Part shown: positions 1 through 64,000 of the stretch, piece after piece | How the letters are laid out: the number at the start of each line of letters is the position of its first letter | How positions within the stretch are numbered: the first letter of the stretch is position 1 | Source: Blasia pusilla | Taxonomy: Eukaryota | Direction of reading: 5' to 3' | Assembly: GCA_050084515.1 (NCBI GenBank) | Contig: CM114271.1 | Location: forward strand, 33,356,001-33,420,000 | Length of the DNA stretch: 64,000 nucleotides | Position numbers and translations under genes: made by a program | Notes under the pieces: model-generated | What the model saw: only the letters and a program-made list of their open reading frames with translations | What the model was told of the DNA's origin: nothing | Database searches by the model: none

Positions 1-222
1 GACGAGGAGTTGGATTTGCCCGAGAGATGGTGGAGTTGCCCGTGGAGGAGGTAGAGTCCCACCACCTAGATGCGTCGAGGGAGACGCCATGCGTGAGCCT
101 CGGATGGCTACTCAGATACAACAGCTACATTAGTAGATTACTACTATGGCATTGAGGTTACCCGATGCCAGATCCGTGGCATTGACGTCTAATGGAGCCG
201 CCAGAGATATTTAAGATCTTGG

Positions 223-1089
223 TTGGATGTGCGAGGTTGCCCAGATGGAGGCCGCGCAGTTGTTACGCGTGGAGGAGCGGGAAAGTTGGATCCACAACGA
301 GGGGAAGCCAGGAAACAGACCAAGATTCCTCATTCTTTTACGTTGTCCGAGGTGATGAGGACCCCATCGATGGATCCTGAACAGAGTTCTCGGAGAGTTG
401 GTGATCTTGTTGGTGTGCAAGCACATAGATTGATGGGAGAAGCGAGTGTGATGACTCCTATTGCTGATGCCCTGGAGGAGCATCTGTCAAGCACGTTGTT
501 GGGGGCGGCCACTGTTGTGTACCGCCCTCCTTTGTTCTCTGCTTTCGATGTTATGACGTTGGAAGGTACGCCCGCTGAGTTTTTCCGGCTGGCTGCGGCG
601 CTCTGGGAGCGTGGAGTTGGAGTTCCTGCATCACGTTCAGAGGTGATTGCAGAGGAGGTGATGGACCTGCCCTTGGAGCTTATGCTCGGGCCATCCACTT
701 CAAATTCATGGCAGGCTGCGGTTGCTAGGATAGCGGAGATGCCTGCTAGACCCGCGATAGAGTGTGCCATGGCTTCTCCTAGTGTTGTTTTGCTGGATAA
801 CCAGGGAGAGGTATTCCAGTTGGTGAGTCCAATAGGTAGAGCTTTTAGTCCACAGTGCGTCTTGTTGGATTCAGGAGCGCAACCTGTGATGTTGGGGAAA
901 GCATCATTCAGAGGATTGGGCTTGACGAGAGCCAATATGGAGCGTTGTCCATCCCGGATACAAACATCCTTGGGTGGAGTGAGTACCATACAATATATCA
1001 CCCGACATAAGGTTGTGGTGAGGATTCATCTCGGACACCCTACAGATGAGTCTGTGGTGCGAGCCAAGGCGATAGTGACCGATGCATAG
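223..1089 (+). pseudogene. Retroviral-type aspartic protease region of Gypsy copy 1
   Basis: CVLLDSGAQPVMLG active-site motif; continues past a TAG into YDVLVGG. Confidence 0.8.
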
Positions 1090-1578
1090 TCCTACGACGT
1101 CTTGGTTGGTGGAGCAGTGTTGTACCCAATGGGGTTTTCCCTAGATTATTGGGAGGAGTCAGCGTCCTACAGACCAAGATGGCAGTTAGGTGATGGGCGC
1201 CTTAGATCATTACCCATTCGATTTACAGGTGGAGTGATTGAGCGACGGCCACGAGAGATGGAGACCTTAGCATCATTTAGCAGCGCCATCACTTGGCCTA
1301 GTGATTTGATTGAGAGACATGCCCATGTAGAGGACACTCCCGTTCTTGACATTTCTATGGAGAGGAGTGTCATGGTTGCCGCATCAGTCCTTGGAGGAGA
1401 GATGCCGCTTTGGGGCTCAACTGAGGAGCTTCGATGCTTAGCCACTGAGCATCTGCAGACCACGTGGAGCGAGATGTTTGCACTAGAGCGTGACGGGTCA
1501 GAGGAATATGAGGTAGCCAAGAGTGCTATGATGACACCCTTGGATACCATACCCCTTATGTGGCGCATCCTAAAGGAG

Positions 1579-2520
1579 GGTATTCGGGTGTTGGATCTCT
1601 TTGGAGCGATCAACACTGGGTTAGCTTTTGTTTTGTACGCAAGAGTATGTGTGCAATAGTATCTGTATGTGGAGATTGATGATGTTGCGAGGCGCGCTTC
1701 ACTTCACCATGTGGCGCAGTTACGCCTCCGTTTTCTTGACTTGTTGTCTGCGTCCGCTGTCCACGGATACTAGAGTTCCCTACCAAGGGATATTTCATTG
1801 TTGGGGGCGTAGGACTTGGAGCGGGTAGGGGCCATAGATTTGGTCATTGCTGGTTGGCCGTGTCAGGGCCAATCGAGTGCTGGATGAGGTAATGGGTTAG
1901 GTGACACTCGGTCCTGGTTGTTTTGGGAGATGATGCAGATTTTGTGACACTTACAAGAGCATCAGTCTCATTCTCCAACATACTTTCTGGAGAATGTGCC
2001 GATTTTGGGCGATTTGAGGTCCCGCGTGGCGACGAGTGCACATTAGATGCGTACAAGGATTGGCTTGACAATGTTTTTGGATGCAGCAAGTGTAAGTTCT
2101 AGAGCACACTACCGGCGTCTTTGGTGGACCAACTTGGTGCCACATGAGGTTTTGCGAAGGGCATATGCGAGAGTGGAGCGCCCCTCCCATTTTTTGGTGG
2201 ATTGCATTATGGATCCAGGTCGTCGATCACGGGAATTGAGGCACGATGATCGATCGCTGTTGACTGTGGTCAACAGGATTGGCATGCCATGGGCAGCCTT
2301 TATCACATTTGTGAGTTTTCCCGCTTCCTATGCATTCCAGGAGGTCGGACTTGGCTTGGTTTGGGATGACCTGGTACAAAGGTTGGTACGCCAATGAGCT
2401 GATGAGCGAGAGCGAGCGATGGGATTCTCCACAAGAGTGACATCAATACCATCACTATCAGAGGTATCATAACGTCATGTCTTGGGTCAGGCGATGGACC
2501 TGAACTGCTTGACATGGATT
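1579..2520 (+). pseudogene. DNMT3-like C5-cytosine methyltransferase domain within the Gypsy polyprotein (copy 1)
   Basis: One frame read through stops gives motif I IRVLDLFGAI, II YVEID, IV IAGWPCQG (catalytic Cys 1861-1863), VI LENV (1990-1998), VIII RRLWWTN, IX ERERAMGF and X RHVLGQAM. Confidence 0.92.
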
Positions 2521-2866
2521 TTCAGCTTAGGAGTAGATAAGCAAGGTTCTTTAAGGATACGACAGATCACAGCTCTTGCGTTGGTGAGCCCCATGCCTAC
2601 CGAGACGGTTGAGGCAATGGTTGGGGGCGAGACTCGAGGAGATTGACACACCAGGGATGAGCGGGAGAGACACCCTTGGACTTCTTGGGATGTTTTGCAG
2701 GTACGCCAAGATGATAGCCACAAGAGTGAGCATGGTTCCGAATACTGCACGTGGAGATGAGAGTTTGCAGTTGGCTGCACGAGAGCAGTCGAGTTTGATT
2801 ATAGGAGACGAGGCTGCACCATAGCAACCACCGACACCCGCGTCGAAGAGTCCTACCGTAGTCACG

Positions 2867-5721
2867 ATGGAGACTTGGGAGCCAGATATGGGCCCTAAGT
2901 TGACAAGAGGAAAGCGGCGCCAGATACACCAATTCCTTAGGAGTTATAGGAGTTGTTTTGCATTTAGCATGCAGGATTTGGGTACGCTGATGGATCTAGG
3001 GATACGCATTGATTTGTCGAGTGACATGTCGATCTTCCGACAACCCTACAGGTATAGTGACATGGAGAGGGCTCTGATTCATAGTAGGAGCTAGGACTTG
3101 GTTGGAGCAGGACTAGTGGAGATGTCGCATGGAGGGTATGCATCTGCAATTGTCATGCCCGCCAAGAAGGATGTGCATGGAAATTGGATGAATAGGCAAA
3201 TTTATGGAGATTACCGATCTATCAATCGGCAAACGAAGTTCGATAGGTATGCCATACCCACCCTTGAGGAGATCTTTGATGCTATTGGGCATGCAAAGGT
3301 CTTCAATTCTTTAGATCAACGAGCTGGATACCATCCGCTACCTATTAGATTGGAGGACAGGCAGAATATGACATTTTGGGGCATCAATCCTCACGAGAAG
3401 GATTTTTTGTACTAGTGGCAATTCTTACCATTTGGGTGAAAGAACGCCCCGGCTGAGTTTCAGAGGGTCATGGATAGGATCTTGGCAGGTCTGGATTTTG
3501 CTAAGTGTTATATTGATGACATTGTAGTCTTTAGCGCCATGGTTGAGGAGCATGAGCAACATCTAGAGGAGGTGTTTCGACGATTGCAGTTACATGGGTT
3601 GAAGCTACATCCAGGCAAGTACAAGCTCTTCTACGACCAGATTGAGTACCTGGGTCATATGATATACCCAAGGGGCCTTGGTGTGCAGCAGATGAAGGTA
3701 GAGGCTATTTCACACATTCCACGCCCTACAGATGTGAGTCGAGTTCATGCATTCATGGGATTGGCAAACTTCTATCGACGCTATGTCAAGGGTTTCACTT
3801 CGATTGCGAAGCCGCAAACCTTGCTGACCAAGGTGGATCAAGAGTGGCACTGGGGGGATGAGCAAGAGAGTTCAGTTGCTCAAGGATACATTGACGTCCG
3901 CGCCCATATTGAGGAGACCGATCAAGGTGCGTCCTTTCTAGTTGCATACCAATTGGCGCATGTTGGGGCTTGGAGCCATGCTCACCCAGCATGACAATGA
4001 TGGTAGAGAGTTCGTGGTGGCTTCTGGTAGTCGCTCGAACAACGCTGCAGAGACAAAGTATAGCTTGTATGAGGGCGAGTGCTTGGCTGTAGTGTGGGCT
4101 GTCGCATATTTCAGCTTTTAATTTTTCGGAAATCCCTTTACCATCATTACTGATCCTCAACCACTTAAGTGGTTGATGGAGTCCGATAAGCTTCCAGGGA
4201 AGCTTGCAAGGTGGACTCTTTTGTTGCAAGAATATGACTTCCAAGTGGTACATAGACTTGGGACGCTCAACCAAGATGCAGATGGTTTGAGCCATAACCC
4301 ATGCTCGAGTCAGCGAGATGCGACTGGAGCTCGATGGCATGGAGAGAGTGATGAAGAGTTGGTGCCAAGATGACACGCGTCAGCCTATTTGGGCTTCTTG
4401 GCTATAAAGAGCCAGATTGCTGATACTTTGATGGCGAGGTTTGATAGAGAGTCCTTAGATCCAGAGGTCGGTGAGGAGACAATAGGTGGCTGAGATATTC
4501 TCGACGATGGAGTAGTCTTGGAGTACCTGCGTACTGGCAGTGTCGCGAGCACCGTGGGTGCTAGAGAGCGGGATCAGATCCTACAACGAGCCTCAATATG
4601 GGCACTGTTCCGGTGGGAGGAGACACATATGTTGTGAGTGTGGGAGGATGGTAGAGTGCGTGTAGTGCCTCATCCTTCGTAGAGAGCACTTTTGGTGCGT
4701 CATGCCCTCTACGAAGGATGAGGCACCAAAATGACGAGAAGTTGGATCATTTTGGAGTGAAGCGGACGTACGGCTTGCTCTAGATTCAATATTGGTGGTG
4801 AGGCATGCAGACTGACGTTCAATAGTTTGTTGTTAGATGCATGGTGTGTGATCGAGTCCGGGCATCGTTTAATGCTCCGACTCCACAGTTGCATCCATTT
4901 CCGATCATGGGTTTAGGTTATAGATGGAGTTTGGATTTTGGAGGACCTTTACGTTTGACGGAGCGCCATAGTTGTTATGTGTTGATGATGTTGAGAACTT
5001 CTTCAAGTGGATAGAGTTGGTTGTATTTCTTGACAAAGCAAGTGAGGGAGTAGCATATGCCTTCCTAGATCGGGTGCTGAGTCATTACGGTGCACCAACT
5101 GAGGTGTTGATAGACCAGGGTACAGAGTTCCGCGGGGAGTTTCAGGCCTTGAGTGATCAGGCACTAATCGACCATCGCTCTACTTTGCGAGATCATCTTG
5201 AGGCGGATGGACTAGCAGAGCGGGTTGTGCAGACGGTGAAGAGAGGATTACACAAGTAAGGCTTGTAGAGAGGTCACCTAGGAGATTGGGACCTCCAATT
5301 GCCGTGGTTCGCGATTGGATACAGATTCAACAGGAAGGCATCCTCAGCGTCTTTCTCACCGTACTTGCTTTTGTATGGCCGAGAGCCAAATTTACCTATG
5401 GCCATTCGTCAAGATGTTGGTGAGGTGTTGAACCTTGATGAACCTGATGTATGGAGGCAAGCATGTTCTCAAAGGGTTGAATTATTTCGGAGAGTGGTGC
5501 CCATGGCGTTTGAGAACTTGGCGATTGCACACCATCGGGATACATTGAGGTATGTGACTATTTTGGGACGTGGTTATCGACCTACTATCCGGAGGTTTCA
5601 TCAAGGAGACTATGTCTACCTACAGCATACGGCACCCACGACGTTGGATGTGACAACAACGCGCATCATCTTGAGAGTGCGTGAGATTTTGCCATCAGAT
5701 GTTCTCTTATTGGAGGGACGC
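2867..5721 (+). pseudogene. RT - RNaseH - integrase of Gypsy copy 1
   Basis: DYRSIN, PFG, YIDDIVVFS, EYLGH, AFMGLANFYRRYV, LARWTLLLQEYDF, DQGTEF, DGLAERVVQTVK. Confidence 0.93.
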
Positions 5722-6994
5722 TGTCGTGTCGAGAGTCTTTCTTCGAGTAAGGGCAGGCCTTCTAGCTGCGGCAGACGCGGTCAATGCAAGATGAACTCTC
5801 TGAGAAGATCTCCTTTTTCAATATAAAATTATTATGTATACTCTCCATTCTCTCACGACAAGTATCACAAATGGAAGTGCCGAGGCGATCACTTCTTCGT
5901 AACATCGGACCCCAAAATTCCTAACTATAAAATCCCTATAAACTATTTTACGCTTGTATACGAGGAAGATAGCACAACTAGTATTAAACCCTACTTGAGC
6001 AGGCATATTGACGTCCATGGATCGCTATATAAGGACATACAAAGTACAATCCCATATCCTTCCATATGTGACGATAGGAAGGATCACCGAAGTTGGAGAT
6101 TGAATGACCTTGTTCATGAACGCCTCCCCAAAGTGATAAACTAAATAGCGAGTGAACCAGTGCCTATCTACAAAGAGTATCTTGACATGGTATGGATTAA
6201 GGAAAGGAAAGTCGGGCACAAATCATGTTCCACCCCTATCCATGTTTGATAGACATTCTCTACTCTCCTCAAGAATGGGTTTTGGCGGAGTTATTCTCCC
6301 AAGAGGAGTAATCCACTCTCATTAGGAAAGTAACAAGCCAAAATATTCACTATTTTAGTACGACTAAACTCTTCTAAGGTGACAAACCTCTCATCTCCAC
6401 ACACACACACCACACTCTAGAAACCTCTTGAAGAATAGACCATGGTCAAGTTACTCTCCCAAGAGGGGTGATCCACTCTCATTGGAAGAGCAAGCAATCC
6501 CAAAGCCATACACTCAAGAGTGACACGAGAGACTCAAGATGTGGAATAGAAAGTGATGAAACCTTGAAGGTCTCTCCTCTTTATATACTCGCAAGAGATC
6601 CACAAGAGTACGAAATAGAACTTATCTTATTTTGTGCCACATGGCTTCCTCTCAAGGCTTAGCCTATCACATTTGGACACAAATAGATTTCCTCTTATCT
6701 CTTCCAAAATATCCTCTTTTACCCACTTGATATTTTCCAAATTACCCCAACTAACCTAGCCACCAACCAAGACTACTTTTGCTTTTCATTAAAGCAACTA
6801 CTTTACTTTTATAAAGTCATCTTTTATTTATTACCTCTTTTTCTAAAGTTGGGCCCGCATAAAAGAGGCACCATAAAGAGGTTTAAACATAAGAATTTCC
6901 TTTTTTCTAAGCCAATTTACTTAATACTAATGAAACCCTATCTAACACTTAATGACAAAGGAATTTACATACTGGTTGATTTTACTATACGACA
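5722..6994. mobile_element. Solo LTR (~1.27 kb) of a second retrotransposon family, inserted in the integrase of copy 1
   Basis: Ends tgtcgt...acgaca. Perfect 4-bp TSD acgc (5718-5721 / 6995-6998). Removing it restores LLEGRDGMVW. Near-identical to 58845-60104. Confidence 0.9.
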
Positions 6995-7106
6995 ACGCGA
7001 TGGTATGGTTTGGAAGGATCATGTGCGTAACTATGTGCCGTGTCACCTTCCGAACATTGACGGTATAGTTGATCCAAGCTTAGCAGTAGTTCCTGCAAGC
7101 TTGCGA

Positions 7107-7241
7107 TGTATGTTTTGTGGTTCTGCCCGCGGTGCAGCCACTATGCTAGTCTATGATGGATGTTCGAGAGGATGGCATATTGCATGTTTGACACCACCTC
7201 TCACTTAGGTTCCTCATGGACGATGGATGTGTCCCAGATGT
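7107..7241 (+). pseudogene. PHD zinc finger at the integrase C-terminus (copy 1)
   Basis: CMFC...MLV(Y/C)[28 protein letters not shown] fits C4-H-C3 PHD spacing; copy 2 supplies the Cys missing here (VCDG). Confidence 0.88.
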
Positions 7242-7428
7242 ACATACCGTAGCTAGTTCTACATTCCGACTTGTGTCTGTGACATGGATGACAAGAAGGC
7301 GACTAACGATGGGGCCACATGAGCACCCGGCCTTCTTGGTCTTATCGTCCGAGAGATGTATGTCACGGTAGGTAGGGATAGATGGCTATCTGGAGTTAGA
7401 GGGACCTAACCACCAGCTAGGGGGCGAT

Positions 7429-7554
7429 TGGAGATATTTTGGTACTTCTTGTCTCGTTGTTTGGATGCCATGAGTTAGGATGGGATCGTGCGTGTTTGTG
7501 TGTGTGTTCGGTGACAATAATGTATGTTGTGTAGCGATGTGTATGCGTACGACA
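7429..7554 (+). repeat. 3' LTR (126 bp) of Gypsy-DNMT copy 1
   Basis: Follows the PPT and runs TG...CA. The same 126-bp unit lies inverted at 57798-57923 and stands alone at 57151-57276. Confidence 0.75.
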
Positions 7555-8377
7555 AACACATGAATTGTTTTGGTGTTACCAAAACTCTCTTCCTCCATTT
7601 AATTGACTTCGATGACACTCTTCGATCATGAAATAGAACATGAATAAAGTTTGAATATTAACTTAGTCATCTTCCGTGGTTCCCAATCATAAAGGTAACC
7701 AATTGGGTGTCACTAAACATTCCACCTTCAAAATTCCAGGCATAAAATAAGTCAAAAACATCCATAATGATAACTAAAATTGTCTCTTTGAAATCTTCTT
7801 CTTTTTCACCTTCTAGAGTATGCATGTCCTCTTGTTGTTCCAAATAAAACAAGTAAAAAAAATTAATGAGAAACCACTACCTCTCAATACGATAAAACTA
7901 TGGAAAATGTCGTCGTTGTTTTTTCAACCCGCGAAATATCATATCTACCCTTCCTCGATCTGCGAAAAAGATTTAAAATTTAAAATAAAACCGGAAGCAA
8001 ACGGAACCGCACACGCTCCGTTGCCTCGACCGGAGCCGTTCCCACGGTAGCGTGAGCCGGAGAAGGGAGGCTCCATGTGAACCGCCCTGTATATAACATT
8101 TTGGACTATGACGAGGCCGCTACCACGACCATAGGAGAACGTTGAAGTGTGGACTACGCCCTTCTACCTTGTGGTAAGAACTCATGGTTGCTGCATGAGC
8201 TCACTTGGAACGCGGTCTGTCCTTCCCTTACGAAATCTCCACCCTAAACCCCGAAATGTAAAACCCTAACTGTAACTGGTCAGCTCTCGAGTGAGCTCTG
8301 GGGAAATTTGCTCACGAGCAAATCGAGTTTGCATAATCATTCCGTGGTCGAATTGGTGTGTAGATTGTTTGCACGCA

Positions 8378-11097
8378 ATGGGACAGAAGCGGAAGCCTGT
8401 GGCAGTAGAGGAGCCTGCGCCGGTGCAAGTTGAGCCAGCGAGGAAGCGGTCTTTGCTGAAGAGAATTGGAAACGGAGAGGAAGCGCAGGATGGAGATGAG
8501 AAGACTAACCGGTTTCGCAATAAGGAGAAAGTCTTGATCCTCTGCTCCCGTCGCATCACATTCCGGTGTGGTAATTGGGGCTTTTATGTGGTGGATTGAT
8601 TGCTGTACAGTCGTGTAATTTTCTTCTGTCACTATTTGTTTTTCTTTAATGTGCGTGAATGCCCGGTGTTCAGGTATCGGCATCTGATGATGGACATCAC
8701 AGGAATGCTACCGCATAGCAAAAGGGACGTGAAGGTGCAATGCAAGGACAACAAAGCTGCGACTCTCAACGAGCTAGTGGACCTGAAAGGTTGCTCCAGC
8801 TGTTTGCTTTTTGAGGTATTCGTCTCTGCCTTAGCTGTCTGGTAGGAAAGTTGTTGAAATCTTACTGACTGTACTACACGAAGAGTAATATTTCGTTTAC
8901 AATGTACAGAGGTAAAATTTGAGTCATAAGGTGACCTCGTCAACTGTAGTACTTACCCGCTGCGTACGTGGAAACGAAAGCATTGGAAGATTTCGAGCAT
9001 AGAATGGGAGGAACAAATTATGATAGTCAGCAGGTGGGACAGATAGGATCATGTCCAAAAGAAGGCTACTTGCAACTGAAATTCATCATCTCTGGTTGTT
9101 ACTTTGTGGTTCTCAAACAACATTAATTTCATGAGTTATTTTGCCAGTGATTTGTAGTGTTGTTGCAGTATTTCGTAGCTTGCACTCCTGAACCTTTACA
9201 GAATTTCACAGAATACTTCCGTGAAAGCTATAATGATGGGAAGGAGCTCTTACATTCCTGGGCGTTTGGTTGCTGCTATGGATTAAAGTATAGGAGACAT
9301 CACACTATCTTTTCAGTAACATTAGATTGGAACGAAGGGACTTGCTGCACCCAATGATCAAACATTATAGCATAAAAAATCTGCTTTAAGAAAATGGAAT
9401 CTAATATTTTCGTAAATGCAGTGTAGGAAGAAGAAAGACCTGTATGTATGGATGTCAAAGTCTCCGAGTGGACCATCAGCAAAGTTTTTGGTCAGTGGAG
9501 GTGCGTTATGAGAACACTCCTCATTTTGATTTGTATTTCTTCCACTACGAAATTCTACTTCTGTCCCCCCAACCAGACCTTAAGATTTATTTGATGGATT
9601 TGAATGTGCGTGAACCTGACAGAGACCTAGACATATTAATTGAATTTTAACTCGAGCTGTCAAATTGGTGCAGTTCATACCATGGCAGAGTTGAAGCTCA
9701 CTGGCAATCACCTGAAAGGTTCTCGACCACTAATTACGTTTTCAGCAAACTTTGATGAACAACCCCATCTTCAGTTGTTGAAAGAGCTTCTACTGCAGGT
9801 AAAAGTGTGAGGTCTGAAGAGTTGCTGCCTGAGATCATTACTGAAAATTCTTGTTATATCTGTTCCCAACTGATTCAAAAAAACATATGTGATCTGGAGA
9901 GCTAATCATTGGTTAGATTTTTATGTGCAGGTCTTTTGTACACCTAAAGACCATCGCAAGGCTAAGCCATTTTTTGACCATGTGTTTGCCTTTTCAATTG
10001 TTGACAACCATGTCTGGTTTCGCAACTACCAGGTCAGTAATTTCCCACATAGCTCATTTGTGGAAAAGAAAGATTTTGCTGCAGGACTTGTGCAACTTGG
10101 TACTAGTTGGGAATTTGGAATAAAGAGGTGCCTCGGATGTGTCATCAGATTTCTGCAGCCCAGCAGGGCACCGATAAGTTGGACAAGATAGACAGAGCGA
10201 GTTTGGAGAGAATGACTCTCATTGAGGTAAGATATGAAACTGTTTCTAAATGTGTTGAAATTTTATAGCATTTTGTCCAATTTTTCATTTTGGTGGTTGG
10301 CTACTCAGCCAACTTCACCCTACCTCAAGGGATTTGAATTGTGTCTCCAGTCATACTTTTGAACTCCTGAATGGGATTCACATGTGTGGAATGTTGGAGG
10401 GCGCCTAGGAGATGTGCAACTACTTGCTTACAGGTCCTTCTCCGGTTGACAACTTGAAAACTAAATGGATGTTTCTGCACCCGCAGGTTGGTCCAAGATT
10501 CTGCTTAAATCCAATCAAAATCTTCAGTGGGAGCTTTGGTGGGGCAACAATTTATGAAAACCCCTTCTATGTTTCTCCTAATGCGGTATGCCTTGGCCCC
10601 CTTTTCTCCAGTCTAGTTTTCATATATGTAGGAAAGGAGAGTAAGGAAATTCCTTCTCCAAGGAGTTGGTGTCTAGGTACTAGCTGGTGCGAGGGGATAA
10701 CCTTGGGCAATAAGAAGAGGATAGTTGAAGCTGGGTATCCGTATTGTTGTGATGCACTGAGAAAGGTCAGGTAGTTTTGATCACCTGAACAGCTGTCTTT
10801 CATCTTTGTGATTGACCTGTTCTAGAACCATCTGTGCTTGGTCTGCTGCAAGAGGGTCATAGGTGGTTCTCAAGTAACTGAATAACTGACCAGCAGTGGT
10901 CCTACCAAAATTGGAACCTCCTGAACAAGTACTGATATTTCTGTAGTTGTCTTCCTCAGGCACGGTCTATGGAGAAACGTAAGAAGGCTGGGAAGTATGT
11001 TAAGAAAATCAAAGCTAAGCAAAGGAGGAGAACTCATGTGGCAGATAATCCAACTGCCCAAGACGAGCTTGCCCATGTGTTCGATGAAGAAGATTGA
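8378..11097 (+). CDS. BRX1: Ribosome biogenesis protein BRX1 (Brix domain), 8 exons: 8378-8565, 8674-8815, 9422-9500, 9674-9798, 9931-10032, 10149-10226, 10487-10585, 10960-11097
   Basis: GT-AG introns join into an open frame with NKEKVLILCSRRITFRYRHLM, HTMAELKLTGNHLKGSRP, KPFFDHVFAFSIVDNHVWFRNYQ and EVGPRFCLNPIKIFSGSFGG. Confidence 0.95.
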
Positions 11098-12539
11098 AGT
11101 AGTTTTCCTTCACAGTTTTCTCTCCTGGTTCTTGCTTGCACTGCAATTTTGCAAGGACTTAAAACTCTCTGATTTTTATAAGAGATAGGCTTTAGAGATA
11201 TTCAAATAGTGAGAGTTTAGGTCAAAGGCATTTAGGCCTTAAACCGCCAATTCCTTAGGTTTCACCTGAATGTGTGCATTTTGTACACTATTAGGGCGAC
11301 TAAAAGCAGTCGCTGTAGAGGAAATGAAGTCTGTTGATTTTACTACGGTACAAATTTTGGAGGATGTTTTATGAATTGCAGATATTCAGCTTTGAGTGCT
11401 GCCAAGAAAAAAATTATGGCATTCAGATTATGCAAATATTTGCCATACACAGAAGCCATAGAAGTCTGTTGTTGAGTGGACTGCCAGGCACTCATTATGC
11501 CAAGTCACTCTGATAGAGTTCTGTGGAGGCTGCTTTCTGGGCAGCCCTTGAGTTGCCCTCTCACACTAAATGGTCTTGTCTCCAGGTGTTCTAGTAACTG
11601 AAATCTGTGGACCAGAAGTGACTTCAATTGGACACTTGGTATTGCATGTAGCTTGTGCGTCTTCTTGTGCATGTGAAATATGATTCAACTCCTCCAACAG
11701 AAAGTACTCGGAGGACTGCATGCCAATAGCCTCTTCTTCCTGATCAGTCAAGCCCTTGGTCTCCCTAATAAGATTTTCTTGCCCTGGTCTTGAGTACCTC
11801 CATGAATAGACGAGCCACTACTCTTAATCTCTTAATGCTCACAATGCCATACAGACGATCCGGAACTGAAAAAGGGCACTAGTTCGACACGTCACAGTCC
11901 GATCTGCACCTGCCTGGCACACTTGCATCCAAGTGAAGTTGAGCCTTTGCCTTAAAAATCAACCCTCTCTGGATACTCGCTGAAGCCTTGGCATACTTCA
12001 TCCAACCATCCCTACAAATGTCGCAACTTTTATGATGGTAGGTTCTCATTACTACATTTGTGATTTTAATCCCATTATTGAAAGACATTTCTAAGGGCTT
12101 CTATATTGTGTCGATATATGAACTGAATTAATTGAATTAATTGAATTAATGAAAGAAAATTAAAACATCATAATGATCGGCTAGTCTGTAGTATTTGTGT
12201 GCGAGCAAGTTACAATTTCGGAACAAGTGGCCAATTAAAACAGACCTCAAAGTCAGATCTGGAAATGCGGATATTTAAATAAAGGAGGCCTTCGACCACA
12301 ACCCTGAAACTATGCATCACATGTTCTGGTTTGGAATCATACAAAACCTGGATTTTTCACTCCTTCTGGATGTCTCTCCACTAGGATTGATATATCATTC
12401 GACAACATCGAAATAATTCTTTCTTAACTGATTTTCATTCTTAAAAAGGTAATTAAATAATAAACCCGAAAATAAAATTTGAAGAGACCTGTAGAGATGT
12501 TGTAAATGGTAAGAGATTAAATTCGATGCCCCTTACGAA

Positions 12540-12658
12540 TTGAGAGGGACCTTACACGCACTCGTCTGTTTTGCTTCCCTCCACACTCATCTTGTTTTCA
12601 TGAAAGAAATGAGTGTGGAGGGAAACAAAACAGAGGAGTGCGTGTAAGGCCCTCTCAA
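12540..12658. repeat. Near-perfect ~119-bp foldback (MITE-like or hairpin-RNA precursor)
   Basis: Arm ttgagagggaccttacacgcactcgtctgttttgcttccctccacactcat pairs with atgagtgtggagggaaacaaaacagaggagtgcgtgtaaggccctctcaa, about 50 bp with few mismatches. Confidence 0.85.
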
Positions 12659-12932
12659 AGGGCAGCACACTGTTTTTGCTGTTATGGGATTGTTAATTCA
12701 TCCATTTATTTTATCATTAGGGATAAGCTTTTGATAATGAACAGATTGATTTGGAGGGGTGAGGTTGGTTTTGCGAAAGGTGACGGAAAGACGGGAGATT
12801 CTTATTCCATGCGACGAGTTTTCTGCGGAGGATTCTCATCTTTCCAAAGTGGGAATGAATTGAAGAAAGACGAAACGAAACTTCAGGACACAGATTTGAA
12901 TCCATCGCGGTGTTGCAAAAGCGCATGCCGCA

Positions 12933-15900
12933 ATGGATGCGCCTCAATCACCGACAACTTCTACCAGCACACCTTCTTCTCCTTCGTCCTCGACGGCGGG
13001 AGCGACTTCGGATCCAGGGTCTGCTGTCGGGACCGCTGAGCATACACCACCACGCCGACGCCTCGTGAAAGCCACCTCGTAAGCGATGCAATTTTTTCTG
13101 GTGGTTTTTTGGTGCGATTTCGTTGTCAATTTCTGATCATAAGCTTTGGAATTCTGAAGGTGTAGGTAGGCCAGTGGATTTTCAACGTTTCAACCTGCGG
13201 CCGGCCGCTCACTCACGCCGCTCGCTTAGCCACTTTACACTGAGGAACTCAGTCTTAGTCAAAATGATTGACACTCCAAGCCATGTGCTGCACTCACAAA
13301 AAACCCCTTTGCCCGTTGGTGAAAGAAGACGGACCTAAAGAATCCTCAGCGTTTGTGCACCGGGTGTTTCTTGGGGTTCCGAGGGTATTTGCCTCTTGAT
13401 ATGCTAAACTAGAGAAGGAATCACAGTGCCTTGACGAAATCATTTTAAGGTGAAGTAACTGGAACGGAGATGCCCTGCAGTCGACATGCGACGAGAGGGA
13501 TAGCACGGCGACCTGGACTATTCGTTGTCAGGGCTTTTTGCTCGAGATTAGCATGAATTCCAATTGCTTGATTAGAGAACCATGAGCAGCAACCCCCGAG
13601 AAACCCTGTTGGGTCAGTGGCCTGAAGTTACGTCACACGCAATCGCAATTCGTCTTGGAAAAGGTCGTAGGAGGAGCCGGTTAGCTTTGTGATGATCAAG
13701 TCACCCAGCGGATTACCTCGCCGGTAATTTGATCTCCGCCCATCTTCAAAGATCCTTTGCAAGGTGCCGGTTGTGACCGGCACTTTGAATTGGTTGGAAT
13801 GGGATCGTGGGTGGAAGAAATTGCTCCCACAAATTGTCTTCCATAACAATTCAGGGGTTGTAGGTAAGGTGGATTTCACAGCTAGAAAGTGATGTCGTGT
13901 ATGAGGGACGATGTGTGTGAGCAGTTTTAAACACTACAAAATTTTCATTTCTCTGATCCGCCAGGCGGTCCCACTTTGATGAGCAACCACCACGGGTAAG
14001 CTCCAAGCGCGAAGGAGGTGGAGGTGGGACAGGACCACCAGGCTTTGTCTTCGATCGCTCATCAGGAACTCCATCGCCAACCTCAGCTGGAATGATAGCA
14101 GGTCCAGCCAGCTCTGCTCTCGGAGTGCCATCAGTACCTGCAGGCATCGCTGGAACATTTCGAGACCGAGGCGTGATCCGGCCTAATGTGAAAGGTAAAC
14201 TGAATTTCTGACTTCCCAAATCGCTTAATGTACATATTCCGCCATTAACACTGATTCTTTCCTTTCCGATCTCTTCAAAGTGACCCTGGATGATCGGCTT
14301 GGACAGGATATTGTCTCATTACTACTGGATGAAAACGTTCCTGCAAATAGATAAGAGTTTCTTGTGTCCCTTGGGAGAGAAGCTTCAAAGCTTGTAATGA
14401 GGATGTATGCAATTATCACTGCACAGGCACTCACTGTGCTCTACCGAGCGAGAGTAGATCAAATTTGGTAAAACCAATTCCAATGTTTTAATCTTCCATA
14501 CCATGTTAGTTTCTGTATATTCTCAATGTTATTGTTGGAGGAGGCGTGGACTTCATAAGTGTTACTCTTATTTGTATTAACTATGAATTGGCAGACGCAT
14601 GTTTTAACCTCAGCTTAGTGCTTGAGTAGAGGTTTCCAAATCTTCTCAATTTGCATCTTCTTAAAAAGCTTTGACTTGGGCAACCAAACTGTATGCTGGT
14701 TCACAGGTGATGTACAAGGGGACTATAATCCCCTCGGGCCGGCTGGTGGTTCTGGTCCCCCTAAATTGGGAAGGTGAGGACTGAAGTCCTTGCATGTCAA
14801 ATCCAACACCTGAGCTTATGTATCTACCTGGTTGTTGTAATTGCAGTTTGTTTAGGATAAGGAGAAAAGGGTAACCTTGTTCAGCTGGTGGCAAAAGATG
14901 TATTTTTTTTCTGCAGTGGTTCTCGTTTCAAGGATTTTATTTGCTAGTTGCTTTGTTCAAATGAAAGTCCTGGTCTGTTTTCTGCTAGACATGTCCAAGG
15001 TAGGGTGCATCCTAACAGCCAGTGTGTGTCATTATAAGTTGTTTTCCCTGTTCTCCAACATGGGGAGTTGTGGTATTCCTGACATACCAAAGATGTGATA
15101 TGGTCTGATCTTCCCTCAAACTGAATATGTGCTGCGACTCCCCATTCTGCTATTTTTTTCCTATCAGGCGCATTTAATGTTGTTTCTTGGCTTTGCCTTG
15201 GTCTCTGTATTGAGCTCACTCCACATAAATGCCTGTAAAGTATGTTTGGTTTCTTCTTTCTTTTTGACATTTTTATGGGTTCTGTCACTGAAAATCCATG
15301 TCAGGCGTTGGTCCACCAGCACCACAGGTTCTTTTTGCATCTCAGTGGAATTATACTTTATGTTAAACAAAATTAATGAGTTCTCTGAGGGAGTATTCTT
15401 GTTGGCTTTGTCGAAAGAAGCTGCAGCACATGATTTCTGAGGATGACATATATCTGTTCCATTCAAGCAACCTGATGAATGACTTTTGGCATCCTATAGA
15501 CCACCATTCGCTGCGAATCCTGGGATAACAGATGTTCGACCACTGGGACGGCGTGCAGAGGTATACCTAAGCAGTTGCTTGGATTTCTAGGATAAATGCG
15601 CTAGGTAAAATTTAGATGTATGGGTGGTTGGAGATAATTTCATGTAGTTGCTTTGATGTGGTTTGGATGTGACCTATAAACTCTGGTTTTTTGTGAAGGT
15701 GGGCAATCTTCGTAGACATGAAACATCATCAGGGCAGAAGCATGCAGAAGATATGCGAATTCAACAAGCCAAACGGGCTCGGACTCAAACACTTGGTGCT
15801 CCAGGAAACTACAGAAGCTTTGACTCCCAATTTGGGAATTTCCTAGTCCCGGTGATTCCCAATCAATTTTTCAGCAAGACACCACCATCACCAAGCACAC

Positions 15901-15938
15901 CAGCTGCACCATCTGTAACAAGTCAAGGTAGTCGATAA
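12933..15938 (+). CDS. Uncharacterised low-complexity Ser/Pro/Gly-rich protein (~247 aa), 5 exons: 12933-13078, 13965-14194, 14707-14773, 15500-15560, 15699-15938
   Basis: Canonical GT-AG sites with compatible phases (2,1,2,0) give one open frame MDAPQSPTTS...GNYRSFDSQFGNFLVPVIP...QGSR*. Confidence 0.75.
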
Positions 15939-18900
15939 ATCACACAGCAAGCAGAGACGAAATCCTATCATTTGCCTCCAATGGACCAAATTTAGGATTT
16001 ATAGTGGTTGGGTATGTTCCAATTTAATTATTAACTCAAGGAACAAAGAAATGGAGCCAAAACCACCATAGAAACTAGAAACTCGTCACTTCACATGGCT
16101 GTAACTGTTCTTTTTGCACCATCTTATAGGTGGTATTTCTCACACGGGAATGGGACAGAGACAAGAAACTAAAGGTGTGGATGGTTACCACGTCAATGGC
16201 ATCTAAAACCACCTCAAGACCCTCCACAACGCCTGAATTCCTTAGAAAGGGTTGCCTCCAAGGAGCTCATCCTTCAGAAAATCACCCAAGGGCTCCACTT
16301 TCTCCTTCAATGCCTGCATTACTGAAGCAATCTGTTATCCGTGAGTTCATCCTTCAGGAACGTATCTAAACGTTCACTTTTCTCTTTAATGCTTGCATGG
16401 CCAGTGGGAATGACATTCTCTTGCTGAGCTTGGTTTTCAAGACTCTTGTAAAAAGTACTGGATTTCTTATGTCCTCTAACATCTATCTAAATGTCGTAGG
16501 TTCATTGATAAACTTTCTAATAGGTGCTCATGGATGAGAGGAGTGGATGACCTTTTTCTCCATTACCCTAGTTTTAAACTCACTTACCCCTCGGGAGGAG
16601 ATAAGGAATCATGAGGATTAAGTAGTTTAGTTGCCTATGTCTGACCGATCAAATTTTGAAGTGCAATCTGTCTGTGAATTTGAGACCCTTGCAATCTGTC
16701 CACGTGAATTTTGAAATTCCTGAAAGAGAGTGTTAGGAGCTGACCCAATAGATGAGAATTCTTCAGCCCAGTGACATTTTTTTGACATGTAATTTCAACT
16801 CCCGATTCATCTGTGGACCAAGACAATAGGACCTCTTTCTGGCCCTCTCCTGTCATCATGTTTGTAAATCCACTTGTGTCTTTGTAAATGGATCAAGATT
16901 CATGGCTGGCCAGCCATTCCCTTTTCACCTGATTTCAAAATCACTTGCCACTGTTATATATAGTGTCTCGAGCAGATTTCAGATCCAATAGATGATTGTT
17001 TAAAATTCAAGATTCAGTTCTATTGGTAAGATTGCACTATGAACTGAGAGCAATTCTACCTCTTTAGGAAGGACTGTAATCAAATGCGCAATAAATGTAA
17101 TTATTTAATTAATCTTCCTTTTGCTCTCTTAGGACTCAATCCAGTCCATATCTTAGATTCGACTCTTCACATTATTTTGTATCTTAGTCGGATGAAATTT
17201 TCTATCCCTTTTTATGCTGAGTGTTGTTTCCTTTGCGTGGGTGGAAGAGTGGGAGAATTGTTGAATCACTTTGTTTTCTTTTCTAATGATTTTTCCTGAA
17301 AGAAATTGTGTTTCTCCACGGCCACAAAAGTGGAACTGTTGCTAAGATGCGGACATTTCAACATGATCTGTGTCTAGTTGGTTTAGTTTTGGTTGTCTAC
17401 TGTAGTTTTCCAGCCCTTTGTAAGCTGGAAAGTGGCCCATCCTTTTCGACACAACTAATTTTCCTAAAGATTTCAGGCTGAGAAAGATAATGTCAGAAAT
17501 GAGAGGAAACTAGATTGAACTTGCCTTCTGTACAGTGTTGGAGTAGTCATCTGAAGTCAGATAAAGAGGCCATGATCCATTTACAAAGAGATGAGTATGC
17601 TCTTATGTTTGGAGTAAACAATAGAACTATGTGCATTGTCACTACTATGAGCTCTTGTAGACGTGAGTTTATTCTATGTTAATTCTTGTCGATGTTGGTC
17701 TTGGCTCAAGACTCCAGAGGCTTGAAGAGAGAATTGGAGCGACTTGAGTATCCAGCCATGAAAATTCTGAAGGAGCCCCAATTGGGGCTTTCAATTCTAC
17801 TATGCGTTGGATTTGAAAGTCTTTAAAATTCAACAAATGCGTGTCATGTTAGAAGTAATCCTAAATTCGAAGCCCTCTTTGTTTGGTGTGATGAGCCATG
17901 TGCAATATTCATATTATGTCTAAAAGTGAAGAATCATTTGATAAGATGACAACCTTATGATTTGTCTCTTTCATGCCTTTCTCCAACATTCATCCTGCAT
18001 ACTTTTGATTTTTTTGTTTTGAAATAGTTGAAGCCAAGTGTTCCAACTTACAAGTTATGTATCCAAATTTTGGGTATGAGATCAATTTGAAAGACACATA
18101 ATGATTGCATTTGTGAACTCATATGGTTGTTTCTCAAGTAGCTTGTAAGTTTCGCTCCCTAGAGGCATTCTCTAACACTCATTGAGCTCATCTACATCCA
18201 TGCTTGGCACACGAGTAGGGGTTTGGTTCACTAATTTTTTTTTCTAATCTTCCATTCCATCTTCCATGGAGTAACATTCTAAACAATTCTATGAATGCGC
18301 ATTGGATCTCCTGGCCCTTCTCTTTTAAATTTGCATAATTGTGTATGTGGGGAATTTGTTGATGCAAAAGATATCCACACTCTTCGATGTGCACTTATGG
18401 AGAATAATTGGTCATTCATGATTTGATTAAAGATATAATAGGATCAAAGACTTGTATTGCACAACATATTGTTGGGCAAGAGTAGTTACATATCGTACCT
18501 TCTACTACTCAAATAATCCCCCGTCGATGAGTTGATCTTTTCTTGTTGGTTAAAACACTTGCTGACCAAAGGCTCGTAGGGATTGCTGGATTTCTTATTT
18601 TACAAACTCATAATATGATACCCATAGGGTAGGGAGCATAGTGTGAAGTTTCTAAGTGGCTTTTATCTATTTGACAATGTGGTGGTTCTTAATCGAACAC
18701 GTTTTGACTTTAATTGTTAGGTACGTAAAAAAGATTTTGCAAATGTTGCAACAAGAAGAATTAGGTTGTGCATTGAAACATTTAATCAATAGATTTATTC
18801 CTTTCATAGAGGAAGTTTTTCCGGCATTGAAATGTAATTTTTCATACTATCTTTCAAATATGTGCTGATTATTCCCTTGAGGATCATTAAAGTCGCCCCT

Positions 18901-20519
18901 TCTCATAGGCCTTGCTCTCCATCAAATTTAGCATCAATGTGTCACACATATTAGTGGTCAATTAGGCACTATGGATTATGGAAGGAGAGAGTTGGTATCC
19001 CTTCATATTAATGTAGAGGTAGACGTTTTAAAGGCAATTATTTTCAAAATATTTTGCATATAAATTATTATTTTAAATTATTTGATTGAAATTTTACCCA
19101 AGCCTAACGCAAGTACTGTTCAAGTAAAAATAGTTCTAAATATCAAGTATTTTTTTATGCCAAAAAATACTCTCCCAATTTTTTCACATCCACATTATAC
19201 CCAAATCCCAAAAAGATGAAGGATCTTAACAAATTTACGTGGTAATTGTTTTTGAACAAAAGGTACCAAAAAATGAAAAAAGAATTTGGTACCCAAGGGA
19301 GAACCATTATAACCCATTTAAGGTATTGTCCAACCCTAAGATCTTCAACATCATGCCATGGGCCCTTTCTAAACCACAATATCATTTAGAAATTGTCAAA
19401 CCCTTCAAATGTATTTTTAAAAATCTTTACTTATTCTAGCAAATTTCATACCAATCCAAGAGTCCTAAAATTGTCTCAGATAGAAATGCCCAAATGATCT
19501 CTTAAGCATCCAAAAAGAATGAGTGAAGCTTTCCTACATATCCACTACTTCTCAATTTCAGTTTTTCATAGGTGAAATTTCTTACAAAGTATAGGTGCTC
19601 TAGGATGTTGTTGGGGTCCTTATAGTCTCTTTTGACTTTCAAATAACCATTCACATATCATGATATTTAACCTCAAGTTTGTATTAAAAAATCACCACTA
19701 ACGAAGTAGGGGTTCATATGGTCTATTTTAGCGTAAGAAAAATATCCTAAATATTACTAAAAAAATTTTATTAAACTAAATAAAATTTCTATTTAAATAA
19801 TATTAAAAAAATAAGTCCTTCAAGCTTTGGATAAAGTGTTATAATGTAAGTATTCTTCATGTAATATTTTACCAAATACCTTCATCCAAAAGAATAATTT
19901 CAAGAGTATAAAACACAGTATAAAAAAAATCTTCCAAGAGTGTCTTTTTCCAAAATTACCATATCCCATAAAAAGACTTGTGGAAGATGCAGTACTATCT
20001 CACACTATGGGCTTTTACTTGAGTAATACTCCCTCAAAGTGGTAAGTTTTGACATAACCACATCATTACTATCATAAAAGGGTAAAATTCTTTTTACCAC
20101 CTTATGGACATACACTCCAATGGTTAAACCTTTTGACAATGTGACATCCTTTCATGTACAAACCACTAGCTTAGCTTACAAGACTTGTGACTATCCTATA
20201 TAAGCCATGGAATAAAAATTTTACTTGTTAAATCCCCCTCAAATGACATCCTACATAAAGCAAAATGTACATTCCCATTTTCACTCCCTAAGCCCTTCTT
20301 AATAATTTCCCTTCACAAATTTTTTTACACCATCCAACTTGTTGATAAAACAAACATCATCTCCAAGAGGGAAAACGTAGTTGTTATTTTCTCTTCCCCT
20401 CCTCTAGATCTTGGGGAAATATATATCTCCTTTTATTAGGTCCTAAACTTCGCAATACATTACGAGGATGTAAGTTGAACTCCCTTTACGACATGCCACA
20501 CGTCTTAATGAAACCCTTT

Positions 20520-20800
20520 TTACCACGTCTGACACTTTGAAAATGGTCACAAGGGTAACGAAACCCTAGATGTTGTAACCCTTGCTATGGTACAATGTCT
20601 TATGCATCGTAAACTTGTGCCCAAAGTTACGATGCCCATATGTTATAAACATGAAGTATAATGTTTAGGACATTGTAAAAGCCTTTATGTTGGTTATGAG
20701 GTACATGACATCATAAGTTTGAGGGTTCTTATGTTGCAAAATAGGGGTTGATTTTCAAAAAAATCATTCAAATTATGATGACGTAGAAGTATTGTAAATT
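20520..20800. repeat. Degenerate short-motif array (catcgtaa/ttacgatg-like), probably the subterminal region of an old DNA transposon
   Basis: Recurring gttgtaac, catcgtaaa, gttacgatg, cattgtaa, catcataa and ttatgatg in both orientations within AT-rich DNA. Confidence 0.3.
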
Positions 20801-23353
20801 TCTACAAGAGAATTAGGGGAGGGGGTTGCAAAATTTCCATGGTTTTGGGGTGGTAAATTATCCTTCTTGAAGAAATACAAATAAGAGGTAAAAATAAAAA
20901 AGTAAAATTCGTGGGGGTGACATAAGTTTATCCCACTACAATGATGGTAAAGGGGGAGAGTGTAACTAGTAAACCATCTTTAGCAATAAACATGTCCGAG
21001 CAATAATTGTAGGGATCATAGTAGGAGGAGGTTATTGAATGAGGGATTGAATTGAAGGATCATGTATGGATCGAGAACACGATTGATGTCTTTTGATCCA
21101 AATTGGAGCAAACTCCTTACCACAAGCACAAATGTAGAAGAGGAAAGACTACATGGGGAAGAGATGTGAAGTGAATGAGGCAATGAAGGAAAATGATGTG
21201 TGGGTAAATAAGTTGCGGAAGCAAGAGGAGCAAGAGGGGGAATAAGGGTAGAAAAGATGGGAATTAGAAATAAGGTTTCACATGAGACATATGAAAAAGT
21301 AATAGCGAATGGAATAGCAACTTGAAAAACACTTAATGATCCTCAATGTTCTCCTCCTCCTCTTCTCCCTGCCTCTTCTCCCTTCCAAAGGCATTTTATA
21401 GGAAATAATTTTTCTTTTTAAAAAAGTTAAATTGTACAAGCATGCCTTCCTTTTGCCCCTTACTTATATCTCCCTCCTCAACTACTTCCCTTCCTTATTT
21501 TGAAGAAAACAAATAAAAAATTAACCTCCCAAAAAAAATTTTGAAAAAAAATTATCACCAAATTTCCATCTTATGAGAAATAGGTTGGAGGTTCCTATTG
21601 CAAATAAAATTCAAATGGTAGCTTTTTTTTATGCCTCCATACATAATTATTTTTTGTGCAAGGCAAAAGGTTGGTCAATTGGTTTTACGGTAAAAGGATT
21701 GCATCGCTTATCATCTTCTTTCGTACGTTTGAATCGTGGAAACGTGTTTGAATATTTTGAATCGTCTTCCCTTTCCCCGTTGTGCACTTCTTTAAAGTTA
21801 TGTGGGTATTATTGTTGATTACTTACATGTTAAAAGTTTTGTTCGTCTCAAATGTCTAATAAATGTTTGGTAGTTTAAAAATTTTAGATTCAAAATATTA
21901 ATCTTAGATAATTTATCAACATGAAACACGTGGCACTAAATATCTAGTCAAAAATTTTCACATCCTCATGGATATTTTGTATTAGTGCGATTTCACTTGT
22001 TACGTACTTAAAATTTACATGTGTTTGAACTTGTTGGTTTAGTTGAAAGTTTAATATCTATATTGAAGTTCATAGATTGTAGCATTTACTTGTGTATTAT
22101 TTGGCATGATGAAATAGGAAGATGGAATAACATATAGTTTGAAATAAATGTCTCTCTCCAGTCCAATTTTCACATGGTTTTTAATTTCAAGAAAACTTGT
22201 TGGTAGGTGATGGAAGTTGCAGCTAGATTTTGAACATTTGATCCTAGCATGAAGAGATACTAGTTTTCAATTGTTTGGAAACAAGCATAAGTCTAGCATA
22301 TAATATGCATGAATGTTATAAAAAAAACTTAATCTCGCTTAGAGAGCAAGATCAAACAGTTATCTTTAGTTGGTTGGCTTAAATGTTGCATCAAATGCTG
22401 AAAATAAGATGGAGGCTTAGTATGGATATCTGGATGCATCTTTGGAGTGAATGTCGCTCAGTTCTAGTCTCTTATTAGTTCCTCCTCCCCTTAAACTCCT
22501 TGTTGAGCTGTGTCCCAACATTCTCTCATAGCCCACAACTAACCCCTTTTAGCTTATCATTGTGGTAATTATGACAATGACAGATCCCTAATGCCTTATA
22601 GAGGTATTATAAAGTTTAGAAAAATCATACAGATAATGCCAACTCACAACACCCCATAAATTTTAAATGCAAAAAAAGGCAAAGATGGGGTTTTTCTCCA
22701 AGGGGATGAAGCTGGAAAAAAATCTCGCATTGTCTAAGTATTCCAAAAGCGATGGATGCAAGATTTTCTAACTAAATTTTATGGTCCTTAGTTGTTAATG
22801 AAAATGCCTAAAACGATTCGATATTTAAAAGGGATCTTGATAAGTACAATTCATGGATTAGAGAATTGAAAGTTATTGACAACATGAAAATATAATTGTG
22901 GAAGTCATTAACATCTTAACATTTGCAAGTAAAATCCGAAGGTATTTGTAAGTTAGGTCACTTGACAATTACCAAATTTAAAGATTTTTTTGTGAAAAAT
23001 CCGACATCATTTTTTATTTTCATTAATGGAAAGTTTTTTAGAATCAAATTTTATATTATAATCCCAAAAGAGAGCAAGCCAAATATGGAACCAAGAAAGG
23101 ACATATGGTGGCAAAAGGGGATTAATTTTTCAACATAGCTAACCAAAAAATCAAACATGAAGACTATTGGTTGGTCAATTGTAATGGTCGACGAGATGAG
23201 TGGCCATCCATCACTTTGGCCCAATGAGTCAATGCCAATTCTTCTCCACCCTATAATGCCACTAATATGCATTATCAATAATAAGTTATGACAAAGAAGG
23301 ACTACAAGAAGGTGTGAGTTAATGAGTGTCAAGCGAATGGTGATCACATGATT

Positions 23354-24170
23354 TCATGAAAGTATCAAAAGAAACATGTAAGTGCCCAACACTTCCATTG
23401 CAAAAGGGATAAAGTTATTGGTCACATGTTTGACGGCATAAGTTACCTTCTTGATTCTAGTTGTTGCATCAACCACAAAACCTTTAGTATGTGCAACTTG
23501 ACACACCAAATCAAAACGTGTAAGATTGACAAGCACCATATCATCCAATAGATGAAATCCATCTTAAGATACAACTAGATCAACTTGTCAACTACATGTC
23601 TCTTCTATAATAGAAGATAGGATATAGAATTTCTATTGCTCAACGATGGAGCTTGAATTTAGAGCCATTGTTGCTATTGACTATCTGATCATTGCATGCA
23701 TCGCCGGTCGATTTCCACCCGAGTCGCCACCATATGCATGTACAAGAATATGGATACCATTTGTATCAAGAGGTTTCTCAACATGCATAATTAGGCCAAG
23801 GTAGACCTAGAAGAGAAGGATGAGGAAGTCTATGACGTAACTGCAATGTTGTTGAGAATATACTTTGTATAAGAGGGAAGAAGATATTGAGAGGATTGGT
23901 GGTAAGCCATATCCCCACTCTTATTGTCCAAACAAGCTCAAATGAGTGTAGCCATAATTCGCTATAATCTCGTAATAGACTAATCTACTAAAACAATGGA
24001 AGAGGTCCTTTTAGAAATTCCATCGCATGCATGAAGAAGTTCTTGTGCAATTCAGCTTAGGCTTTGATAGCACAAGAATATTCAGTTGGGTTGTGCGAAT
24101 TAGTAGGAGTTGATGAACGGATGGGGTTACCCGAGTTATTTTTGATTGGTTAATTTCAGGAATCAAGATT
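23354..24170 (-). mobile_element. Decayed 3' part of a CRE/R2-like non-LTR retrotransposon (CCHC + restriction-like endonuclease)
   Basis: DDMVLVNLTRFDLV...KGFVVDATTRIKKVTY...FIPFAMEVLG resembles the RLE C-terminal D..K.Y..F.P.A.E..G signature. Part of the segment recurs at ~48360-48520. Confidence 0.55.
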
Positions 24171-25589
24171 CAGGAAAGACATAATCAGTTCAAGACCTCC
24201 TTTGTGTATCTCTACTATTTCCCATGCTGTTGATCTTCCTTGTTGTTTTTTCTTTTAGAATGTTGTTGCACTCTACACTATGTGTCTTGTGTACGACGTC
24301 GCAACATGTACGCTTACGATGGCATCCCGATTTGAGCCCTTGCAATGATGTTGCCACCCTGCCATCGTTTGATTGATTCATTCATTTTATCTCTTCATTT
24401 CGCATTAGTGCGACGCTTTGTGGCGGCCTTTCTTGATTGAGTAATTCGTTGAGTCATTCATTCATTCAATAATTGACTACATGCTCACACGGGGCACAAG
24501 GAAGTAATTCCGAAGGCAAACAAAAGGCTGCTATGGCAAACAAAGAGTCATTCCCTGCCCGCGGCGTTATCCAATTGCCATTAGTCAAATTCTTGCCTTT
24601 ATTGTTGTAGACATTTTGTGGTACCCTAAGAAAATCCCTTTTTGGTTGTGGTCACCAAATTTTTCTTTTACACCAAAATGCCTTACCATATTTAAATGGC
24701 ACTTCATTTTTGGAAACACCTTTATGATGGGTAGTGAGTTTGATCTCCGAGCTCATAGGTTGTGACCCAATGCATAATGGCAACAACTTGCCTGCAAGTT
24801 GATGTGACTGAAAACTCTTAGCACGGATTAGCATCCCGATTATCAATGCCTGGTGGCCTCCTTGGTGGTGCAAAAACCGATCTGGGGGGGATTTCGTCGA
24901 CACCCGTGGTTATCTTTGTGTCTACAATTGCCACAAATAGTTTCCTTTCCTTTCCTATCTCTATTGGGTATCCCTTACTCCTTGCATTCTTTGCATTCTG
25001 GTAACTTGCATGGCCGCACTCGGGCAACATCACACCTCTACTCCTTATCAAATTTTTTTGAGCCTCCCAACTTTGCACTCAATTCTTGTCTATCGTCGCA
25101 TATTGGGTCTTTTTGGTGGTAATTCACGCAGACTTCTAAGCAGCACCTAACGTTGGTAGAGTGGCCTTACTAGGACTTGGGACGTGCACTCATGTGGTTG
25201 TGCACTCATGCGGTTCACATTACTAGAAGGGTGTGTTTCTTTCAAGTAAAACACTAGTTTTTTCTTCTTGGTCTCAATCTAGAAGCATACATATGCTCGA
25301 ATATCTCCATGTGGTATGGCTACATCTAATGGGCAGATGCGATCAGATTCAAGAACCTTTTTTAGTTTCCAAGAACGACTAAGAGGTGTGTGTCTTCTCT
25401 GCCATGCAATCTAAGGGCACTACAAGTCTATTACCAAAAATTGGCAATGTGCTTGCATACACCTTTTTTAGTTGCTTAAAGTGAGTCGGTAGTAGGTACC
25501 ACAATTTTTTTTCATTTTCTGCTTTTTTTTTTGCATACAACTAATTATGGGAACTCGTTGAGGCTAGATCCTTGAGGCGAGAAGGAAGG

Positions 25590-26222
25590 GCAAGGGGTAT
25601 CCAAAAACATACGCTTTTTGATTTGGAGGTTACTAATCGAGACCCCAACAAGCACACAACTAGTTCAGGAAAAGCAAAAACAAGAGATGCGAAGCTCCTC
25701 GGAGTTAGGAAACAAAGGAGTCGAATACACTCCATCATCCTTGGTCAAGTAGAGGGATGGCATGAGTAGGAGCACAATTCTTCCACATCAGACCTTGCTC
25801 TTGAATGAACTTGAGAAATTCTCAAGTCAGGAGTTCACCCTTCCCTTGAGAACCTGACAGTCTTGGGACAAAAGCTTCTACGAAACGGCCACGACCAATG
25901 GATAGTGAATGGGGTAGTTGAGGATGTTGCGGTGGACCTCTTCATTCAGATTTGCCAACGGATTTAGGTTGTGGGATGATAACCCATGCGATACTAGCCT
26001 ATACTAGAACATGCCTTTTACCTACAACCAGATCGTGTTGTTGTTCTCCTTTGCCAACGCGTACATGAGTAACAAGGGATGTTTCCTTGTTTTGATTGGA
26101 GGAAGTGAAGACAAGCTCTTCAACCTGCACTGCGTGAGGAGATCACAGTGGATGACGCAGTCTTGGGTACTAGGGTAGTCAAGAATAACGATCCCCTAAG
26201 ATCTCCAACAAATCAACTTTGG
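25590..26222 (+). pseudogene. Fragment of a second, diverged copy of the amino-MTase exon (inverted relative to 35665-36230)
   Basis: VEYTPSS...LTVLGQKLLRNGH.W...EDVAVDLFI.DLP.GFRLWDDNP...FSFANAYMSNKGCFLVLIGGSEDKLFNL aligns with the - strand gene and ends at the equivalent splice donor (26222|gttagt). Confidence 0.85.
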
Positions 26223-26239
26223 GTTAGTTAGCAAAAAAT

Positions 26240-27100
26240 ATTTGCAGCCCGTCAGAATCCGATGGATCAATTTTTTCTAAGTATATTTCTCTGCAACCCG
26301 TCAAAATTCAATGGGTTGCACATCTAGTTTTTTCATAACCGCGAGTGCACATGTTGCATTCTGACGGGTTGCACATATGTAAAGTTTTTTACTTCGTTCT
26401 ATGCAACCCGTTGGATTCTGACCCGTTGCACATCTGGTCTTTTTATAATTGCGAGTGCACATGTTGGATTCCAACAGGTTGCATATATGTTAAGTTTTTA
26501 CTTTGTTCTATGCAACCCGTCCGATTCTGACGAGTTACAAAAATGCAATTGTTTCTTAATTCGTTCTGCAAAACGCGTCCGATTCCAATGGGTTGCACAT
26601 ATGTTATGTTTCTTACTTCATTCTGCGTAACCTGTTGGATTCCAATTGGTTTCCGATATGTTATGTATTTTTGTGGCTTCCGTGCAACCCGTCCGATTCC
26701 CACGGGTTGCAGATATATTATGTTTTTTTGACTTCTATGCAACTCGTTAAAATCCGATGGATTGCCGATTTGTTATGTTTTTTCCTGGATTTTTTTCAAC
26801 CCATCGGATTTCAACCGATTGCGCAAAACATTGGCACAAATTCTTGCTTAATTCTGCGCAGCCCCCCAGAATCAAACTCAACAGTTTTTTCTAGACACTT
26901 GCACGCTTTCTTGTATATGCTACACTCATACCATTGCAACCCATTGGAATCCGTTGGGTTGAGATAGAGAAATCATTCACTCTCGTTACCCCTTGATGCT
27001 GACCAACATTATTGCCAATTTCTTCTGTGCAGATTGAGTATTCGTATGTGTTTTTGTTAGGGTCATTGACCACTATTGGATTCCGACAAGTTGGTTGGCT
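26240..27100. repeat. Array of TGCAACCCGTCGGANTCCGACGGGTTGCA-type palindromes (~60-bp period)
   Basis: More than ten degenerate copies, e.g. tgcaacccgtccgattcccacgggttgca at ~26683-26711. Confidence 0.9.
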
Positions 27101-29222
27101 AATTTCTTCGCTTTTCCTCTTAGTCCTTCCTTTAGGCATTCCTGTCGGCTTCCTTCACTTCTAACATGTGTGTTTAATCATGGTTGCCAAATGCCCATCA
27201 ACCTTCTAAAGACTCCACGTACCCATTCCTGAGCCAAGTCTTCTAACTCATTCGTGGCCTCCTAGTCTTGTGAGTCATTGTTGGCAATATTACAATCCAT
27301 CACTTTCTACCAACTTCACCAAATGACCTATCCTCTTTTTCAATTCCTTCATCTCCAAGATTGTCGTCATTGGTTGTTGAATTGCGACAACGTGTTGGGA
27401 ATGAAGATGAGAGTCTTGGGCTAGACCCCATAGTCAGAGTATATTTTGAACGGCTTTGATTAGTTCTGTAGTGATAAAATACCATGTGATGGATTTGCAA
27501 TGGTAAGATACCTTCCTGCTCCATAAACACCGGCTTACACGCAGAGTGATTTAAGCATTTTAGAAGTGGTCTCCACTGTTCTATCTTCACATTTTGGTTT
27601 GAAATATGATGTTTGTTTTTGCCCCAACGTTGTACACTTGTTACTCTCTTTAAAACATTTCTTGCATTTGAAGTAGAAGAGAATATTAAAAAAAAGTGGA
27701 AAGTTTTGAAGAGAGGTAAGGGATTTTGGAGTTTTTTGAAGAGAGACTCTCCTCTCTTCCTCTTGCCTACCAGAATACCAGCCTCCAATTTGAAATTTGT
27801 TGTTACATTCCGTGCCTTGATCCACAAGCCAGCAAGAGTAGCGTGCTCAACCTTTTACGCCACTATGTAACAACAAAACAACTCCATACATGTAGGTAAG
27901 GTGGTTGGATCATAAAAGGGACAAAAGAACATGGTCCATATTGTGGTATGGGTTTCCCACTTGCTACCAATCCCAAGGTAAAACGTGAAATAGATCCCAA
28001 AACCCTTGGCAACAAGCACATAAATGTGATACCATATCATCTTGCTCTTTTTACTGCTTTGGAGTGCTCATATGAATTTGTAGCATGTTACAAATGTTCA
28101 GTGGTCATTCTCTCTACTCAAATATGCTTTAAAATGTGAATCTCAAGGTGCCCTAAAAATTAGAGTTGAATATGCAAAATCTTTGGATCTTGAGGATTTA
28201 GATGAGACCACATTGCTGCTAATATCTATCCTAGTGTTGAATAGATCCATCTCATCCACTAAGGCAGGCCTAACCGCCCTAAAAATTCCTATTGTATAAA
28301 GATTCCTAGAGTCACCTTAGAGTATGAATGCATGGAAGAGTTGGGCTAGTATTGTGGCAAATTTCATTAGTGTTTAGGAGGACGTCAAAAGTGGAACATG
28401 CAGAAGATACCAAATAAAGAATAGAAAACCCAAAAAATAAAACAGTCATAAGGGAATCAACCTGAGTCATGCAATCTGTCGGAATCTGACAAGTTGCTTG
28501 AATGGACGACAGAAAATGGGGTTTAAAAAAAGGTTGCAAGAGAGTCTCGGTAGTAACTTCGTCAACCTGGTCTACAAATATCACAAGATACGAGAATTTG
28601 TGCATACATCTATAGTCATCCAAGTTCTATTTTTGGCTTCAAACCTGTCGACGTGCGATGGGTTCACAGAAACAAAATCACAGACCATTCAAATCAATTA
28701 GGAAACATTACAGACATGCCCCAAAGAAGAACAAATTTCAACTCCACTTGCTACTTGCAGACAAACAACCCATCGGAAACCGACGGGTTGCAATAGCAAG
28801 AAATCATTAGTTTGCAACTTCTTGGAATTCCACATGTCGCAAACTTAGTTCTTGGTTTGCAACTCATCGATTTCCGACGGGTTGCAAACCTTATCCAGGA
28901 ACTACAACTTGTCAGAATCCGAGAAATTCCAAACTCGCTCATTGGTCCCTCATTTTTATGGTTGCAAACCACAGCCCCAGTTTGCAACCAGATTGTAATC
29001 CGACAGTCCCTCGTTCCCTAGGTCGCAACCCTTCGGAATCTAACGGGTTGCAAAATAAATAGCATCGAGTTGATAAACCAACACAATCGACAAGAACTCA
29101 ACACAAGTTTACAAAAACCATCATGGTGCAAAAAATTCTTGTCCTTTATTACATCCGAGGGAAGCTCGGAAATGTACATTTGATCTAGTCTATGATTTTT
29201 TCAGCCTCGTCATGTACAAATT

Positions 29223-29640
29223 TGTTAGATTCTCAACATCCACTCCTCTGAGCACCATTAATCTGATCGGCCCCCTTGTATGAGGAGAAGCTTAGATTGA
29301 TGGTTCCGACTTAGACGTCGAAGGAGTCATAGTAATATGACGTAGGTGATTTACGGAGTAGCGTTACTAGGTTTATTTAACCCTATATTGTATCAGGGTG
29401 CGGGGCACACTAATGCAATATAGTTCTATTAATAGAAACGAAGAAAAATAGGTAAAAACCCTAGTTTCCCGAGTAGTCAAATAGTCGGGAGCCGCAGCGG
29501 TAGCGTATTCTCGTATGTCAAGTTATCTCCCAGTTCAGGTTCCATCGAAGCTCTTCTGTGAGCGCACGGACGGACTAGGCCACTTTGTATCTCTAAGTTT
29601 TGTAAAGATTTCAGTGATCTCGTCACTTTCTGTTTTCTCA
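29223..29640 (+). repeat. Copia 5' LTR
   Basis: TG...CA; about 14 substitutions and 1 indel versus the 3' LTR by manual comparison. Confidence 0.95.
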
Positions 29641-29714
29641 CATGGTATCAAAGTAGTAGGTTTTCTAGTACTTTGTATCTGGCAATCTAGTATGTTTGCA
29701 CAAAATCTTGAGAG

Positions 29715-32700
29715 ATGGCTACTTCTTCGTCAGTTCGTGCTCGTCCTCCTCCACTGGGTGAAGGGAAGTTAGATGGGTCTAACTATACGTTGTGGAAGTT
29801 CAAAATGAGAACTGTCCTCGAATCATTTGAGATCTGGGAAACGGCCACAGGGGTTGATTCAAATCCACAAGCTAGTTTGAGTTCTGCATGTTCATCTTCA
29901 TCTGGGGATATCGATCATGTTGTTGGCATGGAGACGCAGAAACGCTGATGCTCTATATGCGATTGTCACGAATGTAACTGATCTTGTCATGACTCTCATT
30001 CAACATACAACCATTGTTGTTGAGGCGTGGAACATTTTGAAGAATCAATATGAAACGAGGAATGAGACTCGGATTCAGAATCTGGAGAATCAACTTACGT
30101 CTGAGAAATTTTCAGAAGGAGAAAGCGCGGAGCAATTTTTGACAAGGATCAAGAATCTTCAAGATCAGATGGCGTCCGTAGGAATTTCAAAGTCTAGCGA
30201 AGATTTGGCACGTCGGTGCATAAGGATTTTGCCTCCAAGGTATGTCAGTTTGGTCACTGCACTGAATACTCAAGTAAGACCCACGCCGCTTACTTTTGAA
30301 CAATTTAGTGCAATGTTGGTAGAAGAGGAAATGCGCTTCAAAGCAAGAGAGAGAAGTAATGCAACATTTACTGCCAACGTATAGAGAGGTAGAAATCAGG
30401 ATTACAGTTCAAATGTCAAGAAGAAATTTCCAAGAAAAGCCTTCAAATGCTTTTATTGTGGTAAGCTAGGTCATCTTATCAAAGATTGTAGAAAGAGGAG
30501 TCAAGATGAGAAGAACGGTTGTTTAAGACCTAAGAAGGAGTCTGGAAATTCTGTAGAACTAGGAGAAGATGAAGTAGATGCTTGGGTAGCAATAGAAGAG
30601 TTTTGCACACAGGCAGAACATTCCACTAAGTCAAAGAGTGAAGATGCATGGGTGCTCGATAGTGGAGCATCTTGGCATATGACCAATCATAAGGATTGGT
30701 ATAGCTCCTTTCAGTCTCTACAGGAGCCCATCGTTGTTACTGTTGGAAATAATGCAAAGTGCCATGTAGAAGAGAAAGGCACAATTTCTTCAGTCTCACA
30801 AAAAGGAGATGAAAAGAAGTTAACTGATGTACTAAACGTACCAGAGTTGAAGCGAAATTTGATTTCAGTGGTAGTATTATGTGATCGTGACCTAGAAGTT
30901 TGTTTCAAGAAAAGTGGAGCAGTCATTGAGGATGCCAATGGGAAAGAAGTGGGTGAAGGAATACCACGTGGAAATATCTACGAGTTGTATGCTTTCACGA
31001 CAAGTCTAGGTACAGATCTTAGTAGCAATAAGTTGTGGCATGAAAGATTTGGTCACCTAAGCTTTCCCCTACTAAGTCAGATGCAGAAATCTGACATGGT
31101 TACTGATTTACCAACAATTTTTGGAGTGTCGGATACTTGTGAAGCTTGTATGATGGGCAAGCAACACCGACAACCATTTCCACAAGAGTCCAGCAATAGG
31201 GCAAAGGCTCCTCTAGAGTTGATACATACTGACCTCTGGTAAAATGAAAATAGTGGCATTAGGTGGTTCTTCCTACTTCTTTTTAGTTGTCGACGATTAT
31301 AGTAGGAAGATGTGGGTGTATTTCCTTCGTGATAAGGCAAGTGCTTTTGGAAAATTTAAAGTATGGCACAAGCTGGTTGAGAATGAGATAGAAAAGAAGG
31401 TACAAAAGCTTCGCACTGATCGAGGAGGAGAATTCTTATCAACAAAATTCAATAAATATTTGGGGGAGCATGGAATCAAGTGACAGTTAACCACGGCACA
31501 TACACCACAAAAAAATGGAGTTGTTGAGCGTCGAAACCATACAGTGGTGGAGATGGCAAGATGTATGATGAAAGCAAAAGGTTTGACAGAAGGATTTTGG
31601 GCTGAAGCTGTTAATACTACCGTATATATTCTAAATAGAAGTGCTACCAAGTCAGTGCAAGGCATGACTCCTCATCAATCATACTTAGGTAAGGTACCAT
31701 CAGTCCAACATTTCAGGACTTTTGGTAGTGAGTGTTTTGTACATATTCCTGAAGCATCTAGGACCAAGCTGGAGTCCAAGAGCAGGAAGTGCATCTTTAT
31801 GGGATACAGTGATGAGTCTAAAGCTTATCGCCTTTGGTGTCCTGAGGAAAAGAAGATGCTTGTGAGTCGTGATGTGGTGTTCCAGGAACAACCTCGTCAA
31901 GTGGCGGATATCAGTGGTCCGTCCACATTATCATCAAACGAAGAGATAACCCACCAGAGCATACCACAAATGTTTACACCAGATCATCAAGAAGAAGAAG
32001 AAGAAGAAGGATTTGGTGATGATTACAAAGAGCAACCTGCTCTTCCAGTGCGGTCGTCATATCCTAAGTGGATAAAGCAGCTCTTGGATGGTAAGGATCC
32101 ACCAGCAACTCATGAAGTTGTTACACATCCAAGGAGATCCAAGAGACTAAAGGAGCAGAATAGAGCTTCCACACATCTCGTCAACATGGCCTTGATGACA
32201 TAGGTCTTGAAGGTGGAAGAGCCATCATGCTTGGATGAGGCCCTTGCTCATCCTCAATGGAGAGAGGCCATGCAGATGGAGATGGACGCTATTCAGAGGA
32301 ATGAAACTTGGACTTTGGTTGAAAAGCCAAAGGACAGGAAGATAATACGCACCAAGTGGGTATACAAGACCAAGTACAAGTCGGACGGTACATTGGATAA
32401 ATTCAAAGTGAGATTGGTCGCACAAGGATGCTCACAAATCAAAGGTTTTGACTACTATGAGACTTTTGCTCCTACTGCAAGGATGACAACCATTCAAATT
32501 GTTCTAGCAGTTGCAGGAACAAGTCGTTGGCCTGTATACCAATACGATGTGAAGTCTGCCTTTCTGAACGGGAGTCTCAAGGAGGAGGTATATGTTTCTC
32601 AATCACTAGGTTTTGAGACACTCAGATCAGAAGAGAAAGTTTGTTTACTTCATCGAGCATTGTATGGGTTGAAGCAAGCCCCAAGGGTATGGTATCAACG

Positions 32701-33742
32701 AATAGATACATTCTTTCGAGAGAAGGGTCTCATCAAGAGTCCGTCAAAAGCAAATTTGTGTGTGTTTTGCGAAGATGGGATGTATATGTTGATAGTCATG
32801 TATGTGGATGATCTGATCATCACAGGAGACCACAATACAAAAATAGAGGAAATGAAGGGAGTGTTGAAATCTGAGTTTGAAATGTCAGATTTAGGTCTTT
32901 TGCACTACTTTATAGGGCTGGAAATTTGGCAACAGTCAGATTCTATTTTTCTCTCTCAGTAGAAGTATGCTAGAGAAATCTTGAAGGTATTCGGGATGAC
33001 CGAGTGTAAGGAAGTGCTCTCGCCAATGGAGGTAGAGTTGAAACTCTTGATGGAGGATGTTTCACCATTGGTAGATGAAAAGTTGTACAGAAAGCTTGTA
33101 GGCAGTTTGATATTTTTGTGTAACACTAGATCAGACATTAGCTTCGCTGTGGGAGTGTTGAGTAGGTTCTCAACTAAGCCTCGTGAGAACCATTGGAAGG
33201 CAGGGATGCGTGTGTTGAAGTACATCAAAGGCACTATCGAGTACGGCATCACCTATGGAGCAGGGACGGAAATGACAGGTTTTTGTGATTCGGATTGGGC
33301 AGGAGATTTAGATTCTCGAAGATCAGTTTCGGGTTATTGCTTCTTGGTAGGATCTGGTGTGGTATCATGGGTCAGCAAGAAGTAACCTACAGTGGCTCTT
33401 TCTTCTACCGAGGCAGAGTACAAGGCGGCTTGTTATGCTTCTTGTGAAGCAGTATGGTTGAGATGGATATTGGAGGACATAGGAGAAGCACCAGAAAGTG
33501 CTATAGTAATGTGGTGTGACAATCAGAGTTGCATTGCCATAGCACATAATCTTGTGTTTCATGCTCGTACGAAGCACATAGAGATCTAGTATCACTTTGT
33601 TCGTGAATTGATCGAGAGAGAGGTTTTGAAGTTAGTCTATTGTCCAACAGAGGATAACCGTGCAGACATCTTCACGAAAGCTTTGAGCGGAGATCAGCTT
33701 CGCCAACATCTGAAGGGTCTTGGCATAGGTCCAAGACAATAG
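29715..33742 (+). pseudogene. Copia gag-pol (gag, CCHC knuckle, protease, integrase, RT, RNaseH) with stops and frameshifts
   Basis: KLDGSNYTLWKFKM, CFYCGKLGHLIKDC (30448-30489), WVLDSGASWHM, LWHERFGH, RTDRGGEF, YVDDLII, CDSDWAG, ARTKHIEI. Confidence 0.95.
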
Positions 33743-33771
33743 TCCACATGAGAGTGGATATTGAGGGGGGG

Positions 33772-34190
33772 TGTTGGATTCTCAACATCCACTCCTCTGA
33801 GCACCATTAATCTGATCGGCACCCTTGGATGAGGAGAAGCTTAGATTGATGGTTCCGACTTAGACGTCGAAGGAGTCATAGTAATATGACGTAGGTGGTT
33901 TACAGAGTAGCGTTACTAGGTTTATCTAACCCTATATTGCATTAGGGTGCCGGGCACACTGATGCAATATAGTTCTATTAATAGAAAGGAAGAAAAATAG
34001 GTAAAAACCCTAGTTTTCCCGAGTAGTCAAATAGTCGGGAGCCGCAGCGGTAGCGCATTCTCGTATGTCGAGTTATCTCCCAGTTCAGGTTCCATCGAAG
34101 CTCTTCTGTGAGCGCACGGACGGACTAGGCCACTTTGTATCTCTAAGTTTTGTAAAGATTTCAGTGATCTCGTCACTTTTTGTTTTCTCA
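33772..34190 (+). repeat. Copia 3' LTR
   Basis: Direct repeat of 29223-29640. Confidence 0.95.
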
Positions 34191-34986
34191 CAATTTACTC
34201 CTAACTCTCCTAGGTGCCTGTACAAAAGGAATGTCTTGGGATACAAGTGGCTCCTTTGGCGGATTGTAGACGGGGATTGTAAATGTTGGGGAATTCGAGA
34301 GCCTTGGCCCCCCCCTAGGTACACCACAACGGTCCCATGTAAGATGATTTAAGTCCCAACGCCTTCCACGACAATAAATCTTGTATGCTCTGCAAGGTGA
34401 CACCCATCCAGTATCAATATGTGCTCCGCCCTTGGAAACTAGTAAATCCCAACTCCAAAACGCTTCAATCAAGATGGCTCCAATAAATCTTTGAACTCAC
34501 TTGTCATCATCCGATAACTCTTCCAAAATTATTTTCGGCTTTTCCCTCCCAATTTTCGGAATTGTAGGAAGTGATGATGGTGTCACTATCAATGGTGGCT
34601 GTGGAGCTGGAGTAGTTGGCTTTGGAGGCGAGTTGTATACTCCCACTAGCCTCTTGTAATCCGCCTTTGCCTCTTTGCAAAGGTAAAAAAGTTGTGGTCT
34701 TCCCTCAAGGCAGAGAATGTTCATGCCACTATGCCAGGCACCTCTGATACTCGCCCTTGATAGGCCCACAAGTCAAAGACCAAGTCACCCGGCCTCAAGC
34801 AGAGCTCCATGAGCGTTTGCATCAAGGCAGGTGACTTCTCCCTTCCTAGATGAAAATTCCCCGGGGGGAATTGTAGAGACTATCTAAGTTGTACCCATCG
34901 GAGCATGGATCCGTTGGATCTGGGATATGGAACACTTGGAAGTTGTGCTCAAGCCTTACAAAGTAGTAGAAAAATGAGTGGTCCAT

Positions 34987-35664
34987 CTGTGAACAAGCAG
35001 GTGGAAAATAATGTCAAAAAAAAGAAAAAGGTAGTAGACTGATGGTCTACTCTCCATAAAGTGATACAATGTGCAACCCGTCGAGATCCGATGGGTAGCT
35101 TATTTGGCTAGAAATAAGAGCTACCTGTCGAAGTCCCACACGTTGCTTTTCAACCCATCCTACTAGTCCCCAGTGATTAGCAACCCATCAGAACTTTGCC
35201 TATAGGCCTGATAGAACAGCAACATGTCGGACTCTAACGGGTTTCTTTACAACTCTAAGAGGATTCTTTGCCTATGAGCACCCATTCGGAGCCGACAGGT
35301 TGCTCATTTTGCTGGAGAGAACCGCAACCTATCGGAGTCCGATACTTGGCTTACAACTTGATCGAATTGTTCATAGTTGAGAAGTTCCTAATATGAGGGC
35401 AACCCGTCGCTTCCAGACGGGTTGCATCATTGTAGACACAAGTGGAAAAGCAATGCTACTTGCAACCCATCGCGTTGCAATCATTGGAGACATATAGGTC
35501 AATTTGCAACCCATCGCTTTCATACGGGTTGCATCACTACAGACACAAGTGAAAAAGCAATTCTACTTGCAACCCCTATGGTTCCTAAGGTGAATTTGCA
35601 ATCTGTTGGGTTCCGACGGGTTGTATTTCTGAACCATTTCAATTCGTTAAAAAAGTGAACTTAC
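34987..35664. repeat. Intron of the MTase gene filled with 29-bp palindromes
   Basis: On the - strand, donor gtaagt at 35664 and acceptor cag at 34987; many gcaacccgtc...gggttgc copies inside. Confidence 0.8.
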
Positions 35665-37583
35665 CCGGACTTGATTCGTCGCCGATCTGAGTGGATACTC
35701 ATTTTTTATGACCCACAATTGCGCCGTCCTCCTCTTCACGCATTGAAGGTTGAAGAGCTTGTCTTTACTCCCTCCAGTAAGGACCAAGAAATAACCCGTG
35801 TCACTGAGAGCAATCTGGTCATAAGAAAGCGGGACATTCTAGTCAAAGACAATGTCAGACGGATTGTTGTCCCACAAACAAAACCCAGAAGGGAAATCTG
35901 CAATTAGGAGGTCCACCGCCACCTCCTCAGCAACCCCATGCACCGTCCAAGGGGCGTGCCCATTTCGAAGGAGTTTTTGCCCTAGCACGGTCAATTTCTT
36001 GATGGCAGATGTTGACTCCTGAGAAGTGAAACTCTGCAGTTCATCAACAAGATGAGTCTGGTGAAGAAGGACATTTGCCCTGGTGGTCCTTTCCCTATGC
36101 CTGCCCAAGGATGATGGAGTATATTCCACATCCTTATCTCCTCCCTCGGACGAACTAGGCCTCTCCCGCTTTCGCTTCTCTTGAGTGTGCTCTGGACTTG
36201 TTGGAGTCTTTGTTACCTCAGACTCCACAGGTGTTTTCTTTGAAGAGGCCCCCTCGCCTTTGCTTTCATACCCGTTGTGGATTTTTCCTTGGCGATGACG
36301 ACCTTTGTCACCAACTCGGTTGTCTCGAGGGCTTGCTCCTTTGCATCTCCTTTGACAAATTCGTCTGGCTTCACGAAGTTTAGAATGTCCTCCCTGCCAC
36401 CGACCATTGCATCATAGACCACATGTGGATTTTTGTCTATAGTGTCCTCTAGGTTGTTGAAGTCCAACCAGATTGGACAATTTATTACCTCCTAGTCGGA
36501 CATGCCCTGTCCCATCTCCATGTCATACATAGAGAATCCCTCTCCATTAGGCAAAGAAGCCCACAATTTGTAGGCTGTCGGAAATTTGTGCCAAGTACCT
36601 GCATTCACACAATTGATGAGGTACCTGTACACCATCCGCTGGGCAGCTCTTTGTCGGGATGACTCGGCCGCCTGCTCCTGAAGATCCCACTTCTTCTTTG
36701 CAAAATCCCATTTCCTCATCCAGATCTCCCTGAGGGAGGATGTGATTCTTGAACATCATCCAGAATCCTGGGTTTTTCGTCGGCTTATCTCTGATGTCAT
36801 TAAGCCACAGTTCAAAATATTTTTCAGCCTCTAGGTTTGCTTCCTCTAGAACTGGCTCAATCTTCTTCAGATCCGCTTGTAGACCCATGATCATGGACTT
36901 CCCAAGAAGGTGCAGCGCATCCCAAACTGACCATTCCCGTAGCCAATGGGTGATCACTGGATCTGAAACTCCCGGAGGGTGTTGTGTCGCCCGTTTCTGC
37001 GCCTCAGTGCCCTTGAGAGTGGATTTCATCAGTCGGATTCGCCTAAACTCGGATATGCTAGACATTGCAAACTTGTGTATGCGGTCCAAAGACACTTTCT
37101 CTCCGATCCGACCCTGTGGATCTTTGTCTCTCTTCCGTGGGCGCTTGATTATTGCCTTCAGCTCCTTGTAAAACTCCAGGCCAAGTTCGGGATTGAGAAT
37201 TGCAATGTAAAGTTGTATCTTGCTTGCAGTGTACTTTGTAGCTACAAATACGGCAACTTGAATAAATTTAGCCCGTTCCGGCACACGGACGTTCTCCCTT
37301 CGCTCCAGTTCCAACGTAGCGCTCTTCTTGGTGGCCTGGATCTTGGACCAACAGAGAATCGTGACGGGTGCATCTTGGGAAATGAAGGTATTTTCCCAAG
37401 TCGTCCTCCTTATTTGAGCTCCCTTTGCCAGCACCTCATCAACCAGATCGTCACCCAAGAATCCCTTGTACTTTGCTGGGTGCGTCGTAAGCACCTTCTT
37501 GACCCTATCGCAATCTTGGATGCAGTGGTGGGTGACGTTCCCCTTGGATACAATCTTGCAAATCCAAACACAAGGTAAGAATA

Positions 37584-38600
37584 CTGCAACCTATAGGTTT
37601 CCGTCTAGTTGCATTAGAGAGTCATGAACAGAGAGTGCAATCCATGGGACTCTGATGGGTTGCTACACTCTCGGGATATTTCAAGGATGCCCAATCAGTC
37701 GGAGTCCGACTAGCTGCGACAATCGCTTTGACTTGCAATCTCTCCAACGAAAAATATATTTCTGCAACTCGTCGGACTCCGACAGGTTGCAATTTTTTCA
37801 ATCCATGGGGCTCCAAAAGATAACACATAGATAACTATTGCAACCCGTCAGAGTCCGATAGGTTGCAGAAAATACATTTTTCGTCGAAGAAACTGCAAGT
37901 GAAAGCAATCATCGCAACTCGTCGGACTCCGACGGATTGGGCATCCTTGAAGTCTCCCAAGAGTCTTGCAACCCATCGGAGTCTGACGGGTTGCACTCTC
38001 TGTTCATGACTCTCTAGTGCAACCAGAGAATGACTCCTAGTCCTTGGTTCCAACCCGTCGGGCTCCAACATGTTGTAGAATGACTTTGATTCCGAGACAC
38101 ATTTCCGGATAAAAATATCAACCCGTCGGAGTTTAAAGGCTTGCCCAATGGCCCTGTAAAGTTATAATTGGAGGCCTAAAAGCAAGTTGTCGGACTCCGA
38201 CGACTTGCCCTAGGGGGAAAATGTAACTTGTCAAAGTCTGACGGGTTGCTTTTGGCCAAAAGTATTCAAAAAATAGGGGAGAGTCCAGCAACTCGTCGGA
38301 CTCCGACGAGTTGCTTTAAGGCCTCGGATGATTTCTTACCCTCATTGTGCAACTCATCGGAGTCCGACAGATTGCAAAACAAATAAATCATGCAGTCAAT
38401 TTTCAACTCGTCAATGTTCGACTTGTTTCAGTATCCCAGATTAATGTGGTGTGCTTGGCCACCAGGCAACCCGTTGGACTCCGACGGGTTGCTTGACTTT
38501 GACCAAAACCTCAAAGAGGATGGGGCAAGAGACTCAAATCATTCCTACCCATCTTCAAGCTTTCCAATTATGCAACCCGTCGGACTCCGATGGATTGAGG
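37584..38600. repeat. Palindrome-rich intronic region including a ~415-bp foldback (37608-38023)
   Basis: E.g. tgcaacccatcggagtctgacgggttgca at 37967-37995. Arms ~37608-37793 and ~37837-38023 are imperfect reverse complements. Confidence 0.85.
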
Positions 38601-40229
38601 CAATCAAACATAAGGATGAGGAAAATTAAGTATTCATTGCATGCATTGCTATTTCCACCATTGGCATGTAATGAGTAAATGGATGGAGCACGACTGCCCT
38701 CACGCAGAAATGGGCCTCCAATGAATTTGGGCGCTCCTATGCAAACTGTGTCCACACCATGTACCTGTGGTTCCCATTCCATATGAAGAAGTAGAGGTTC
38801 CGCATCCATCTATATTGGGTTCCTTCAATCGCTCTTCTGAACTCCTCATCTCTCATCCTCTAGAATGTGTCCAACGCCTCCAAGTCTTCTTCCGTCACCA
38901 GAGCTTGCGTTCCATGTTCATCATAAGGCTGAACATAGAACAGAGGAAAGCTATCGACGTAGGATGCTGTTGTTGCCGACTACTTCATCTCTGCAATGTC
39001 CTCCTCCGACTGAATTTCGCGGGCGTACTCCATTGTCCGCAGTCGACAGAGTGGAGTTCTTGTGGACTTTTGGCCCTCAATCAGTGCCATCTGCATAACA
39101 ACCTGCCACAATGGAGACAAAGTCAATAAGCGACTGTGTTTTGCCAATGTTTTGCATAATAAGCTTTCACATGACCCGAATTCTTCGTACCGCTCAAAGA
39201 TTGGATTGGTGTCCAGGCTGGCCAGCTACTCTGGGACAGAAGCTGGCAAGTCCACGAGAAACTCATCGATCCGATAAAGGTCGATTTCTTCCATCAGGCT
39301 CAATGACGTGGACGACTCTTCTCCTGCTTCTTCAAAGATGTCCACCATCTCCACACTTGTTGTCCTCATGACCTCATTGTTCGTCACTTCAACTTCGACC
39401 GTTTCCTCATTCAATTTTAAATTCATGGTATCTCCAGACCTAATCAAAGATATTTCCTGCATCTCAACACTGTTTTTGGAGGGGCAAGGCTTTCTTCAAT
39501 GGCAATTTCTTTTTCTCTTCGAGCTTTCACCAATTTGCTCTCCTGATGGAGGCGTTAAGATGCTTCTTCTCGCATTTCTTGTCCATGACTCTTTTCTTCA
39601 AGGCCTTCGATGCCTCAGCCTTGGCATTTTGCTTTGCGAGCTCCTCCATAGCAAGCTTTGCAGAACCTTATGCCTGTGCATTTATGCTTCCCTTTCCCGC
39701 TCCTCTATTTCTTGTTGCCTTATCTCATTTTCCGAGCGAGGACCAGGAGATGGAGACCTAGGAGTCTTGATGGACTTAGGAGTGATGCTCCCTATCTTCA
39801 TTGATTGTGTTTTCTTCCTCGTCATGGTGCACGTTGGGTCAGTCCTTCCTCCTCGACAGTGTTATCTGCTCTTGTGCACATCAGATCCCTTGAAGCTTCA
39901 ATGGAGTGCCTAAAACCAACTCTTCAAGCATTGTGTGGTGAAGCGCCGTCACCTTCAAGCGGAGGGGCTTGCCGAAATTGAACCCTCGAAGCTTCGGATG
40001 TTGGATCATCGTTACCTTCCAACAAAGGGGTCAATGTAACCAACTTGGTTAGTGGAGAAGGAAACCTCAGGTGTTGGGAGGAAGAGCAGCATCTGAAATT
40101 GCAGACTGAAAAAGGGAAATGAGCAAAATCTAAGCCTTTTACACTTTTTGAGATGTTGAGCTAACCGTTGGGTCGTTGGAAGTGTTGTACAGATGGCGAC
40201 ATTGGTCATTACGATGCTTAGCATGTGGG

Positions 40230-40960
40230 AAACGTGCAACCCATTGCCCTCATTGGATGTGCAACCCGTCAGTCTCCGATGGGTTGCACATCCAATGCTT
40301 CCCTCGTCTTGGGGTAACAAGGGGAGGTACTTGGGCAACCCGTCGAAGACAGACGGGTTGCACGCTTCCCTCGGCTTGGGGTAACAAGGTGAGGTACCCA
40401 AGAAACCCATCAAGGACCGACGGGTTTCTTCCCTTGTCTTGGGATGAAAAAGCATGGTCCCCAAGCAACCCGTCGGTCTCCGACGGGTTGCAGCTTCCTT
40501 CGTCTTGGGGTAACAAGGTCTACCACGGGTTGCACAGTTCCCACCATATGGCAAAATTGAGGCACGGTCTCCAAAAAACTCGTCTGTCCCTCACGGTTTG
40601 CACGGTTTACTCGACAAGGGAAATTGACGCGAGATCCCCCTGCAACTCGTCGGGTTCCCAACGGGTTGCACGGTTACCTCCAAAAGGGAAAGCAAGGTGA
40701 GGTACCTTTTCAACCCGCTGCAATCTGACGGGTTGCCATAGGAAATCCATGCGAGGTCCTGTGGATCAAGATTCCGAAAGAATCAAACAGTTTCCTCAGG
40801 CAAGGGGTACCGATTGACAACTGCATTCAACCCAACGGACTCCGACGGGTTGCAAGTTGCACTCGGACTCTGACAGACGATGGTACTCCGTGGCTTTGCA
40901 ACCAATGTGCCTGAGTCCCCAAATTTGCAACCCGTCGGACTTCGACAGGTTGCAACAGGA
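40230..40960. repeat. Palindrome array between the two divergent genes (~61-bp units with a cttccctcgtcttggggtaacaagg linker)
   Basis: E.g. gcaacccgtcggtctccgacgggttgc at 40465-40491. Confidence 0.88.
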
Positions 40961-41077
40961 TTGAATCCATTGCGTCAAACAATCTCACCTACCAAACAAC
41001 ATCTTGTCAGTCAAATTCTGTGATGAGAATAACGGTCACTATTCACTATAAATTAAACATTCTCAATCTTATTCTCC

Positions 41078-41110
41078 TTCTTATTCTTATTCTTATTCTT
41101 ATTCTTATTC
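41078..41110. repeat. (TTCTTA)5 microsatellite
   Basis: Direct reading. Confidence 0.9.
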
Positions 41111-41394
41111 TGATTCTCCACCCGGTGGAATCATCTAGGAATGCAGAATTATGTGAAACTCACTTGTGGCAGTCATCTAGCGGCCCTTCCTCAATCAAAA
41201 ATAATTCGACCGCAAGCTCGTGAGTCTTACATACCAGTGGAGGAAAATTTCCTCTCACTGTGATTTCTTCTCCAAATTGGAACAATCTTTGTTTCCAAGG
41301 ATGTTAGGGTGGACGAGTACGGAGGCCGTTGTAGGAGAGATAGTCCAGCCAGTGATAACAGACTGTAAAGTATAGAATCTCCTACCTCACACAA

Positions 41395-44300
41395 ATGGTC
41401 AATATAGAGTATGGCTTGCCTCTAAAGCCCTTTGTTTCCCAAGTAGACAGTCCGAAATTTCCTACTGCATCGAGCTCTACGTTTGCCACTCCCAGCTATG
41501 TAGATCCGGCATCGACTCCAACTTCACGCGTTCGTAATAATGTTGTACTTCTTGAAGATATTCCGGATGTCGTCAACCTTAGTGGATCTGTCAGACACCA
41601 ACGGGGCCCTGCCCGTGCCTACTCGTTCCTCTTGCGAGTATCAGGCAATAGTTTGCTATCGTCTCTGCCCTTTAAAACGTTCAAGCACATTCTTGTCGAT
41701 GAGCTGCCGCCCACGTACGATGGTAATTGCATTTTTGAGTTCCCTCCACTTGCTGGTCAAAGTCAAAAGAAGATGAAGGACGCTTGAAGGGTATGGACAC
41801 AAAGTTTGATTGTCATCATGGTGCAGGCTTCAACGGACTATTGTTTCAATTCCAGATGGTCCTTGGATTGTTTCTCGCCGGCAATGCGATGGAGCCTTGG
41901 AGTGTAGAAGTCTAGGCTGCTCGTATCTAGAATACAATGGGCGAGTCAATATGTCGCAATTTCCCCCAAAGAATGCAAAAACTCCATATGAGGTTGGTGC
42001 GACCATACCGTCGGGAGGCCATCAATGTCCTCATTGTCAAGCATCCCCTTTCTGTGTTGGAGCGTGTTCAGAATACATATTTTTCATTGTGCAAGACTTC
42101 AATTCTACGGTCGAGTACACCAGGCTGGCAGTTCATGTTGGCTCCCACATTCATCCTGTTACCGGTGCAATTCAGAGACACATCAAGGAGGATGTGGCAA
42201 AGAAAGTAGCCGAGGTATACAGAAACTCTTCGAGATCAAAGCCCAGAGTGATCAAGTTAACAACAATATCACAAATTTGTGAACAACTGCTTAGAATCCC
42301 TGGGCAGGGCGAGATCACGACTATTGAGGAGAAACAACTACGGGAAAATCTTGCATTTCTCGCTCATCCTGAATGCTTCCGGAACTTGCTGCATCAACTA
42401 CGAGTACTTGATCGAAAGACGCTCGAAATGGATTTCATTTCCAGAATCAAGGCCAACTCCAGATTTCCATTTATTTAGAGATGGGAGTTCATGGGCCAAG
42501 GAGGCGAAGGATCCAAAGCTTATCTCTTCAAAATGTCAACTACAGGGCCGTCGAGTGGCCTCGATCTTAAAGATCGAATGAGGGAAGGGGAAGATCTCTG
42601 TGGCAGCTGGGTAAGCTTTGATGTTTGCTACAGAGTGCTGAATGGATGGTTGACCATGGGTGCTCATGTTTACGAAGGGACTCAAAACTATATTTTTCTT
42701 TGAGGTAAAAGGAAGACGTTGACAGTTTGAAGATGTGTTGGTTACTCTTATTGGAGGTGGTGAAGGAAAACAAAAGGCCATCTCCAGAAATTTATGGATT
42801 CATGGCGGACAATGCACAGCCTAGATGGATTGCTATTAGGGAAGTGTTCTAAGGTGGAGAGGTTCAACCTGAGAGGGAAAGGTCGGATGCTTTCCATTGA
42901 CAACAATCTATGACCAGGTACACCAAATCTTGCATCAAGGAGAATAAATGAACAGAGCATGCTACTCCAACACTGCAAGGACAGCAAAACCGTGAAACAT
43001 GCCATGGAGTGCCAAGAAGAACTTCATGGGTGATGGAGGAAACATGCGATTGAGGGGAAGTAAAAAGAGTTGTGCTCTTGGCTCAGTTGGTGGACTATAG
43101 GAATGAGACAATGGGGAAACTTCATGCAGCAGGTGAGTTCACTATTTCGTCCTTTCGAGCTCATGTTGAGAATTTTTTGAAAAGTTGCAGCTCAAGTTGA
43201 GAAGCGTGGGAACGATAGGGATTTCAAACCGCAGAAACCAAGCAACCCGTCGGATGTAACTCGTTGCCTGAGTGTGCAACCCATTGGAAACCGACAGGTT
43301 GCATCAAGAAAGTTTGTGCAACCCGTCAAAACTTGACTGGTTGCATGAGTGTCAGACCCGTCGGAGCCCGACATGATGCATGAGGAATATTTGTGCAACC
43401 TATAAGATCCCGACGGGTTGCAAGTTGCATGTATACAAGGTCTGCAAATAGTTCAACCCTGATAGGTTGCTGGCCGCAAGGCTACAAGTTAACCATGTCT
43501 GCAACCCGTCGGATTGTGACAAGTTGCGTCTGTCTGCAACTCGTCGGATTCCGACTTGTTACGTCTGTCTCTGACTCCTCCCATTCAGACCGGTTGCGGA
43601 TGTCTCCAACTCCTAGCATCCTGACACGTTGCATCAGTGCAAGTTAACTAGAACCCGTCGAATTTTGATAGGTTGCAGATCTTCTTGTGTGGAGACTTCT
43701 TGCAAGCCAACATAATTCGAAAGGTTGCACAAGGATTTTCGAGACCAGACCGGCCTGCTTCTCATAACCTGTCCGATTCCGACGGGTTGCAGTAGGAGGT
43801 TCCTAGGTGTTGGGTTGCAGTAAGAGGTTCTAGGGACATTCTAGGGATGCCTCCGACTTGCAACATATTTCAAGTCGGAGGCTGGAAAATCCATGTGCAA
43901 CCCGTCGAATTCCGATGACTTGCACTTGGATCTTCCATCGCGGAGTGGCGAAAGTTACTTGCAACCCGTCTGAATCCGACAGGTTGCAGTAGGTGGTTAC
44001 TGGGTATTGCAACACGTTGGAAATCGATGGGTTGCATAGTCATTCCTGGGATGCCTCCGACTTGCAACCCGTCGGGTTCCGAAAGGTTGCTTTCTTCTTC
44101 GCTTATAGAGTTATTTTCTTTCCCTTCTCACATTTCCATTGTTGTAGGGATTGAACATTCATGAAAATGCCCTCTGCCCCAGCACAAGTGGAGCAGAGAG
44201 TGTTCATTCCTCATGGAGGTTGTCACAAGCATGCCAAAGAATTTCACTTGTGGAGGCATGCCAACAAGATCAGACAAGGGCAATGCTACAGTCCGCAGCA

Positions 44301-45648
44301 TCCCATATCTTCCTCACAAAAGGCATAACTAAAGGAAAGGGACCTTCGATTTACAAGCTCTATATCAAGGCGGCTATGAGATCTGATGATGAGAAACTCT
44401 ATGTGGAAGCCTTCAATCGGTGTGTAGGAGGAACTCCCCTTGAGCAAGATGTCCACATTAGTGGGGATATTCGTGGGCGTATTTCAAGATGTCCCATACA
44501 GATGGTGGTAGAGCAGTCCGAGCGAGACTCGTGGAGACAGATAAGTATTTTGACTTCAGGCAAGTGAAGAGGCAGCATCGAGGAACCCAGTGATTGATTT
44601 GGATGAATAAGTTACGCCGCCCAGGTATTCGCAGACCCCGAATTGCTCCCAAATTTGAGTAGAATTAACTTCTCCAAAATCAATGAATTTTTTATTTCAA
44701 AATCCCTCCGTTGATGGAAGTTCACAACATCCGATCTTTGGGGTAGTTCAACAATATGGGATTCCGTTCATTGAGGTGGATTGCAACCTCAAAAAGTGGC
44801 ATATATCTCGAAGCAACCTTGGGCGTGGACCCACTTGCAAGGCAAGATCTGATGGCATTAGGAGAGCATGTGACACTTTCCAAAATAAGAACTGTACAAG
44901 GACTGAACGACCACTGCCTGGCTTTTGGGGCTCAAAACCTTTGATCGTTTCACTAGGACCGGGGATCAATTGAAGTACTTCTTCTACCCAAATGAATCCT
45001 GCACTTTCCAAATGTCTTCTCCGGTTTCCATTGGAGCTTCAGGGAATACCCCCACGATTTGGCCCATTGTTGCAAGTACGAATTTCACTCACGATGAAGT
45101 GGAAAATCTTACAAGTGTCGATTTCAGACTCGTAGACGGAGGCAATTCAGAGCATATTCGCATTATAGAGACCTTTGCATTTCGGATTCAACCCAACCCA
45201 AGATTGATGTCAACATGTACCTAGAGAGGGTGGATGATCTCAATCCACTATTTCTGTTTGAGTCTAGAAATGGGGTGAAGAGAAATAGAATGTGTAGGCC
45301 AATGATGGAGAGAGCAAAGCGAGTTGCATCAGCTTGGGAGGCAAACATGGAAATCATTGCCACAAAAGACGTTCAGAGTGGCAATGGAATAGGAAGGATG
45401 TATTGGGTCAAGAACAACATTATAAATTCAAGTGTCATAGGGGTGTATGTGGATGTATCTGTTGCTTTCCCACATGTTCCTATGATGACTTTGTCCAAAG
45501 AGAGACAAGTGGGAAAAGGTATTTCCCTTGTAAGCACATGTACTATGTGTTGCTTGTAGTTTTAAGAGAGTCGGAGGTAGGAGTAGGAATCCACCAACCA
45601 ATTCTGTCCCTCAAAGAAGTGCAAAGTATTTTAAACAACCCGCTTTGA
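41395..45648 (+). pseudogene. MULE-type DDE transposase with an N-terminal GCM-like Cys/His domain and a C-terminal SWIM finger; intron 43133-44147; decayed
   Basis: C.G.L.C....C...CPHC...C...C...HVGSHIHP; SWVSFD (D 42620), FMADNA (D 42808), WLSWW..QWGNFM, PSTSGAESVHSSW (E 44196); CS(Y/C)DDF...CKHMYYV. The GT-AG intron preserves the frame. Confidence 0.8.
43240..44090. repeat. Palindrome array inside the transposase intron
   Basis: More than ten copies, e.g. tgcaacccgtcgggttccgaaaggttgc at ~44063-44090. Confidence 0.88.
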
Positions 45649-48289
45649 GGATGCAAAATGAGATCTTAGATTATACTTTGATTTGCCATAACCTTCACTT
45701 TGAGCTTGAACTCTATTTAGCCAAGGGATAATGATAGATTGTTTCTAGACCTAGGATGGAAAAAGTGATTTGTTCCACATTTATGATTCCAATCATTTTT
45801 CAGTTTTTTAAATTTTGTGCAAGTTGCAACCCGTTGGATTCAGACAGGTTGCCAAATTGTGGAAGAGGAAAAAAAATATATGGGAGTGCCTAAACACTGA
45901 GAAAAAAAGTGCAAAAAAATTCACACAAAAGTTTCCTCTCTTCAACCCAACGGAAACTCTCTTCAAATCACAGGAAACTCTCTTAAAAAAAAGTATCTCT
46001 TTGGGTTGAAGGTAGTTTCCTCTCTCCTCTCTTCCTCTCCTCTTACCGCACGTCCTCATTCAGATATGATTCTGAGGTTTTTATTACTGGAGTGTCGTCT
46101 GGACTTACCTTCATGAATGTATTCATAGAGGAATATTTTGAATTGAGTCATGCATTGCTGATGAAATTCAGAAACATGTTATTTCTAACCTTTGGAGCCT
46201 ACTTCATGCTACTCAAATCATATCTAAAGCAATGAAAGTTATTGGACCTCATCTGTAGTTTGACCTATGAGTTAAGTCCTTTATTGGCATCAATACTCAG
46301 CACACCATTGTGAACGAAAACAACCAATCTGATTGCCACCTAGTTCTTTCACTCCGGTTTTTAAATTTTGCCCATGTTTATGGATTTTTCAATAATCTAT
46401 TTTACAAAGCTTGTTCATGCGTGCTAAATGCCAAGACCTATAATTGTGCATAGTTTTCTGAAATCCGATCTTCATTTTCATAAGTAAAGACTCCATCAGA
46501 CTTCTTAGTTTTATATAAGTGTTCACCCTTTTCTTTTCGCAAGTATATAAATTGTGTGTCTTGGCATCTTTGCTGTTTGTCAGCTGTATTATACAAAGTA
46601 GTTCACCAGTGAACAATTTGTATTGAATTTAGATCAAAATTTGTAGCCCTTGTACCAACACTTTTTTGAGCTGAGGAGCTACCAATGCATAGGTTGATTG
46701 CATATTACTTCCCATTTTTTTTGCAATGTTTGTTTTGTAGGAAGAAACTTCAGCAAAAGGACAAACAAGTAACTACCATACTCTTATTTCACACAGTAAT
46801 GCAGCTCTCGACAAGCGTAAAAAATGACCACGATAATTTAGCACATAAGAGAAGCTATCAAGCGTGGGTGACCCTTTATATTGCAACGATACTGTTCCAA
46901 TAAAGTTATTTGATGTTGCACTAAACAAAATAGGGTTTATCTAAGATCGGCTAGATAAACATGAATATCTGAATGATATTTTACGAATTGTTCCGTAGTT
47001 GAAGATGACGACTACAATGTGGAGAAAATTCTTGATCTGTAGGGCCAAGTCAAGTTAATTCACAAAAAGCTAGTCAATCTTGAGAAACATTGCTTAGGCA
47101 AGTATTGCAATGACTCTAAGCTGCAAAACTTCATTTCATAGCTCCAAGGCTTGTCGGCACGCAAGAAGCCTGCACTTGTGTAAAATGGTAGTTTCGCCAC
47201 TATTGCTCATGCTAGCTGAAGTAGCATTTTCAGAGATTTAAGCTTATGTTAATAGTGAGCTTCAAATGTTCATTTCATGAATTTATGAGTACCTGTTGTT
47301 ACATAACAACAGCCGCCGTATTTTGGAATTTCTTACCTATGGCAGCAAGCTACTTCTCTTACCTCTTATGGGTTTTCTATGTGGTTGCATAGCACTACAT
47401 TAACTTCCAAGTTCTGTTTTGTGTTGTATTGCCAATGTAAGATTGAGACCTACCTTCGTCACTTCTTTAATCATGAGTGTTGGCTTGTTTGAGTTACTTC
47501 TAAAGTTTGCATCATTCCCAATTAAAATGGATGTCTTTACTTTTAAGGTAACAATGTCGCCTCATCTAAGCGGTGGTATTGGTTCACACACTTTTCAGTC
47601 ATGCGCTCACCGATCACAAATGCAGGCTTTGTCCTATGTCACTAATTTTTTTATGGTCTCATTTCATACCAAGAATTTCCATCCCACTATAAATAATTTG
47701 TACTTCACGTTCATTTCCAAAACTCAAGCTACTGTATCTCTTAGTATGTCCAACCTTTTTTCATTAATATAAACTTATTGCTGAGAAAATCTACATCACA
47801 CCAACCTACACCAACTCATACACTGCCACATGTTTAACTTTGCATAACAACTCTTACTTATTTATAAATTCCCAAAGTAAGGCTTGCACATAGATGGACC
47901 ATGCATATGCTTTATGGATGCCTCAAAGCAATACAAATGGTTGATACTTGATTTTTCACATAAGCGGTAACCCTACTTCTGTTATCATACTTCCAGTTTG
48001 CCTTCACTATCTACTAATGGGGAATGCTGATCTTTTATAGCTGGAAGTCTTGCTACACCTTCTTGTAAGAGCCTGCAAAGTCTCACTAACATTTTCCCCA
48101 AGCCAAGCTTGTAACACAATCTGCCAAATAATTATCTCAGTCAATCTACCTGTTAAGTTGCACAGCCAGACAGCCAGCCAGCCAGCCTGTGGGGCCATGC
48201 GCACCTCTCCTCACTCATTGTACCATGACTCCCTGCGGTTATAACTTCGCTTCCTTCGCCACCTTTTCCCCCACGTAATAGCTCCACAC

Positions 48290-48620
48290 CCGGTTCTCGT
48301 AAACTTTTCGCGGTTTTGTGCTTTATTTGCTCCCACATTATAAAGCAAGCTTGTTGATGGATTGGTGGTAAGCCATAACCCCACTCTTGTAGCCACACAT
48401 GAAAGCGTGCAAACAAGTTCAATGAGCGTAGCCATAATTCCCTATAATCCCGTAATCGACTAATCTACTAAAGCAATGGAAGAGATCGTTATAGAAATTA
48501 TTGTCCAATTCTGCTTAGGCTGGGATAACATAAAAATAGTCGGTTTCATTTGGCCGGGAAAGAATTGATGGCATGGGGGCCCGATCCACATGGGACGGGG
48601 TTATGACATAGGTGAATTGG
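48290..48620 (-). mobile_element. Second fragment of the CRE-like LINE
   Basis: ggattggtggtaagccata...gtagccataattc...gactaatctactaaa...atggaagag matches 23893-24020. Confidence 0.6.
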
Positions 48621-48758
48621 ATACCCGTGAATGTTATTCGATAATCAAATACTGTATTAGATTTCAACTCGTCCCATTTATTGGTTGATTTGAGTTCATA
48701 ATAATAATTAGGTACTATGTCATACTATTGTCGTACTATGAAATGATTGGACGTGAAA

Positions 48759-48832
48759 CCGGCGTCGTGGCGTCGTGAGTCCGGCGTCGTTCTCCCCCCT
48801 CTCCGGCGTCGTGGCGTCGTGAATCCGGCGTC
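48759..48832. repeat. CpG-rich direct repeat (ccggcgtcgtggcgtcgtgaNtccggcgtcg x2) upstream of UGD
   Basis: Two ~31-bp copies about 400 bp upstream of the ATG. Confidence 0.7.
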
Positions 48833-49232
48833 GCCCTACCCCCTCGTTATGAACGACATCACGCTCTGTCGCAGGGGACCAGTTGCTGTTCCAGAGAAGT
48901 ATAACACCCACCGCACTTTGCTGTGTTGGCAGTGAAAGCAGCGCATCTTCGAAGAACCGTGTGCAGTGAGAGTGCAGAGGAGCCCTCTCTTCCGCAGTGA
49001 ATGTGCAAGAGGAGCCTCTCTTCCCTATTTACCCCTCGGAGCAGCACGGAGTGCCTCAAGTTGTCCGCCTGTTGAAGCAAAGAGATCATAGGGTCTTGGA
49101 GAAAGATCGATCTGTGAGAAATTCGTGTCGTTTCGGGGAGTGTGGGAGGAGACGGTCGGGAGTCCGTAGGGTTGCGGAGCGAGGTCGATTTGTGAGGAAT
49201 TTGCGTTTGTCCGTGCTCGGGTCAGTTCCAAG

Positions 49233-50677
49233 ATGGTGAAGATATGTTGCATTGGTGCCGGATACGTCGGAGGGCCGACCATGGCCATGATCGCATTGAA
49301 ATGCCCAGACATTCAAGTGTATGTGGTGGACATTTCCAAACCCAGGATCGCGGCGTGGAACAGCGATGAGCTGCCGATCTACGAGCCCGGTCTGGATGAT
49401 GTGGTGAAGGCTTGCAGAGGCAAGAATTTATTCTTCAGCACCGAAGTAGAGAAGTACGTGGACGAGTGCGACATCGTGTTCGTGTCTGTGAACACCCCCA
49501 CCAAGACTACCGGTCTGGGAGCTGGCAAGGCCGCGGATCTCACCTACTGGGAATCCGCAGCCCGAATGATCGCCGATGTATCGAAGACGGACAAGATTGT
49601 GGTGGAGAAATCCACCGTGCCCGTGAAGACGGCCGAGGCAATTGAGAAGATTTTGACCCACAACAACAGGGGATCAACTTCCAGATCCTGTCCAACCCCG
49701 AGTTTCTGGCCGAGGGTACCGCCATCGAAGATCTGCAGAAGCCCGACCGTGTCTTGATCGGAGGCCGGGAGACCCCCGAAGGTCAGAAGGCAGTGGAGGC
49801 CCTCAAGGCCGTGTACGCACACTGGGTCCCGGAGGAGAACATTCTGACCACCAACCTGTGGTCGGCCGAGCTCTCCAAGCTCGCAGCCAATGCCTTTTTG
49901 GCGCAGAGGATCTCGTCGATCAACGCCATGTCGGCGTTGTGCGAGGCCACCGGGGCCGACGTTTCGGAAGTCGCTTACGCCATCGGCAAGGACTCGAGGA
50001 TTGGACCCCGGTTCCTGAACGCCAGTGTGGGATTCGGGGGTTCTTGTTTCCAGAAGGATATCTTGAACTTGGTGTACATCTGTGAGTGCAACGGGCTCAC
50101 GGAGGTCGCCAATTACTGGAAGCAGGTGGTTTCTATCAATGACTACCAGAAGAGCCGCTTCGTGAGGAGGGTGGTGTCGTCCATGTTCAACACCGTGTCA
50201 GGGAAGAAGATCGCCATTCTCGGATTCGCGTTTAAGAAGGACACCGGTGACACCAGGGAGACCCCCGCTATCGATGTGTGCCACGGGCTTCTCGGAGACA
50301 AGGCTCTGCTGAGCATCTACGACCCGCAGGTGACAGAGGAGCAGATCAAGCGCGACCTTTCCATGAACAAATTCGACTGGGACCATCCCCAGCACCTGCA
50401 GCCCCAGAGTCCCACCAGCCTCATCAAGCAAGTGAGCGTCGTGTGGGATGCGTACGAAGCCACTAAGGGCGCGCACGGCATCTGTGTCATAACCGAGTGG
50501 GACGAGTTCAAGAAGCTGGATTTCCAGAAGATCTACGACGGCATGCAAAAGCCCGCTTTCATCTTCGATGGCCGCAATGTGCTCGACATCGAGGCTCTTC
50601 GCAAGATTGGCTTTATCGTGTACTCGATCGGCAAGCCTTTGGACCCATGGGTGAAGGATCTACCCGCATCCGCTTAA
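49233..50677 (+). CDS. UGD: UDP-glucose 6-dehydrogenase, intronless, with a 1-nt frameshift at ~49669-49672
   Basis: [43 protein letters not shown] (shifted frame), [38 protein letters not shown]. Adding 1 nt gives 481 aa. Confidence 0.95.
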
Positions 50678-53091
50678 GCACATCGTCAATGACCATCAAG
50701 ACGGATCATGAAATCTTGTATAGATGGGAAGTTCCGAGAGATTTTGTTCCTCTGCTTGACTCAACGATGTCGGAATTTGGGATGGACTCCAATTTCCAAA
50801 GGAAGTAGTCACCCACATTTAACTGTTCTTCCTCAATTGCAGACATTGGATCCCGTGCAGTGACGGTGTGGGAGTTTGATGACGGTCCTTCTCCCTCACC
50901 CGCATCCACCTTTTTCTGTCCGACCATTGTGGAGGCGATTCAGAAAGACGTCAGTGGATTTCTGATAGTCTCCCTTCAGTAGACTAGATTGTAGGCGGAG
51001 GCTGAAATCGAGTAGTAGAGTAGGATTACTTCTCTTAGATATCAACAGAGAAGCATTCAGATAATTACTTAGCGAGTCGAGAACATTTTCTCCAACATCT
51101 TAGTAGAGTCTGTAGCACATGAGCCTGGAGCACATTCACAGGGTATTTAATGGTTCCTGCTTTGAAACGCCTTTGCTGGCTGACACCTAGAAAGTGGACA
51201 GAAGCATTCGACACACGGATAGGTGCAGTTTTCAAAGATCCCTCCCGGTTGAACTTGTATTCTTTGCAAGAACTGGCAGTCTTAGTTCTTGTGTAGGACC
51301 ATGACTCAGTCTTGGATCTGGAATCAAATGCACTTTTGCATATTCAGTCGCACAAATGCCTGTCATTCGGTTCGTTTCATTGACATCGTGTGATTCCTGG
51401 TATTCTCGCTTGATCCTCCACACTCGATCGCACATTTCTGTCACTTATACCAGTCTTTCGACGACAGGAAACTCTTTTGATCGTTGCAACGATGATGTCT
51501 AGGGTTCCTTCAATTCGGGCACCGAGTCCATCTGCTTTGAGCCGTTCTTGGAGTCCCCATGTATCTTAATGGAGTCTACCTTTCACGCCTTCTCCTGTCA
51601 TGGCTTCCTGAGAATGGCGTGGTTGACCGTTTCCTATGTTCCTCTGGTTGACTGCTTTCTTTTCGGTCTCCAGTCTGCCGGTCCGTGACCTGACCTCGAG
51701 CCTGGTCGCACTTTCGACTTTTCTGCATTTGGGTTCCTACTCGCTCTGCGGCTCGCTTGCCTGTTCCTTGCGGCCCCGACCCACCTTTCCACCGCCGACG
51801 TGTCTCGCCGGAGTAGGGCACCCGATCAGGGAGGACTTCCGTACCTAGGCATTCGTTCGTTCAACGTCGTTGTCTTGACTGCGCGGGACCTATTTCCTTT
51901 ATTCCTCCAAAAGAACAACGGGTCTCTATAGTTTTGCAGCGCCCCAGCAAATGTTATAGGCCCATTTAATAGTAGTCATAATTCTTTAAATATTATTTCT
52001 GATGTGGGTGATTTTGGTCGTTAAGAGGAAGGCCCTTTCTTGAGGTCTATGCCCCCTCTTTTGTATCCTGATGGGTTTCCCGTCCTTTTTATACATACAA
52101 GAGAACAAACAAAGAACAATGAGCGGAAGCGAGGTAGCTACTCGTCTTCCCACGGTTCGTAGCGTCACCGATTCTTTCTCCGAGATTCTGAATGAGGAAC
52201 ACGGGAGCCCGTCGCCCGATGCTTGCGTTGATGTCATGCCGAATATGATGTTGTCAAATTCCGCGCTTTCGTTCGCGTGGGGCGCCGTGAGTCCGTGACC
52301 ATATTTTAGCGAATCCTCGCGGTTCGGGTGAATGCGGTGTGCACTGTGCTCGCAGGGCTGGTCGGTGTGCCATTCCAGCGGGATCCAGCCCTGCCTACGT
52401 GCACTGGAGCAAGCATACCAATACAAGCTGGAGTCTGGAGGGACCTCCGGAATCCGGTCCAGTGAGTTTCGGGCTCCAGCCTCCAAGCAGGACGGGCCTC
52501 GGGAACCGGGGACGAAATCTCCTTTGTTGACTTATTCTGTTTGGAGGTAGCGAGTTCAGCGAGTGCCAGACACTCCTGGATTCCGAGATCGCTCTCTTCC
52601 AAAGATCGAGTGAAGCGAATCCCAGATCCAAGGAGCGCTTCTTACTCTTCCAGAGATCGAGCCACCGTCTCTGACCACGAACATCGAACTACCGACCACG
52701 ACCCCCGACCGTGAGAGGAACGTCGAATCCACCCCCCGACCTTTTCTATTAAAAGTGATATCGAATCATCGCTTACTACCCCATTCCATAACGGTAAACC
52801 ATAATTCTTTTTTTTCTTTTCGTTAAGACATGTAAAATTCGTTTCAATTGTCATTTTCATAAGTTTCATGTCCGGTGTAACGTAGTTTCAACCGCCATGT
52901 AACTCCACGTTAGGTATGTCCTTTGTAATCTACTTTCCCATTATTGTTTGCGTCCTCAATTGCTAATCTTCTATATACTAATTGGAGGTTGAAGCTGCTC
53001 CTATGTGTGACATAGGACATTAAATTTCTCTCAAAAATAGTTTTGTCATTTTGACGGGGTCTTAAAATTGGCAAAGAGAGCGAAGTTATTG

Positions 53092-53129
53092 ATCACTAGT
53101 TAGGTCCCTTGCGGGTCCTAACTAGTGAT
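53092..53129. repeat. Short hairpin ending in CTAG (possible Helitron-type terminus)
   Basis: atcactagttagg-tcccttgcgggt-cctaactagtgat. Confidence 0.4.
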
Positions 53130-54085
53130 TATTAGTCTCGACCCCCTCATGTTCGAAAACTAGACGGGCGTCCATGTGTTGTTTTCCCCAAAAGCAGACT
53201 CAAAGAGTTGAGAGCATTGGGAGGAGACTCCTACAAGATAAATTCACCACCAATGTAAACAATTGTGCGGCCCCGATTTGATTTAAGAAGAAATGTATCG
53301 ATTGCATTGCAGGCGGTGTTAGACTAAAGTAGTGTGATGATGTAGACATAAGCATAGTAGGGTACCCGTATGATTTTTGGCACAAAAGTTACATAGACTT
53401 TATATATACATAAGAAATGATAGCAAGAATTAAGGAATATTGTTCCACCGAATCATGTGGCAAATATCTTTCAATTTGTTTATTTCATCATGATTACCCA
53501 AAATTAATATATACATACATTCACTTTTAAGGATATATAAAAGGATTGTTAGTAGACGGTGGAGAAGAATAATGACGCTCCTCACACGTGGATCCGAGTG
53601 TATAAACTCTTTGAACTTGTGAAAATGGGGGAAGTGGGATGAGGTGGAGTAAAAGGTTTAGCCCCCCTTTGTCAAATTGAAATAGTGCCAACAATTTTTT
53701 GCAATACATGAAATATAATTAAGCAATCCATTTGTGAATAAGTAATTTTTAAATTTTATTTATTTAAAAACCGCATACGGGACATGCACAGAAAACACGG
53801 CAGCCTATCTGCTTTATGAGGCAAGAAGCAAGTGGTTATAAACATGTAAATTTTTAGAAAGAAGTAAAGTGATCCATAGTGACTTTGGTTCCATGGTGGG
53901 GCTCACATTGTAATTTGAATGACTTACTCTTAGAACGGTGGATGACCCAAAGCTTTTGTGCGCTAAATCTGATAAAGACCAAGAAAATCCCATAATAGCC
54001 TAGATCCATTTTACTTGATGCACTTTTAATAAATGAGTACATTGTAGCAAACACTATGTAATATCTTATCTTTTTGCAACATCTT

Positions 54086-54219
54086 TGTCGTGCGCATACA
54101 CAACGCTATACAACCCACATCGCTGGTCACATCTACACACCACACAACACCGATCTTCCCAACACATGAGTTGATCCATCCATAACTAAACACACTCTTG
54201 TATATACATCGAGACCACA
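54086..54219 (-). repeat. Diverged relative of the short Gypsy-DNMT LTR
   Basis: tgtcgtgcgcatacacaacgctatacaac..acatcgctg matches the 57151 copy over its first ~45 bp. Confidence 0.5.
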
Positions 54220-55189
54220 CAACAAAAATAAGAGTAAAAATTCCACACCTGACCTAAAACTCCACTACTGAATCTACATCGGCATATCTAGCCTCGCGTA
54301 CCAAAGTAGTTATTCGATACCTAAGACATGTTTTCCAATGCAATGCATCCAATGGATTTATGCTTGCTCAACCTAGATTTTTAAGTTATGCATACGTCCA
54401 CTTTTTACATCTGCAATATATTCAGACTCCCTACCTATAGCGTGAAAGCTACGACTCAGTACTTCGCCCTCCCTAGATCATAAAATTGATATCTAGATAG
54501 ACAATAGCTCTATCTCTTGCATTCACTTATTTCTTTGAGTAAAGCTTTTATTTGCTCTATTGGTTGCATATGTCTCACTTACAGATACTCACATGCCAAG
54601 ATTTCTTGATAGACATGTTTTAAGAAATTAAGTGAGTTGATTTCTATGGTAAGCAGCCTATGATAAGTAGGCTCCCTTAAATATTTCAGCATAGCGAATA
54701 CCATGTTTCACATATAGAAGTCGTACCACCTCACAGATGGGATTAACATCATTCTCCCTTTAGGCTATCTATTGCTTAGTTCATGCGGTTAATGCTTAAT
54801 GAGTTCCCTGCCACATTGATCGGAAATTTTCTCCCGCATGTGCAACAACATCCATATTTGATAGCCCTTACATTCCTTGATTTCTCGTAAAACATGCACC
54901 ATTATTTCTTTGTCCTAACAAAAATACTAATTGATACACGGAGAGCGTTGAGTATCAAAAGGTACAAAATAAACCGACCAGATAAGACAACTGCCAAAGT
55001 TCATTACCAGAGTTGGCCATAAACTTTTCTAGGAAAATGCATACTTCTTTGTGCTCTCACACTAAATACACACCTAAGTTCAAATACATGAATCTCTTTT
55101 CTTCGAGCTACTTTTGTTGTAACTTTATGTCATATCATGTCTGATATATATTACTCGTATCTAGTGACACTATCTGTTTACATAGTGAT

Positions 55190-55445
55190 ATTGCGCTTCT
55201 AATAACAATCCATGGATCATCTCTCTTGGGAGAGTGATTTGGCCATGATCTATTCTTCAAGAGTTTTGAGACTCTGATATATGTGAAGATGATTATTTGG
55301 AGAGACTTGTTATCTTAGAAGAGTTCCTTCTGTCATTCTAGGGATAATGGATGGATTGGACTTGTTAATTTTCCAATAAGAGTGCACTACCGCTCTTGGG
55401 AGAGCAACTCCACTATATCTCATTCTTGAGGAATTAGAGATTATC
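55190..55445. repeat. Diverged, inverted fragment of the 1.27-kb solo-LTR family
   Basis: ggatcatctctcttgggagagtgatttggccatgatctattcttcaagag is reverse-complement-similar to ~6425-6475. Confidence 0.65.
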
Positions 55446-55454
55446 GAGTATAGC

Positions 55455-56700
55455 TTGAATGATATTGATCTCCGAATATGATCAACCAAAGCTAGGACTC
55501 AATCTTGGAGAGAACCAAGTCAAACTCTAGCCTCTATTGTTGCACGCGCCCAACATGATCGAGAATAATGATTACCATTGTGGCTTTCTTCGCCTTGTTC
55601 TGTCAAGGCTTCTGGTACTTTTGCCTCTTCTTATTGCAAGTCAAGTTTTTGTCCAAAAACCTTGCCAAGCTCTTCATCTTCTTCTTTCTTGATGTCTATA
55701 TCCAATGCCCTCAGCATCATGATATATGCAATCATCTACCTCTTCCTCTTCATCATATCTATGATCAACTCATGAAAGTCACATTTGGTTATCCCCAAGA
55801 CTTCCCTAAAAAAGAACTCTATTTTTGCATCTAGAATCCTCTCCTTAAGAATCTCCTTCAGATTTGTGCTTGTTTTGATATCATATTATAGTTTGTATGT
55901 AGGAGTCTTACTCTTGGTCTTTTAAGGATATCTCATTTCTTCCTCCTTCATTCCAACTTCTTTCATGTAAAAGTTCATCATAGATTTCAGACGTAGAAGA
56001 CCCTTTTTCTCTTGCTGGCTGCACCTTTGGTTGCCCTTTCCTTTTTGTAGTTCTCGCTCTTCTTGCACCTTCTTCAAGATCAACACCATCATTATCACGT
56101 TTCCTCTTCTCTTCTACATTTGCACCTTTCCAACTAACATGTTTATCTTGGGCTAGGTATGCTTTAACACACCCAACCTCCAAAGGATGATGACGGATAG
56201 TCTCTGCCCTCGAGTTAGATGACGGATAGTCTCTGCCCCTTGTAGCATTACTTTGCATGGAAACTGTAATGTTTCACTCTTAGGTACAAACATAATAGCT
56301 GCTTTGATCTTCACTACAAAGGTCTAAGAATTTAATGTTGTAGTGGCAACACTTACTTGACCTCTCAATAAGCCCTTCACTCCTCTTGTATCAAAGTTTG
56401 TATTCATCGACATACCAGTCTGTGTTGAATTAATCTTTCCATATTTTAAATTTACAACTCCATTTGTAAGAGCTTCTCATAATTCCAACGTTGATGCTCA
56501 ATATTGTCACACCATATGCATTCTTCACAAGGCTCCTACTTGTTGAAGGAGCATCGACATTAGGATTCTTATCAAGCTTAAGCTCAACAATCTCAATTCT
56601 CGAATCTCTCAAACATTTCACCAACTCATCAATAGTAGAATCTTTGAGCTTTGTTGCTTAGAGCATAGGCAAGGAAGTCGAAATTGGTACTTCTAGACAT
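55455..56700 (-). pseudogene. Decayed gag-protease remnant of another Gypsy element
   Basis: ILDAKIEFFFREVLGITKCDFHELIIDMMKRKR followed by WARAT...LALVDH.SEINII (protease-like motif). Confidence 0.55.
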
Positions 56701-56747
56701 TGCAGCTCTATTTGTACTACGGCTCTACTTTATGAGGATGGCAACTA

Positions 56748-56970
56748 CACTAGAAGAAATAATGGTTTTTATGACTGGATCATAAGACATATCATAGTCA
56801 TATATGTACGTAAATTACTGGGAATGAGTGATGACTCATAGAGTCACAAAAGCCTAGTCATGTAACATGCCATGACTGGAGTGATTTTGGGATGACTCGT
56901 GTCGTTGTTGTGTGATATGACTAACACATCAACAAGCCTTGCCACGTTTAAAAAAATCTAGTCATATATT
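56748..56970 (+). mobile_element. CACTA transposon terminus with subterminal repeats
   Basis: CACTAGAAGAAA followed by many atgact/agtcat motifs; the opposite end was not seen. Confidence 0.65.
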
Positions 56971-57150
56971 ACAATTGCCACGTGAGCAAGGTTGCACGGA
57001 AACGGACAAGCCCAACATGACCACGGACATGGAATATTGGATGCCAGCACGGGTTTTTGTGGCGCCCAAATCGATCGCGTGGGCTTCAATTACAAGCCAC
57101 CAGTGCAGGCTCCGATGAAGGGTGCGGGCCTTGAAGCCCACGTCCAAGCT

Positions 57151-57276
57151 TGTCGTGCGCATACACATCGCTACACAACATACATCGCTGTCACCAAACT
57201 GAAACATAAACATGCAAGATCCCCTGCTAAATCATGGCATCCAAACAACGAGACAAGAAGTACCAAAATATCTCTA
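57151..57276 (-). repeat. Stand-alone copy of the 126-bp Gypsy-DNMT LTR
   Basis: Same length and ends as 7429-7554 (reverse complement); no TSD visible. Confidence 0.75.
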
Positions 57277-58844
57277 ATAAAATAAGATCCAATCTCTCTC
57301 ACAACACCATAGTTCTCACATGTGTGCACTCTCACATGTCTCTTTCAATGTCAACCCAAACCCACTCTCCTAATGAGAGGCTTGGGTAACATACACAAGG
57401 CAAGCAAGACCATAGCTCTGCCGTTTCATGCCAAGAGGTTCAACAAAGAGAGAATAAGCTCTCAAGCTCTCTCTCCTTGAGGTATACCCCTCCCCTCTCC
57501 CAAGCTCTCTCCATGGTAACCTATGCTCCCAAGTCACCTCCTTGGCTCTTGACATGATATAGGAGGTCAAGGAACACTTACCAAAAATATAAAGTCGATC
57601 GTATACTCAAAATGGTACTTACCTAAAATATTAAGTTCCTCAATATGGCTCCAAATGAGCCGAAACGAAGGGGAAACCTTCTCTCTCAGGTTTCCTAGGG
57701 CCTCAGTAGGTCATCCTCGATCTACTAAGACTATCCTCCACTACTCACGAAGGCGCTCTACTAGATCTCACCGATCTATCCTAAAACACGTGATAATTTT
57801 CGTGCGCATACACATCGCTACACAACATACATCGCTATCACCGAACACACACATAAATACGCACCATCCCATGCTAACTCATGTCATCCAAAAAACCAGA
57901 CAAGAAGTACCAAAATATCTCCAATCGCCTCCCTAGTTGGTCGTTAGGTCCCTCTAACTCCAGATAGCTATCTATCCCTACCTACTATGACATGCATCTC
58001 TTGAACGCTAAGAGCAAGAAGGCTAGGTGGTCATGGCCCCATCGTTAGTCGCCTTCTTGTCATCCATGTCATAGATATAAGTCGGAATGTAGAACTACCT
58101 ACTCTATGCATATCTGGGAGACATCCATCGTCCTTGAGGAACCCTAGTGAGAGGTGGCGTCAAACATGCCATATGCCATCCTCTTGAATATCCATCACAG
58201 ACTACTAGCATAGTGGCTGCACCACGGGCGAAACCACGCAACATACACCGCAAGCCTGCAGGAACTATTGCTAATTTTGGATCCAATGTACCATCAATTT
58301 TTGGAAGGTGACATGGCGCACAGTTACGCACATGGTCCTTCCAAACCATACCATCGCCTCCCTCCAATAAGAGAACACCGGATAGCAAAACCTCACACAC
58401 TCTGAAGATGGTGCATCTTGCAATCACATCCAATGTCGTGGGTGCTGTCTGCTGTAAGTAGACATAATTTCCTTGATGAAACCTCCTGATAGTGGGTCGA
58501 TAACCATCTCCCCAAATAGTCGCATACCTCAACGTATGTCGATGTTGCGCAATCGCCAAATTCTCAAACGTAATGGGCATCACTCTCCGAAATAACTCAG
58601 CCCTCTCAGAACATGCTCGCATCCATACATCAAGAGGATCAAGGTTCAACACCTCATCCATATCTTGACGAATGGCCATCGGTAAATCTGGCTCTCAGTC
58701 ATAAAGCAACAAGTACGATGAGAAAGACGCTAAGGATGTCTACCTGCTGAATCTATATCCCATCGCCAACCACGGCAACTGAAGGTCCCAATCTCCTAGG
58801 TGACCTCTGTACAAGCCATACTTGCGTAGTCCTCTCTTCACCAT

Positions 58845-60104
58845 TATCGTATCAAGAGCCTTTCTTCGAGTAAGGGCAGGCCTTCTAGCTGCGGCAGATG
58901 TGGTCGATGCGAGGTGAACCCTCTAAGAAGTTCTCCTTTTTCAATACAAAATTATCATGTATACTCTCCATTCTCTCACGATAGGTATCACAAATGGAAG
59001 TGCCAAGGCAATCACTTGTTCGTAACATTGGACCCCGAAATTCCTAACTATAAAATCCCTTTAAACTACTTTACGCTTGTACACGAAGAAGATAGCATAA
59101 CTAGTGTTAAATCCTTACTTGAGCAGGCCTATTGACGTCCATGGATTGCTATATAAGGACATAAAAAGTACAATCCCATGTCTTTCCATATGTGACGACA
59201 AGAAGGATCACCGGAGTTGGAGATTGAATGACCTGGTTCATGAACGCCTTCCCAAAGTGACAAACTAAATAGCGAGTGAACCAACGCCTATCTACAAAGA
59301 GTATCTTGACATGGTATGGATTGAGGAAAGGAAAGTCGGGCACAAATCATATTCCACCCCTATCCATGCTTGATAGACATTCTCTACTCTCCTCAAGAAT
59401 GGGTTTTGGCGGAGTTATTCTCCCAAGAGGGGTAATCCACTCTCATTAGGAAAGTAACAAGCCAAAACATTCACTATTTTAGTATGACTAAACTTCTCTA
59501 AGGTGACAAACCTCTCATCTCCACACACACACACCACACTCTAGAAACCTCTTGAAGAATAGACCATGGTCAAGTTATTCTCCCAAGAGGGGTGATCCAC
59601 TCTCATTGGAAGAGCAAGCAATCCCAAAGCCATACACTCAAGATGTGGAATAGAAGGTGATGAAACCTTGAAGGTCTCTCCTCTTTATATACTCACAAGA
59701 GATCCACAAGAGTACGAAATAGAACTAATCTTATCTTGTGCCACGTGGCTTCCTCTCAAGGCTTAGCCTATCACATTTGGACACAAGTAGATTTCCTCTT
59801 ATCTCTTCTAAAATATCCTCTTTTACCCACTTGATATTTTCCAAATTACCCCAACAAACCTAGCCACCAAACAATCCTACTTTTGCTTTTCACTAAAGCA
59901 CCAACCTCACTACTTTACTTTTATAAAGTCATCATTTATTTATTACCTCTTTTCCTAAAGTTGGGCCCGCATAAAAGAGCCACCATAAAGAGGTTTAAAC
60001 ATGGGAATTTCTTTTCCTAAGCTAATTTACTTAATACTAATAAAACTCTATCTAACACTTAATGAGGAAGGAGTTTACACACTAGCTGATTTTACCAAAC
60101 GACA
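58845..60104. mobile_element. Solo LTR (~1.26 kb), same family as 5722-6994, inserted in the integrase of copy 2
   Basis: Ends t(a/g)tcgt...acgaca; TSD ccat/ccgt; removing it restores VVQTVKRG. Confidence 0.9.
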
Positions 60105-62739
60105 CCGTCTGCACAACTCGCTGTGCTAGTCCATCCGTCTCATGATGATCTCGCAAAGTAGTGTGGTGGTCGATCAGTGCTTGATCAAACAAGGCCTGAA
60201 ACTCCCTGCGGAACTCTGTACCATGGTCTGTCAATACCTCAGTTGGGTGCGGCAATAACTCAACACTCGATCTATAAAGGCATACGCTACTCCCTCACTC
60301 GATTTGTCAGGAAATGCAACCAACTCTATCCACTTCGAGAAGTGCTCGACCATCACCAACACATAACAACTATGGCGCTCCGTCAAAGGCAAAGGTCCTA
60401 CAAAATCCAAACTCCATCTATAATCTAAACCCATGATCGGAAGTGGATGCAACTGTGGAGTTGGAGCATTGAAAGATGCTCAGACTCGATCATACACCAT
60501 GCATATGGCAAAAAACTACTGAACGTCGGTATGCAAGCCTCGCCACTTATATTGAATCTAGAGGAAGTAGTACGTGCGCTTCACTCCAAAATGACCCAAC
60601 TCCTCGTGGGCATAACGTACGAAACGTGCTCTCTGTGAAGGATGAGGCACTACCCGCACTCTACCATCTTCCCAAACTTGCAAGACATGTGTCCCCTCCC
60701 ACTGGAACCGTCTGGCTTGTTGTAGGATCCGATCTTGCTCTCTAGCATCCACTCTTCTCGCGACGCTGCCAGTACGTAGGTACTCCAAGACCACTCCATC
60801 GTTGTGAATATCTCAGCCACGTGCCGTCTCCTCACCTGCCTCTGGATCTAAGGACTCTCCATCGAAGTCTCAATAATTTGGCTCTCCATAGCCAACAAGC
60901 CCAAATAGGCTAACGCATGCCATCATGGCACCAACTCCTCATCACTCTCACCATGCCAACGAGCTCCAGTTGCATCTTTGTGACTCAGACATGGATTACG
61001 GCTCAAACTATCTGCATCATGGTTGAGCGTCCTAGGTCTATGCACCACCTAGAAGTCATACTCCTGCGACAAAAGAGCCCATCTTGCAAGCTCCCCCTTG
61101 TAAGCTTTTCCGACTCCATCAACCACTTAAGTGGTTGATGATCAATAATGATGGTAAAGGGATTTCCGAATAGATAACATCTGAAATGTGCGACAGTCCA
61201 CACTACAGCCAAGCACTCACCCTCATACAAGCTATACTTTGCCTCTGTAGCGTTCTTTGAGCGACTAGCATAAGCCACCACGAACTCTCTACCATCATCA
61301 TCATGTTGGGTGAGCACGGCTCCAAGCCCCAACATGCTCCAATCGGTATGCAACTGGGAAGGACGCCCCCTGATCAGTCTCCTCAATATGGACGCGAACA
61401 TCAATATGTCCTTGAGCATTTGAAATGCTCTCTCTTGCTCATCCCCCCAGTGCCACTCCTGATCCACCTTGGTCATCAAGGTTAGCGGCTTCGCAATCCA
61501 AGTGAAACCCTTAACGTACCGTCGATAGAAGTTCGCTAATCCCATGAACGCACGAACTCGACTCACATTTGTAGGCCGTGGAATGCATGAAATAGCCTCT
61601 ACCTTTGTTTGTTGGACACCAAGGCCCCCTAGGTATATCATATGACCCAAGTATTCAAGAGAAGAACTTGCACTTTCCTAGATGTAGCTTCAGCCCATGT
61701 TACTGCAATCGTCAAAACACCTCCTCTAGATGTCGCTCATGCTCCTCAACCGTGGCGCTAAAGACTACGATGTCATCAATATAACACCTAGCAAAATCCA
61801 TACCTGCCAAGATCCTATCCATGACCCTGTGAAACTCAGCCGGGGCGTTTCTTTAACCCGAATGGTTAGAACCGCTATTGGTACAAACAATCCTTCCCAT
61901 GAGGATCGATGTCCCAAAATGCCGTCTTCTGCCTGTCCTCCAATCTAATAGGCAGTTGATGATATCCGGCTCGCAAATCCAATGAATTGAAGACCTTTGC
62001 ATGCCCAATTGCATCAAAGACCTCCTTAGGGGTGGGCATGGCATACCTATCAGACTTCGTTTGCCGATTGATAGGTCGGTAATCTCCACACATTCGCCTA
62101 TTCGTCCAGTTGCCATACATATCCTTCTTGGCGGGCATGACAATCATAGATGCATACTCTCCGTGCGACATCTCCACTAGTCCTTCTCCAACCAAGTCCT
62201 GGCTCCTACTCTGAATCAGAGCCCTCTCCATGTCACTATACCTGTAGGATCGTCGAAAGATCGGCGTGTCATTTGATAACTCAATGCGGATCCCTAGACC
62301 CTTTAGCGTACCCAAATCATGCAAACTAAATGCAAAATAGGTCCTATAACTCCTAAGGAACAGGTGTATCCGGCACCGCTCTCCTCTTGTCAGCTTAGGG
62401 CCCATATCTGGCTCCCAAGTCTCCATCGTGACTACGGTAGGACTATTCGGCGCGGGTGACGGTGGTAGCTATGGTGCAAACCCATCTTGGACAATAGAAC
62501 TCTCATTTCCATGTGCAGTATCCGGAACCACACTCGATGTTGTGGCTATGATCTCCTGGCATACTTGCAAAACATCTCTAGAAGTCCAAGGATGTCTCTC
62601 CCCTAATGTGTCGATCTCCTCGAATCTTGCCTCCAGCCACTGCCTTAACCGTCCCGGTAGGCATGGGGCTCACCAACGCAACAGTTGTGATATGTCGCAT
62701 CCTCAAACGACGTTGCTCAGCTACTCCTCAGCTGAAAAT

Positions 62740-63690
62740 CCATGTCAAGGAGTTCAATTCCATCGCCTGATCCAAGACATGATGTCGTGATGCCTCTCAT
62801 AGTGACGGTACTACCGTCACTCCTTCGGGGAATCCCATCGCTCGCTCTCGCTCATCGGCGTTGGGATCCACCAACCTCTGTACATGGTCATCCCAAACCA
62901 AGCCAGTTCCGGCCTCCTTGAATGCATAGGAAGCGGGAAAACTCACCAATGCGGGAAAGGCTGTCCGTGGCCTGCCAATCCTGTTGATCACAGTCAACAG
63001 CGATTGATCATCTAGCCTCACTGCTTGGGATCGACGGCCCGGATCCAATATAGAATCCACCAACACTCGGAGGGGTGCTACACTCTCGCATATGCGCTCC
63101 GTAACACCTCGTGTGGTACCAAGTTGGTCCACCAAAGACGCAGGAAATGTGCTCGTGAACCCACACTCGCTGCATCTAACAACACTACCAAGCCGATCCA
63201 TGCGCGCACCTGATGTGCACTCGTCACTACTCGGGACCTTGAATCGCCCAAAATTGGCACATTCTCCAAAATGTATGCTGGAGAACAAGGCTGATGCCCC
63301 TGTAAATGTCGTAAGATCGACATCATCTCCCAAAACACCATGGAACGAGTGTCAGCTAACCCACTACCTTGTCCAGCACTCGATTGGTCTTGACATGGCC
63401 AACTACCAATGACCAAGTATATGGTCCCTACCCGCTCCAAGTCCTACGCCCCCAACAATGAAATGTCCCTCGATAGGGAACTCTGGTAACCCTGAATGGC
63501 GGACGTAGACAACAAGTCGGGAAAACGGAGGCATAACAGCACCACATGGTGAAGTGAAGCGCGCCTCACAACATCATCAATCTCCACATACAGGTTTTGT
63601 TGCACGCGCATTCTAGCATGCACAACAACAGCTAACACAATGCTGATCCCTCCAAAGAGATCCAACACCCGAATACCCTTCTCTAGGATG
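62740..63690 (-). pseudogene. DNMT3-like C5-cytosine methyltransferase domain (copy 2)
   Basis: IRVLDLFGGI (DLFGG 63648-63662), YVEID, WPCQ (63390-63401), LENV (63258-63266), RLWWTN, ERERAMGFPEGVT. Confidence 0.92.
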
Positions 63691-64000
63691 CACCACACAA
63701 TCGGGGTGGTGTCCAAAGGGGTCATAGCAGCACTCCTGTCTACTTGGGGTTCCTCTGACGCGTCACACTCTAGTGCAACCGTCTCGCTCTACGTGGTTTG
63801 CACATGCTCCATGGCTAAGGGTCCAAGCTCCTCGGTCGAGCCCCAAAGCGGCATCTCTCCTTCACGGACTAATGCGGCTATCATGATACTCCTCTGCATA
63901 GAAATGTCACGAATGGGAGTATCCTCTGCATGGACATGTCCCTCAATCAAATCACTAGGCCAAGTGATGGCACTGCTAAATGCTGCTTAGGTCGCCATCT

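Follow-up and report, generated by a model that had tools for sequence, protein, structure and literature searches.

DNMT3-like methyltransferase domain ahead of an in-frame TAG in a high-copy Ty3/Gypsy retrotransposon family of Blasia pusilla

Two decayed Ty3/Gypsy copies in the window

We analysed a 64,000-nt stretch of Blasia pusilla contig CM114271.1 (the window), both ends of which are Ty3/Gypsy element copies, inverted to each other. In each copy, Gag and the 5' LTR fall beyond the window. The parts recognised were as follows.

1-7556, plus strand: copy 1, a decayed Ty3/Gypsy element
193..1175, plus strand: copy 1 C-terminal Gag/linker and aspartic protease (PR); the PR of relatives aligns here, in the frame shared with the methyltransferase (DNMT)
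1537..2640, plus strand: copy 1 DNMT3-like C5 cytosine methyltransferase domain (Pfam DNA_methylase, motif coordinates, alignment to relatives)
2641..2821, plus strand: copy 1 tail from DNMT to stop, poorly conserved (copy 1/copy 2 alignment)
2822..2830, plus strand: copy 1 in-frame TAG, then CAACCA, fitting the leaky-stop context UAG-CARYYA
2855..4634, plus strand: copy 1 reverse transcriptase (RT) and RNase H (RH), in two frames (Pfam RVT_1 58.1 bits, RT_RNaseH 34.3 bits; tblastn of relatives)
4712..5717, plus strand: copy 1 integrase (IN; zinc-binding and core), in two frames (tblastn with P0036 IN residues 1451-1790)
5722..6994, minus strand: separate 1.27-kb insertion in copy 1, foreign to the element (TG..CA ends, 4-bp duplication ACGC)
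6995..7244, plus strand: copy 1 integrase C-terminal extension with PHD finger (PHD about 7107-7244, one internal stop)
7245..7556, plus strand: copy 1 3' non-coding end with ...ACGACA terminus, probably part of the 3' LTR
64000-57150, minus strand: copy 2, a decayed Ty3/Gypsy element, truncated by the window end
62608..64000, minus strand: copy 2 end of PR region and DNMT domain (motifs I-X at 63668-62752)
62469..62471, minus strand: copy 2 in-frame TAG, then CTACCA, one base away from CARYYA
57150..62432, minus strand: copy 2 RT, RH, IN, PHD and 3' end (tblastn, copy alignment)

Both copies showed the domain order PR, DNMT, RT, RH, IN, PHD, as determined by tblastn of relatives and the Pfam profiles RVT_1 and RT_RNaseH, with PR, RT, RH and IN in the Ty3/Gypsy order. 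The two were 84.1% identical over 4000 aligned bases, and each had undergone several frame changes along its length. The PR-DNMT frame of copy 1 contained nine stops (frame 1090-2694), eight of which broke the DNMT domain at 1537..2640; the ninth, a TGA at 2644, was CGA in copy 2, whose DNMT carried one frame change near 63080-63060. Pfam gave no match on the decayed Gag/protease piece of copy 1 (193..1175), in which the protease active site DSG was located at 862-879. The PHD finger of the decayed copy 1 scored 21.8 bits, under the cut-off of 24, compared with 38.5 and 42.1 bits in the relatives P0036 and P0044. At its 3' end, copy 1 lacked about 650 bp, between two 129-nt direct repeats, that are found in copy 2 and most genomic copies, and read mapping left loose ends at 7424-7555. 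We conclude that both window copies are old, thoroughly dead members of a high-copy Ty3/Gypsy LTR family.

The foreign block at 5722..6994 of copy 1 looks, by its sequence, like a solo LTR. A total of 654 DNA reads from other copies bypassed it, joining 5717 to 6995 directly, and RNA over the block came from the strand opposite to the element. Copy 2 holds the same block (1.26 kb, at 58847-60104), at a site and in an orientation that differ from those in copy 1.

DNA read depth was about 900-2250 on the coding bins (1-5600) versus about 0.4 on single-copy flank; by read depth, the family numbers thousands of copies in the host. Sense-strand RNA covered the DNMT bins at a depth of 19-46 in three of three RNA runs, and these reads could stem from many defective copies. 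For positions 9000-17000, host sequence outside the element copies, a sequencing-run index listed no RNA run. The CpG observed/expected ratio was 0.70-0.72 in the copies and 0.53 in the host flank, a difference that carries no clear message. An artefact, whether through chimeric assembly or through a transposon that had broken into a DNMT gene of the host, was ruled out and has practically no probability left to it: both copies share the same junctions, which recur in thousands of genomic copies as counted by read depth and in relatives from other species and metagenomes.

A DNMT3-like domain in frame with the protease

The initial annotation had read C5-MTase motifs in both copies, in frame with the protease, and likened the domain to DNMT3. 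Motifs I, IV (PCQ), VI (ENV), VIII, IX and X were indeed found in both copies and in canonical order, and motif search placed those of copy 1 at the following positions.

1588-1620, plus strand: motif I
1852-1869, plus strand: motif IV (GWPCQG)
1987-1998, plus strand: motif VI (LENV)
2113-2133, plus strand: motif VIII (RRLWWTN)
2404-2427, plus strand: motif IX (ERERAMGF)
2485-2505, plus strand: motif X (GQAMDLN)

Motif I (FxGxG) has degraded in the window, where the two copies read GAINTG and GGISIV, compared with GGISTG in Marchantia. The frame shared with the protease also held, relatives aligning from 247 to 2700 in a single frame. For the Pfam scan, frame 1090-2694 of copy 1 was read with X at its nine stops; the DNMT matched DNA_methylase (PF00145) with an E value of 1.2e-10 and 41.8 bits (cut-off 22), and all six relatives scanned matched the same profile with 30.7-46.5 bits. 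With relatives carrying the domain in frame and the HMM matching DNA_methylase, its assignment to the family was borne out.

When the DNMT of an intact relative was compared with PDB sequences, the best 29 of 44 were all DNMT3A/B/C (E 1.7e-7 to 4.8e-5), followed by weaker matches to HaeIII (6.7e-5), HhaI (3e-4) and the DRM structure 4onj (0.0069); no DNMT1 appeared among the matches at E up to 0.01. An AF2 model of a relative's DNMT (pLDDT 74.3, pTM 0.73) was submitted to Foldseek, and every listed match was DNMT3A/B/C, with E about 6e-17 and a target TM of 0.75-0.80 for catalytic-domain chains. The likeness to DNMT3 was thus upheld by sequence ranking and predicted fold. The motif order is non-permuted, collinear with DNMT3A through I-VIII and IX-X, which separates the domain from plant DRM. 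The N-terminal PWWP and ADD readers of cellular DNMT3 gave no Pfam match in the window pieces or in six relatives; directly upstream of the DNMT lies the protease, and the PHD finger of the element sits on the integrase. A query of the ESM Atlas with the DNMT domain returned generic PF00145 clusters only and was uninformative on kinship, and each of the best 150 library matches to the domain was either an element of this type or a DNMT fragment standing alone. As judged by sequence and predicted fold, the domain has its closest kin in DNMT3 and is a C5 cytosine methyltransferase of non-permuted order.

Among the relatives L001, L002, L003 and L011, the DNMT had a dN/dS of 0.12-0.14 (L043, with 11 stops in its frame, was excluded), showing that purifying selection acts on it in intact relatives. 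Catalytic residues were invariant across 22 and 27 aligned relatives; the PCQ Cys, ENV, the motif VIII arginines and motifs IX and X were invariant or nearly so. Comparison of the window copies with each other gave a dN/dS of 1.03 for the C-terminal half of the domain, as expected because these copies are dead. These values bear on whether the DNMT might be a catalytically dead passenger or a structural module. A Gypsy DNMT3 of Klebsormidium nitens produced no methylation in yeast, a result its authors called inconclusive and the sole published Gypsy DNMT3 assay in the literature searched (PMC5890265). Such conservation of catalytic residues across relatives, together with the low dN/dS, would be unexpected for a mere scaffold, and we consider an inactive role very unlikely.

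An in-frame TAG between DNMT and RT

In the initial annotation, deletions in the DNMT-RT linker had been reconciled into one continuous PR-DNMT-RT-RH-IN-PHD frame. Alignment of the copies confirmed the indels: copy 1 lacks 2 nt after 2708, where GG is present in 489 of 1302 DNA reads from other copies, and copy 2 lacks 8 nt and, beyond this gap, an additional 30 nt. The stretch from DNMT to stop was also of low confidence in the predicted structure of a relative. With both indels set aside, DNMT and RT do share a frame; the uninterrupted ORF did not stand, as a TAG interrupts it in both copies.

Two intact metagenomic relatives, expected under that reading to have a single ORF, proved to be split by one TAG between DNMT and RT. 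L001 has an ORF at 976-5085, the TAG, and an in-frame ORF at 5086-8229 ending in the PHD finger; L003 has an ORF at 2477-4663, the TAG, and an in-frame ORF at 4664-7807. The TAG is the sole stop across about 7.2 kb (L001) and about 5.3 kb (L003) of frame. A further relative, L004, has the TAG followed by a 323-residue RT-bearing frame. Among the close relatives' proteins with motif IX, 23 of 26 end 109-215 residues past this motif, short of RT, and PR-DNMT only was found in 27 of the 55 relatives among the matches listed. The position of the TAG ahead of RT in intact relatives, and the ending of 23 of 26 proteins there, place the DNMT in the upstream, Gag-level product.

We weighed whether the family might instead encode an uninterrupted PR-DNMT-RT-RH-IN-PHD polyprotein, the TAG seen here being decay. 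The common frame of DNMT and RT fits such a reading, as do continuous ORFs in some relatives, namely the stop-free type A lineages (defined below) P0196 (2240 aa), P0244 (2188 aa), P0055 and P0056, and also P0034. Against it, the TAG lies at the homologous site in both window copies (16% divergence) as well as in L001, L002, L003, L011 and L043, and its status as the only stop in the long frames of L001 and L003, with most close relatives' proteins terminating there, makes decay highly improbable. The family layout is shown by these observations to be Gag(CCHC)-protease-DNMT, one in-frame TAG, and RT-RNase H-integrase-PHD.

The stop is followed by a recurrent hexamer: TAG CAG TTA in L001 and L002, TAG CAA TCA in L003, L011 and L043, and TAG CAA CCA in copy 1. 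CARYYA is a documented stimulator of readthrough, mainly in plant viruses (PMC4132726). The second codon past the stop varies in residue (L, S, P) and the YYA pattern is kept. Deviations from exact CARYYA were seen in copy 2 (CTACCA) and in eight decayed relative loci (CAACCC or CAACCT).

The RT-RH-IN-PHD part could alternatively be made by splicing, reinitiation or a second transcript, with the match to CARYYA coincidental. In keeping with this, compensatory changes supported 0 of the 34 pairs predicted in the consensus RNA fold downstream of the stop, unrelated hexamers follow an in-frame stop preceding an RT-bearing frame in several related lineages (six loci: L020, L026, L028, L029, L039 and L044), and an in-frame stop separating gag and pol is described as rarely seen in LTR elements (PMC3441728). 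Both ORFs, however, are in the same frame and one codon apart, the hexamer pattern persists through three forms with different sequences and encoded residues, and the second ORF begins without a start codon in the sequences examined. We therefore regard these other routes as unlikely and favour UAG readthrough.

Relatives with two layouts

Two layouts were distinguished, with the DNMT lying between PR and RT (type A) or between RNase H and integrase (type B). Close relatives of the window family are present, unnamed, as hypothetical proteins in liverwort, Sphagnum and Closterium genome annotations. Type B comprises chlorophyte and environmental Gypsy-PHD elements, for example P0038/P0040 of Hariotina reticulata and P0273 of Scenedesmus sp. 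(annotated 'pol'). The type B DNMT is 31-45% identical to the type A domain, compared with 20-22% for human DNMT3A. The DNMT tree, which is unrooted, and the RT-RH tree each parted type A from type B by one branch (SH-like 97 and 99, SH-aLRT 97); the layout tree was made without 32 full-length DNMT rows bare of a neighbouring domain.

The Gag of relatives carries a zinc knuckle, C-C-H-C being invariant in 22 aligned relatives (the Gag of the window copies lies beyond the window). Direct repeats of 283-310 bp, 8.1-9.8 kb apart, were detected in 6 of 38 relative loci of at least 9 kb. A search for LTRs in the intact contigs L001 and L003 yielded no terminal repeats, apart from a 144-nt tandem in L003, and the repeat-less ends of these contigs are probably assembly ends.

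Proposed mechanism and significance

We propose that full-length RNA would be translated mainly into a Gag-PR-DNMT product, and that a few ribosomes, aided by the tobamovirus-type CARYYA context, may pass the UAG to make a long Gag-PR-DNMT-RT-RH-IN-PHD protein. The methyltransferase would then be present at Gag-like amounts, enter particles via Gag and be freed by the protease. The earlier suggestion that the enzyme is packaged with RT and IN needs amending to this extent: only the proposed readthrough would yield a DNMT-RT/IN fusion, and the DNMT itself belongs to the upstream Gag-level product. More speculatively, the methyltransferase might modify the element's new cDNA or the DNA around it, and the integrase PHD finger might read histone tails and so steer insertion. 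The account as a whole, namely two dead copies of a high-copy Gypsy family, the Gag-PR-DNMT/TAG/RT-RH-IN-PHD layout, a DNMT3-like enzyme and a presumed UAG readthrough, appears to us probable.

Instead of the element's own cDNA, an active enzyme may act on host chromatin, rival transposons or RNA. Placement of the DNMT in an abundant upstream product at Gag-level amounts, and not in a rare Pol fusion, would suit such targets, as would a family that is transcribed and has thousands of copies; the predicted fold, that of a DNA-acting DNMT3 and not of DNMT2, speaks against it. We treat this alternative as a serious possibility of less than even probability.

DNA methylation is the host's chief weapon against transposons, and a transposon bringing its own de novo methyltransferase inverts this defence logic. 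To our knowledge, such elements have been characterised in the plant lineage only in one charophyte alga. The present family extends this in four respects: bryophyte genomes commonly carry elements of this kind, whose genes pass as hypothetical proteins; the place of the enzyme in the polyprotein differs from that in chlorophyte relatives; by this place the enzyme falls within the abundant Gag-level product and precedes a putative leaky stop; and one host contains thousands of transcribed copies. We tentatively envisage a green-plant Ty3/Gypsy-PHD lineage with a DNMT3-type enzyme which, in streptophytes (Closterium, liverworts, Sphagnum), may have moved once to the Gag-protease end, giving capsid-level amounts, with the replication enzymes gated by a plant-virus-style leaky UAG; we hold this broader scenario to be possible and no firmer than that. 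If the scenario is true, and provided that intact copies exist, de novo methylation by a transposon's own enzyme would contribute constantly to the methylome of a land plant. Natural copies occur in Marchantia, a tractable model in which it can be tested what a transposon gains from a methyltransferase. In bryophyte gene sets, the family is also one origin of mis-annotated "DNMT" genes.

Comparison with known systems

The nearest described element is KnitGypsy-Dnmt3, the Gypsy-DNMT3 of the charophyte Klebsormidium nitens (de Mendoza et al. 2018, PMC5890265). Like the family reported here, it is described as a Ty3/Gypsy LTR element of a streptophyte host with an intronless, non-permuted DNMT3-like domain in its coding region, with conserved key residues and under purifying selection (Ka/Ks below 0.2; 0.12-0.14 in the relatives here) (PMC5890265). 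Its DNMT is described inside the Pol polyprotein ORF (PMC5890265), whereas here the DNMT closes the Gag-PR ORF before the in-frame stop; the host there is a charophyte, and the hosts here are land plants. No Klebsormidium-named protein was among the 55 and 120 matches listed, and the comparison with KnitGypsy-Dnmt3 is by description. In the literature searched, we met no account of a DNMT-bearing Gypsy family from land plants, and the species table or Fig. 4 of de Mendoza 2018 may list bryophyte copies. In the portions available, later texts give only "streptophytes (Gypsy-DNMT3)" and a pointer to de Mendoza 2018 (PMC12344493, 10.64898/2026.05.21.726589, PMC11982613, 10.1101/2021.02.12.428880, PMC6453930).

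The type B chlorophyte elements share the RT-RH-IN backbone with a C-terminal PHD finger and differ in having the DNMT at another polyprotein junction. SymbioDIRS-Dnmt3 of Symbiodinium is likewise a retrotransposon-borne DNMT3-like domain, and two such domains performed de novo CG methylation in yeast; by contrast, its carrier is a DIRS element, which has a tyrosine recombinase, the host is a dinoflagellate, and the authors regard the acquisition as independent (PMC5890265).

The translational arrangement resembles tobamovirus-type (type I) UAG-CARYYA readthrough, in which an in-frame UAG parts an abundant product from its polymerase extension, and the hexamer fits (PMC4132726). The system here differs in that it is a plant LTR retrotransposon whose upstream product includes a protease and a DNA methyltransferase, and its readthrough is putative. 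Gammaretroviral gag-pol also uses UAG readthrough. Chromoviruses (PMC2864245) are Gypsy elements that likewise bear a chromatin-reader module, there a chromodomain, on the C-terminal end of the integrase, but in the family described here that module is a PHD finger and the element in addition encodes a candidate DNA-modifying enzyme.

Two decayed copies of a methyltransferase-bearing Gypsy element

Copies of one decayed Ty3/Gypsy family occupy the first 7.6 kb and the last 6.9 kb of the window, with 84.1% identity over 4000 aligned bases.

1-7556 (+): copy 1
64000-57150 (-): copy 2

The window ends cut both copies, and Gag and the 5' LTR are therefore missing from both. Alignment of translated relatives gave the same domain order in each copy: protease (PR), DNMT3-like C5 cytosine methyltransferase (DNMT), reverse transcriptase (RT), RNase H (RH), integrase (IN) and PHD finger. 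Frame changes split this alignment, with six pieces resulting for copy 1 and a larger number for copy 2. Pfam analysis of seven window pieces revealed matches to RVT_1 (58.1 bits), RT_RNaseH (34.3 bits) and PHD (21.8 bits, just below the cut-off of 24); among these seven, nothing matched the protease and integrase pieces, and a single piece had a chance match below threshold. The profile search proposed in the initial annotation returned DNA_methylase for copy 1 at 41.8 bits (cut-off 22). Both copies are dead, and the PR-DNMT frame of copy 1 contains nine stop codons. Between the copies, dN/dS was 0.41 for the N-terminal half of DNMT, 1.03 for its C-terminal half and 0.33-0.46 for RT, reflecting older constraint mixed with later neutral decay. 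At the 3' end, copy 2 carries a 129-nt direct repeat twice, at a spacing of about 650 bp (57150-57925), whereas copy 1 carries it once (7427-7556) without the intervening stretch; loose read ends indicate that the majority of genomic copies extend as copy 2 does.

The window contains several further features:

5722-6994 and 58847-60104: AT-rich block of 1.26-1.27 kb, interrupting copy 1 and copy 2
8276-11400 (+): expressed host gene, seven GT..AG introns defined by RNA reads
29881-33385 (+): Ty1/Copia-type element in long open pieces
36547-37590 (-): open frame of 347 residues, in surroundings with G+C like that of the transposon copies
49170-50677 (+): intronless UDP-glucose 6-dehydrogenase gene

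The AT-rich block differs in site and orientation between the copies. The insertion in copy 1 resembles a solo LTR, with TGTCGT...ACGACA ends and a duplicated 4-bp ACGC; the block itself occurs at high copy number, and its RNA comes from the strand opposite that of copy 1. It is absent from most genomic copies of the element, as 654 DNA reads connect 5717 to 6995, and an insertion preference may explain why one family was struck twice independently within about 500 bp. The exons of the host gene appear to resemble a Brix-domain ribosome-biogenesis protein. Judged from its translated open frames, the Copia-type element encodes Gag (including a zinc knuckle), protease, integrase and RT, arranged as is usual for Copia. 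The UDP-glucose 6-dehydrogenase has one frame change near 49650-49700, which marks either a pseudogene or an assembly error of one base; its last 343 residues are 93% identical to Marchantia polymorpha, and identity is 90% in Sphagnum, 86-87% in one fern and one lycophyte, and 80-87% in seed plants. These values indicate a land-plant host, in all likelihood a liverwort distinct from M. polymorpha.

Identity of the methyltransferase domain

The six methyltransferase motifs examined (I, IV, VI, VIII, IX and X) are present in both copies in canonical order, where the initial annotation had placed them, and its in-frame junction of DNMT with the protease is borne out by the alignment of relatives. 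The linker deletions it described are likewise real (8 nt in copy 2, 2 nt in copy 1), and the copy 2 linker has an additional 30-nt in-frame gap. GG follows position 2708 in 489 of 1302 DNA reads from other genomic copies, and the 2-nt gap of copy 1 is thus not family-wide.

Its comparison with DNMT3 was examined using the domain of L001, an intact relative from a JGI metagenome contig, and held at the level of both sequence and predicted structure. Of 44 PDB sequences, the top 29 were DNMT3A, 3B or 3C (E 1.7e-7 to 4.8e-5), with M.HaeIII, M.HhaI and a plant DRM ranking behind them; the alignment to DNMT3 is collinear, showing that the domain is not permuted, unlike DRM. An AlphaFold model of the L001 domain built with 27 sequences (pLDDT 74.3, pTM 0.73) has a confident core at residues 1-330 and a disordered tail, and every match listed by Foldseek against PDB was DNMT3A, B or C. 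PWWP and ADD, the reader domains of cellular DNMT3, were absent by Pfam from the window pieces and relatives scanned. Among four related metagenome loci (L001, L002, L003 and L011), dN/dS of the catalytic part of DNMT was 0.12-0.14, and RT-RH had dN 0.072 against dS 1.43. The catalytic residues of DNMT were invariant in alignments of 22 and of 27 relatives.

A stop codon between DNMT and RT

The initial annotation had proposed one continuous PR-DNMT-RT frame. The shared frame is found in intact relatives, but in both copies DNMT and RT are separated by a TAG that it had overlooked (2822-2824 in copy 1, 62471-62469 in copy 2), followed by CAA CCA in copy 1 and CTA CCA in copy 2. JGI metagenome contigs were scanned with the alignment of relatives, giving 600 matched stretches; a relative is encoded by 311 of them, and 80 were retained. 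Two of the contigs are essentially intact elements.

Open reading frames of the two intact relatives
L001: ORF1, 976-5085, 1369 codons (Gag with CCHC, PR, DNMT); TAG; ORF2, 5086-8229, same frame, 1047 codons (RT, RH, IN, PHD)
L003: ORF1, 2477-4663; TAG; ORF2, 4664-7807, same frame

The six bases 3' of the stop are CAGTTA in L001 and L002, and CAATCA in L003, L011 and L043; together with CAACCA of copy 1, three distinct hexamers fit CARYYA, which according to PMC4132726 stimulates readthrough of UAG in many plant viruses, tobacco mosaic virus among them. In these five loci and copy 1, the second codon past the stop specifies L, S or P, yet the YYA pattern is kept throughout, which points to constraint on the sequence at the nucleotide level. 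RT, RH, IN and PHD, lying downstream, could be expressed by readthrough of the UAG, as we propose. This reading is weakened by eight decayed loci in which CAACCC or CAACCT comes after a TAG or TAA, by six loci where hexamers unrelated to CARYYA follow an in-frame stop ahead of the RT-bearing frame, by a few lineages wholly lacking the stop (proteins P0196, P0244, P0055 and P0056), and by a predicted downstream fold for which covariation support was not found. In the survey of the 80 loci, motif IX was present in 74 and the frame leaves the locus in 8 of these 74, most loci being too decayed to read.

That ORF1 ends after DNMT is independently supported by the predicted ends of related proteins. 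Among 55 proteins found with the DNMT domain of the window, 27 comprised PR-DNMT only, six continued into RT or RH (five being plant gene models, in which an intron was possibly called there), four were DNMT-RT forms and 18 had other layouts. An intron call of this kind is suggested by P0008, one of the related proteins, whose residues jump over window positions 2520-2855. Motif IX was present in 26 close relatives, and 23 of these proteins end 109-215 residues past it; in copy 1, the TAG lies about 139 codons past the motif.

Family size, decay and transcription in the host

We sampled about 2 Gb of reads from one whole-genome run with the same species label, aligning 103,561 of 12.43 million records. 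Depth per 400-base bin was roughly 900-2250 over the element's coding part and about 0.4 on single-copy flank, indicating, as a rough measure, a family of a few thousand copies in a genome of several Gb. Where reads differ from the window copy, A/T in the copy for G/C in the reads (238 + 214 places) exceeds the reverse (104 + 115), a mark of C-to-T decay. RNA from three runs covers the element on the strand of its genes, as judged from the adjacent spliced host gene, reaching a depth of 19-46 in the DNMT bins; the majority of the reads match the window copy at less than 95% and hence derive from other copies.

Prevalence and relationship to known elements

Close relatives of the domain were present in the liverworts Marchantia polymorpha (many gene models, 56-57% identical to the window copy), M. 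paleacea, Riccia sorocarpa and Calypogeia fissa, the mosses Sphagnum fallax, S. troendelagicum and S. jensenii, and the charophyte Closterium, annotated as hypothetical or with automatic names only. A whole-library HMMER search yielded 2779 clusters with an E-value of 1e-3 or lower, of which 864 reached 1e-10 or lower and 274 reached 1e-30 or lower. The best 150 of the 2779 comprised 15 clusters of type A (DNMT between PR and RT), 73 of type B (DNMT between RH and IN) and 62 bare fragments; the type B members with names are the chlorophytes Hariotina and Scenedesmus.

Support for a single split between types A and B
DNMT tree: 40 A and 92 B rows, FastTree, SH-like 97
DNMT subset tree: 18 A and 30 B rows, IQ-TREE, SH-aLRT 97
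RT-RH tree: 9 A and 55 B rows, FastTree, SH-like 99

The window copy and Marchantia grouped together in both DNMT trees (support 100). All rows were selected for similarity in DNMT, and none of the trees is rooted; a single ancestral Gypsy-PHD lineage carrying DNMT, in which the domain moved once, is therefore compatible with the trees but not proved by them.

De Mendoza et al. 2018 (PMC5890265) report that a Gypsy element of Klebsormidium nitens, as well as DIRS and LINE elements of Symbiodinium, carry DNMT3 domains; the phrase "streptophytes (Gypsy-DNMT3)" in two later papers rests on this study. Literature searches of full text, covering the running text of that study, gave no account of land-plant copies, the PR-DNMT position or the DNMT-RT stop. 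Compared with the Klebsormidium nitens Gypsy-DNMT3, the element type is already known, and we rate the host range, the domain position and the proposed readthrough expression as the additions made here.
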